This document shows, one piece after another, positions 1-64,000 of a stretch of DNA of 64,000 nt. This DNA is from Cetorhinus maximus. Taxonomy: Eukaryota. Within the stretch, counting starts at the first letter, position 1. Each line of letters begins with the position of its first letter. The stretch covers positions 34,596,001 to 34,660,000 of the forward strand of contig NC_135883.1 in NCBI RefSeq assembly GCF_964194155.1. Direction: 5' to 3'. Below the pieces are notes generated by a model. The model was not told the DNA's origin. It saw only the letters and a list, made by a program, of their open reading frames with translations, and searched no databases. Made by a program: the position numbers and the translations under genes.

Positions 1-1010
1 TTTCCTACCTATCTTTGTGTTATCTGCAAATTTAGCTACCATGTCTTCACTCCCCTCATCTAAGTCATTGATGTAAATCATAAAAAGTTGAGGTCCCAGT
101 ACAGACCCCTGTGGGACTCCACTCATCACACCCTGCCAATCAGAAGAAGACACATTTATGTATACTGTTTGCTTTCTGCCAGCCAGCCAATCTCCTATGC
201 ATGCTAATATGTTACCCACTACACCATGTGCTTTTATTTTCCGTAATAACCTTTGATGTGGCACCTTATCAAATGCCTTCTAGAAATCCAAGTACAGTAC
301 GTCTACAGGCTCCCCTTTATCCACTGAGCATGTCACCCCTTCAAAAACCTCTAATAAATTGGTTAAACATGATTTTCCTTTCGCAAAACCATGCTGACTC
401 TTTCCGATTGCCTTGAGCTCTTCCAAGTGCCCAGCTATAACCTCCTTAATGATCGATTCTAATAACTTCCTCACGACAGACATCAAGCTAACTGGCCGAT
501 AGCTTTATGTTTTCTGCCTCCCTCCCTTCTTGAATTGAGGAGTTATATTTGCTACTTTCCAATCTGATGGAACCTTTCCAGAATCTAGCGAATTTTGGAA
601 AATTAACACAGTGCGTCAACTACCTCATAAGCCACCTCTTTTAAGACCCTAGGATGTAATCCATCAGGACCTGGAGACTTGCCAGCCCACAGCTCCATCA
701 ATTTGCTCAGTACTGTTTCCCTAGTGATTTCAATTTCACAAAGTCCCTTTCTCCCGTTCACCTCCTGATTTGCAGATTTTACTGGAATGTTTTTTTGTAT
801 CCTCTATAGTGAACACAGAAGAAAAATATTTGTCCATTTCTTCTGCCATTTCCTTATTATCTACTATTAACTCCCCACTGTCACTCTGTAGAGGACCAAC
901 ACTCACTTTACTTACTCTTTTCCTTTTTAAATACCTGTACAAACTCTTGCTATCCATTTTTTCATTTCTAGCTCGCTTCCACTCATACTTTCTTTCTCCT
1001 GATTAACCTT
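1..1010 (-). mobile_element. CR1 LINE ORF2 fragment (RT region), decayed, runs off window edge
   Basis: ORFs 736-957 and 280-486 give KSLYRYLKRKR..VGPL and SQHGFAKGKSCLTNLLEVFE..VDVLYLDF, typical CR1 RT motifs. Same subfamily as 50394-51990 and 61835-63310. Confidence 0.93.
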
Positions 1011-1630
1011 TTAGTCATACTATTAATATGCAACAAGTCTGCACCTAATTGCATAGAATCATATAGGTCAATGTCTACTTCCCTAGCAGCAGTCATGATG
1101 TCTTCATTTTGAGGCAACCCATTATTCACTCCTTATTTGCCCTACAAAACAAGTACTCTGTTGGCTTTTAGGAGACCAAGATATCCTCTCCACCATGCTT
1201 CATAACACATCTACAGCAACTCTGCAGAGCTGATGCAACAAGTCCCACATGTAAACAAAAGCCATTGTGAAGCACTTTAGTGTGAAGCAAAGGTTTTAAC
1301 ATCTTGACAGTTCAATGATATTCTACATTGCAGTCTGTCCAGAATCTAACATTGTCAAAATTTACTGTATGCTCCACACCTCTACATTCAACACTGGCCA
1401 GTTCGAGTAGGATGTGTAAAGGACAGGGCAGAATGGAATAATTTCTCCCTTTTCCCATTGGTCAACTGACCGCACATGGTGTATTTTTGAGAAGGAGTAT
1501 TTTAACCCCTTGTGCACTGTGACTTTTAAGAATAGATACAAAATTGGCTTTCTGGTAAGCTTAACTCAAAAGAAAGGATAAACGTTCATTTTTCACATTA
1601 CCCAAAACTACGCAACAAACACCACACCTG

Positions 1631-1684
1631 CACACACACACACACAAACACACAAACACACACATAGACAAACACACACACACA
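1631..1684. repeat. (CA)n microsatellite, imperfect
   Basis: cacacacacacacacaaacacacaaacacacacatagacaaacacacacacaca. Confidence 0.9.
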
Positions 1685-1750
1685 AGAAAAGATGATTTCA
1701 AAGATGTAGCATGCACTTAGGTTACTTAAAATCCAGAAAGTCATTATTAC

Positions 1751-1810
1751 CTTATTTCTCCAAGAAGGTCATTGAAAGCATTCCAGGCTTGGATATTCTC
1801 TTTCAGTTCA
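1751..1810 (-). CDS. Candidate host-gene internal exon (60 bp, phase 2/2): ELKENIQAWNAFNDLLGEI
   Basis: Minus strand: acceptor catttttcttcttcag, donor AAG|gtaata. Only one frame is open, and its phase matches exon 6206-6237. Confidence 0.6.
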
Positions 1811-2764
1811 CTGAAGAAGAAAAATGAAGGTCGGAGGTTTCTGGTGATGAACTCACAATGGTTACTCCAGTAATAGCAGGTTTATGGCCTCTGTAATAAA
1901 GATATATCACCTTGCAGATAAAATGAATAACCCCACTTCTCTCCCTATGGTGGAATTTCAGGCATGGTCCTCTCTTGTTCCTGGCAAGATGATTTCCTTC
2001 GGATCCCAGACTAGCTCTCTCTGGGCTGTTCTTAGAATAAATAAGATATTTGCTATCTCAAGCCAGTTTGTCATGCGGTAACAGTATCGATGTTTTCCAT
2101 TACCCACACAAATGGTTGATGGCTAAGCAATTTGTCTCACAATTGCGGATATTTGATACAATTCATGCCTGCTTGTGACAAAATGGTTCCTTCACACCCT
2201 CTTCTTTGTTAGATCTCAAGTTTGCAGACACCAAATCTGGGGGCCAATCTGAGTTTCTGTAAATATCCAGACAACAGTAACTGTAAATTCCACAAGTGAC
2301 CTTTTATCCTGATATCTCTTTGTGGAGGTTCCTCCAAAAAGGACATTTACATTTTAATGCCTGTCCAGAGGCATGTTCAGACATGAGTTAACCCTTGTCT
2401 GTATAGAAACCACAAAAGGAGTCACCTGACCCTGTGGAGTCCATTTTGTCAAGGTAAACCATCCAAATTCCATGCTGCATTTCAAAGTAAAGTGTCCATC
2501 TTCTTAATAGGTTTTATGGGCTTATGGCGTGACCATGACAAATGGTACAATATATTACCTCAGGAGTCATTGTTCAGGAGCCATTGTATTTGACTGAATA
2601 GGACCTGTTTTGGCTACAATAGTTGTTTACAGTTATCTTTCATAGATGATACCTTTTAGTAGTTACCTCACGGAACTTTTCATAAACTGTCCTCCTGCAA
2701 TCTTTCCCATGCCTTGCAAACAAAACTTGTCTATATTGCCATAGCAGCCATACAACTGCATGTA

Positions 2765-2898
2765 TATGGATATGGGGAGTGGGTGACAAAATGGAGTTGA
2801 AGCCCGAGATCAGCCATGATCGTATTGAATGGCGGAGCAGGCTCAATGGGCCATGTGGTGTACTTTTGCTCCTATTTCTTATGTTTTTGTATTCTTGC
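2765..2898 (+). mobile_element. CR1 3' UTR tail fragment
   Basis: gatcagccatgatcgtattgaatggcggagcaggctc...ctcctatttcttatgtt matches the 3' tail of the CR1 ending at ~60891. Confidence 0.85.
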
Positions 2899-3031
2899 AT
2901 TTTTCTTTAATAAATGAAGCTCTCTGAACATACTGCAACTTAAATGCCACCATGTATTCTGTTCATCAGGATCTCCATATTCTTCACCAGTTCCTTCTTT
3001 CTCTCCACCTGCTTCCTGCTCCTGTTCTTTT

Positions 3032-3648
3032 GGGCCAGATTTTCAAAGCGGGGTCATGAACCCGACACCCAGAAAGAATCCTGGTCCTGGACCCCACACC
3101 CGAGCTGTGTCACTATTGCAATGCAAATTTAAAATTTAAATAATCGGCCAGGAGAGATGAGGATTGCCTCAAGGAGGCCAGAGCTGCCTGCATGGTGCCA
3201 GAAGCAAAGGCTGACAGCAGCCATGATAGGGGCTGCCGTTGCCTTGCCAAGTAGAGCAGGCAGCTCCTTAGAAGACCAGGAGCTGAAGCATGAAGGGAAG
3301 TGGCCATTGAAATGAATTTAAAGTACAGTGCTGGGGGTGGTGCCATCCTTCTTCAATTTTTAATAAATAAAAATTCCAAACATCCCTGCGATTAATCCGA
3401 CATGAGCGCTAACATGTTCGGGCTCGCTGAAATAAAGATTGAAAATCATGATCCTGACCACTCACGCTCCTTAAGGAGCTTAATGGCCCAGTAATTGGTG
3501 GTGAGCAGGTTGCCCATTCGTTCCTCCCGGTGACATCTTTGAAAATTTGAAACTGTCCCGGAGGTGTCGGAATTCCTACACTACCTCCGGGACCACGATT
3601 TTCAAATCGCTCCCACAGTAGGTCCTGATCTACTTGAAGATTCTGCCC
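3032..3648. mobile_element. Harbinger-type MITE
   Basis: Termini gggccagattttcaa / ttgaagattctgccc (imperfect TIR), TTT on both flanks (3-bp TSD), no ORF. Confidence 0.7.
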
Positions 3649-4694
3649 TTTGTGCCCGTGTTTCATCTGGTGCACTCTCTTCAAACTCACTAACTAAATT
3701 CTCCTGTAAAGCGGACTGATTTCCAGCCATTTTTAAAAAAGCTTCCGCTGGTCCTGCCATCTTGCTCCCCCTAGGTGCTATATCTTTGTGTCCCCTTCTA
3801 GGGGGTGATGAGATGAAGCCATTCTAATGCAGGTGCCCACAGGAGCTATTACATTAGCTGACCCCACCCTGACTTTGGTAGTGCATTGAAGGAATAAGCC
3901 TGAAGTTCTTGTTTGGGCCAAGACCCAGCTAGGGTGGGCCTCTGCTCAAAGTACTGGAAAATAAGCTTCCCCTGGATTCTGCCCCTGTCTGTTAGCTCTT
4001 GCCATTTTCTCGTGGTGGGTTATTGGGTGGTTTTCCCTACTGCTTATACTAAAGAGACATCCTGGTAATTCCATACTTCAAGCACTTACGGCATTAGTTA
4101 AACTCTTGACTGATATCTGGTGTGAATCCAACTGAGGCCCCTGAAAAGACCCAAATCTTACCAGAAGTAAGGATGTCAGTTCCCTCTTGGAATGATTACT
4201 GGTTATCCTTGGTGGAGCCATTGTGTAGCTCTCTCCCTCTGTAAGGAGGGAGGTGGAGCATATTGTGATAAGGACAGGTTGGAATCTGGGGTGGTGGGCT
4301 GTGGATGCAATGGGTGAGGGACAAGTAGGTAGCAGTGACTGTCTGCAGAGTGAATGTGGGACCATGAAATGAGATTTGCTGGGTTCTTTAACAGGCTTGG
4401 CAGGGCATGACATTTTGGGTAGGTTCATCAATTTAAAAATGATTTTTTTTTTATTTTAGTAATAAACTTGTTAATTGCAACCACACAGGGTAACCTCACA
4501 ATTTGCAATAACACAGGTGCTTTTATAAAGCAGAAAGCAATGCAAATCAAGTAGTCTCATGCATAACCATCTTTATTTCACCCAAAATTTTGCACAAAAT
4601 CTTACAAGGACGAATACAGTATAACATTATAAAAATTACAACATCTTAGACATCTTAAATTGGTGAACACAGTATAACATATAGAAAAAAAATT

Positions 4695-5043
4695 CCATTT
4701 ATATAGTACTTCAGGATGTCCAAAAGAACTTTACAGCCAATTAAATACTTTTGCAGTGTAGTCACAGTTGGAAACATGACAACCAATTTGCACGCAGCAA
4801 CACCTACAAGCGGAAATCGGATAATAACCAGATAATCTATTGTTTCTTAGTGATCTTGGTTGAGGGATAAATATTAGCATGAACACCGGGAAAACCTCCC
4901 TGCTTCTCATCTCACCCAAATGGTGCCACTTCTGACAGGGCAGTGCTCCCTCAATTCTGTTGTAAAACGACAGCTTGTGCTCAGGTAGTTAGAGTCGGTC
5001 TTGAGTAACTCAATGGCAACAGTTTTACTGTACCGGGGCTGAC
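4695..5043 (-). mobile_element. Deu-domain SINE (SacSINE1/AmnSINE-like), decayed
   Basis: Shares accagataatct..gtttc..ggttgagggataaatatt..caccggg core with the copies at 30770-31223 and 52460-53051. Confidence 0.7.
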
Positions 5044-6205
5044 ATCTAGACTAAAAAAAATACTAATTTTCCATTGATTTTTGTTGTAAAGCAAAGAATC
5101 ATAGAAGACTTCAGAATGTCTTAAGGATAAATGTAATATAACCTCTTAAAAATAAAAGTGCCCTGGGCTTGTGAGAATTTTTATCCTGCAAATGTAATTT
5201 CTTTGGTGGTGATCAGAAGTCATCAAGCTCTGTACTTTCCCTTCCAGTGCGTAGAATTCATCAAACATTTCACTATCTTTTGAATTATGAAGAACACAGT
5301 GTACAAAATCTACTTGCCTAACTTATGGAATTTCCAGCCCAGGCACACCTCTTTCATACCTTTGGCTGCCTCTGTATCTTTTTGTGTTGGGGTGGTGAAG
5401 TATTCGGATCCCCAAGGTAAATGACTTTTGTAACACCTGATCTCCAGCATTCCTCCCCCAGCCCTGATCTCCAACCTCCTTCACTCAGCCCTGATCTCAA
5501 AGCTCCCTCCCCTCAACCACAATCTTCAGCCTTCTTTCCCCAGTTCCTGCAGATTAGTCTGCCTGCAGACACACAGCTTCACAGATGCCAATTGAAGTTT
5601 CTTCCTCACTGGTGTTCCCAGAGTCAATTGTAATCGATCCCGAAGGACTTGATTGCCATTTGGTTTCTTCTTCGTGGGGCCCACTTGTGGCCCAGGATGG
5701 CACGTATGATTCCTATGGGCATATGTACTGCTGGTATATCTGGCAGCTTTCCTAAAGGAGCCAGGGTACTTCACTTGATAAGCCCGCTGAAAGAAAAATG
5801 AGGACAGAGGTGGGGGAAGGGATGAAGTTGAAGACCCTGGACTCAGCTGTCAGAATTTATTGCAGCAAGTATTGATGGATGGAAACTCAGTGGAGATGGG
5901 TTTATCACTGCAATTACATTTGAACTCTGCCCCATGAAAGAGCTGAATTTCTGAGTTAATATTGTTATATATTGGCAGAAGCAAATTTTAAAAAATGAAA
6001 TACTTATGATTTAATTATAATAGTTGGCAGCATTATAAATTTTAGGCCAAGTACACATAAGGAATAGCAACAACCCACTGGCCTGCAGATACTTGAGTTG
6101 CTGACAAAGGGTAACAGTAACTTGGTACTGGAAATAGATTTAAATGGCTATATTAGAAAGCAGCAAATAATGAAACTTCAGCAACTTAAGTTGGTGAGCA
6201 CACAC

Positions 6206-6237
6206 CTTAATTTGCTTATGGATGTCAGTGTAGGCTC
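6206..6237 (-). CDS. Candidate host-gene micro-exon (32 bp, phase 0/2): EPTLTSISKL
   Basis: Acceptor ctttctgattccttcag, donor AAG|gtgtgt. Bridges the phases of exons 7078-7267 and 1751-1810 exactly. Confidence 0.45.
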
Positions 6238-6788
6238 CTGAAGGAATCAGAAAGGTAAGGTTGTTCGTAAGCATATATGAATGAGCTAGCTAATTTTAAA
6301 AAACAGTACTTTTAATCACCTTTTCTGCCATGTAATATGCAAAATTCATGCACAATTTATGTACAAATAAAAATAAACAACATATGTACAACAATGTGAT
6401 GTTAACTTATTGTGAATGCTGCATTATTATGTAGCTTTGCAAATGCTTTGTCATTTGATTCTAATGTCTGCAATATACAGTTGGCATTAGGAAAGATGTA
6501 AGGGTATTGTTGTACAGTGGCCGAGTTATACTATTAATGATAGAGTTGATCTGCAGACACTTGTTGGGTGGAAACATTAAGTTTACTTACAATATACTCA
6601 GCAGCAACTGCACGTATGCTTTCAACTCCAACTCTATCTGTACACTGAATGCTGAGGTAGCCTGCACAAGTCTCCTACTGGTTACTACAGATCATGTGAT
6701 CTTGCATAACAAGTATTATTCTTCAAGGTACATTACACACTAAATAAAACCATAAATAGTACAGGTATACTTTTTGATCACGTTCATG

Positions 6789-7061
6789 AGGGTTGAAATT
6801 GGTCTACGTCAGCAGTGCAAAATGGACTTGCGGTGAATCAACGGCCTGTTATACGTTGTGCCCATACACTGGGAAAATATTGCCAAGATTTTTAATTTCA
6901 AACCAAGTAAAAGTGACAGTGAGGCTAGGGAATGTGTCTCCAAAGATAATTTGAACTATGGTTCTGTGAACTTCAGTGCAAAGATCAGGTGCAGTGAAAA
7001 ATCGGCGGCTGATTTGCTAAGAGGCCATTTGTGCACTGCTGGATAGACAAATTTCACCCCC
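6789..7061. mobile_element. Short Harbinger-type MITE
   Basis: TIR agggttgaaattggtcta / tagacaaatttcaccccc, with ATG on both flanks (3-bp TSD). Confidence 0.75.
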
Positions 7062-7077
7062 ATGATGTTTCAGATAC

Positions 7078-7267
7078 CTTACTGTGGGTCAGGTCTTTGA
7101 AGATCTCTTCTTTTAAAATCGCATTGGTCTCAAACAATGAGCAGACCTCATCAAATTCAGAACAAAGTTTTGTGTACGTTTGAGTATGCAATATTTGAAG
7201 TGGTGTAAGGAAAGTCTGAATGAAGGCACACTGAGAGTTCACAGCTAGTATCTGAGTAAGCAGGGTT
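7078..7267 (-). CDS. Candidate host-gene exon (190 bp, phase 2/0): TLLTQILAVNSQCAFIQTFLTPLQILHTQTYTKLCSEFDEVCSLFETNAILKEEIFKDLTHSK
   Basis: Stop-free 63-codon helical-looking frame in non-repeat DNA. Acceptor ttgttctcctcgttaatcag, donor AAG|gtatct (alternative A|gtaagg 5 nt earlier). Confidence 0.65.
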
Positions 7268-8067
7268 CTGATTAACGAGGAGAACAATTTTCATGCTGGA
7301 AACCTTTTGAAAACCGTACTGATAGGAGCAGCGCCACAGTTCATTCTTCTATTGTTCATTTCAGAGGATACCTGAATTTGAAGTGCGAATTCCTCACTTA
7401 CATTTTACCTAATCCCTGATAAAGACTTTATAACAACTTGACCATGACATTGGAAGTACATTTACTTCCGCAACCCTACTGCTAGAACTGTGCTGTATTT
7501 TCCTTATCATTTTAACTCAGTATTCAAGGCTGGAAATGTCCTGCTATAATGCAGAGGGCCTGGTAAATCTTTGAACTATGTCAGGCAACTGTTATCATTT
7601 AAGTGGTTCATGTTCTATCAAGCTTGATTCTAAACAGTAACATAACATGTTGACATGAAATTTTCTTTTTGTAAAAATGTGATAAGGATTGGAGGAGAGG
7701 TTTCTATTTCTGAAATTAATGGGATAGAGGAGCCCCTACTGTTCATTTTGACTACACTGCTGCTGTTCCAAACAGAGGTTCAGCCTGCACAGTAGACTAC
7801 ATTGACTGCCGTCAGAATAATTGACAACAATTCTTGCGAGCTCTATGCATGCGGAAGATAAAAAATTATTTTCCTTCGTTCTTAGGCTGGGTTCCAAAAC
7901 TAGTCGTGGTCAATTTAAATTTGTCTGCCTTTTAGTTTATTCGTGATCAAAGTGGTGCAATTAGTCAATGTTCAGACATGCCAGCCAGACATAAAATTAT
8001 TTCAAACCAATGTCTTTTCTGGTTAAAGTAGACACTTGTCAGTATTATTTTAAACAGGCTTGGAGTA

Positions 8068-9680
8068 AGAACATAAGAAATAGGAGCAGGTGCAGGCTAT
8101 TTGGCCTTTTGAACCTGCTCTGCCATTCAATAAAATCATGTTTGATCTGTTGGTGGCCTTAACTTCACTTCCTTGTCTGGCCCCCATAACCCTTGACTCT
8201 CTTGTAGATTAAAAATTATCTTATGCAGCCTTGAATATATTCAATGACTCAGCCTCCACTGCTCCCTGGGGAAAAGAATTACAAAGATTGATAACCCTCT
8301 GGGAGAAGAAATTTCTCCTAATCTCTGTCTTAAAAGGGAGATCCCTCATTTTGAAACTGTGCCTCCTGCTTCTAGATTGCCTCATAAGGGGCAACATCCT
8401 CTCAGTATCTACCCTGTCAAGCCCCCTCAGAATCAGTTGTTTCAGTAAGGTCGCCTCTCATTCTCCTCAGCTCCAATGAGTATAGGCATAACCTGCTAAA
8501 CCTTTCCTCATAAGACAACCCCTTCATCTCAGGAATCAGCCTAATGAACCTTCTCTGAACTTCTTCCAATGCAAGTATGTCCCTCCTTTAGTAAGTAGGC
8601 CAAATCAGGATGCAGTATTCTAGGAGCAGAATTTTACATTGCCCTGCCAGTGAGTTTGCAGGCATGGGATGGGAGGGTGGCATTAAATTCCTTGGATGCA
8701 CTTCCCACTAGCCTCCAGCCCCCTGACCTCTCTGCAATTTTATGGTGGGCAGGCAAAGCTTAGGCTGGCCCGCCACCCTTTCCATAAAAAGGCTAATTAA
8801 TAACCACGTGAGGCAATTTCCTGCCCAGCCTCAATTTTCAGGCTGGCAGGAGCAATTCAGGAGCAAAGGGAAGCCTGAAAAATACCTGGTTCAGGCCTTG
8901 GGCAAGAAGTGGGTAGAGAGGCACCTCCATCAATGGCCTACTTTCAACATTGGGGCACCCTCCCCCCACCCACCCCCAACAAGGTCTGTCCCCTGTAGGT
9001 GCCTCCCCAAACCCACTCTCCCAACCCCTGGCCTCACCTCTTTTCTTCTCCCCTCCCCCTCACCCAGGCCTCGCCTTCCCTCCTCTGCGCTTCCCTCCCC
9101 TCCCCACTTTGAGGCCCCCACACTTATCTGGCCCTGAACTTCAGGACATAGACTCTGGGGACTGCTCGTAGTCCCAGACACTGTATCTTCTGGCACTGCT
9201 AGGTCTAGAGAGCTGACAGCCAGTCAAATCGGCTGTCAGCTCTCTGAGTCGGGTCTTCCTCCTGAGTGAGTGGCTGAAGTCTCACCCTCAGCCAATTAAC
9301 GGTCCTTGCAGTGTGATGTGTTCTCCACTGACTCTTCGGGCAGGGGGCCAGGAAACCCTGCCTTCCGAAAAATCCTGGCCTAAGTGTTCTCACCAACTCC
9401 CTGCACAGCTGTAGCAAGTCTTCCCCACTTTTACACTCCATCCCCCTTGCAATAAAGGCCAACATTCCATTTGCCTTCCTAATTACTGGTAGCTGCATGT
9501 TAAATATATGTGATTCGTGTACAAGAACACACATCTCTCTGTGCCCACAGCATTGTGCAGTCCCTCTCCATTTAAGTAACATTCTGCTTTTCTACTCTTC
9601 CACCAAAGTGGACAACCTCACATTTTGACACATTATACTTGGTTCTGCCAAATTTCTGCCCATTCATTTAACCTATCTTT
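8068..9680 (-). mobile_element. CR1 3' fragment split by a MITE
   Basis: CR1 tail (aagaacataagaaataggagcagg) at 8068. VLVHESH..IRKANGMLAFIARGMECKS in ORF 9205-9582. CR1 resumes at 9381. Confidence 0.88.
8624..9380. mobile_element. Harbinger-type MITE inserted in CR1
   Basis: Termini gagcagaatttt / aaaatcctggcc, flanks TAG/TAA, cleanly interrupts CR1 coding sequence. Confidence 0.75.
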
Positions 9681-10599
9681 ATACACGGAACGTTTGACGT
9701 TTCTGAGGGTGATTCCATGGCCTGGTGCTCCCAATGTAAAGTCCCACTCGCAGGAAATGCACGTTGGGAATTTTATATGTGTAAAATAATAAGACAATGC
9801 TACTGTTTTCGCTTTCATTCCTTGACACCAGTAAAAAAAAATTTGGTTTTTGATGCTGGTTTTAAATCAATTTTGCAAAAAAGCTTGAAAGCGATTACAT
9901 TTCAAAGGTGACCTGAATTGTTCACTTCCTTAATCAGAACTCTTTGTCCAGATTCCAGCGAACTCTCTTGTGCCCCCATTAAGATTTTCCATGTACTAGT
10001 TTCGTTTCAAAAGGCCACCAGAACTTTCAACTGCAAGGTCCTCACGTGACATTTTTTTTTCCCAAATTCCTGATAAAGGCTTATGATTGTATTAGTGATA
10101 TTTGAAGTGGGACATTGTGTGATAACAATGTAAAAGGAGCTTATAAAAGTTTATGTGAACATATGTAATTAAGAACCTTGCTTCTTGCGTGCATTGCATC
10201 ACACCAGTTAAAGGCATCGTGAGAGGTTCATGTATCCAAAGGGCACATCCAAAGGGCAATTAGTGATAAGCACTCAAAATATCTGATCGATTAAATACGA
10301 ACAAATCAAAAATGAACAAAATGTACCAATAAGACAGGAGTGATGTTAAGAAAACCTACCAACAAATTGTTCAATATTCCCCAACTTAATGCTGCAACAA
10401 AATCAACCAATCAAATTGCTCAAATGGCTGCTTCATGTTTACAGCTTGCATTTTCCTTCTTCATTCAGCTTACAGTTAGAAATGACATTTTGATGTGCTT
10501 CTTGTTAATGAGATAATTTGAAAAAAAATGTTGATAAATATACCCATACATACCTGGGCTTAAAGCTGCCAATTTCCAGCTGCCATGAAGAAATTATGT

Positions 10600-11170
10600 G
10601 GGTACACATGTGCATGGACTTTCAAAAGGTGTTTGATAAAGCACTACACATTGAGCCTATTAGCAAACTCGAAACCCATGGGATAAAATTGACTAGTGGT
10701 TAAAAAAAAAGAGTTGTGGTGAAGGGAGGTATGCATTGGTGTTCCCCAGGGCTCAGTACAAGGCCATTGATGTTTTGACATACATTAATGCCTTGGACCT
10801 GGTACAGGACACAATTTCAAAGTCTGCAGATGACACGAAGCTTGGAAATGTAGTTAACAATGAGGAAGACGGTAATAGACTTGAGAGGAAATAACCAGAC
10901 TAGTGAAATGGGCAGGTGAAATTCAATGCAGAAAAGTGGGAGGTGATACACTTTGGTGGGAAGAGTGTGGACAGACAATACAAGCTAAATGGTACCAATT
11001 TTATAGGAAGTGCAAAAACAGAGACACCTCAGGGTGTTTTTGCACAAACCTTTGAAGTTGGCAGGGCAGGTTAATGAAGCAGTTCACAAAGCATATGACA
11101 TCCTGGCTTCGTAAATAGAGGCATAAAGTATGAAAGCCAGGAACTTTTGCTAAATCTGTATAAAACATGA
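10600..11170 (+). mobile_element. Old CR1 RT fragment
   Basis: MDFQKVFDK motif, gttccccagggctcagt (VPQGS) and gcagatgacacgaag (ADDTK). Confidence 0.8.
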
Positions 11171-13352
11171 TCATTATGCAAACCTCAACTGTTGTATACT
11201 GAAGTGCACCTCCAGATCGGTCCAGACGCCTGAAGCACATTTTGAGCACGTCAATCACTTATTGCTCAGTAACACATCTCGTTGTCATGTGGCTGGCACT
11301 ATCCTGCCTCTGGGCTTCAGTGATAGGATTTCTGATTAGTGTCACCAGGCAAGTTTGAATGGATTTCTTTACTTCCTTGAGGTCAGGGAGCTTGGACTGA
11401 TGCAGGGTGAAAGCATCGTGGCAGCTCCCTGGGAATCTGGTGCACACTTACATAAACTGCTTCTCATGATTGCACACCCCAGATGCACACCCCAGATACA
11501 TAATGACAGAATGGAAGAAGTGAAGGTGATGTTGACATAATTGCTAGTCATGGCAAGGATACTGTCACTGACATGCCTTATGCATTTGTGTGCAATTGAC
11601 TGGAAGATCCTAGACATGTGTTCAACAGCACTTTGGAGGAAGTCAAAAGCAAGAAATTTGAGGGTGGTCATCACTTGCAAAGCCACTGGCAATGTGTGGT
11701 CATGAGGTCAAGTAGGGAGCAAGTCTTTTAGCAGGTTGCAGATGTCTGCTACCTCTTGACATGACAATCTCAGCCTCTGGAAGCACTGCTGTACCGCAAG
11801 GTCCAGGAAGCTGAGTCTCTGCCTGTACACCCTGTAACATGGGTAGCGTTTCTTACGAACTCAGCCCTCCTGGGGGGTAGGATTAGTAAGTTTGCGGATG
11901 ACACAAAGATTGGCCGGGTGGTTAATAGTGAGGTTGAGTGTCTTGGGCTACAGGAAGATATAGAAGGGATGGTCAAATGGGCAGATAAGTGGCAGGTGGA
12001 ATTTAACCCTGAAATGTGTGAGGTGATACACTTTGGAAGGAGTAATTTGACAAGGAAGTATTCAATGAACGGCATGACACTAGGAAGTTCTGAGGAACAA
12101 AGGGACCTTGGTGTGTGTGTCCATAGATCTCTGAAGGCGGAGGGGCACGTTAGTGGGGTAGTGAAAAAGGCATATGGGACACTTGCCTTTATCAATTGAG
12201 GAATAGATTACAAAAGTAGGGAGGTCATTTTGGAGTTGTATAGAACCTTGGTGAGGCCACAGCTGGAGTACTGTGTGCAGTTCTGGTCGCCACATTATAG
12301 GAAGGATGTGATTGCACTAGAGGGGGTGCAGAGGAGATTCACCAGGATGTTGCCTGGGATGAAACATTTAAGTTATGAAGAGAGGTTGGATAGATTTGGG
12401 TTGTTTTCATTGGAGCAGAGAAGGCTGAGGGGCGACCTGATCGAGGTATACAAGATTATGAGGGGCATGGACAGGGTGGATAGGGAGCAGCTGTTCCTCT
12501 TAGTTGAAGGGTCAGTCACAAGGGGGCATAAGTTCAAGGTGAGGGGCAGGAGGTTTAGGGGGGATGTGAGGGAAAACTTTTTTACCCAGAGGGTGGTGAC
12601 GGTCTGGAATGCACTGCCTGGGAGGGTGGTGGAGGCGGGTTCCCTCACATCCTTTAAAAAGTACCTGGATGAGCACTTGGCACGTCATAACATTCAAGGC
12701 TATGGGCCAAGTGCTGATAATGGGATTAGGTAGGTAGGTCAGGTGTTTCTCATGTGTTGGTGCAGACTTGATGGGCCGAAGGGCCTCTTCTGCACTGTGT
12801 GATTCTGTGATTCTCTAGTGAACACATGAAGGTCCTTCCGCAGAAGGCTGTTACTGCATTCAGCTTTTCATCTGAAGGCCCCAACAGCCTTGATCTGAGT
12901 CTCAAAATTGCCCAAGTGCAGAAACTAACCAATCACTAAAATAATTCTGAATAAACCCTTCCCCAGTGGATGATTTTTTAAAAAAAGCAGATGTGAGCAC
13001 TGAGTCTTCATTGATGTTTTGCATGACTTTCATTGAACGGTGTGAATTTTCGCTGTGTTCTCGCCCTAGTTTCAATGGCATATTTCAGAAAGCCTGGGAA
13101 ACCTTTGGATGTTCTGTTAATTTCAGATGTAATTTGAAATATCACTACAGTGAAATGATTAGCATATTTAAATTGGCTACTCTCTTCTCCGGAGGGGCTA
13201 ATGTGTAACCTGCTGGTTACACTCGAGTTAAACCCAGAAGCTGATGTGCTGGCGCTGGCTTCTGGATGTGAAAGTATTTTTGGCTACTTTAACTGCACTC
13301 CTCCCCAAACCCCAACTAAGCCCGAGCACTGCTGCATGTTAAAATTGCCCCC
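11170..13352 (-). mobile_element. Harbinger relic (HARBI1-type transposase), interrupted by CR1
   Basis: Minus ORFs: PVALQVMTTLKFLAFDFLQ..SIAHKCIRHVSD, CTRFPGSCHDAF, IDVLKMCFRRLDRSGGALQY. TIR-like gttaaaattgccccc at ~13352. Confidence 0.8.
11874..12815 (+). mobile_element. Young 5'-truncated CR1
   Basis: ISKFADDTK..WADKWQVEFNPEMCEVIHFG and LYRTLVRPQLEYCVQFWSPHY..FFTQRVV, ending in tail ctgtgtgattctgtgattct. Confidence 0.95.
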
Positions 13353-13451
13353 ATTGTGACAGCTGGGCAGTATCATTCATGACCACAGTGCAGCATAAGC
13401 AACAGAAATAAATATCAAAAATAAAAATCCTTGCACGGCAAGAAACAAACT

Positions 13452-14030
13452 CATAGAATGACAAGATGAGAAGGAGGGATTCAGCCCATCATGGCTGTGC
13501 CAGCTCTTTCAAAGTGCTGTTCAATTAGACCTGCTTTCCTGGTCTTTCCCCAAAGCCCAGCATATTTTCCTTTCCAAATATTTATCCAATTTCCTTTGGA
13601 AAGTTATTCAAGGCTGAGATTGACAGATTTTTGGATTTGAGCGGAATCGAGGGATAGTGATCAGGTGGGGAAGTGGAGTTGAGGCTGAAGAATAGCCATA
13701 ATCTTATTGAATGGTGACGCAGTCTTGAGGGGCCATAAAACCTACTCCCACTCTTGTTTCTGATGTTCTTGATATTGAATCTGCTCCCATCACTCTTTCA
13801 GACAGCACGTTACATATTATAACAACTTGTATTTTTTTTCTTGTTGCTGCTTCTAATGCCAATCAGATTAAACACCTCTACCCAATCTCCCCTTAACCTT
13901 CTTTGCTGTGAGGAGAACAATGCTAGCTTCTCTCGTCTCTCCATATAGCTGAAGTCCCTCAACACTAATTCCTGTAAATCTCTCTTGCACTCTATCTGAA
14001 GCCTTGATATCCCTCTAAACTGTGTTGTCC
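13452..14030 (-). mobile_element. Old CR1 3' fragment (minus) with a plus-strand CR1 tail nested at ~13608-13770
   Basis: attcagcccatcatggctgtgccagc tail on minus. Nested ttcaaggctgagattgacag...cctactcccactcttgtttctgatgttctt on plus. Confidence 0.7.
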
Positions 14031-14146
14031 AGATATATACACACGCAATTAGAAAAATATGTTATGCATTACTTGATATTGGGCTTCTGTCCCAACGTTC
14101 TGAATAACAATGAGGAATCATGTGGAAGACCTGCTTTTGAAATAAT

Positions 14147-15105
14147 GGCCTGGATCTCCTGTGGACTGGTAATCTCGTCAGGTTGCCACTCCACTCAAAC
14201 ATTTTCCCTGCCTTGATGTTGGTCCACATTTCTTGCCAGGTTTTCTGAGCCCGCTTTACCAGGAATGTAGGAGCACAGCATCCATCGGTACACTCAGTCG
14301 CAGCGCTGTTGAATTGGGGGAAGATGGGACATGCTCCTTTTCTATGGCATCAGCTGCTGTATGGTAAGTTTAAAGATTCAGTTCGAGTGTCAGTGAATGG
14401 GTGAATATTAAAATGGGTGAATAAGTGAGTGAGTGAATTGTTAGGGTGGGTGAGGTTGGCATGTGGGTGAGGGCAGCAGGTGGGTGAGGTGGGCAGGTGG
14501 GTTAGGTGGGTCCACGGGCAGGCGGATGGTCGAGGGTACAGCATGTTCAGGAGGGATAGTTGGGTTGGATCAGAGGGAGTAGTCGGGTGGATGGGAAGGG
14601 TGGTATGGGATATTGCTACTTCTATTGTCAGTCAGATTAAACACCTCTACCCAATCTCCCCTTAACCTTCTTTGCTGTGAGGAGAACAACGCTAGCTTCT
14701 CTCGCCTCTCCAGGGAGTTGGGAGTGTAGTTGGGAGGGTGTCAGGAGGATAGCCGGAGGGTGGGGGGGTCAGCGGAGGAGTTGGGTAGTCAGTGTGAATG
14801 ATGTGCTGGGGTGGGGCTCAGTTGCATGGTTACCGAGGAGTTAGACTAGGTTTTTCTTTCTAACATTTCCTGAGTAACTATCCAGGTAACTAAATCGGAA
14901 CTGTCTGAAGTTTCCGGCTCTTGCTCAGAATCTGAGATATTCGTGGAGGGTCCCAGGAAGCAGAGGAATTGTCCATCGGAAGTTCAGACTCCCCAGGCAA
15001 GTCCTACAGAGCCCTTGCATTGGGACTTCTGAGGTGCCCTAATACGCATCTTGGGTTGTTCGTCTACCTGATCTCCAGCAATCCAGAGACTGGAAGATTA
15101 GGACC
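14147..15105. mobile_element. Harbinger-type MITE with G-rich interior
   Basis: Termini ggcctggatctcc / ggaagattaggacc, AAT on both flanks (3-bp TSD). Confidence 0.65.
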
Positions 15106-16370
15106 AATAATTCAACTGAATTGAATTCTTACTTAATCATTTTGACATTTCACAAATATTGTTAGTTACAAGCTAGGTTTAGAGAATAATGGAAACATAT
15201 CGACCATGAAAGTAAATTAAAACATTTTTGATAACAAGTATAATTGCAGGTAACAGATTTGGGGGAATAAGGGAAAAAAGAACATTGTCTTTTATAAAGT
15301 GATAGGTGAATTATATAATAAATATCATATCTGTGGGGCATCAGAAAAGTATGTGAAGCTAGAAATTAACAGATGTGCACTTAATAGCTGATTTATTCAA
15401 ATATTTTTGGTGACCTTTGCCCAACTTTGTGCCAACTGTACGTAAGCCAGAAATCCGTATTGGGGATGATTGCCCATTTTTACCCTGGCACTGCTTAAGG
15501 TACTCCACTGCTAACCTGCTAATCTCTACTCTAGGGGTTCTCACTAGAAGTGCAGTATACAATAGGAGCAGTAATGCTACTCCTGATTGGGTTACTACCA
15601 CTTGGAGGGAGGGAAGATAATTGTGTGATGTTGCAGCTTTTAAAAGGTTCAGGTAGTTAAAGAGGGGGGCATCAATTTTTCAACAGTGGCAAGCACAATT
15701 ATAAGATGTTTTGGGAGGTGGTATTGGGGGGTTGTTGGGGGTGGGGTGGTAGGAAGCAGCTGAAAGGGCTCCCAGCTTCTGAGATATATCTTTAAAGGTA
15801 TTCCTGACTGGGATGAGGCTTAAAACACTTGTTGGTCGTTGAGGGCAGGAAGCCTCATGAAAGGGTTGTCCAGGCCATGTGGGTGGAGGTTGCTGAAGCA
15901 GTAAGTTCAACCCTGCACTACCAGTGCACACAGTGCAGGAACAGGTTCAATGAACTCACAATGGTGGCAAGGTAAGCTAAGACACTTGCCAGAATTTTTG
16001 GCTCGGTGCACGGGCGTTCGCCCGACACACCCGAGCATTAAATAAAGGGCATTGCCATCGGCCAAGCGTGCCAACGTCAACGCGCACTCTCGCGATATTT
16101 CGGTAAGCGCGCGCGATGAAGATGGAGGTGGGCCCGCCATTAATTAAGTGGGCAGTCAAGGCCCTTGAGACACCAATTGTCTTAGATTTTACGTGGCCCA
16201 TGCGATTTTCAGGCCGTTGCGCGGGCTAAACGGGCAGGCGGGCAGGCCACAGTTTCAAAAGCCTCATCCACGGGCAGGATAAGAAGGGTCAGTGGGCTTG
16301 TAAACGTGAGTAGTTTAGGATATAACTTGCTGCTGGTTGCTTGTGTGAATAGGGCATCTTCATTTGTGCA

Positions 16371-16737
16371 TAAAATTATGAGGGGTATAGATAGGGTAGA
16401 GAGGAAGGAACTTTTCCCCTTGGGTGGAGGGATCAATAACCAGGGGGCATAGATTTAGGGTAAGGGGCAGGAGGTTTAGAGGGGATGTGAGGAAGAATCT
16501 TTTCATCCAGAGGGTGGTGGGAATCTGGAAATCCCTGCCTGAAAGGGTGGTAGAGGCAGAAACCCTCATAACATTTAAGAAGTATTTGGATGTGCACTTA
16601 AGATGCCGTGGCATACAAGGCTATGGGCCTAGTGCTGGAAAATGGGATTAGAATAGTTAGGTACTTGTTTGACCGGTGCAGACTCGATGGGCCAAAGGGC
16701 CTTTTTCTATGCTGTAGATCTCTATGACTATGACTCT
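16371..16737 (+). mobile_element. CR1 3' fragment nested in H2
   Basis: EGSITRGHRFRVRGRRFRGDVRKNLFIQRVV, with tail ctctatgactatgactcta. Confidence 0.92.
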
Positions 16738-16869
16738 ATTTTGCTTCAGAGCTGCATTGACAGAAATAAGAGGCTTCAGTTCAGGACTCAGTGTTGCTTT
16801 CCAGGCCCCTGGAAGCTTCATACCATTTGGGGCCTTCTAGGTATCAGACAGCCTTCCTTTACCCTGGGA

Positions 16870-18106
16870 ATGGGGATCGTGGTCTCCATTGGAGGCACCT
16901 CCTCTGAGGGGGAAGAGAGGGCCACAAGAGGGAGGAGGCCAGGAGTCCATATTCAGCCTCCAGGGGAGCCACCTGTGGGAGGACAGGCGCAGGCACAAGG
17001 GGCACAGGGCCAAAAGGAAGTCCAAGGCGGAAGGGGCCGCAGAAGACGCCGCTATCCTGTTGCCAGGGTTTAGAGGCGGCGATGCAGCTACCTCAATATG
17101 TCTGAGGTACAATGCCGAAGGAGGCTCTGCCTCTTAAGGGAGACAGTGAACTCCATTTGTCAGAGGATCGGTCCTGAGATCAGTTCCAACTGTGTGAGCG
17201 GACACCCCATGCCAGTGGCTCTGAAGGTCACAGTGGCCCTCAACTTCTATGCCTCCAGCTCTTTCCAGGGGTCAGTGGGGGATCTATGTGGAGTCTCCCA
17301 GTCAGCTGTCCACAGTTGCGTCAAGCTGGTGACAGAGGCTCTGTTCAGGCAGGTATTGACTTTCATTCACTACTGTACGGACGAGGCCAGACTGGCAGAG
17401 TGAGCCAGAGGCTTCGCAGTGATTGCTGGCTTCCCCCGCATCCAGGATTCAATAGACTGTACACATGTGGCCATCAAGGTACCAGCGGGTCAGCCGGGTA
17501 CCTTCGTCAACAGGAAGGGCTTCCACTCCATGAACGTGCAGATAGTGTGTGACCACAGGATGCAGATTCTACAAGTCTGTGCAAGGTACCCAGGCAGCTC
17601 CCATGACGCTTACATCCTCAGGCACTCCCAGGTGCCTGGGCTCTTCAGTGCTCCAGCCTGACTGGATGGATGGCTGCTGGGTGACAAGGGCTATCCCCTC
17701 AGAAGGTGGCTCATGTTGCCTCTCCGCCACCCAAGAACAGAGGCTGGGCAGCGTTACAATAGGAGCCACGTCTCCACAAGAGCGATGGTAGAGAGAACCA
17801 TAGGTCTTCTCAAGGTGCGCTTCCGATGCCTAGACCATTCAGGGGGCGCACTGCAATACCCCTCAAGGTCGTGTGTCACTGATAGTGGTTGCAGGCTGCA
17901 CTCTCCTCAATCTGGCGCAGGAAAGGGGGGACGCAGTGCAGGAAGAAGATCTTGATGCAGCTGCACAGGCAACAGACGATGAGTCTAATAGTGAGTCCGA
18001 GGACGAGCACGGTCAGGAGAACACTGAGGGCATAGACACTGACCTGGGTAACCTCCAGGGAGGCAGGGACATCCGGGGTGCTTTGATCCAACGCTCCTGT
18101 AGCTAG
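16870..18106 (+). pseudogene. Harbinger (HARBI1-like, DDE_Tnp_4) transposase with stops and frameshifts
   Basis: [79 protein letters not shown] and an acidic tail. Confidence 0.95.
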
Positions 18107-18420
18107 GCTTCCAAATAAGAACCACCACCACATGCCAGGGCTGCAGGCTCCATACTCGATCCCTGAAAGGACCAGTTCCTTGGTCAACAACATAGACTAT
18201 GTGCCTTTGCAATGAAGTTTAAGGAGAAACATGTCCATCATAACATCATGGTCTACCCTGCACCCACAGAACAAATGAAGCATCCAGAGGCCAGTTGCAC
18301 AAAAGCACATTTAATTAACTGGTGCCTGGCAAACATTCTACAAATTAACATTGACAGGTCTTTTCCATCACACCAATAAACACTGAACGGAAAAATGGGG
18401 GAAGCAAATATCACCCGTGA

Positions 18421-20290
18421 TCAGGTCATGTTGTGATTAAGGTGCTTTAAGTTTTCGTTTGTGGGTGCTATGTCTGGTGCTCCCCCATCGCTGGCACCTG
18501 CATTGGAGGCAGCCTGCTGACTCTGCTGACCTGTCGGCCTTGATGACTTTGGCAGGCGTCCTTTGGCCAGTGGAGCCTGTGCTGGATCCACCTGGGATGG
18601 AGTGGCCAGTGTCACGGCTGGCATCTCCCCAGTCACCGCAGCCTCATTGGATGCCATGGTCTCTGGCAGAGGGGTGGAGGAGCTGCTGCCATCATCCGGA
18701 ACGCCCTGAGAGGAGCCCGCAGAGACGACGGGCAGCTCGTGTGCCAACGTGAGGTCGCTCTGGACCTCCCTACTCACCATTGATGGTCGGGCACCTAGCT
18801 GGGACACTGGGTACCCAATTCATCTCCCACACTGACACTGACCAGCTGAGGTCATTGCCGGTGTGAGGGCTTGCAGGTCTGAGCGTTTCCCCAGGATTGA
18901 GTCCCTGGAGGAGCCTCTCCATGAGAGTTGCCACTCTCTCCATGGAGGAGGCATTGTGCTCAGCCATGAGGGTCAATGCATTGCTCACGCTCTGCAAGGA
19001 TTCCACCACAATGGAGACCATGGCACGCATTCCCTCATGTATCTCCGCCAGATCCTCCCGCACACCCTGCTGGACATCCAGCATCTGCTGCCTCATGGAC
19101 GATTCCAGAGGCACATCATCAGCCATCGACTAAGCATTGTCCTGGTCCCCAGCCGTCCTCTGACTGCCGGCACCCTGGGCACCCTCTGCTTCTGCCTGCA
19201 CCTCAAGCAACTTTGAAGTGCCCTCACCAATGTCTACCAAGATAGTAGCCAGCAATCTAATGCCCACTGAGGTGCTGGTATCTGTGCTGGTGCCTGCTTC
19301 AGAGAGCGGGTGTGATGCATATGCGTTTTGGTCAGTGTGGTCCTCGAGGGTCAGGGGCGGGCCTTCAGGCTCCTCATCCCGAAGGGCTGGTGGTGAGCCT
19401 AAAAAGAAGAACAAGGACATGTCATTAGTTGAAGTTGTCACACTGTTACTGTGCATGCCTGGCAGCCACATGAGACAGAGATATGCATCATGGTGCCCTA
19501 GTCTTTCCATTATCAGTGGGGATTCCAGGTTTGAGGCTCACATCAATAAAGAGAATACACTGGAATAGTTGCAAAAACCTACATTCTCACCTCAGTGCAC
19601 TGCACTCTTACCTCACTGTGGCACACCAACCTCACTGCGACTGCTTGACCTAGGCGCATGGCACCTGTAGATTTCCAGGGCCCCCTGCTCATAAGAAGTG
19701 AGGATTAGTAGGTGTGGCAGTTCCCCACAAGTATGCGACCTCTCTGAATTGTTATGGGATGTTTTCTCCTGAAAGGATAGGGGAGCACTGATCAGTCCAC
19801 TCTCTACCTGCAGCGCCATTGCAGCCTGGCCAACCCCACCTGAGGAACACCTCGCAGGGCTCAGCCGATTCGTGACCCTGGAGCTGCAAGACACTCAGTC
19901 CAAACAGCCAGGGCTCACCCCCTTGGCCAGATGCTGCCTCATTGACATTTGCCACTCACACTCTAACACCCGAGGTCCACAGGGGTTGGGCAGCTCTTAC
20001 CTGTTCTGCAAAGTGACCCATACCATCACGGTACTCACCCTTCCCGATCGCAGAGATTGTTGAAGTGCTTCTGGCACTGCACCCATGTGCGCCTCACCAC
20101 GCCGTGGCTGCTGACCCTGGATGTCACCTCCTTCCAGGCCTTTTTGGTGAGGTGGGGGGGCCTTCTCCTCCTGTCCCCAGGGACAAATGTTTCTCTCCTC
20201 GCTGCCACCTTCTCGAGGAGGGCACAGAGGCACTCATCAGAGAAACGTGGGGCCGAATGCCCCACCAACCTGTCCTCCCGCCTGCCATGT
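18421..20290 (-). pseudogene. Harbinger Myb/SANT (trihelix, NAIF1/MSANTD-like) gene, 3 exons (~20290-20039, 19768-19612, 19398-~18421)
   Basis: APRFSDECLCALLEKVAARRETF..KKAWKEVTSRVSSHGVVRRTWVQCQKHFNNL. Donors gtgagt and gtaaga with pyrimidine-rich acceptors. Confidence 0.88.
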
Positions 20291-22195
20291 CCGCCCGCAA
20301 CACTTTCCAACACGACTTCCGCGCACTTCGGTGGTGGCCTTCCAAGGGCTGCCGAGGCCACATTTGAATCGGTGGACATTGGGCACCCACTATGACCCAC
20401 CCCTTTGCACTCATTCCATAGCCGTGTCTTACGCTGGACGGGCCTTAATCGGCAAAACTCTGCCCCCTGGTGCCAGTACACATCCTCAATCAGTCATTTA
20501 ACCACTTGAACTCTTATTCTTTCTCTGTCATCAGCTGGGTGTTAGGAGAACTCATTTATGCGCCTCTGCGAACACTCAAGTGCCATTTTAATCAACCATT
20601 CTGTCAACTCTCACAGCCTGCACAAGGGGTCTTATAGTTTGGAAGTTCATTTAAAGGGGCTTTGCACTTGCATCACATGGGATGCATGTGCTCGTGGGGG
20701 GCACAAACAAGTGTTCTATGCCACTCATATTCCTTTATCAATGTGTTCTCTAACTGCAAATGGAAAGCTGGCACACAACTGCTAAGAGAGTGCTGCAACT
20801 TTGGGAGGACCACCAAGACTGCAAATTTGGAGTCAATATGAACAGGAAACTCTGCTATTGGTAGGTAGTCACATTGAGTGGGTGAAGTTGAAGGCAAAAT
20901 GGCCAGGGAAGGTTAGCAACAGCAGAAGTAATGTCACTTCATGGACATTTTTTCAAAGTGCCCTTACATTCAGCTGCTATTTCTTCGAGGAGAACTGTCA
21001 CTCTGTGCTCACCTAAACAAACTGTTCTGCATTTCACATCATATGGGGTGTGCTGGAGGAAGAGGCCAAACACTTCAATGGCCACCCAGCCACTTTCAGA
21101 GAAACAGCTGCTTCCACTTCCACATCTGAAACTTCAATCACGTCATCACCATCTCTGCTATGACAACTTGTCTGCCCAGAGACACTCGTTCAAGGAGTGG
21201 TTGCTAAGTCAGTTAAGGTTTTTTCTGGTTGAAGCACTCAGAACTAAGAAGGACCAGAAAATGAAAGGAATGGGGGGGATGTTGTTTGGCCTTGGACATT
21301 GGTGAAATGGCCCTTAGCTCTAGAGTCTAGGGCTCAGGAATTCAGAGGTCCAATCTTCAAAAGAACTATCATTAGGGAGCATCAATCTCATGTGCAGGCA
21401 ATGGAGATATTTCCAAGTAAATGGCTGAGATGATGAAGAAGTTGGTGATGTCTGTTATACATAGCTGCTAAAAAATGTGGGATGGTTCCCACAACATGAA
21501 GAACACCCTGTAGAAAGTGATAGTCAAGGAGATTTTTGCAGCAGCAGAAGGCACCATAAGGACGTACTAAGGATATTAGTAACTTCCAGACTGGCAGCCA
21601 CCACTATCCCAATGGCTCCCTTGAGGGTGGGGATGGGAGTGGTGTGCAGCTTGAATTACACATGAGCACAAGGTTTCGAAGATTCCAAGGTATTGTTGGG
21701 ACTCTGGTTTGTAATGACACCACCCAGTAGCATCTCTGCCCTGTCTTTGATAAATGGGAGGATCCATTATTTATAAGGCTGAGGAGAAACTCCTGTGTAA
21801 AGCTGGGGCTGGTAAAGCCAAGTGCTGAACAAATTTATAGCCCTTTGGCCGAAAGAGTTGCGGATTTTCCGATCCTAATGCATTCTGGTTTCAGACTAAT
21901 TGTGAGTTGCTTCGTTATTTTTTGCTAAATCATGACAACTTTTGGTGCTCTCGACATCACCAATAAAAAATACATTGCACCTATTTCAGCCATATTCGAG
22001 AATCCCACATCTAAGTTAAAGCAGGAACACAGAGAAAAACTCTGGCAAGAGAGCAGTGGAATGACCTGGAAATAAGTTTCACAGCCAGTGTCCAATGGGA
22101 TCTTTACTTGGACAGAATCTCAGTCTGCCCCAAATACGCTACTGTGTATTAAAAGAGGGTGTGCTCCTCATAAGGGGACTTCCTTCTTTCCTTAC

Positions 22196-22248
22196 CTCAG
22201 TAGGACACTGAATGTAGTGGTTGATATGTCCAGTGAGGTGAGAAAAAC
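22196..22248 (-). CDS. Candidate host-gene exon (53 bp, phase 0/2): VFLTSLDISTTTFSVLL
   Basis: Acceptor ttgacttgtgcccttcag, strong donor GAG|gtaagg. Phase joins exon 7078-7267 (AG+A = Arg). Confidence 0.5.
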
Positions 22249-22413
22249 CTGAAGGGCACAAGTCAAGATAGATTTTTAAAGTTTTGTGTCATTGACTCCT
22301 TTTTATAAGGAAGTGGTGGAAAATTGGTTTCTCTGGGCCAGAAGTTACTAAAATTAGGCATTAAATCTGTGTATGATGGAAACACTGCGGAGGGGCATCC
22401 CTGTCCACAATAT

Positions 22414-25400
22414 GGCTACAAATATTAGGCGCTGTAATGCCGATTAATTTTTATAAGTGTTAGTCCAGTAGCAAAATAGTGTCCTCACTGTTTCCAGCCC
22501 TTGTTGAGGGCATTAGCGCAGGGATTATGAGTATGTGCTGGAGTCATGCAGAGTAGGAAGATTATGATGTCAGTCAGTTTGCAACATGGATGCCAGCACG
22601 GCCATTTTTGACCTCATCTCTCTAGTTACCACACTGTCCCAACATGCGCAGATGACCATGCTTGCATGAGCACAAAGGACCCCCCTCCCTCCCATCAGTG
22701 TTATTTTAAGGGGTTATCAACAACTTGCAGGTTGATTGCTAATGACTTTCTACTGGCTCTGTTTGCATTTGAGGAAGTGCTGGGTGTTTGGAGGAGTTGG
22801 TTACAGTTGGTGAAGACTGCAGGGAATGATCTTGCATATGAGGAAGGTGTTGGTTGTTTTTGCAGGGTCTCTGGGCACACCACTTTCTCCCAGTCATGGG
22901 CTGCATTGGAACAATCCCCCTTGGGCTGTGGCAAGAGATGATGCAGAGACTGCAAAGTGGAAGAGAAGCAGCTCGCACAGGGAGGAGGAGGGGGAGAAGG
23001 GCTCTCTGCAAGTGGCCTTATCCACCTGGCGTATTCTGGGACCATTTTCCTTATCCCCACTTAAGCCAGGAGCAGTTTGTTCGGCACCTGCAATTCACAA
23101 AGGAGGTGCTCGCAGAACTCTGCTACCTCTTGGAACCAGGCATGCAGCCTTAGAGCTGTGTGATGACAGCACTGCCTGTGAATGTGAAGTTGACTGTGGC
23201 CTTCTGAATAGAGAGAAGCAGACAGAATGCGCGCAAGGCTTTTCCAGGATAGCAGGCTTCCACATAGTGCAGGAAGCCTTCGACTACACATTTGGCTTTG
23301 TAGGCACTGCAGTGCTGAGATGTTCCATAACCCCTAGAGTTGCCTCTCAGTGTGCAGTTGGTATGTGATTATGCTTCGCACATCATGCTGAAAAATGCCA
23401 ACTATCCTGGCAGCAGTCATAATGCATTCATTCTGTACCAGTCTGTTGCTTTATCCATGTTTCACCCAGAGTGGCTGCTTGGTGATGAGGACTATTCACT
23501 CAACACTTGGCTGACTCACCTCTGTAATCCAAACACACGCGCTCACCACTCATAGAGTGAGCTATGCTGCCATAAGGAACATCACTGCGCAGATAATTGG
23601 GATACTGAAGCAGAGGTTTCTCCTGTCTCGATGGTTCTGGTGGAGCCCTCCTATAGTCACTGGAGCAGATACCTGAGTGTGTGGTGGCTTGCTACATCCT
23701 CCAGAAGCTGGCAATCATGACGGCATAGCCCTTGCTACCACAGATTTGGCAATGACTTCATGAAAAGGAGGGGAGGAGGCAGTCGGCACATGCATGTTCC
23801 AGGTGGCTGTCCATGTGCGTCTAATCTGACTGCGGTTCTCCTGAATACAACTCCAGATCAGCATTGTCCAGCAGTCCCATACCTTACCATCTTCAGCTAC
23901 GGACCGTCACAGTGTCCTCTTGGCCAGATTACTAAAATGGAAGCCACCAAAAAACAACCATTCTATACCAACTTTATACAACAAAACATCTAATAACCTG
24001 CACAAACTCAACTTATTACCCTTGTGCATTCCCTTGGTGTCTGTCATACGGGGACCTTTACCTGGCCTAAAGCTGGGATGTGATGCTACCCTGGTGGCTG
24101 CATCATGGCTGATGAAAGATTGCTGATTTTCACTGAGGAGAATGCAGATGGCCTTACAGGGCGACCTCAAGCAGCTTAGGGCCTAGAAGCACTGCACCAC
24201 CTTGGCATGGGTAGCAGCATTCTGGGCTGGCCAGCTGAAAGGCAGTGGCAGTGCTGGGAATGCTTTCATCCTGACAGAAGACTGCAGGTTTGTGCCCAAC
24301 TGAGCTTTGTCACTCTCCTGGTTATGTCACCTCAGCAATCTCTATTGATCTGATGGAGGACGGATTGCTGGACAGCCTTAAGACACTCAAAGCCCCTTTA
24401 AGCATTGAAATGGTCAAGATGGCAGCTGTCTGACCCTGCATGGGAACAAGCTGTGTGATTTCATGACCTCAGTCACTACAGTACACAGACGTTGTAGCTT
24501 CTGCTTGTGCTGCAATGGAAGCTGAGGTATCAGCCATCAGATGCTGCATCGTGGTTGAGGTCTGCAAGTGTTCTCATGGTCTTGACCACCACTTCCACAT
24601 GGGAAAGGGTAGGCTCCAAGCTCTGCATGAAGCTCTGTGCCAAGCTGGAACCAGATTCCCCTTCACAGTGCCAGCAGGCCTTTTAGCATGCTTCTCAATA
24701 TACCAAAAGCATTTCTGTTTGCGCACCCATCAACCTTTTTCTATATGCTATTCCATAAAAGTCTCCATCTGAGTCTTCTGCAGCAGAGCTCATCGGTGAG
24801 CTAATCCACCTGGGAGCTGACACACGTGCCACCCATTCCCCCGGCCTAACTGCAGGGCACTCATGCCTGATGAATCAGCATATGCAGATACTGCCTCTGT
24901 GCTACCATCTATAGTTTGTGCAGTTGCAGTTTCTGAGCTGTAGTTGCAAGTGTCAGATTGAGTGATAGTGTTTTTTTCTCATCAGTCTCTTCTCTTTCTA
25001 GGCCTTCACCTGAAAGTATAAAGGCAGTGGGCATGGTTGAGTTGAGAGAAGTGGGAGAAAGCAAGGAGTGAAGGGTTACACCATCTGCAGCTTGTACATC
25101 ATAACATATTACGGGTGGGATGTGAGAAGGTGGATTACAGTCACCTTCAATGGTTTCATCCATGCCTCTGGCCTCAGTGATGGCCACTCCAGTTATTTCC
25201 AACACCGTCTCCTCCATGGGGGTGGGTGCATGTGGTTGTGCCTGTCCTCACCATTATTTTTTTTTTATTCATTCATGGGATGTGGGTGTCACTGGCTGGG
25301 CCAGCATTTATTGCCCATCCCTAGTTGCCCTTGAGAAGGTGGTGGTGAGCTGCCTTCTTGAACCGCTGCAGTCCATGTGGTGTAGGTACTGTAGGAAGGG

Positions 25401-27238
25401 ACCTCCAGGATTTTGACCCAGCGACAGTGAAGGAACAGCAATATATTTCCAAGTCAAGATGGTGAGTGACTTGGAGGGGAACTTCCAGGTGGTGGTGTTC
25501 CCATCTATCTGCTGCCCTTGTCCTTCTAGATGGGAGGGGTCGTGGGTTTGGGAGATGCTGTCAAAGGAGCCTTATTGAATTCCTGCAGTGCATCTTGTAG
25601 ATGGTACACACTGCTGCTACTGTGCGTCGGTGGTGGAGGGAGTGAATGTTTGTGGATGTGGTGCCAATCAAGCAGGCTGCTTTGTCCTGGATGGTGTCCA
25701 GCTTCTTGAGTGTTGTGGGAGCTGCACTCATCCAGGCAAGTGGAGAGTATTCCATCACACTCCTGACTTGTGCCTTGTAGATAGTGGACAGGCTTTGGGG
25801 AGTCAAGAGGTGAGTTACTCTTTGCACGATTCCTAGCCTCTGACCTGCTCTTGTAGCAACTGTATTTATATGGCTAGTCCAGTTCAGTTTCAGGTCAATT
25901 GTAACTGCCAGGATGTTGATAGTGGGGGATTCAGTGGTGGTAATGCCATTGAACATCAAGTTGGATTCTCTCTTGTTGGAGATGGTCACTGCCTGACACT
26001 TGTAAGGTGTGGATTTAATTGCCACTTGTCAGCCCAGGCCTGGATATTGTCCAGGTCTTGCTGCATTTGGACATGGACTGCTTCAGTATCTGAGGAGTCG
26101 CGAATGGTGCTGAACATTGTGCAATCATCAGCGAACACCCCCACTTTGGACCTTATGATAGAAGGAATGTCATTGATGAAGCAGTTGAAGACTGTTGGGC
26201 CGAGGACACTACCATGAGGAACTCCTGCAGTGATGTCCTGGAGCTGAGATGACTGACCTCCAACAACCACAACCATCTTCCTTTGTGCTAGGTATGACTC
26301 CAACCAACAGAGAGTTTTCCCCCCGATTCCCATTGACTCCAGTTTTGCGAGGGCTCATTGATGCCACACTCTGTCAAATGCGGCCTTGGTGTCAAGGGCA
26401 GTCACTCTCACCTCAGCTCGGGAGTTCAGCTCCTTTGTCAATGTTTGAACCAAGGCTGTTAAGAGGTCAGGAGCTGAGTGGCCCTGGAAGAACACAAACT
26501 GGGCGTCAGTGAGCAGGCTATTGCTAAGCAAATGTTGCTTGATAACACTGTTGATGACCCCTTCCATTACTTTACTGATGATGGAGAGTAGACTAATGGG
26601 GCGGTAATTGGCTGGGTTGGATTTGTCCTGCTTTTTGTGTACAGGACATACCTGGGCAATTTTACACATAGTCGGGTAGATGCCAGTGTTGTAGCTGTAC
26701 TGGAACAGCTTGGCTAGGGGCGCAGCAAGTTCTGGAGCACAAGCCTTCAGTACTAGTGCTGGGTGCATGCCGGGCGCCCTGGGTGAGACAATGGAGATCT
26801 GCCTCATGATGTGGCCTCTTGCACCATTTCAAGAGCGCTTTCTAGTCTTCAAACTCGACCTTCAGCAACTCCTGCTGCATGTGTGAAGGCCCTGGTGAGT
26901 ATAAAAGACATGAATTAGTATTGGCAAAGTAAGAATGTTGCAGCTTATCATTGTGAAGATGATCATATTTCACTTGCTATTGGAGTCAGCATTAGTGAGT
27001 GTATGATATGTGAATCGTTGATACTTAATTGTGTCACAAGATAGCTGGGAGTTTCCCATCCCTGAGGGCCAGGACACTGAAATTCCACTGATGGCCACCA
27101 TCTCCTCCGCTGTATTTGCTAATTGGGAAATGTGTGGAGACCCAGCTCCAGCTCCCTCCTTCTCTCTCCTGTTCTGTGCTCTGTTCTATGCAGAAAAGAG
27201 CAAATCTTTGCATTACTATACAGGTTAAAATTGTAGCC
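22414..27238 (+). mobile_element. Older Harbinger transposon (H3), interrupted by a LINE
   Basis: TIR-like ggctacaaatatta / ttaaaattgtagcc. Transposase remnants 22850-23750 (LQFTKEVLAELCYLL; SVQLVCD..YPGSSHNAFIL..WLLGDEDY). Decayed Myb-like sequence on minus near 27030-27200. Confidence 0.8.
25257..26755 (-). mobile_element. 5'-truncated CR1-clade LINE (second family), RT to poly-A tail
   Basis: VLKACAPELAAPLAKLF..NYRPISLLSIISKVME, AGVPHGSVLGP..FADDC, IYKAQVRSVMEYS. T-run at 25257. Confidence 0.93.
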
Positions 27239-27589
27239 TGCATGACGAGAGTGAGTCCATTGGTGGGTGAATTCCCTGGATGATTCTCCCTGTTCCTTTT
27301 CCTTCTTTTCACTGGGTGGACAGGATTAAAATCTTGTTTTACACATGGGGAGTTGGTGGATTTCTTAATTTCAAAGATCAAAACCGTCTACTTTTCCATG
27401 CTTTACACGTGTTTAAGAGCCAATAATGGATAAATGCAAGTTAACCCTGCTCGACTCTCCTCAAATGTATAAATTATGGGACAAAATAAATGTTATGCAT
27501 CTTTGCATATTCTTTACCTGGCATAACATGATGTATATCTCTTTATTCTGATAAGCATAATTTAAAACCGGTAACTCAGAGGCACCCCC

Positions 27590-27881
27590 ATTCCAGGTCT
27601 GATGTCTCTTGCGCATCCCCGATTTTAATTGTTTCATTATTGGTGACTGTGTTTTCAGCTGGCAAGGCCCTAAGCTCTGCAATTGCCTTCTGAAATGTCT
27701 TTGCCTCTCTACCTCTCTTTTCTCCTTTAAGGCATTCCTTGAAACCTCTTCTTTTTGACCAAGATTTAAGTTACCTGCTCTAATACATGGCTCGGTGTCG
27801 AATTTTGTTCGATAATGCACCTGTGAAACGCCTTGGGATGTTTTACTAGATTAAAGGCACTATATAAATGCATGTTGTTGT
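27590..27881 (+). mobile_element. L2 LINE 3' end
   Basis: ctttttgaccaag..cctgtgaaacgccttgggatgttttac..aaaggcactatataaatgcatgttgttgt. Confidence 0.8.
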
Positions 27882-28781
27882 AAATGAAAATTGTTTCAGA
27901 ATAACAGCATAGCTCTTTTGATCAACACAGCAAAGTTAATTTTTAATGCTAGATTTTCATCTATTTCTTTGTGCTCAGTGATTTCAGGGTAAGTATCACC
28001 AGCCTCTAATGATAAACAGTGGTACGTTATAGTTGACAAATGGTCTTGACTTGCAACGCTACTGAACAAACTAATGTGCTTTCTACGTTAATGACAATGC
28101 TGGAAACTCTGCTTATCTGCTAGGAAAAAGCATTTGAGCTTATCAGTTTTAAAGTTCAATTTTGGAAGGATACAAGTTTAGGCTTTCACAAAGCATGAAG
28201 CCAACACGAGGGACTGATTGTAAGCAAGAAATCATGCACATTTTAGATCAACGAAGCAGAAAAGAACTGACTACCCATCACTATCACTGCCCCCCACCTC
28301 CCCACCACCACCACCCCAGCCACCCCAATTTTATTGTATAACACAAATGCATCACTGATGATTAAACACATCCTTTGCTATTGGACTGGAAATGAATAAC
28401 AAATAGGAAAATATTGTGGTATTAGCATGTAGAGGGATGTTTCATTGCTCTGCACTTGGGTGAACTAGTATTGAGACGGCAACAATGGCATCACTCAGGA
28501 AGTCATTGAGGAAATGTCTGTCCACCTTTGTTTCTTTGCTGCCCTTTTTAAAAAAGAAGCAACATATCTAATTCTGAAGTTGTGTCAATTTGTCATGTTC
28601 AGATATTAGCAAATAAAGTCAAGCCTGTCCAACATTGGCTACATTGTATTGCAAATTCAGCACCACACTTGTCTGTACTTGTTGACTAACTTTGATGCAG
28701 TGGCTACCTGCAGTAATGTGATATAGTTTCCTCAGTATTATGATTTCAAAGTGCCCATGGGTAGTGTTAAATGGGGTGTAC

Positions 28782-28855
28782 CTACTTTTTGTGTTACGCT
28801 TCATGTTCTCAGTGGGCAATGCTCTGAGATTGTTAGACTCCATCTTTAAAAATCT
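28782..28855 (-). CDS. Possible host-gene exon (74 bp): RFLKMESNNLRALPTENMKRNTKS
   Basis: Acceptor ttatattatgttcag, donors AG|gtacac or A|gtaggt, single open frame. Connection to the other exons is uncertain. Confidence 0.3.
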
Positions 28856-29744
28856 CTGAACATAATATAAAATTTAACTGAATATTTTTGAGACAATAAA
28901 GAATTGAAATATACCTATAATATCTGTAGAAATTAGGAAATGTTTTGTGAAATATAAATAATAGTCGATTGCTGTTATTTTGGACATTGGACGAATGGAA
29001 GCAACTGTTGAAACAGATATCATTCATGTGGTAAAGTAGTGTCTTAGATTAATCTAACAATGGGATTTAACGTTTATGCTAGTTGAATCTGCGTTTAAAA
29101 GATTGGATCATAAATTTTTAGTGGTTTCCACCTAATATATTCAAATATAAAAGCTTAGAAATGAATTGAATTTCCAAATTTATTCAACTGAGATTTAGAA
29201 ATATATAAACTAAAACCTAAAACAGTTTTGTATCTATGAACACTGATTTATTCAAAATTCCAGCCTGATATTTAATTATACCATTTAAGCACAGTACCTC
29301 CAACTGAAAATAATTTCTGTTTGCTGTTTCCTTGCATCTGTTTAGGTCTAGAAATTATTAAAACGTACATGCTTTAATATTCCTGGAAAAATTTCACATT
29401 TGTCATATCAATTGAATAATTGGGAGATGTAACCGAAGACAAGTACAATGTAATGAAAAGACTTTGCTGAATTACTGGTGAACAGTATACCATTTCTTAT
29501 AATGGTCTGATGCTTTTTATTTATGTGATTTATAAATTCTAAGGGGTCTATTTAAACTTGTATTGTAACATGGGCAACGTCAAATTGTTCACCCATGACA
29601 CAATTCCATTGAATCAACTATATTGTAAATCGGCTCCTACAATTGGGCTGGAGGAGATGTACAGTGATAGAGCACATTATAACTGAACTACTACAGTGCA
29701 TGAGTTTATGCCAATCCCATCCTCCACAACTCCATTTGGCAGAA

Positions 29745-30656
29745 GGGTCAACACCTGCCCCTTTACTTCCCCCCTCCTCACCGTCCAAGGGCCCAAACAC
29801 TCCTTTCAAGTGAAGCAGCATTTCACTTGCACTTCCTTCAATTTAGTCTACTGCATTCGCTGCTCCCAATGCGGTCTCCTCTACACTGGAGAGACCAAAC
29901 ACAGACTGGGTGACTGCTTTGCAGAACACCTTCAGCCTGTCTGCAAGCATGACCCAGACCTTCCTGTCGCTTGCTATTTCAACACACCACCCTGCTCTCG
30001 TGCCCACATGTCTGTCCTTGGCCTGCTGCAATGTTTCAGTGAAGCTCAACACAAACTGGAGGAACAGCACCTCATCTTCCGATTAGGCACTTTACAGCCT
30101 TCCAGTCTTAACATTGAGTTAAATAACTTCAGATCATGAACTTTCTCCTCCATCCTCAATCCCTTTTTGATCCCCCTTTTTTCTAATAATAATTATATGT
30201 TTTTTATATATATATATATATCTTTCTTTTCCCACCAATTTCTATTATTACTTTTAAAATTTATTTCCATCCATTGTTTTATCTCCACCTTTTAGCCTAT
30301 TTCGATCCCTTCCCCCCATCCCACCCCCACTAGGGCTATCAGTCACTTGCTCATCCTGCTTTCTACTCTTAATGTCATCATTAGCACATCCTTTAGCTAA
30401 TATCATCACCATCAATACCACTTTGACTTTTTGTTTATGACATCTTTGGCAATCTCTCCTTTGCCTCCACCTATCACTGGCCCTTTATCCAGCTCTACCT
30501 GTCCCACCACCCTTAAACAGCTTATATTTCACCACATTTCTATTTCTCTTTAGTTCTGATGAAGAGTCATATGAACTTGAAACGTTAACTCTGTCTTCCT
30601 CTCCACAGATGCTGTCAGACCTGCTGAGTTTTTCCAGCAATTTTTGTTTTTGTTTC
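29745..30656 (+). mobile_element. Penelope-like element 3' part: GIY-YIG endonuclease plus pseudo-LTR
   Basis: FTCTSFNLVYCIRCSQCGLLYTGETKHRLGDCFAEH..LEEQHLIFRLGTLQPSSLN, then pyrimidine-rich UTR ending gacctgctgagtttttccagcaatttttgtttt. Confidence 0.92.
30552..30590 (+). ncRNA. Minimal type I hammerhead ribozyme core in Penelope pLTR
   Basis: agtt-CTGATGA-agagtcatatgaactt-GAAA-cgtt-aact. Stem I is agtt/aact and stem III is palindromic ACGT. Confidence 0.7.
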
Positions 30657-30769
30657 CTATGTACTATCATGTAGTTAGTGATCATAGATGTGTGGACATG
30701 GGCAGGTGCTGAGTGGAGATGAAACACTTAACTATACGAATGGACTGAAATTTGAAATTTGGCAAATGG

Positions 30770-31223
30770 GAAAAAGAAAGATTTGCATTTCATGCCCACC
30801 AGACATCCTAAAGCATTCGCAGCCAATGAAGCACTTGTTTTCTGAAGCGTAGTCACTGTTGTAGTGTAGGTATCGTGATAGTCAATATGCATACCGCAAG
30901 CTCCTACAAACAGCAATGTGATAAAGACCAGATAATCTGTTTAGGTGATGCTTTGTGAGGGATAAATATTGGTCAGGACACTGAGGATAATTCCAGAGCT
31001 CCTCTTTGAAGTAGAGCCATGGGATCTTGTACATCCAACCCGAGCAGGCAGAGTTTGACGTCTCATCTGAAAGACAGCACCTCTAACAGAGCAGCACTCC
31101 CTCAGTACAGCACCGGAGTGTGTCTGCTTTAATTTTGATTTGAGTTCTACCCCTGCAGTGGAACTTGAACCAAGAACCTTGTGACTCAGAAGTGAGAGTG
31201 CTAACATCTGAGCCATGGCTGAC
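30770..31223 (-). mobile_element. tRNA-headed Deu-domain SINE (SacSINE1-like), near full length
   Basis: Minus: gtcagccatggctcag (A box), ggttcaagttcc (B box), gagggagtgctgc..ggtgctgtctttcagatgagacgtc..aagatcccatggc (Deu core), L2-like tail. Confidence 0.85.
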
Positions 31224-34200
31224 ACCTACTCTTCTGCACCTCCACCTCATTGAATGGCCTGAAAGCAATTTTCAAGCTTGATATCTGTGAGATCAAATGA
31301 AACTATTAAGATTACTTACTATATAAAAAAAAACACAAAACTGTAGCCTTGGAAGCATCTGAAAGCTGAGTTTAGCAGAAGTATTTAATGAAAAGCTCGC
31401 TGAATAAACGGCGAGCAAAATCTTAGACTTCCTCACTGTTTGTCGATGCATACAGTTTGCATGATTTAATGACTGATATACCAATGCTTTCAAGTAATAA
31501 CATCAAGGGGCAAGGAGAACATTTTAACGAACCTTTCCTCTGGAGATTAGATGGATGGCAGCAAGCCTGAGGTACAATAGACTGGGAGAATGGGCTTGAT
31601 GTGCTGAGAAGCCTTTCTTTACTCATTCAGTGTTTATACATTCTTAAGGGAGAAGAAACTTTTATAAGCTTTGTTTAGAGAAAGCTTTTCCTTCAGTGGT
31701 GGATCAGCTTTTCCACCTCTAATCATAGAATGATCTGCTCCTGCACTCACTGCATGCAGTTCCAATGCAAACGTGCATGTGGCTTATGACTTTCATACTC
31801 CTTAACCTTCAATATGTTGAATAAATGACATCCAGATTGCTGCTTAGGACAGAAGCAAAATTCTCTGTAAAACTCGTAAATAAGCAAATTTTGGGAATTT
31901 TGCATGGCACTTCTATTGCAATAGCCAAATTACAACTAGACAGCCAGGGATAACATTTAATCTTATTTACTACGGCTGCTGTCTTTTCTGAAGTTGTTGA
32001 AAATCTTTGTTTTGGTTAAAAATATACAACATGGTTATGTAAATTACATTGAACTACTCCATTATTTCAATTGAAAGTGATGCTAAATTGTTTAAAATTA
32101 TGCATGACCTTTTTAGATTCCAAACAGAGAGAAGCTGCCAAACACTCTACTTAAAAACAATGCCCCTTTTAAATGTTATTAACTTCATGGTAGCCAACTG
32201 GGAATAATGGAGGGTGGTAAGTTAATTACTGTTTGAAGTGACTGGTTGATTTATCAATGGTATGTTATTGAGCAGAAAGCATAGGTTTACTCCGAACGTG
32301 GTGTAACAAACATTAATGTTCATAGGGTTTTGTATTTCTTCTGTATTAAAATTTACATTTACACTTTGGACTCGAACCCAGTGGTGGTAACAATCTGAAG
32401 AGAAGAGTCTGGTGCACAAGCAGACCATGTTGAATTGGTCTATTTGCATCATCAGGACATAGTTGGCTGGGACTAGCCATGCCTTAAAAGGCAGTGCACT
32501 AGTTATGAACAGGAGGAAAAACCAGCCGACAGAGACATAGGTACTAGGCCTGTGGTAAGTGTAGGAGTGAGGAAGAGGTTGGTGAGCAATGGATGGCAGT
32601 CTGTTGCACTGCTGCTCCTCCTGGCTCCTTATTCAGGTGAGCAATTTAAAAAAAAAATTACCTTTCTCATGGAAGCCCTTCAATGTTCCCTTTGAGGACT
32701 GCCTGTTTGGCTGCTTTATGAGAAAACACATGCATGCTGTGGTCAGTGGTGATCCAGTTTCTCAAAGAGGGCCGGAAACAGGCATCAGGCCCTGTAATTT
32801 GCATGCAGACTGCATGCATTTAATCCATGCAGAGAGCACAGTGTGACAAAAAGGTTTGGGCATTTCTTAGACTTCCCAAGTGCCCATCTTAAAAAATCAA
32901 CCAGACACCAAGTTGCCTGTTCCTGATGCCTGTCCAGTGGCTGCAGCTGGAAAGTCTTTTGTGTGAACGTTAGTTGAGAATAGGATCAATTGTGCTACAA
33001 CGCCCCTTTAGTCAAATAACATTCATTTGTTGTTTGCTGTCATTTGCTGTTGTTGTTGTGGCAACATTCATTGTTTAGACAAATGCACGTAAGATTAGTT
33101 ACATTTATAGGGCCTATGGAATCATATTCCCGCATAGGCATCACATTCAGGAAAGGGAAGAAAGGAATATAAGTTTCATCTAGTCCACAATGATAAGCTC
33201 TGTAAGAATCTGATTTTTTGATTCTCAGGTTGGAACATTGCATCTTTGGGTGAGAGAGAGCGAGAAAGCAGACTTGCATGGCTAAGAGGGTTTGGAAAAA
33301 ATAGTGAAAAGTTGGGAGACAGAGGATCCCACTTGGTTCATTTCATTTCTATTTCTGGATGCTTAGATTTTACTTTTTATTTAGCTGTGTACTGGTAGAA
33401 GTTTGATTTGATAGCAAAACACAGAATAAGTCACTGGAGCCTTACCTATTGCTTTTATTAAATGGGATACCAGCATCTGCAAGTCATGCACCATTAACAG
33501 CTTTGTTGTTCCCCATTAGCTCACAACACCCCCAGTCCAAGAAGCTGTTAGTGTGAGGAAGCTCAGTTTTAATATTCATTAATAGTACCACTCACTGTAC
33601 ATTGTATTAACTGCAGGACTGAAGTGTTGAAAACACACAGCACTATGAACTGCGTAGTATTTGGATAATACTGCAAAGGATAAGATGTGATCGGTTTCTT
33701 CTCTGTTTTGATTTATTGATGTAAAGCATAGGTGAACCTGGGGCAGAATTTTACGCCTCGCGGGCAGACACGTGCCCGACCCGGTCGGGTGTAAAATAGT
33801 GCGAGAAGGCATCGGGCGAGTGTCCCATTGTCATCCCGCATGCGCATAATCTTCAGGTCGGCGGGCACGCGTGGGTGTCAGAGCCGCGCTTGCCATCAAT
33901 TAAAAATCCACTTAAGGCCATTAAAAACCCAATTGAACCTGATTTTACATTGCCCATGCGATTTCGCGCTCATTGCATGGGGCAAAACAGGCAGGTGGGT
34001 GGCCCACATTTTGCAAAACCTCATCCAAGGGCGGGATAAAAAGGATCAGCAGCATTGCCAGTGTGAGTAGTGAGGAGTTTAGGAGATAGTTGGCTGCTGG
34101 TTGCTTATTTAAACTTGACAGCTCCACCTATGTTCTGAGCTTCATTCTTAGCATTTCTAGGCTTCATTCCAGGACACATTGGTGTCTCCAAGGCCCCCGG

Positions 34201-34257
34201 AAGATTTTGACCATGTGGACCCCTCCAGGTATCAGAGACCCTTCTGTTACCCTGGTA

Positions 34258-35152
34258 ATGGGGATTGTGGTCTTCACTGGAGGTGCCTGCTCTGAGGAGG
34301 AACAGAGGGGCAGGAGGGAGAGGAGGCCAGGCAGCTTCCAGGGGAGCGACCTGTGGGAGGAGAGGCACAGGCAGAAGGGCTGCAGGGCCAGCAGGAAGTC
34401 CAAGGCGGAAGGGGCCGCAGAAGACGCCACTATCCTGCTGTCCGGGGTACAGGCAGCGATGCAACCAACTCAATGTGTCTGAGGTGCAATGCCGAAGGTG
34501 GCTCCGCCTCTCCAGGGAGACCGTGACCTCCTTTGGTCAGATGACTGGGCCCCTAGTGGCTCTGAAGGTCACAGTGGCCCTCAAATTCTATGCCTCCGGC
34601 TCTTTCCAGAGCTCAGTGGGGGATTTGTGTGGAGTGTCACGATCAGCTGTCCACAGTTGGGTCAAGCTGGTGATAGAAGCTCTGTTCAGGTGGGTAATGA
34701 CATTTATTCATTTCCGCATGGACGAGGCCAGCCAGGCTGAGCGAGCCAGAGGCTTAGCAGCGATTTCTGGCTTCCCCCCGCGTCCAGGGTGCAATAGACT
34801 GTACACATGTGGCCATCAAGGCGCTAGCAGGTGAGCCCGGTGCCTTCGTCAACAGGAAGGGCTTCCACTCCATGAACGTGCAGATAGTGTGTGATCACAG
34901 GATGCAGATTCTACAAGCCTGTGCAAGGTACCCAGGCAGCTCCCTTGACATCCTCAGACACTCTCAGGTGCTGAGGCTATTCAGTGCTCCTGGATGGATG
35001 GATGGCTGCTGGGTGACAAGGACTATCTGTTGAAAAGGTGGCTTATGACGCCTCTCTGCCACCCAAGAACTGAGGCACAGTAGCATTATAATAGGAGTCA
35101 TGCCTCCAGAAGGGCGGTGATAGAGAGGACCATAAGTCTTCTGAAGATGTGC
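34258..35152 (+). pseudogene. Harbinger transposase, truncated at TISLLKMC by a LINE
   Basis: VALKVTVALKFYASGSFQSSVGDLCGVS and FVNRKGFHSMNVQIVCDHRMQILQACARYPGSS. Confidence 0.92.
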
Positions 35153-36675
35153 TTTTTAAAAAATTCACTCATGGGATGTGGACCTCGCTGGCTAGGCCAG
35201 TATTTATTACCCATCCCTAATTGCCCTTGCGAAGGTGGTGGCAAGCTGCCTTCTTGAACTGCTGCAGTCCATGTGGTGTAGGTACACCCACAGTGCTGTT
35301 AGGAAGGGAGTTCCAGGATTTTGATCCAGCGATAGTGAAGGAACAGCAATGTATTTCCAAACCACGATGGTGAGTGACTTGGAGGGGAACTTCCAGGTGA
35401 TGGTGTTCCCACTTATCTGCTGCCCTTGCCCTTATAGATAGTAGTGGTCATGGGTTTGGAAGGTGCTGTCTAAGGAGCCTTGGTGAATTTCTACAGTGCA
35501 TCTTGTAGGTGATACACACCGCTGCTACTGTGCATTGGCAGTGGAGGGAGTGAATGTTTGTGCATGTGATACCAATCAAGCGGGCTGCTTTGTCCTGGAT
35601 GGTTTCAAGTTTCATGAGTGTTTTGGGCACTGCACTCATCCAGACAAGCGGAGAGAATTCCATCACACTCCTGACTTGTGCCTTGTAGATGGTGGACGGG
35701 CTTTGGGAGTCAGGAGGCGAGTTACTTGTTGGACGATTCCTAGCCTCTGACCTGCTCTTATAGCCACAGTATTTATATGGCTAGTCCAGTTCAGTTTCTG
35801 GTCAATGGTAACCCCCAGGATGTTGATAGTGGGGGATTCAGTGATGGCTATGCCAATGAACATAAAGGGGTGATGGTTGGATTCTCTCTTGTTGGAGATG
35901 GTCATTGCCTGACACTTGTGTGGTATGAATGTTACTTGCCACTTGTCAGCCCAAGCCTGGATATTGTCCAGGTCTTGCTGAATTTGGACATGGACTACTT
36001 CAGTACCTGAGGAGTCGCGAATGGTGCTGAACATTGCACAATCATCAGCGAACATCCCCACTTCTGACCTTACAATGGAAGGAAGGTCATTGATGAAACA
36101 GCTGAAGACGGTTGGGCTGAGGACACTACCCTGAGGAACTCCTGCAGTGATGTCCTGGAGCTGAGATGACTGACCTCCAACAACCACAGCCATCTTCCTT
36201 TGTGTTAGATATGACTCCAACCAGTGGAGAGTTTTCCCCCTGATTCACATTGACTCCAGTTTTGCTAAGGCTCCTTGAAGCCACACTCGGTCAAATGCTG
36301 CCTTGATGTCACAGGCAGTCACTCTCACCTCACCTTGGGAATTCAGCTCTTTTGTCCATGTTTGAACCAAGGCTGTAATGAGGTCAGAAGCTGAGTGGCC
36401 CTGGCGGAACCCAAACTGGGCGTCAGTGAACAGGTTATTGCGAAGCAAGAGCCACTTGATAGCACTGTTGATGTCCCCTTCCATTACTTTACTGATGATC
36501 AAGAGTAGACTAATGGGGCGGTAATTGGCTGGGTTGGATTTGTCCTGCTTTTTGTGTACAGGACATACCTGGGCAATTTTACACATAGCCGGGTGGATGC
36601 CAATGTAGTAGCTGTACTTGAACAGCTTGGCTAGGGGCGCAGCAAGTTCTGGAGCACAAGCCTTCAGTACTAGTG
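35153..36675 (-). mobile_element. 5'-truncated CR1-clade LINE (same family as 25257-26755)
   Basis: ORFs 36245-36685, 35663-36220 and 35448-35666 carry RT motifs ([16 protein letters not shown]). Confidence 0.93.
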
Positions 36676-36819
36676 CTGGGTGCATGCCGGGTGCCCTGGT
36701 GAGACAATGGAGATCTGCCTCATGATGTCATCATCTTTCAATGATCAACGGGGAATCCAGTCTGGAGGCTCCCATCAATGACCAGACTACATAAGAATGT
36801 TTGCAACAATATTTGCTTA

Positions 36820-37165
36820 GGAGAGGAGGTGGCATAGTGGTGTTGTCGCTGGACCAGTAATCCAGAGACCCAAGGCAATGCTCCAGGGACCCGGGCCAAG
36901 GCAGATGGTGGAATTTCGATTCAATAAAAATCTGGGATTAAAAGTCTAATGATGACCATGAAACCATTTTTGATTATTGTAAAAACCCATCTGGTTCACT
37001 AATGCCCTTTAGGGAAGGAAACCTGCTATCCTTACCCGGTCTGGCCTGCACATGACTCCAGACCCACAGCAATGCGGTTGACTCTTAACTGCCCTCTGAA
37101 CAAGGGCAATTAGGGATGGGCAATAAATGCTGGCCCAGCCAGCCTCCATGAATGAATAAAAAGAA
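36820..37165 (+). mobile_element. tRNA-derived SINE sharing its 3' tail with the CR1-clade LINE
   Basis: A-box tggcatagtgg. Tail caagggcaattagggatgggcaataaatgctggccc..atgaatgaataaaa equals the LINE 3' end at 25260-25335 and 61700-61773. Confidence 0.85.
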
Positions 37166-37201
37166 ATCCGAAACTCTCAAATCTGTGCACTGCACTCTCA
37201 C

Positions 37202-37800
37202 CTTCGTCTGAATCCCCAGCCTCTCCACGACCGGCTAACTGAGGTGTATGGTGCCTTTCCAGCTCCAAGGCGTCCTGCTCGAATCTGGTTAGGATTAAGA
37301 GGTTAGCGGGGTCTCCGCCTGTCCATGACCTCTCAATGTTGTTAAGGGCTATCTCCTCCTGGAAGGACAGAGGAGCATGTCCATTGCAGCCTGGTCAACC
37401 CCACCTGAGGAACACCTTGCAGGGCACACGTGAGTCGTGGCCCTCGAGCTGTCATTGATAGCTGGCACTCAGATTCTAACACCCGTGAGCTCCACAGGGT
37501 TCTCCACACTGTTTCATGTTCTCCACACTGATCCATGCCAACATGGTACTCTCCCTTGCCGAGCGCGGCAGGTCAATAAATCTTTTGTGGCACTGCACCC
37601 ATGTGTGCCTCACAATGCCGCGGCTGCTTACCCAGACTGCCACTTCCTCCGAAGCTCTTTTTGTCAGGTGTGGTGGCCTCCTTCCATCTCTGGGTATGAT
37701 GGTGTCCCTCCTGGCAGCCAGCTGCTCCAGGAGGACTGCAAGGCACTCGTCCAAAAACCAGGTGGGCCAAGTACCCACCCGACCTGCCCTCCCGCCTGGC
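37202..37800 (-). pseudogene. Harbinger Myb/SANT gene exons 1-2 (H4)
   Basis: FLDECLAVLLEQLAARRDTIIPRDGRRPPHLTKRASEEVAVWVSSRGIVRHTWVQCHKRFIDL. Exon 2 at 37202-37358. Confidence 0.85.
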
Positions 37801-38099
37801 GTCTCCAGCTGCACTTGAGGCCATAACTTCGGTCTTCAGAACGCTGCAAATGTGTACTTCCCTGGCGGCCTTTAAGGAGCTGCCCATGCCGTTTTTTAAC
37901 TGCCCGTCAGGCCCCCACCCACGCCCGGCCCTGCCCGACCATTGGGAAGGTGCGTTTCACACTAGGCAGGCCTTAATTGGCCAGCCGGCATGAAATCTCG
38001 GTTAGGTCCGATTGCAGGCGGCGGCCCATTTCCCGACCGGTCACGGGCCTGCCGATCACGCGTTGCCACCAAGGGTAAAATTCAGGCTCTGATCTCTTA

Positions 38100-38305
38100 A
38101 CATAATTTCCCTCCTTCCTTGAATCTTTGCACCACTGTCCTTCATTAAGGCACCCTGAGAATCTGCCCCTTGACCAAGCTTTTAGTCACTTGTCCTTATG
38201 TTTCCTTCTTTGGCTGAATGTTGATTTTTGTTTGAATATGTTCCTGTGAAGCACCTTGCATATCTTGACATTAAAGGTACTATATTCATTCAAGTTGTTG
38301 TTGTA
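38100..38305 (+). mobile_element. L2 LINE 3' end
   Basis: ttgaccaagctttt..cctgtgaagcacctt..aaaggtactatattcattcaagttgttgttgt. Confidence 0.7.
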
Positions 38306-38550
38306 AGAGGTGTAAAAGACAGGGGGTTTTCATTTCACTACTGCTCCATTATTTCATGTATATAATTCAGGAGTGTTTGTGAGATGAAAACCTGGAAAAG
38401 AAACATACTGCTCGATTGCCTCTTTCGAACAGACCTTAATTTAAACACCCAGAGCTCCTACCCGAAACAGGGATGTGCCTCAGTGAAATATTTCAGTTTG
38501 GGTCCTAAGACGTGTTTAAGAACTTTGATGCAATCCTCACCCTACATGAC

Positions 38551-38837
38551 TGTTTTGGATGGTTCCTCTGATCTGTGGACTCCCAACGTGGTTCTTGATT
38601 ACTGGTATGCGTGACCTATCTTCCTTTAGACAGACTGTAGTCATATTCTGGTACTTGCTTATCGTTTGTTTATTAAGACTACTTCTAAATAGGTTACAGA
38701 GTAGGTATGTTTCCCCTGAGCACTGTGTGGTCCAAACCCTCTCTTGAGAGTCTAGCACAACTGACTGATGTCAATGATCTATCACTGACATCAACGTGAT
38801 ACATTAACATATCCATTCTTTTAACCCTTAAACTACA
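38551..38837 (-). repeat. 3' LTR
   Basis: tgttttggatgg..aaccct taaactaca, a direct repeat of 41509-41798. Confidence 0.85.
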
Positions 38838-40329
38838 CCACCCTCAAGTATGCTATCCACCTCTTAAAAGCAATTCGAAACTGTGTAATTAACTACTTAC
38901 ATCGCACTTCTGTAACTTCCTTTTCACTAATACAGATTCTACCTAACTCCTACTCCTGCTCTGTCCCCCCATCCCGAGTCACAGTGATGAGGATTCAGTC
39001 CCCCATGGTATTCTCTGCCCTTAGAGAAGACAGCTTGGAGACTTGTGGGCTTTCTTCCTTCCTGTGGAGGATATGATCATCGGCAAAATGGGGCAGCAAC
39101 TTTGCAGCTTTGCTGGTGAGCAGAGTGTGGACTGCAGGACTACTGAACTGCAAGGACAATAAGTCTGGTGCAACAAAAGACTGATCCAAGAGGGAAGGCT
39201 GAAGAGCATCAACCCTTGGACTCTCTGGGGCTAGAAGAGAATAAATTAGTACTCCCTGAGGAATGTGTTGCTCCCTCAAAACACATAGGGAAAAATCTTC
39301 AGAAGACGAATGATCTTCAACACCAATGAAGATTCTCACAGCTGTATTATTCACTGTTGCATTGAAGACAGAAATGGTATTGAAGATCTGAGATTCCAAT
39401 TAATCTGGATGATGAAGGAAAAATTGACAAAATTCCAGTAAGCCTTTCAGGAAAAGGAGAGATGTTTTCCTGATGATATTTCAGAAAGAATGTTTACTTT
39501 CTGTAGGCAGTGGTAACAGAGCCATACTTTTCTCCATGTGAGGCTGCTCCCATGTGGGCAATGGGAAGAATTTTTGAGGATATGGAGACAAGACAGCACC
39601 AGTTTCTACAATGGGAGAAATTTCTACGTCAAAACAAAGACAAATTTCCTCTCGACAAATAACTTGTTGGCAAGTTTGCCGGACAAGATTGTAAAGCTTT
39701 AGAAGTTCTGAAGATTCCGTCTCAGCACCTGTGCTGCCATACAGCTCTAGAGGGAAGAAAATGTTCAGTTGGGACTGAAGTATGGGCCTCGATTGACTTT
39801 CACCCCTGGAAATAGGTGCTACCATCTCTTTGGCAGTGTGATCCTCTATGGACTCTAACATGGAATCAGGCAAGGCCTTCTCTCTGGAAAACTCTTCATG
39901 TACAATCAGCAATAGAGTAATTATTATATTGGTAGATTCAGTGGAATAAAGATCTAGATGCTGCTAAGCTGCTTGAAACACAGCTGACTCCTCAAAAAAG
40001 GCAATGGAGACTTCACATGGTGTGTCTATCAATTGGAAAGACAGACCAACCTCTAGAACCTCATCCTCCAACAGATCAGTCATTTTTGCAACAGCCTCTT
40101 CCTTATTACTTCCTTTAGGAAAGAGTCAACTCAGGCCCAAAAGATCTTCATGCGGATGGCCACTGACTGCTGTAGCGCCTTCTGTATCTGCCACCTCTGG
40201 CCTAGCTTCATAAAGAACTCAGAGATTCATAACCTCAATCTCCGCCCAGGGTCCAGTGGATGGTGTCTCTGTGATAGAAAGGAACTCACTGCTGATTGAA
40301 TACGCATCCTCAGCTGTTGTAGGCTGAGT

Positions 40330-41330
40330 TCCACTGGCTTTAAGTAAAAGGTTGACGATTGTTCCATGAAAGATATTGAGCTGTTCAAATGCTGGTCATC
40401 ATCTGGTTTTTCCAGGATTTCTAGAAGTACACCAATATCTCTACTCAGTAAGGATGAGTGTTGATTGTGGACAGCATGAAGAGAATCATTGACCTGTCGC
40501 CCCTTGTAACGACGAGGAGCAATTATCCTGCCTTTGGTTGGAAGGTTTATGCCACCTGGACTTTGCAATTTGATATCTGATGGCTGAAGGGGTATTGGCT
40601 GAAGCGAGTCTAAATCATCTGCTAGTATATTAACGCCAGCTCCAGTATCCATTTCAAAGGTGGTATCAAAGCCTTTAACCTGCACTGTAACTGACCAATA
40701 GTCTTGATTAAGACTACTAACTTCCCCTAAAAGCTCTGTAATTTCATCTTTGTCTTGATTTCCAATTTCTTGGGTGTAGTGTGTTTCCTAAATATTTTCT
40801 TGGCTTCTACCTCGATTAAAGTCGTTGGATTTGCAGAAACGCTTGAAATGTCCAGTCTTCCTGCACCAGAAGCCTTCCGTGCTGCTTGCTGGGCAGTCCT
40901 GGTGCCTATTTTGTTTCTTCACACCACAATGTAAGCATCCCAAAATAGCTGCCTCTGGAGTTTTCTGTCTTTATGCCTGGTTCAGCAGGCTTTCATGTGG
41001 GTTGGGCCTCTGCCCATCGGCCTACCCGGTCCATGGAGCCATGTGAAGGCTCAGAGTCGTGCCAAATTAATGTCCAGTTTATTTCTCTAAGCTCAGCCTA
41101 CCTCGCATATTGATACATTTGATTCAAAGTGAGGTTCTGTGGCCGCCAAAAATATTCGTTGAAGGGCTTGAGAACAGTGTCAAAGTCTGCAGTGAATTCC
41201 TCCACCCCCTGCATCAAGAGCTTCTGTTCTTTTGCATGAAGATGTGACGCTGCTTGATATCGGAGAAAGTGCAGCTTCCACAACACCCAATGCAGCCTCT
41301 CTGTAGGCCCTCGAAACATCCAAGTGGACT
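40330..41330 (-). pseudogene. Decayed gag (CCHC knuckles) and aspartic protease
   Basis: CLHCG..H..CPA..CRKTGHFKRFC at ~40830-40940 and FEMDTGAGVNIL in ORF 40227-40685. Confidence 0.8.
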
Positions 41331-41508
41331 GGGTAGGGGCAGTGACTGCTCATTGGATATGAACATCATTACCCCTCCCTACTATGTCTCTTTCTTCTGT
41401 AGAGTTGTAAATACGAGCTGCTATCAAGTTTTTCTTTACTCTCTTGCTGTGGTTCCGCCAATGGCACCAATGTATTTTTTCATATTGATGTCTCCACTGC
41501 TGCCACCA

Positions 41509-41798
41509 TATTTTGGATGGTCCCCCGGATCAGTGGACTCTCAGTGTGGTTCTTAGTTACTGGTATGCGTGACCCATCTTCCCTTAGACAGACTGCAGTC
41601 ACACTCTGGTACTTACTTGACACTTGTTTATCAACACTACATCTAAATAGGTTACAGAGTAGGTATGTTGCTCCTGAGAACTGTGTGTTCCAACTGCTCT
41701 CCCTCTCTCTCAAGAGAGAGACAGAGTCTGATGTCAGTGATACATCATCATCTACTTTATACGTTAGCATATCCATTATGCTAACCCTTAACCCAACA
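41509..41798 (-). repeat. 5' LTR
   Basis: tattttggatgg..aacccttaacccaaca, adjacent to the PBS. Confidence 0.85.
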
Positions 41799-44149
41799 TC
41801 AATTAGAGCGCATGCTCCATGCCACTCAAACTAGTGAATTGAGCATTCAATGGCCTTACCAGTGATCCTGAAAGAGACTGCTGGAGGCCGCTCCAGGAAC
41901 TTTGATGGTAGGCTTTTAAAACCATGTTGGTGAGAACAAGACAAATATTATTTTGCTGTCTTGGCTTTGTAAAGGAACTGCCAGATTTGCACCACCCAAT
42001 CTCCCCTCTGCAGTCCCCTGGGTTGGTGAACTGGCTGCCAGTGCTCATGTAGTACTGGCAGCTTGCTAATTTTATTTGAGAGGGATCCAACCATGAAAAT
42101 GTTGGACAGATGGTGCAATTGCCAAAAATTCGCTCAAGATGAAGATTTCCTCCAGTATCTGCTGTTCACATTCTTGTGCCAAGCTTGCTTTGCAAGTTTT
42201 GAATGTTGGTGAGAGGGATAATTCAAATTTATAGAGCACTGTGCAATTGCTTCACTTTGATCATGACTAACAGCTACTTTTCAAATGTGAGAGGTTCAAT
42301 GTTCTGAGATGTGACAAATAATTTTGAAATTTCAGAAACAAAGTGGCGCACTTGGTAGCATACTGCATTTGAAGATAAATTCACTGAGCATGACAACTTG
42401 TTTAAGGTCATTAAATTTCTTTTTGCACAGGAATCTTGCAGCCATACTCCTGGCTGGCAGTGACGTCCTCTGGGTTGGTGAACTGCCATTTTATTCCCAC
42501 TGCCTCTTGGGCATTTGTCTCCAGGGCCTCTCGCCTCCTGGGGGATATAGGACAACTCCTCTATTCCACCTCTTTCACCAAGACCTCCAGTGCCATGTCT
42601 GAAAACCTTGGTGCATGCTCTCTAACATACTAAGCCATTGGTGAATCTCCCTCTTTTGAAGCCACCTCCAGCAACCAGAATGCACCCTTCTTCAAGAGGC
42701 GGGACTCATGCTATTGGGCCCCCAGCTAATGCATGTAGCTAATGAGCAATGTAGGGAATGTTGGCTGCATACAGCAATCATGGAAGTCAGCTGGCAGGAT
42801 GAATTTCACCTGCTGCCTGCATCACAATGAATGGGTGCGGAGTAATGACACATTGTCATCGCTGTGCACATTTCAGGCCTTATTCAATGTATCCCCCCGT
42901 GTGTTTGACCCAAAGGATGAAAGAAAAGTCAAGCAGAGAAGTCAGGGAAAAGATGATAGAACAGAGGAAAATGATTGGCAGAAAAGACTATTTGGTCATC
43001 CACCTTGCTCCTTAAGTATCAAGATTAGACAAACCCTCACCTCAAGGAGCCACGTACTTTCTAGTAATTGAAAATGCTTAAGAGAGGTGTTACGTGAGTT
43101 CAGAAAGACTTAACAAACGAAGTAGCCAGAGATGGTAAACAATTCAGCATGTCACTTCCACGAAGAGTTAAGCTCCAGGGAACAGAAGTAGCATTTAACA
43201 TTTAACCAAGAGAGAACAGTCATCGGAAGAAGGCTGGACTTTTATGATGCTGCACCCAACTTGTTCAGAACTCCATGTTTGAATCCCTCCAGTTCTGCCC
43301 TGCCACATGTACACTGATGACACCTAGCTAAATTGCACCACTACCTCTCTCAATCCCTGCACTATCTCTAAATTGTTGGAATGCTTGTCCGACATTCAGT
43401 GAACAAAAGTTTCATTTAACTAAATGTTGGGAATATGGAACTGCAGTTACCACCACAAACGCTGTTCCCTAGTCATCTGCCTCCTTCTTCCAGGCAGCTA
43501 GCTGAGGCTGAACCAGGCTGTTAGCAACTTTAGTGGTGCATTTGACCCAGAGCTGACTTGCTGACCACACCAGCGCTAAAACTGCCTTTATTCACCTCCA
43601 TAAATCACTGAACTCTGCCCCATCCCAGTTCATCTGTTGCTGAAACTGTGATCCATGCCTTTGCGACCTCTGACTGTTGCACCACACTCTTGGCTGGCTT
43701 TCAATATTCCACCCTCTGCAAACCTAATGTCATCCAAAACTCTGCTCCCCAAATCCTAATACCAAAATCCTGTTCACCCATGACCCCTGTGGGGCAGGAT
43801 TCACTTTGGCTCCCGGTTAAGTCGTGCCTTAATTTTAAAATTTTCATCCTTGTTTTTAAATCCCTTTATGGCCTCACCCCTCCCTACCTCAGGGTGGAAT
43901 TTTCTGCGCCCGCTGACGTCGGGCGTGATCGTTGGCATGAGCAGACAATACGGCGCGATTGTCCGCTCAGCCCACCAACAGCAGGCCGTGTTTCCCACCA
44001 TCGGACATTGGGAACCCCATTGTAATAAAACAACATATCATTATCAGGCCAGCCCACCAGAATTGTTCCCCTCCCAACCCCGCTGGATCGTCTGTCCATG
44101 TCGGCAGGAAAGCGACGAGTTTCACGATAATAGAGGGCACATAATAGGG

Positions 44150-44672
44150 GTGCCATTGGCGGGCTGCACTTGGAGGGGAACTCGGAGGTGAGTACACAGT
44201 AACTGTGTGCGGTGCTTGCCAGGGTAGCCTTTCATTCCTGCAGATGACCGAGAACCAGTGTCGCTGAAGACTGCGCATGTCTGGGGAGCTGGTCAATCAC
44301 TTCTGCCACCTGCTGCAGGATTTGGTGCCAAGGGGACATGGAGGGCATCCACTGCTAGTGGCTGTGAAAGTGACCGTGGCGCTCAATTTCTATGCCAGTG
44401 GCTCCTTTCAGGGCTCCGCAGGTGACCTCTGTGGGATTTCACAAGCCTCCACACACAAATGCATCCATGAAGTCACGGATGCCATCTTTGCGAGGGCACA
44501 CAACTTTGTGCATTTTACCCGGGACCAGGACTGCTAGGATGCAAGACCGATTAGATTTGCCCAGATCTCAGGTTTCCCACAGTTGCAGGGTGCGATCAAC
44601 TGCACTCATGTGGCTCTGAGGTCTCCGTCGCAACACACGGTGGACTACATCAACTACAAGGGCTTCCATTCG
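44150..44672 (+). pseudogene. Harbinger transposase N-terminal half
   Basis: HPLLVAVKVTVALNFYASGSFQGSAGDLCGISQASTHKCIHEVTDAIF and GAINCTHVAL. Confidence 0.9.
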
Positions 44673-44949
44673 AGGTGCAGGCATCAGTAATGTTTCCAGG
44701 GAGTGTGAGGCTGGACCATCACTGTGGTCTGAAGGCCGCACAGAGCACAGGGAAGAAGCCCTGGACTGAGACACCTGCCTTTTAACTTGTGCAGAAAGGT
44801 TTCACATTTGAGTGACAAGAACACTGCTCATCAGAACAAGGAGCCACAGGCAGGGAGACATTCGTGGGAGTTAACTGACAATTCTAAACAGCATGTACAA
44901 GTGATTAACACCTATGCCCAGGGTTGGCAACTAATTCTCCTTAGCTTTC

Positions 44950-46652
44950 CTAACCTGCCGTTACATCTTGGTGCTGCCCAGACATTCACAGCGGAGGTGG
45001 AGGTAGCTCGCTGACTGCAATGCCCTGTCTGTGATGATCTTGGTGGGCGTCCTCTAGAGGGCCGAGACTTGGAGGGCCCTGGCCTGCTTTCGGGGTCCTG
45101 CTGTGTGGCAGTGGCACCCTCCTTGGCCTATGGAGCTGGAGCTGTTGAGGGCACAGGAGGACGGGAGTCGGATGGGCCGGGCACTCCCGGAGTCACCTGG
45201 ATGGATGGGCCCAGAGTGTGCACCTGCTGATCCTCCTCCCTTTGGGTGCCTGAGGACCCAAGGCTGAATCCTTGAGGAGCAGGGGTAGCTGGAGTGAGAT
45301 TGAGCTGCCTAGCACCCCTCTCGCGTACACACTGTTGGACGCCAACTATGGCATCAGCGGTGGAGTTGAGCCTGTGCAGCAGTGCAGGAGTGACGACCTG
45401 AACCAAGGTCCCCATGGCGGCCGCCATCCTGCCAGTGTTGACCTCGGTGCGTTGACAGGTTGGTGCTATCACCTCAGAATGAAGGTGGACGGACTCCTCC
45501 ATCGTACCTTGCAATCTGAGGAGTGCAGCGGACATCCCTTCCTGAGGTTCCCGAGTTTGCCTTTGCAGCTCCAGCAACTGTGACATGACTGAGTCCAGAG
45601 GCTCCTCGTCTGACTCGGGCTCAGCAAAGCTCTGGCTTCTAGCAGTCCTCCAAGTGCCAGAAACCTGAGAAGTCCCTGCCACCACCTGTTGTGGATCAGA
45701 AAGTGCTATGTGTTCACCAGATTGTGATCCTGAGGCTACTCTAAAGCTAGGTCCGACCGAGGTGCGTGGCTCTGCGCTGATGGAGGGTGTGGGTGAGCGC
45801 TGTGATGGGACTTCAGGGAGGGTGCCTCCAGATTCCTCTTCAGAGGTTTCTTCGGGGATTGATTGGAAGCCCTGGATTGTGGGCTCCATCAGCTGTCTGG
45901 CAGATGTGCCTGCAAAAGCAAGGAGAGATAATTAGTGCATGGCAATGGCCTGTGAAACAGGACACATCACTCACAGCATGTGTTGTCTGACGGATGTTGC
46001 ACTCCTGGACCCTCACTTGGTAGAGCACCAACAACCTCACCGTCAGCACAGGACTGGTCCAGATCCTCACCGGCCAGCTCGATAGCTCTGTTTTCAAAGT
46101 CCGTGAGGACCTTGATTTCAGGCATTCCTCCACCAGTCTGCGACATCTGCCTCTTGTTGTGCGCCAGCTTGTCCTGCATGAATAGAGATGGAGAAAGTGT
46201 AAGCAGGATGCCTGCCTGGCCAGATGATAAGTATGCCTGGCTTGTGTGGGTGGTGAGTCGTCCCGTGGATGGGATGAGGACAGTGATGGTGAATGTGAGA
46301 GAGAGTGAATGGTGATGTCACTTGAACTGGCAGTGAGTGAGGTCCCTGTGGATGTGTGATGGGTTTGTGAGTCTGCGAGTTGAGTGTAATGAGAAGAGTG
46401 ACTTACCCTGGCGGAACAGAGATCATTCATCCTCTTGCGGCACTGGGTGGCTGTCCTCTTTTGAAAGGCATTGGTGCTGACCACCACTACCACCGCCTAA
46501 ACCAGGTTAATCCTGTTGCTGCCCATCCTGCGGCCAGAGCGGGGGTAGAGGACATCCCGGCGGGCCTCCACGGCATCCAAATGGTGCTCGAGGGATGTGT
46601 CGCTGAATCTGGGGGCTGCAGTCTTCTTCAATTTCAGGGCCATGTCTTCCAT
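44950..46652 (-). pseudogene. Harbinger Myb/SANT gene, 3 exons (46652-46407, 46173-46017, 45909-~44950)
   Basis: AAPRFSDTSLEHHLDAVEARRDVLYP..RTATQCRKRMNDL|gtaagt, then DKLAHNKRQMSQTGGG, then a 253-aa acidic/coiled-coil ORF at 45128-45889. Confidence 0.88.
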
Positions 46653-47250
46653 GCAACAGTGGTGGTCTGGAAGCACTGAGATGTGTGCTTGTGGCTGGTG
46701 TCCCGGCGTGATGCAGCAGGGTGTGTTTCCTGGGAGTGCATAAATAATGTGACGGGTTTGGGATGACACAGCTTGAAAACCCGCCAACACAGCCAGCGGG
46801 TAAATGTCATTTTACCCCACCAACTACTGCATAGTGCAAATCTAGTACGATTCTGCCCTCTGCAATATGCTCCAGCCTCATAACCCTCTGATATCTCTGC
46901 GCTTCTCTCATTCTGGCCCCTAAAGTATTCCCAATTTAACACTCCACCTCTGGTGGCCGTTCTTATAGATACCTCAGCTCTGGAATTCCATCCATAAACC
47001 TCTCCAACTTTCTATCTCATTTTTCTCCTAAGACCTATACCTTAAGAGCTACCTCTTTGACCAAGCTTTATGTCTTCTGCTCTAATATCTCTTTATGTGG
47101 TTTGGTATCAAGTTTGTTTATTACGCTCCAGTGAAGCTCTTTGGGTTATTACCCTGAAAGATGCCATACAAGCTGTTGTTGTTTTTCTTGGCTCTGTTCT
47201 GAGTCTATCCCAACTAGCACAGTAGTAGCATCACACAATACAATGGAGGG

Positions 47251-47497
47251 AAAAAAAAATACCTGGAAAAACTCAGCATGTCTGGCAGCATCGGCGGAGA
47301 AGAGTACAGTTGACGTTTCGAGTCCTCATGACCCTTCAACAGAAGGGTCTGTTCTGTTCTGTTGAAGGGGCATGAGGACTCGAAACGTCAACTGTACTCT
47401 TCTCTGCCGATGCTGCCAGACCTGCTGAGTTTTTCCAGGTATTTTTTATTTTTTGTTTTGGATTTCCAGCATCCGCAGTTTTTTGTTTTTATTTTTA
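47251..47497. mobile_element. Penelope pLTR fragment in inverted (palindromic) arrangement with hammerhead cores
   Basis: Arms 47251-47344 and 47357-47447 are near-perfect inverted copies containing CTGTTGA..GAAACGTC. 11-bp TSD acaatggaggg. Confidence 0.88.
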
Positions 47498-47499
47498 AC

Positions 47500-48150
47500 A
47501 ATGGAGGGTATCCTCAGTGTGAAGGCAGCACTGCATCTCCACAACTACTGTGCAGTGGCCACTCCTACCAATACTATCATGGACAGATGTATCTATGACA
47601 GGTGGAACGATGAGCATGAGATCAAGTAGTTTCTTTCCTCTTGTGTTGATTTCCTCACCACCTGTCACAGGACCAGTTTGGCAGGTATGTCTTCAGTACG
47701 TAGCCAGCTCAGTCAGTGGTGGTAATACCGCTGCAGTCATCTGTGTCAGCTATATTTGAACCATTATGGCAAATCAAAGAGAGGGGGGGCATTGATTGGC
47801 GAGGGTTATCCACCCATGATATGGATCATGACTCCATCCTGGGACCCATGTACACATTCACAGCAGGCATACAATGAAAGACATACCGCTGCAAGAAACA
47901 TTATGGAGCACACCATCGGTGCCTTCAAGCAATGCTTAAGCTGCCTGGACTGCTCTGGAGGAGCCCTGCAGTGCTCAGCTAAGCAGGTTTCAAGACTTGT
48001 GTTTGTATGCTGAATGCTGCACAATCTTTCCATTATGAGGGAACAGCCCTTACCACCACCTATCAGGTGAGAAGCTAAGGCGCAGGAGTACAATGAGGTA
48101 GAGGTGGAGGAGGAAGAAGAGGGAGAGAGATTGCAGCACAAATAATTCCT
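47500..48150 (+). mobile_element. Harbinger transposase C-terminal relic
   Basis: GYP..WIMTP..AYNERHTAARNIMEHTIGAFKQCLSCLDCSGGALQ, followed by an acidic tail. Confidence 0.8.
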
Positions 48151-48879
48151 TTCCATCTATTCGCTGTGTCATCAAATAATTCATCACAATGAGTTATTCA
48201 GGATGCAACAAATTTCCACTTCTTTCACTTACTTTCATCCCACTTTCAAAAGCTTCCAAGATTCTAGTGGGCCTTTAGAGAAGTATTAAAGCAATAGTGT
48301 AAAAAAAAACATTCACTGTTATTAATCAAATGATTTCATAAGCTTTCTTTGTGAATTAGCTTTGCTATTACATCTGTGATGCAGGAAATCAATATAAGTC
48401 AAAAATAAAACCTGAATATATTTTTTGATTGTTACTGTCATGGAAGTTGTCAACTATTTAAACCTATTTTTGTTTATATTAATTTAACACTTCACTGAGC
48501 TTCTTTCATGTAGGTGAGATATTAGAGCTGTTATCAGTCTCAATTACACTTAGACTCAGAGAGATGTGTGGTTTAGTAATGAGAATTTTCAGACTTCATA
48601 AAAATTTGCCATCCAAAATAATTTATTTTATTGTCCACACATTGTAGTGACCTGTGATACACAGGGGGAGTTTCCAGAACGTTCAGCTCCGGAGGTCACT
48701 CTTGTGTTACATTAAGGCAATTGATCTTCCCAATTTCTTATTCCCTGTAGCATCTACAAGCCATCTGCAATCAAGGTTTCATCAGCAGTGACAGCTTAAA
48801 TATACACGACTCCTATCACCATGAGAGAGAGTGAGTCCACATACAGTACTGCATTTGCTAGAGGTTGTGGGTTTACATG

Positions 48880-50390
48880 TAGGGTAAAATCTTTATTATC
48901 CGGCACACAGGAGTAATGGGTGGTGCCGGTTAATCAGAAATGCCAGTTAACAGAGTGCTCCATTTACCGATGGAATACAGGGCAATACTTGTAGCATGAA
49001 CTTTGAAAGAAAAGAATATAAAATAATATGCAAATACTCAAAGTAAAGAACAGTATACTTTTTGACTTCTAAGCTTCAATAGTACATTAAAACAAACTAA
49101 AGTATAAAATAATACAGTTATACATGTACTCAAGAGAACTAATCCTCTGCATCTCTTACAAGTGTCCCTGAAGATGTAGAAGGTGTAGGAGATTGGGCCT
49201 TAGTATAAGCACTGGATGCTTTTATTGAATAAATCCCTGATGTCAGCTTGCCTATTTGCCTTCTGCTTTTTCTGCATGAAAGTAGAGTGCAGAATGTGCA
49301 ATTGCATAACCTCTTTTGCAGAGTAGCAAGTCTGCCTTTTAGCAGATTTAATTAATGCATCAAAAGCTGAAGCAACATTAGCCCAAGTTACTTTCTCATC
49401 TTCACTGAAATCTTCTTCTTTAGAGCCTTATTCAGTCTCTTTCGGCTTTTGAGGATTCATAACACTCTCTCCATAATTTCTGCACCACTAACAGTGTATC
49501 ATTTCAGCCTCCTTGTCAGCTTCAACCCACTCTTCTATCTCACTTTTGTGAAGCTTGCTGATTGGGTGAGCACCTGCCAGGGTAGAATTCGGCAAACATC
49601 GACAGAATAAGCCAGTTTCATCTGCATTTTAAATTTGATCAAAGGATAGGTTATGTTCAGCAATTGAATTGTTTAAAAAATCCACAGTATTTTTCTGTAG
49701 CTTCATGGTAAGCCGATTTTTGTTCACCAGATACATCTAACTTTCTAATGCCATGGTGAAGTTTAAAACACAAAAGCCATCTATCAGGAAATACACATGG
49801 TTCAGTCAATTTAATTTCCTCATGAAATTCTTTTGCCTTTTCAATGAGCATTGGGCTGGGGATAGCACCCTGAGAACGTTTCAACAAAAACTTATTCATA
49901 TAAAACACTGTCTGTCTGTGTTAACTTGGGGGCAGATGGAGTATGGCACCCTTCAACAGCTTTATTTGATTTGGAGCTAGTGAAAAACCTCAGTAATTGT
50001 TCTTCTTGACTCCTGATATTGTATATTGTGGGTAAGCCAACATTGTACATTCACCAAAGCCTTTTGATTCTCGGCCTTTCAAAATGTCTACAGGTGTCAC
50101 TTTTCTGCATTAGTGTCAACACAATTCTTTTGCGCTTCACCTTGGCTTTTCCCTGGTTTATGGAATGCCATAACTGCAGATTGGGGTTTATAATGCAATA
50201 GCAAAAGCAAAAATTACAATGGCAGCTATGATCAAGAAAGATTACCAGCATCTCTACCAGATGTTTGCCTAGCCATACCGAGATGACGTGGGAAAACTTT
50301 GGGTTCCGGATAGCTTCGTAATTGCTTTCTGGTTGATAAAATGATGATTCGTATTAAGGGGACATCAGAAATTCCGATCAGGTCGAACGT
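48880..50390 (-). mobile_element. Tigger/pogo (TIGD/CENP-B-like) transposon relic lacking the DDE core
   Basis: KRKRIVLTLMQK (psq-type HTH) and [29 protein letters not shown] (CENP-B HTH). Tigger-like terminus gtaaaatctttattatccggcac. Confidence 0.75.
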
Positions 50391-50393
50391 GTA

Positions 50394-51990
50394 AACATAC
50401 GAAACAGGAGCTGAAGTAGGCCATTCGGCCCCACAGGCCTGCTCCACCACTCATTAAGATCATGGCTGATATGCTTGTGTTTTGAATTCCACAATCCCAC
50501 CTACCCTTGATTATCTTTGATTCCCCTGCCTAACAAGAATCTATTTACTTCCACGTTAAAAATATTCAATGACACCGCCACCTCTGCTTTCGGAGGCAGA
50601 GAGTTCCAAAGTTGCAAAACCGTTAGAGAAAGAAAAAATGCTCCTCATCTCTGTCCTAAAAGGGCAACACCTAATGATAAAACAGTGCCCCCTATTTCTG
50701 GGCTCACCCACAAGAGGAAACATCCTTTCCATGTCCACCCTAGATACTTCAATCAAATCACCCCTCACTTTTCTAAACTCCAGTGGAAACAAGCCCAGTC
50801 TGTCCAACCTTTCCTCATAAGACAACCCACCCATTCCAGGTATCAATCTAGTAATCCTCCTTTGAACTGCCTCCAATGCATTTACATCCTTACTTAAATA
50901 AGAAGACCAAAACTGCACACAGTATTCGAGGTGCGGTGTCACCAATGCCCTGTATAACTGAAGCATAACATCCTTTTATGTTCAATCCCTCTCATAATAA
51001 AGGATAGCATTCCATTAGCCTTCTTAATTACTTGCTGTACCTGCATACTAACTTTTTGTTATTCATGTACTAGAACACCTAGATACCTCTGCACCTCAGA
51101 ATTGTGCAGCCGTTCTCCACTTACGTAATACTCTGCTTTGTTGTTCTTCCTGCCAAAGTGAATGACTTCACGTTTTTTCACAATAAACTCCATTTGCCAG
51201 ATCTTTGCCCACTCACTCAACCTATCTATCTCTATCTGCAACCTCCTCATGTCCTCTTCACAATGTACTTTCCTACCTATCTTTGTGTTATCTGCAAATT
51301 TAGCTACCATGTCTTCACTCCCCTCATCTAAGTCATTGATGTAAATCGTAAAATGTTGAGGCCCCAGTACAGACCCCTATGGGACTCCACTTGTCACATC
51401 CTGCCAATCAGAAAAAGACCCATTTCTGCATACTCTCTGTTTTCTGCCAGCCAATCTTTTATCCATGCTAACATGTTACCCATTATACCATGCGTTTTTA
51501 TTTTCCATAATAATCTTTGATGTGGCACCTTATCAAATGTTTTCTGGAAATCCAAGTACAGCACATCTACAGGCTCCCCTTTATCCACTGCTCATGTTAC
51601 TCCTTCAAAAAACTCCAATAAATAGGGTAAACATGATTTTCCTTTCACAAAACCATGCTGACTCTTCCCGATTGCCTTGAGCTCTTCTAAGTGCCCAGCT
51701 ATAACCTTCTTAATGATCGATTCTAATAACTTCCCCACAACCAACGTCAAGTTAACTGGCCTATAGTTTCCTGTTTTCTGCCTCCCTTTCTTCTTGAATA
51801 GAGGGGTTATATTTGCTACTTTCCAATCTGATGGATCCTTTCCAGAATCTAGCGAATTTTGGAAAATTAACACCAGTGCATCAACTGCCTCATTAGCCAG
51901 CTCTTTTAAGAGCCTAGGATGTAGTCCATCGGGACCCAGACACTTGCCAGCCACAGCTCCATCAATTTGCTCAGTGCCATTTCCCCAAGA
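50394..51990 (-). mobile_element. 5'-truncated CR1
   Basis: GPDGLHPRLLKEL..WKVANITPLFKK, AKFADNTK, LYRALVTPHLEYCVQFW. Confidence 0.95.
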
Positions 51991-52459
51991 CTAGTAGTGG
52001 GGATGGAAATTGTGTGTAAGTGAAATTTAAAGGAATGGGCATTATTAAAAGCAACAATCGCAATAGGGTGACAAAAATTCTGAAAAACCTCAAAAGGCAC
52101 CTCAGCTCATTAGCAACCAGAGCCAGGCCTGAAGAGATAGGCGTATGTGCAGTGGTGACAAAAACGAAAGAAGTGCAAACTGCATGTATAGCCATAAGGC
52201 TGCAGGCAAGTGAAAATGGTATGCTTCAGCACTTGATCACGTTGGCTGGCTGCTGTAGTTGAGACAATGCTACCTGAGGTGGGTGTAAATTCATAGCACC
52301 ATCTCTACACAGCTACCTTACCTAGAAAGGGGATGGAGGCACAGTCCCGATCATCATGGCCACTGGTTCTGTCAGCCACATGGCGCATGTTACCACCAGG
52401 TGTCCTTACAGCATATGGCACAGCTCTGCAGCCGACGTTTTGCAACTTGGATCCTGTAA

Positions 52460-53051
52460 AGAAAGAAAGGCTTAAATTTATATCATGCCTTTCACTGCTT
52501 CAGGACTTTACAGCACTTTACAGCCAATTATTATTTCTGAAGTATAGTCACTATTATAATCTAGGAAATAAGAGCCAACAAAGTAAGTCCTTTCCACGGG
52601 TGCAGGGATTGTGGTGCCCAGTTAACCCACAGCTGTTCATAGCATTGCTGGCAGCAGTTACATTTGTACTGCCCGCTCTTGTGAATGATTCCTCCATGCG
52701 CTGTTCATTTCTTGCATGCATCATGAGTTGAAACCTGATCAGTGATAAAATGAGAGTTCCAGAGCCCAATTTCTCCTCCTTGTCTTATTGATGTTGGCTG
52801 AGGGATAAACATTGAGCAAGATGGCGGGCAGAATTTCCCTACTCTTCGGTGAAATATTGATCTTTTACATCAACAAGAGAGACCTGACAGGCCTCAGTGT
52901 AACTCTGGAATCTGCAAGATGGCACGTCTGTCAGTACGGCAATCCATCAGTATTACACTGGAGCGGCAGCCTCGATTATGCACTCTGGTTTCTACAGTGG
53001 GACTTGAACCCAAAAACCTTTTGATTCATAGCCAACTGAGCCGTGACTGAC
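52460..53051 (-). mobile_element. Deu-domain SINE with ~200-bp interruption
   Basis: gtgggacttgaaccc (B box, reverse) and gatgttggctgagggataaacattg core. Foreign sequence at ~52580-52780. Confidence 0.7.
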
Positions 53052-53170
53052 AATTGCCTGCAGGATGTCCCTGCTCCCTTTATCAGGACTGATCACTGGA
53101 CTTCATTTGCCATTATACCATGACTGCACTTGTTGTGGGGGGGCATCTGGTCTGTGATGTGTGTGTTACC

Positions 53171-54994
53171 TGTTGCCACGGTTGGGACGTGTGTGTACCT
53201 TTTAAAAATATTTTATGTCTTCACCTGGGTGGTTTTTTTTTTTGCACAATAAAACCAATCCTTTTTGTGTTTAAAATCAAGAAAGCCTGTCAGACTGATG
53301 GTTTGGCGCATTCATTCTTAAAAATTAAAAAAAAAACCCTGTTACGATCAGTCGAGGAATGGGAACTAAAGGGCAGCCCTGGCATAAGTCCTCACCTGGT
53401 CAGAACACCAAAAACCTTATCCCAGCCACCCCCGCCGCTGCTCATCCAGGAAGCATCTAGCAGTACATCTTCAATGCCTTACGGTGAGCTTGAATTCTAC
53501 CATCACTAACCTCATCACACATCCACTTCCTGTAAAATACAATATTCTCCAACTTACCTTAAACAATGCCAGAGCCCATTTGGTTTAACACTTTTCTTCA
53601 TACGCAGCACCATAATAGCTGGAAGTACGTATTGGTATCTGTAACTTATTCAGCAGTTTTATCAAACAAGCCCCTGATGATGGGTTTTTTTTGTAATGGC
53701 CATTAGAAGTGTTCAAGAATCTTTTCTTCTGGAATTATTTTAATGATTAATAAGCATGATTCCCGACAGAAACGAAAACTCTCCTCTGTAATGTTTGCCT
53801 GGCATCCTTGCATCTATGGAAGATGGCATGCAGCAAACAAATCCATTTCAGATGGGGTGTCTGCATATGGTACACCTGATTATACGTCTCTTACCACTAA
53901 GATATCTGTGCAGATGGGTTATTTTGCTTTACCCTTGTTCCAAAGAATGACAACTAAATTGGAAAAACTGTTCCCTCATCTTTAGGATGTCACAGTCATG
54001 TGGGGTTGAGACATGGAAATATTTTTAATGCTTCAGTCATCTCATACCACTATTGGTTATTCCAATCAAGGAAATCCTCTGCAATGCTCTAGATTTCTTA
54101 CTTTCAGGTGTGATCATCATATAGGGCATGGACTTCACTGCATGTTTAATGTGTGCACCATTATAACTTACAATAGATTCCTCCATATACCATATCATTT
54201 GCTATGTGTGAAATATGCTTTTAATTTTACAGCTTGGCTAAAGAAGCACCTCTTCAGCAAATCAAGGTCTTCCTTCGAGATTTTAAATTTATATTCCATG
54301 AAAAAGATTCCCGGCACATTTTCCTCAGAATTCTTTTTGTGAGGCATTGACAGGCTTAGCCAATATAAGAAAATTGGCATATTTCTCAGAATTTTCAGTG
54401 CTTTCCCAATTGACTAGCTTTCAGTATGAATATTATGGTTTTGCCTTAGGTCCTTTGTAAAAAGAAAACCTTGCATTTGCAGGTTGATAACATGAGTCAT
54501 AACAAAACATAGCAGGGCATGGAATAAGAAAAGGTTTTTCAGTAAAATAAGCTCAAACTTTCAGCAACAGCGCAGGTGAGATGGGGGAGGGCAATATTTC
54601 AGAGGTGAAAATGCCTTGATTAACCTTGATGAACAAGATGTAGTTTTCAAGCTCACCTGAAGACACTGAAGATGCACTGCTAGATTCTTTCTGGATGAGC
54701 AGCTAGGGAGGTGGCTGGAATGAGGGTTTTGGTGTTCTGACCAGGTGAGGACCTGTGCCAGGACTGCCCCTTCTTTCCCCTTCCTTGATTGATTGTAACA
54801 GGGTTTTAAAAAATGTTTTTAAGAATGAATGCACGAAACTGTTTACCTGCCGATTGCAAAGAACTTAGCCTGACAGGCTTTCTTGATTTTAAACACAGAA
54901 AAGTCATTAGATTTATTGTGCAAAAAATGAACCACCTTTTTCGAAACATTAAATATTTCTAAAGAGGTGCACACAAGTCCTGACTGTCGCAACA
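53171..54994. repeat. Inverted duplication, arms ~53171-53504 and ~54637-54994 (solo-LTR-like piece plus flank)
   Basis: tgtgtttaaaatcaagaaagcctgtcag, cctcacctggtcagaacaccaaaa and ctgctcatccag..atctagcagt..ggtgagcttgaa occur in both orientations. Confidence 0.85.
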
Positions 54995-55021
54995 CACACA
55001 CACACACACATGCAAAATCAT

Positions 55022-55658
55022 GGGCAGGATTTTTAGAATGGCATGCGGACGCGCGCCCGACCTGATCGGACGTGAAATCACATGGAATGACATCGGGTGA
55101 GCATCCCAACGTCATCCCTCACTCGCATGTCATTTTGGTCAGTGGGCGCATGCAAAAGTCAGAAGCGGGCCCGCTGACAATTAAGAGGCCCATTAAGGTC
55201 ATTAAAGTTGTAATTATCTACGACTTTTCATGGCCCATCCTGCCTTACGGTTGACAGGTGAATCCACCAGCCGGACTTTGCATTTTTCATGAAACCTCAT
55301 GCAAGGGAGGGATGATGTTTCCATTATTAAATTTTAAAAAAATCTATGGATAGCATTTTTTATCATGTATATGTTCAGATGACTGATTGTGGTGCTTGGA
55401 CATTTTTTTCCTGATTTTACAAACTTTATTTAACTGTTTTCAAGGCTTCAGCTCCCTGAGGCAGCTCTCTGCCTTCAAGGAGTTTTCATTCAACGGTTGC
55501 CTGTGCCCGTGCTTATGTCAGCGCCCGCCCTCCTCCCACCCCCACCCTGGCATCGCTGAGCGTTTCAGCGCACAGGTTGACCGCGAGTGGTGTTCTGTTC
55601 CCCGGCCGATCCTGGGCCTGCTGATCGCACCCACCCTGCCGACCTAAAAGTCCTTCCC
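55022..55658. mobile_element. Harbinger-type MITE related to H2/H4 ends
   Basis: Termini gggcaggattttta / taaaagtccttccc, flanks CAT/TAT, subterminal similarity to 33741-34050. Confidence 0.82.
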
Positions 55659-56129
55659 TATAAATTATACAGTAGAGGAGGTTGACTTTTGGCCATATTA
55701 AGATTCAATGATAAATGCAAAAATAAGGAGTTCACTGTTTGAATCCTTTGCTGTTGTTCATGTTTGAGGCAGCCCTTTAATGGTTGTCTTGAAATTCCAG
55801 TCAGGTTGCAGTTGATATAAACTGTAACTTCTGGAGACAGTTCCTTTTAAATTATAATCTATCTTTTTCAAAAATGGATACTATGCCACCTGAGCTTCCT
55901 TTTGATTGAAATTCTCTATCTTTGCGATGGATTCCAAAATGTATCAGTGATAGGGACTTGAACTTGAGAACAGCAAGAAGAGAGATGGTGTCACTGGTCC
56001 ATTCTGCAGATAATGACTTCTCCTATTTCATTAACCCACAGGTAAGCTTATAATCACAGCTTTTCACAGGGGGTTTTGGTCATGTGACAGCTGCTATTGG
56101 TATACAATGGAATGTGATCCATTTTTTTT

Positions 56130-56640
56130 TGCAGCGAGAGAAACAGTGTGGTCATTTACAGCGAGAGAGTGTGAGAGAAACATTATGGTCACTTACAGGG
56201 TGAGAGTGAGAGAGAAGCAGCGTGGTCATTTACAGGGAGAGAGTGTGAGAGAAGAGGGGCCATTTATAGTGGAAGAGTGTGAGAGAAACAGCGTGGTCAT
56301 CTACAGTGAGAGTGTGAGAGAAGCAGGGCCATTTACAGCTAGAGTGTGCGAGAGAAACAGTGGGGCCATTTACAGGTAGAGAGTGTGAGAGAAGAGGGGC
56401 CATTTATAGTGGGAAAGTGTGAGAGAAACAGCATGGTCATCTGCAGTGAGTGTGTGAGAGAAGCAGGGCCATTTACAGGGAGAGAGTGTGAGAGAAACAG
56501 CGGGGCCATTATGGGAAAGAGCATGAGAGTAGCAGCTTGGTTATTTACAGGGAGCAAGTGTGAGAGGAGCGGGGCCTTTAACAGTGAGAGAGTGAGAGAA
56601 GAGTGTCAGACCATTAAAGACTATGAGAGGGAAAAGAGTG
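56130..56640 (+). repeat. Tandem array of ~35-bp monomers with a 140-bp higher-order repeat at the CR1 5' end
   Basis: gagagtgtgagagaa(a/g)cagNgggccatttacag repeated. Blocks starting 56227 and 56367 align. Confidence 0.85.
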
Positions 56641-56860
56641 TGGAGAGCAGCTGATTGGTGAGTAGGATTGGTGAGTATTTCTACTCTTTAAAGTGTAAGT
56701 AAGGTCTTTAGTTTGTGTTTACATCTCTAGTCTTTTTTTTCCCCTTTTCTTCGAGATAGCTTGTTAAGTATAAGATTGATATTGGTGTCCATAAAAATAA
56801 TTATAACAAAGTGTAAAGAGAAGGGATGCTGGAGTAATTAATTAATCAATTGAATAAAAT

Positions 56861-57826
56861 ATGGTAGCGATGGCAGGACAGGTGACCTTTTGCTGCTACA
56901 GCATGTGGGAGCTGCTGGACACCAAGGTGATCCAAAGCGAACACACCTGTATCAAATGTTTGCAGCTCAAGGAACTTCAGATCCGAGTTAAGGAGCTGGA
57001 GTCCGAGCTGCAGACATTGCACCACATCAGGGAGAGGAAAAGCTACCCAGACACCTTGCTCCAGGAGGCGTTCACACCCCTCAGATTAGGTCATTCAAAT
57101 TTGGTCTGTGATCAGGGACAGGAGGGTGTGACTGCAGGTGAAGCAGGTTTGGGTTCCCAGGGGGTAGCATTCGAGGAGCCTCGGCCCCTGCAACTGTCCA
57201 ACAGTTACAAGGTTCTTGCAAGCTGTGTGGATGAGAGTGGGGACTGCAGGGAGGGTGACCGAACTGACCATGGCACCATGGTACAGGGAGCCATTCAAGT
57301 GGGAGGAGGAAATGGGAACATAGTAGTGGTAAGGGACAGTATAATTATGGGAATAGATACTGTTCTCTGCAGCCGTGAGCGTGAGTCGTGAAGGCTGTGT
57401 TGCCTGCCCGGTGCCAGGGTTAAGGACATCTCCTCAAGGCTGGAGAGGAACTTGGAACGGGAGGGGAGGGATCTAGTTGTCGTTGTCCATGTTGATTCCA
57501 ATGACATTGATATGGCTAGAACGGAGGTTCTTCTGAAAGAATTTGAACAGTTAGGAGTTAAATTAAAAAGCAGAACCTCCAAGGTAATAATCTCGAGATT
57601 GCTAACTGAAACACGGGCAAACTGGCATAGGGTAAATAAAGTCAAGGAATTAAATGCGTAGCTCAGGGATTGGTGTGGGAGGAATGGGTTTCAGTTCATG
57701 GGGCACTGGCACCAGTACTGGGGTAGAAGGGAGCTGTTTGGGTGGGACGGGCTTCACTTGAACCGTGCTGGGACCAATGTCCTTGTGAACTGAATAACTA
57801 GGGCTGTAGAGAAGGCTTTAAGCTAA
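56861..57826 (+). pseudogene. CR1 ORF1: zinc finger/leucine zipper plus SGNH esterase
   Basis: C..C..HTCIKCLQLKELQIRVKELESEL, VVVRDSII..CCLPGARVKDI, VVVHVDSNDI, DGLHLN. In-frame stops. Confidence 0.9.
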
Positions 57827-58013
57827 ACAGTGCAGGGGAGGGTCCAGGAAAGGGGATACATAGGCTTATAAAGCAAAAGGACATGGCAGCCTTGCAGGGC
57901 AGCTATTTAGGTAATGATACCCAGAGTGTGACAAGAAGGGACAGAATGTACAAACATAAAAACAAAGAGCAAATAGGGTCAAAGGGGAAAAAAATGGTAA
58001 AAAGGCAAAATTA

Positions 58014-60700
58014 ATGACCCTTTACTTAAATGCATGTAGTATTCGGAACAAAATAAATGAATTAACAGCACAAAGAGAGGTTAATGAGTATGATCTTATA
58101 GACATTACAGAGACGTGGTTACAAGGAGATCAAAGCTGGAAACTAAATATTAAGGGGTACGTGACTTTTCGAAAGGACAGGCAGGAAGGAGAGGGTGGTG
58201 GGGTAGCTTTGTTAGTATGAAATGAAGTAAGTACGATAGCAAGAAAGGATCTTGGATCGGAAGATGTAGAATCCATATGGGTGGAGGTAAGAAATAACAA
58301 GGGGAAGAAGACACTGGTGGTAGTAGTAATTAGGCTCCCTGACAGTAGCTATACTGTAGGACAGAGAATAAATCAGGAGACAATGAGGGCATGTAAAAAA
58401 GGCTGTACATTAATCATGGGTGACTTTAATCTTCATGTAGATTAGGAAAATAAAATTGGCAGAGGTAGACACAAGCAATAATTCATAGAGTGTATTTGGG
58501 ACAGTTTCTTAGAATGATATGTTGTGAATCCAACCAGGGATCAGGCTATTTTGGACCTGGTAATGTGTAATGAGGCAGGTTTAATACATGATCTCAGAGT
58601 AAAGGATCCCCTAGGAAACAGTGAGCATAATATGGTAGAACTTAGCATTCAGTTTGAGAGTGAGAAACTTGGGTCAGAACAACTGTGCTAAACTTAAATA
58701 AGGGTAATTACAATAGAATGAAGGCAGAGTTGGCTGGAGTGGACTGGGAAAGGAGTTTAGCAGAAAAGATGGTTGATGAAAAATCATAGATGTTTAAGAA
58801 AATAGTTCATGACTCTCAACAAAGATATATCCCCGTGAGGAAGAAAGATTCAAGGAAGGGATAAACCAACCATGGTTAACCAAGGAAGTTATGGAGTGTA
58901 TCAAATTGAAAGAAAAAACATACAATGTGGCAAAGATTAGTGGTAAGCCAGAGGATTGGGAAAGTTTTAAAAACCAACAAAAGATGATGAAAAAAATAAT
59001 AAAGAGGGAGAAAATAAACTTTGAGGGTAAACTAGCAAGTAATATAAAAATAGACAGTAAAAGCTCCTTTCAATATATGAAAAGGAAGAGAGAGGCAAAA
59101 GTGAATATAGGCCACTTAGAGAATGAGGCTGCGGAAATAATTATGGGGACCAAGGAAATGGCAGAGGAGTTGAATAAATACTTTGCTTCAGTCTTCACGG
59201 TAGAAGACACTAATAGCATTCCAATGTTAAATAATCAAGGGGGAAAAGGGGGAAGAAATAAATACAATAATTATCACTAGAGAAAAAGTACTAGAGAAAC
59301 TAATGGGGCTAAAGGTCGATAGGTCCCCTGAACCTGATGGGTCACATCCTAGGATATTAAAGGAAGTAGCTACAGAGATAGTGGACGCATTGGTAATGAT
59401 CTTCCAAGAATCCTTAGATCCTGTAAAAGTCCCAGAGGATTGGAGAATGGCCAATGTAACACCCTTATTCAAAAAGGGAGAGAGACAAAAAACAAGTAAC
59501 TATAGGCCAGTTAGCTTAACATCTGTCATTAGGAAAATGTTGGAGTCTATTATAAAGGATGTAATAACAGAGCATTTAGAAATACATAATCTAATCAAGC
59601 AGATTCAGCATGGCTTCATGAAGGGGAAAACATGCCTAGCAAATTTATTAGAATTCTTTGAGGAGGTAACAAGCAGGATAGATAAAGGGGAACCAGTTGA
59701 TGTAATATGTTTGGATTTCCAAAAGATGTTCTATAAGGTACCGCACACAAGGCTACTTAATAAGAACCCATGGTGATGGGGGTAGTATGTTAGCATGGAT
59801 AAAGGATTGGCTAACTAATAGAAGACAGAGAATTGGGATAAGGGGGGCATTTTCGGGATGGCAACCTGTAACTAGTGGAGTGCCACAGGGGTCAGTGCTG
59901 GGGCCTCAATTATTTACAATATATATTAATGACTTGGATGATGGAAGTGAATGTACTTTTGCCAAGTTTGCGGATGACACAAAAATAGGCAGGTAGGCAA
60001 GTGGTGAGGATGGCACAATAAGTCTACAGAGGGATATAGACAGGTTAAGTAAATGGGCAAAAACTTGGCAAATGGAATATAACATGGGAAAATGTGATAC
60101 ACTTTGGCAAGAAGAATAGAGGAGCTGAATATTATTTAAATGGAGAAAGACTGCAGAAGGCTGCAGCACAGAGGAATTTGGGAGTCCTTGTGCATGAATC
60201 CCAAAAAACTAACATACAAGTTCTACAGGGAATAGGGGAGGCAAATGGAATGTTGGCCTTTAGTTCAAAGGGAATGGTGTATAAAAATAGGGAAGCCTTA
60301 CTAAAATTATACAAGGCACTAGTTAGACCACACCTAGAATACTATGAACAATTTTGGTCCCCTTATCTAAGGAAAGATATAACGGCATGGAGGCAGACCA
60401 GAGAAGGTTCACTAGGTTGATCCCAGGGATGGAGGGATTTTCTTATGAGGAGAGGTTGAGTAGGTTGGGCCAGCACTCATTGGAGTTTAGAAGAATGAGA
60501 GGCGACCTTATTGAAACATTTAAGATTCTTAGGGGGCTTGACAGGGTAGATGCTGAGAGGTTGTTTGCACTTGTGGGAGACTCTAGGACCAGAGGGCATA
60601 ATCTCAGAGTAAGGGGCTGTCCATTTAAAACAGAGATAAGGAGGAATTTCTTCTCTCAGAGGGAAGTCAATCTGTGGAATTCTTTACTGCAGAGGGCTGT
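58014..60700 (+). pseudogene. CR1 ORF2: APE endonuclease plus reverse transcriptase
   Basis: [48 protein letters not shown]. Many stops and frameshifts. Confidence 0.93.
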
Positions 60701-60891
60701 AGAGGCTGGGTCGTTAAGTATATTCAAAGCTGAGAGACAGATTTTTAATCAGTAAGGGAATCAAAGGTTATGGGGAAAAGGCAGGAAAGTGGAGTTGAGG
60801 ATTATCAGATCAGCCATGATCTTATTGAATGGCGGAGCAGACTCAATGGGCCGAATGGCCTACTTCTGCTGCCACGTCTTATGGTTTTATG

Positions 60892-61350
60892 GACTGCTGG
60901 ATCGATCAACACCTTATCCAATCCATTATCTCCATCAGCCTGACCCCTAAACAGCAGAAGCAACAGAAGCAATGTCACAGGAAAATAAACATCAAAGACT
61001 TCAGAGATCCCACCATAGCAGTCCTTCTCAATCAGCGCCTCATTGCCAACCGCTCAAGTTCAAGCTATCAGGAGCTACGCTATGCCCATAGTGCCTGGTC
61101 AACCCTAAAGTCCACTATAACAAACACCTATAAAAAGGTGCTTGGCCTCTCAACTAGGAAACATTGTGAGTGGTTTGATGACAAATGACCAAGAGATACA
61201 GGACAATCAAGCGTAAACACAAACCTTTTGTAGACTGGAAAATTTACCACACCATAAAAAAAAAAGTTGTCCTACAGGCATCTGAAGGCAGGGGAACAGC
61301 ACAAAACTCGCAACACGAAGAATTAATGGTGTAGAAAGATACATGAGATC
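60892..61350 (+). mobile_element. RTE-clade LINE fragment (endonuclease end and linker)
   Basis: DCWIDQHLI..WSTLKSTI..VLGLSTRKHCEWFDD resembles RTE DCWTDHRL and RKHQDWFDEN motifs. Confidence 0.7.
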
Positions 61351-61374
61351 CGAATTAAACATTCAATCTCCCCA

Positions 61375-61773
61375 CCACCAGTGTATCATGGCTGCAATGT
61401 GTACTTTCTACAAGATATACTGCAACAACTCACCAAGGTTTCTTTGACAGCCACCCAAATCTGTGATCTCCACCACCTAGAAAGGCAAGAGCAGCAGGCA
61501 CCAGGCAACACCACTATCTCCAAATTCCCTTCCAAGTCACACAGCATCTTGGCTTGGAAATAGATCGCTGTTCCTTCATCGTTGCTGTATCAAAATCATG
61601 CAACTTAACAGCAGGAGTACCTTAACCTAACAGCACAGCAGGAGTACCATCGCCACACAGACTGCAGCAGTTCAACAAGACAGCTCACCACCACCTTCTC
61701 AAGGGCAATCAGGGAAGGGCAATAAATGCTGACCGTCCCAGTAATGTCCACAGTCAATTAATGAATAAATAAA
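61375..61773 (+). mobile_element. 3' end of CR1-clade LINE (older copy of the 25.3/35.2-kb family)
   Basis: gactgcagcagttcaac..gctcaccaccaccttctcaagggcaatcaggg..caataaatgctg. Confidence 0.82.
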
Positions 61774-61834
61774 AGTATATTTTTCTTTTTCACTACACTC
61801 ATCATTAAACTATGTGCTATTATGCGTCAATGTA

Positions 61835-63310
61835 TGAACATATGAAATAGAAGCGGAAGTAGGCCACTCGGCGCCTCAAGCCTGCTCCGCCATTCAATAA
61901 GATCATGACTGATCTGGTTGTGTTTTAAATTCCACATTCCCATCTACCCCTGATAACTTTTGATTCCCTTGCTTAACAAGAATCTATCTACCTCTGCCTT
62001 ACAAGTACTCAATGACCCTGCCTCCACTGTCTTCGGAGGCGGAATTTCAAAGTTGCACAACCCTTCGAGGGAAAAAATTTCTCCTCATCTCAGTCTTAAA
62101 AGGGCGCCCACTAATTTTAAAACCATGCCCCCTAGTTCTGGACTCACCCACAAAAGGAAGCATCATTTCCACGTCCACCTTGTCAATACCATTCAGGATC
62201 TTATATACATCAACAAATTCCTCACTCTTCTAAACTCCAGTGGAAATAAGCCCTATCTGCCTAATCTTTCCTCATAAGACAACCTGCTCATTCCAGGTAT
62301 CAATCTAGTAAACCTCCTCTGGACTGCCTCCAATGCATTTACATCCTTCCTTAAATAAGGAGACCAAAACTGCACATAATATTTGAGATGTGGTCTCACC
62401 AATGCCCTGTATAACTTAAGCATAACGTCCTTACTTTTATGTTCAACTCCTCTCATAGCTCCTGATAGCTTGAGCTTGAGCAGTTGGCATCAAGGCACTG
62501 ACTGAGAAGGACCGCCATGGTGGGATCTCTAAAGCCTTTGATGTTTATTTTCTTAATTACTTGCTGCACGTTCATACTAACTTTTTGTGACTCATGCACT
62601 AGAATACCTAGATCCCTCTGCAACTTGAACTTCTGCAGCTGTTTTCCTTTTAAATAATACTCTGCCTTTTTATTCTTCCTGCCAAAGTGAACAACTTCAC
62701 ATTTTCCTATATTATACGCCACCTGCCAGATTTTTGCCCACTCACTCAACCTAGCTATATCCGTCTACAACCTCCTTATGTCCTCTTCACAACATACTTT
62801 CCTACTTATCTTTGTGTCATCTGCAAATTTAGCTACCACACCCTCACTCCCCTCATCTAAGCCATTGATATCAATTGTAAAAAGTTGAGGCCCCAGCACA
62901 GAACCTTGTGGATTCCACTCGTCACATCCTGCAAATCAGAAAAAGACCCATTTATGCATACTCTGTTTTCTGCCAGTCAGCCAATCTTCTATCCATGCTA
63001 ATATGTTACCCACTACACCATGAGCTTTAATTTTCCATAATAACCTTTGATGTGGCACCTTATCAAATGCCTTCTGGAAACCCAAGTATAGCACGTCTAC
63101 AGGCATCCCTTTATCCACATCACCTGTTACTCCTTCAAAGAACTCCAAAAAATTGGTTAAACATGATTGCCCTTTCAAGCTGACTCTTCCCAATTACTTT
63201 GAGTTTCTTTAAGTGCCCAGCTATAACCTCCTTAATGATCGATTCTAAAACCTTCCCCACAACAGACGTCAAGCTAACTGGCCTACAGTTTCCTGTTTTC
63301 AGCCTCCCTC
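61835..63310 (-). mobile_element. 5'-truncated CR1
   Basis: SCLTNFLEFFEGVT..FQKAFDKVPHQRL, WAKIWQVAYNIGKCEVVHFG, LYRALVRPHLKYYVQFW. Confidence 0.93.
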
Positions 63311-64000
63311 TCTTGATTTTGTTTCTAAACTGTGTAGCATCTTTATATGATTGGTGTAAGTTTTGTTCGATGCTGATCAGCTCATAGGAGTGATTTTAAT
63401 TATAGTCAAACTTTGTTTATTTTACTGAACACATAATATAAATGATAATATATAATGGAAGGGACGGCATATGACGGTAACTTAATGGTGTATATTTCTG
63501 GATTATGCTGACTGGTCCGGATTTGTGTAGAAAAGAAATGTCTTCTTACTTCTCACTAAAACAGGCTGCTGTTTTCCATGTAGCCTCCCAGTGTGGCTGT
63601 GGGAATGTTTTTTTTAAACACCATTGACCCCTACTTTGCCTGCAAGTCTGATAGAATCTGTTTGTCTGGAGTGTGGAGTTTGGGAACAAGTGAACAATTC
63701 TTTTCATTGCCCTGCTCACATGTTGCAAGAATCAAAGATGGTCAAGATCTTAATCATTCCATGGTGATCACTCCACACAACTCCTTTCCTCACCTGGAGG
63801 TGCAGATTCTTACTGGGGTATGATTGAAGTGTTAGCCATCCTTGGGAGCCTTGCCAAATTGAATATTCTTATATGTGAGCCTACAAAATGAAAGTTGATA
63901 AGCCATTTTACCACTTTGACCATTATTATTGAGCCCAATCTTGTCCATATCTGTTGTCTGTGGAGGTGCAGGTACGCATCATAAATTGTGACCAGGAGCA

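Follow-up and report, generated by a model that had tools for sequence, protein, structure and literature searches.

Repair of an induced break in mouse ES cells, as described in a 2016 study (PMC5104497), can involve copying into non-homologous sequence, termination by end-joining, deletion at the second end, and complex breakpoints. Non-allelic gene conversion between neighbouring transposons is a second process of relevance here, and the review by Fawcett and Innan (2019, PMC6598467) gives raised rates for Alu copies within 10 kb of each other. Among the retroelements of sharks and rays, the pair formed by the HER1 LINE and the HE1 SINE appears in a table of PMC3747384. Here we describe two decayed LINEs, A and B, for which it is likely that the 5' end of A and the tag next to it are a copy of the 5' end and flank of B, acquired by one-ended invasion followed by end-joining.

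The window analysed was a 64,000-nt stretch of Cetorhinus maximus DNA (GCF_964194155.1, NC_135883.1:34,596,001-34,660,000, forward strand), to which all coordinates refer. Its relevant features are as follows.

15990-20299, no strand assigned: Harbinger fossil H2, with DDE_Tnp_4 and Myb_DNA-bind_5 matches and supported by family copies
22900-25256, no strand assigned: left part of Harbinger fossil H3 (left limit nominal), with a DDE_Tnp_4 match at 23331-23552; family copies align to about 25256
25257-26762, minus: LINE A, the presumed recipient, a 5'-truncated, decayed non-LTR retrotransposon with RVT_1 matches, stops, and frameshifts
26585-26671, no strand assigned: putative homogenised block 1, which may have been copied in either direction; its 87 bp show no difference from B 36502-36588, and rare shared alleles lie at 26595 and 26664
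26672-26702, no strand assigned: 31-bp patch with five A/B mismatches, at four of which A has the family base
26703-26762, no strand assigned: putative homogenised block 2, reaching the B 5' truncation point; its 60 bp show no difference from B 36620-36679, and rare shared alleles lie at 26744 and 26756
26763-26812, no strand assigned: 50-bp tag, probably copied from H4 Myb intron 2, corresponding to B 36680-36728 (49 bp)
26813-26855, minus: 43-bp segment, probably the Myb start-codon region of H3 itself; reads M V Q E A (profile E=0.39)
26856-27210, minus: piece of a second Harbinger family, whose copies align from about 26856
33739-35152, plus: left part of Harbinger fossil H4 with transposase (DDE_Tnp_4), aligning with H2 16136-17822 and family copies
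35153-36679, minus: LINE B, the presumed donor, 5'-truncated and decayed, with an RVT_1 match
36680-36810, minus: H4 Myb intron 2, with continuous family homology; its first 49 bp are the probable tag source
36816-37165, plus: SINE-like insertion interrupting H4 intron 2, with the H4 homology taken up again at 37165
37166-38100, minus: decayed H4 Myb exons 2 and 1, aligning with H2 19574-20292

H2 is an uninterrupted relative of H4 and was taken as the comparison; the Myb exon layout was read from the sequence. The left part of H3 contains transposase pieces on the plus strand and Myb exon 3, intron 2, and a partial exon 2 on the minus strand, and the piece at 26856-27210 comprises the start of Myb exon 3, intron 2, and exon 2, its left side being truncated in this genome. 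The H4 Myb region at 37479-37835 gave no Pfam match, while the equivalent frame of H2 matches Myb_DNA-bind_5. The 3' end of the SINE-like insertion (37101-37166) matches the LINE tail (25258-25333) in inverted orientation. This insertion may resemble HE1; what the window itself displays of such a pair is the 3' tail common to LINE and SINE.

LINE A retains the 3' half of the RT and the tail, its 5' limit being set by family copies that run on, and LINE B stands in place of 1.2 to 1.6 kb of H4 (the end of the transposase and Myb exon 3), a loss sized from the flank spacing in H2 and four family copies. A preliminary description of this DNA had placed the two LINEs in different Harbingers (H3 and H4), with the same 5' end base followed by the same tag, and this was borne out. 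The ends it gave, 26755 and 36675, are corrected here to 26762 and 36679; the first seven bases of the tag as then delimited, GTGCTGG, are LINE sequence with one change. The non-LINE tag, put at about 55 bp, is indeed common to both copies, at a length of 50 bp in A and 49 in B.

The body of LINE A is independent of that of B. The two are identical at 1160 of 1300 positions (89%), each was absent from the other's best 40 matches in a search with the body, and the best body match of A reached 95%. LINE A is also old: it carries 48 rare private changes in 1300 body bases, and its 3' junction is also present in a related species that differs at 49 of 1308 bases (about 3.7%). The private changes of A fall 10:11:15 over the codon positions, the pattern of decay in place. 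No target site duplication was detected around A or B, and the flanks of 71 other LINE copies show no more matches than shuffled pairs. The motif CACCATT, found on both sides of A, was considered as a duplication and rejected, since 9 bases lie between it and the tag and the sequence on either side agrees with native Harbinger.

Against this background, A and B are unusually close at their 5' ends. The contrast noted earlier by eye, about 96% against about 86%, was reproduced: 26563-26812 holds eight mismatches and one gap in 250 columns (96.4%), and 26463-26562 holds 14 mismatches in 100 (86%). The high-identity tract exists as claimed, although it begins at 26585 rather than 26560 and is discontinuous. 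In its LINE part, 173 of 178 positions are identical (97%; 2.8% divergence), and identity along the LINE turned out to be stepped by region and not uniform (permutation p=0.0006, corrected for the choice of cut point). The tract divergence of 288 independent pairs whose bodies are similarly diverged averages 11.4%, and none of these pairs is as close, but the lowest of them, at 3.0%, makes the identity contrast alone thin evidence, and copies elsewhere are up to 96% identical to the A tract. Across the whole tract, A and B differ by six substitutions and one indel. Five of the six mismatches fall within 31 bp (26672-26702; chance 0.006), a patch that would represent unconverted A sequence, and the discontinuity of the tract, a point against our reading, requires at least patchy repair or two events.

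With the 28 loci chosen for their likeness to the A tract left out of the reference, the body holds 48 rare alleles in A, 60 in B, and one common to both, and the tract holds one in A, three in B, and four in common (Fisher p=0.0002). A common LINE subfamily as the source of the tract alleles was ruled out, as none of 78 other LINE copies has more than two of the four. The W-to-C change that had been singled out as shared (26664 in A, 36581 in B) is among them, and its allele occurs in 4 of the 52 copies that were chosen without regard to the tract. B is the best non-self match to A for the tract. Within the LINE part of the tract, private changes are unevenly distributed, with one in A and four in B, which counts against the copying we propose.

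As had been suggested, the tag aligns to intron 2 of the Harbinger Myb gene, with 36 of 46 positions matching in H2. It matches B at 48 of 49 positions, the best of 28 family copies reaching 45 of 48, and two rare tag alleles are common to A and B (26809, found in 1 of the 28 family copies, and 26812, found in 2). The tag thus comes from H4 itself, making B the donor. The donor sequence is in place: in B the H4 homology is continuous past 36728 and, as described before, past 36730, whereas in A it stops at 26812. A genome-wide check of the junction in the 4.0-Gb assembly yielded only A and B, the junction motif at up to two mismatches having three matches, namely A, B, and one unrelated sequence that matches by chance.

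The right end of the tract differs in kind from the left. At the return junction (26812/26813), the H4 homology ends and the tag is joined apparently without microhomology, the overlap being at most one base as judged from diverged family copies. The 43-bp segment beyond it gave a profile match of E=0.39, the best match in the window and located where such a segment would be expected, with profile columns picked after seeing the query; a 614-column H3-family profile left the segment undetected. No near-identical source was found elsewhere in the genome or in 20 neighbouring stretches, and the segment could be filler. If it is the Myb start of H3, about 0.5 kb of H3 was apparently deleted at the return junction. 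The weak identity of the segment is a point against our reading, and the segment is not covered in the related species, in which the H3 start would be expected. A second junction (26855/26856) lies 43 bp past the return junction and is not seen in the related species sharing the A insertion, where the contig left of 26856 runs 821 to 825 bp further into other sequence. The related-species contigs, which are filtered, cover the A 3' junction and the 26856 side, with gaps at the A 5' end, the LINE-tag junction, and 26813-26855; a gap at the latter two places by itself proves nothing. An attempt to link the two flanks of A through family copies gave no matches, since the flanks are not contiguous. 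The patchy tract, the H3 deletion, and the second junction are additions to the preliminary description.

These observations suggest the following course of events. Long after both LINEs had inserted, a DNA break would have occurred in the old LINE A, and the broken end would have invaded B, which is 89% identical and lies at a distance of 10 kb, in a one-ended process of the SDSA type, with DNA as the probable template. Copying would have proceeded through the B end into the Harbinger intron and ended in non-homologous end-joining back to the recipient. Patchy mismatch repair may have left 26672-26702 unconverted, resection of the second end may have removed the original 5' part of A together with about 0.5 kb of H3, and the junction at 26855/26856 may belong to the same event. 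The one-ended copying of H4 and B into A put forward earlier is supported by the identity step, the rare alleles confined to the tract, the two-copy junction, and the H4-specific tag alleles. The non-homologous right end does not agree with gene conversion in the strict sense, which has homology at both ends, nor do the gain of 50 bp and the apparent loss of about 0.5 kb of H3. As to timing, copying at the insertion of A predicts about 17 mismatches in 227 bp, against the 6 seen (P=0.0024), so that copying long after the insertion is likely, which in turn argues against 5' transduction.

The same end product could have arisen in two steps: an unequal crossover between A and B would have left an A/B chimera followed by H4, and the intervening DNA would later have been restored from an intact chromatid by a non-homologous exchange. 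The position of each LINE at a deletion junction, and the presence of a second derived junction 43 bp further along, would suit such a history; we nevertheless consider it unlikely, as two events would be required, with breaks no more than 50 bp apart, and the patchy tract is explained no more simply. Another reading replaces the DNA template with RNA: a break in A would have been primed on read-through from the H4 Myb promoter, running from intron 2 into B, and reverse-transcribed in cis. Its polarity fits, since a minus-strand RNA would template rightward extension of the A plus strand, the tag corresponds to an intronic stretch of pre-mRNA, and bioRxiv 10.1101/2024.08.27.596794 reports templated insertions at the 5' ends of L1 copies. 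If true, the event would have left in a vertebrate germline a heritable fossil of break repair templated by a transcript. We hold it to be distinctly improbable, however, because RNA is unneeded, a spliced junction and poly(A) are absent, H4 is decayed and has no exon 3, and block 1, upstream of the unconverted patch, better fits heteroduplex DNA.

A jump of the nascent A cDNA onto B DNA or RNA during integration would account for one homologous and one blunt end, and such template switches are known for L1, with templates described as usually less than 250 bp; it is very unlikely here in view of the mismatch count and of the age of A given above, and because the L1 templates reported lie within 15 bp of the site and not 10 kb away. 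That B reads were merged into A during assembly is conceivable for repeats that are 89% identical and separated by 10 kb, the more so as none of the contigs listed, even from source-like runs (filtered contigs), spans the LINE-tag junction. The six substitutions and one indel between A and B in the tract make such a chimera highly improbable, as does a 169-bp short-read contig that was recovered from two runs of a single sample and crosses 26812/26813 without a difference; this contig has 30 bases on the tag side against a criterion of 31, and the sample may be that of the assembly itself. The alternative offered with the original observation, a Harbinger-promoted chimeric retroelement spreading with its own ATG by 5' transduction, we regard as next to impossible. 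The H4 Myb gene does read into B in sense, and the tag ATG is in frame with the RT. The MRQISIV... ATG keeps this frame in A alone, by virtue of an A-specific extra G at 26781; the sole in-frame ATG of B is a later one (MHPALVLK). The open frames run for 157 codons in A and for 160 in B before closing, and neither contains the endonuclease or the beginning of the RT region; the junction has only two copies, none dispersed; the A body, with 1 of the 61 rare alleles of B, was not copied from B; and the tract is younger than the A insertion. The product of the A/B event is without coding potential or function and is likely a repair scar.

Among 44 LINE fragments in 1.06 Mb, A and B are the sole such pair, so a systematic process was rejected; a candidate copy (copy 33), with three matches reaching base 72 of 90, was judged to be LINE overhang. 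In literature consisting largely of sources other than subscription journals, neither this locus nor an event of this type in sharks was found to be described. The event is real but is an ordinary accident of a known kind, and its wider effect looks small, because no gene was created and one pair was found among 44 LINE fragments. Its value is that of a clean natural case, apparently postdating a species split, of a repair outcome mostly studied with reporters: an 11%-diverged repeat invaded, corrected in patches, and left by end-joining with deletion. It also cautions that a common 5' junction in two LINE copies need not mean transduction or a new chimeric family.

One-ended copying from B may be set beside several known systems. 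The event shares with that of PMC5104497 a homologous donor copied into non-homology, end-joining, second-end deletion, and two close breakpoints. There, the break was induced in cells, the donor was an identical sister chromatid, and tracts were of kilobase length; here, the event is natural and present in an assembly, the donor is about 11% diverged and 10 kb away, and the tract is a patchy 228 bp. The join is a further difference, and a point against our reading: microhomology or added bases are reported there, and the overlap here is at most one base. As in the conversion of PMC6598467, two copies are locally homogenised, but the A/B tract leaves the element, duplicates 50 bp of flank, deletes recipient DNA, and is not two-ended. 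The templated insertions and chimeric L1 of bioRxiv 10.1101/2024.08.27.596794 likewise have a short non-LINE segment at the LINE 5' end and an SDSA-like step, though they arise at integration and mostly from templates within 15 bp, whereas here the copying would be post-insertion and from 10 kb away. Short nearby segments (50 bp and 43 bp) between two junctions and a net deletion recall FoSTeS/MMBIR (Verma and Greenberg 2016, PMC4888836), from which the A/B event differs in that the first switch is homology-driven and the return junction has an overlap of no more than one base.

We compared two LINEs, A and B, that lie in the Harbinger fossils H3 and H4, respectively, with the fossil H2 serving as a comparison for H4. 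RVT_1 matches were found in all four LINE frames scanned and DDE_Tnp_4 matches in all three fossils, with a Myb match in H2; three of the eight frames scanned in H2, H3, and H4 gave no match. The features, in window positions, were as follows.

15990-20299: H2, uninterrupted Harbinger fossil
25257-26762, minus strand: LINE A, 5'-truncated
35153-36679, minus strand: LINE B, 5'-truncated
26585-26671: block 1, 87 bases identical in A and B
After block 1: patch, 31 bases with 5 mismatches
After the patch: block 2, 60 bases identical in A and B
26763-26812: tag of Harbinger Myb intron 2 sequence, 1 substitution and 1 indel versus B (36680-36728)

Global alignment confirmed that A and B stop at the same base and continue into the same tag, with 8 mismatches and 1 gap over 26563-26812 and 14 mismatches in the preceding 100 bases. 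Longer family copies placed the LINE limit at 26762/36679 and the beginning of the Harbinger family at 26763/36680, without overlap; the tag, put at about 55 bp in the preliminary description, is thus shared as claimed, with a length of 50 bp. Among the best 40 of 62 candidates scored in a junction search, 2 spanned the junction and 38 carried the tag only. The genome-wide search that had been proposed, run on the 3.99-Gb assembly with a 25-base junction motif (≤2 mismatches), gave three matches (control, 0), namely, A, B, and one unrelated site, leaving A and B as the only two real sites found. In a survey of both ends of 44 LINE fragments of at least 200 bp in 1.064 Mb around the window, the junction was common only to A and B. 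The same survey gave one further, weak candidate.

Since other copies are up to 96% identical to A's tract (the last 178 bp of the LINE, 26585-26762), raw identity alone is weak, and rare alleles are the clearer evidence. The reference was 120 fragments, copies not selected on the tract. The postulated identity step near the 5' ends was borne out, A and B agreeing at 173 of 178 positions in the tract versus 1160 of 1300 in the body, i.e., the remaining LINE (permutation P = 0.0006, choice of cut point allowed for). The tract was not slower evolving than the body (11.5% versus 11.3% divergence, 34 independent copies), and none of 288 pairs with 9 to 13% body divergence came down to 2.8% in the tract (minimum, 3.0%). 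Rare alleles in the body numbered 48 in A, 60 in B, and 1 common to both; in the tract, the figures were 1, 3, and 4 (body versus tract, P = 0.0002). Of the four shared tract alleles, 54 of 78 other copies had none, 20 had one, and 4 had two. In raw reads from a related species, the A/B bases at 26595 and 26664 were the minority, with the other base in ~90% of several thousand reads. Queried with A's tract, B was the best non-self match among the best 40 of 3,129 candidates scored; with body queries, B was absent from A's top 40 and A from B's.

The tag matched B at 48 of 49 positions; its closest match among 28 family copies was 45 of 48. It also carried two alleles of H4, one of which occurred in 1 of those copies and the other in 2. 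Because family homology goes on in H4 and not in A, B was the donor of the tag and block 2, in agreement with the proposed copying of H4 DNA into H3. Five of the six substitutions cluster within 31 bp (P = 0.006), and at four of these five mismatches A has the family base; the patch is probably unconverted A sequence. An assembly chimera is unlikely, given the 7 A/B differences within the tract and a contig of 169 bp that crosses from 26812 to 26813 with 0 differences. This contig came from two runs of a single sample of organism D, which was the best-matching organism, and it reaches 30 bases into the tag. None of the contigs listed covered the LINE-tag junction.

Neither LINE occupies a colinear site. 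Compared with H2 (17822-19452), B (35153-36679) replaces 1.2 to 1.6 kb of H4, comprising the transposase end and Myb exon 3, through a deletion that was either insertion associated or later. Target-site duplications in the LINE family were not above control (71 copies in fetched loci), so their absence at A and B is uninformative. The 43 bases right of A's tag are unique, with a weak match to the region in which Myb begins in the family of H3 itself, a region that lies 500 to 560 bp past the left breakpoint (9 aligning copies of 29 tested); from 26856 there follows a piece of another Harbinger family. The claimed in-frame ATG opens a long frame in A only, via an extra G. A's frame closes after 157 codons and B's after 160, downstream frames are broken, and a functional protein would not be expected from either.

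Decayed repeats crowd the window, which spans positions 34,596,001-34,660,000 of its contig, and their SINE and LINE types would suit a shark-like fish. H4 intron 2 holds a SINE-like insertion (36816-37165) whose 3' tail is common to the LINE, a pairing that we take to resemble HE1/HER1. A 200-bp palindrome (47251-47450) is 91% self-complementary, and the short repeat underlying it recurs at 30545-30655; 56134-56603 is a degenerate tandem array with several self-matches of 73 to 81%; and 13844-13943 and 14613-14712 form a 100-bp direct repeat (94% identity, spacing 770 bp). An inverted copy of 11871-12810 lies 77 kb away, at 88449-89378 in window-relative numbering (941 bp, 93.5% identity), probably reflecting a young repeat subfamily. 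Outside the window, at about 34,755,834-34,759,882 of the same contig, a 2.0-kb tandem duplication of 99.2% identity is either recent or an assembly artifact.

A is old, as its private changes are scattered over codon positions and no body copy among the best 40 scored exceeds 95% identity to it. Its private rate is 3.7%, and copying at A's insertion would give a tract divergence of twice that, or ~17 mismatches in 227 bp; 6 were observed (P = 0.0024). Divergence from organism B, a related species, was about 3.7% (our own count, four pieces), and public contigs of organism B contain A's 3' junction. At 26856, its contig runs leftward into 821 to 825 bp of other sequence (two runs of one sample), so the junction between 26855 and 26856 differs between the species, most simply by a deletion in the Cetorhinus maximus lineage or possibly by an insertion in organism B.

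The A/B arrangement is real and is probably the datable scar of one repair event, of a kind already known; that A's 5' end was overwritten from neighboring B was correct in the main. No description of this locus appeared in the portions of the literature searched. We propose that a break occurred in the 5' part of A, whose left broken end would have invaded B, and that the heteroduplex was corrected patchwise. Synthesis would then have continued past the end of B for 50 bp of H4; the strand, once released, would have been joined to the other end of the break after resection of that end, possibly with a further jump 43 bp on. The tag could possibly have been copied instead from an RNA transcribed from the H4 promoter, the polarity of which fits, but no observation calls for such a template. 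As to repair by invasion of B, one report describes conversion between transposon copies as raised within 10 kb (PMC6598467), and our proposed steps match the noncanonical termination of recombination described for mouse cells (PMC5104497).
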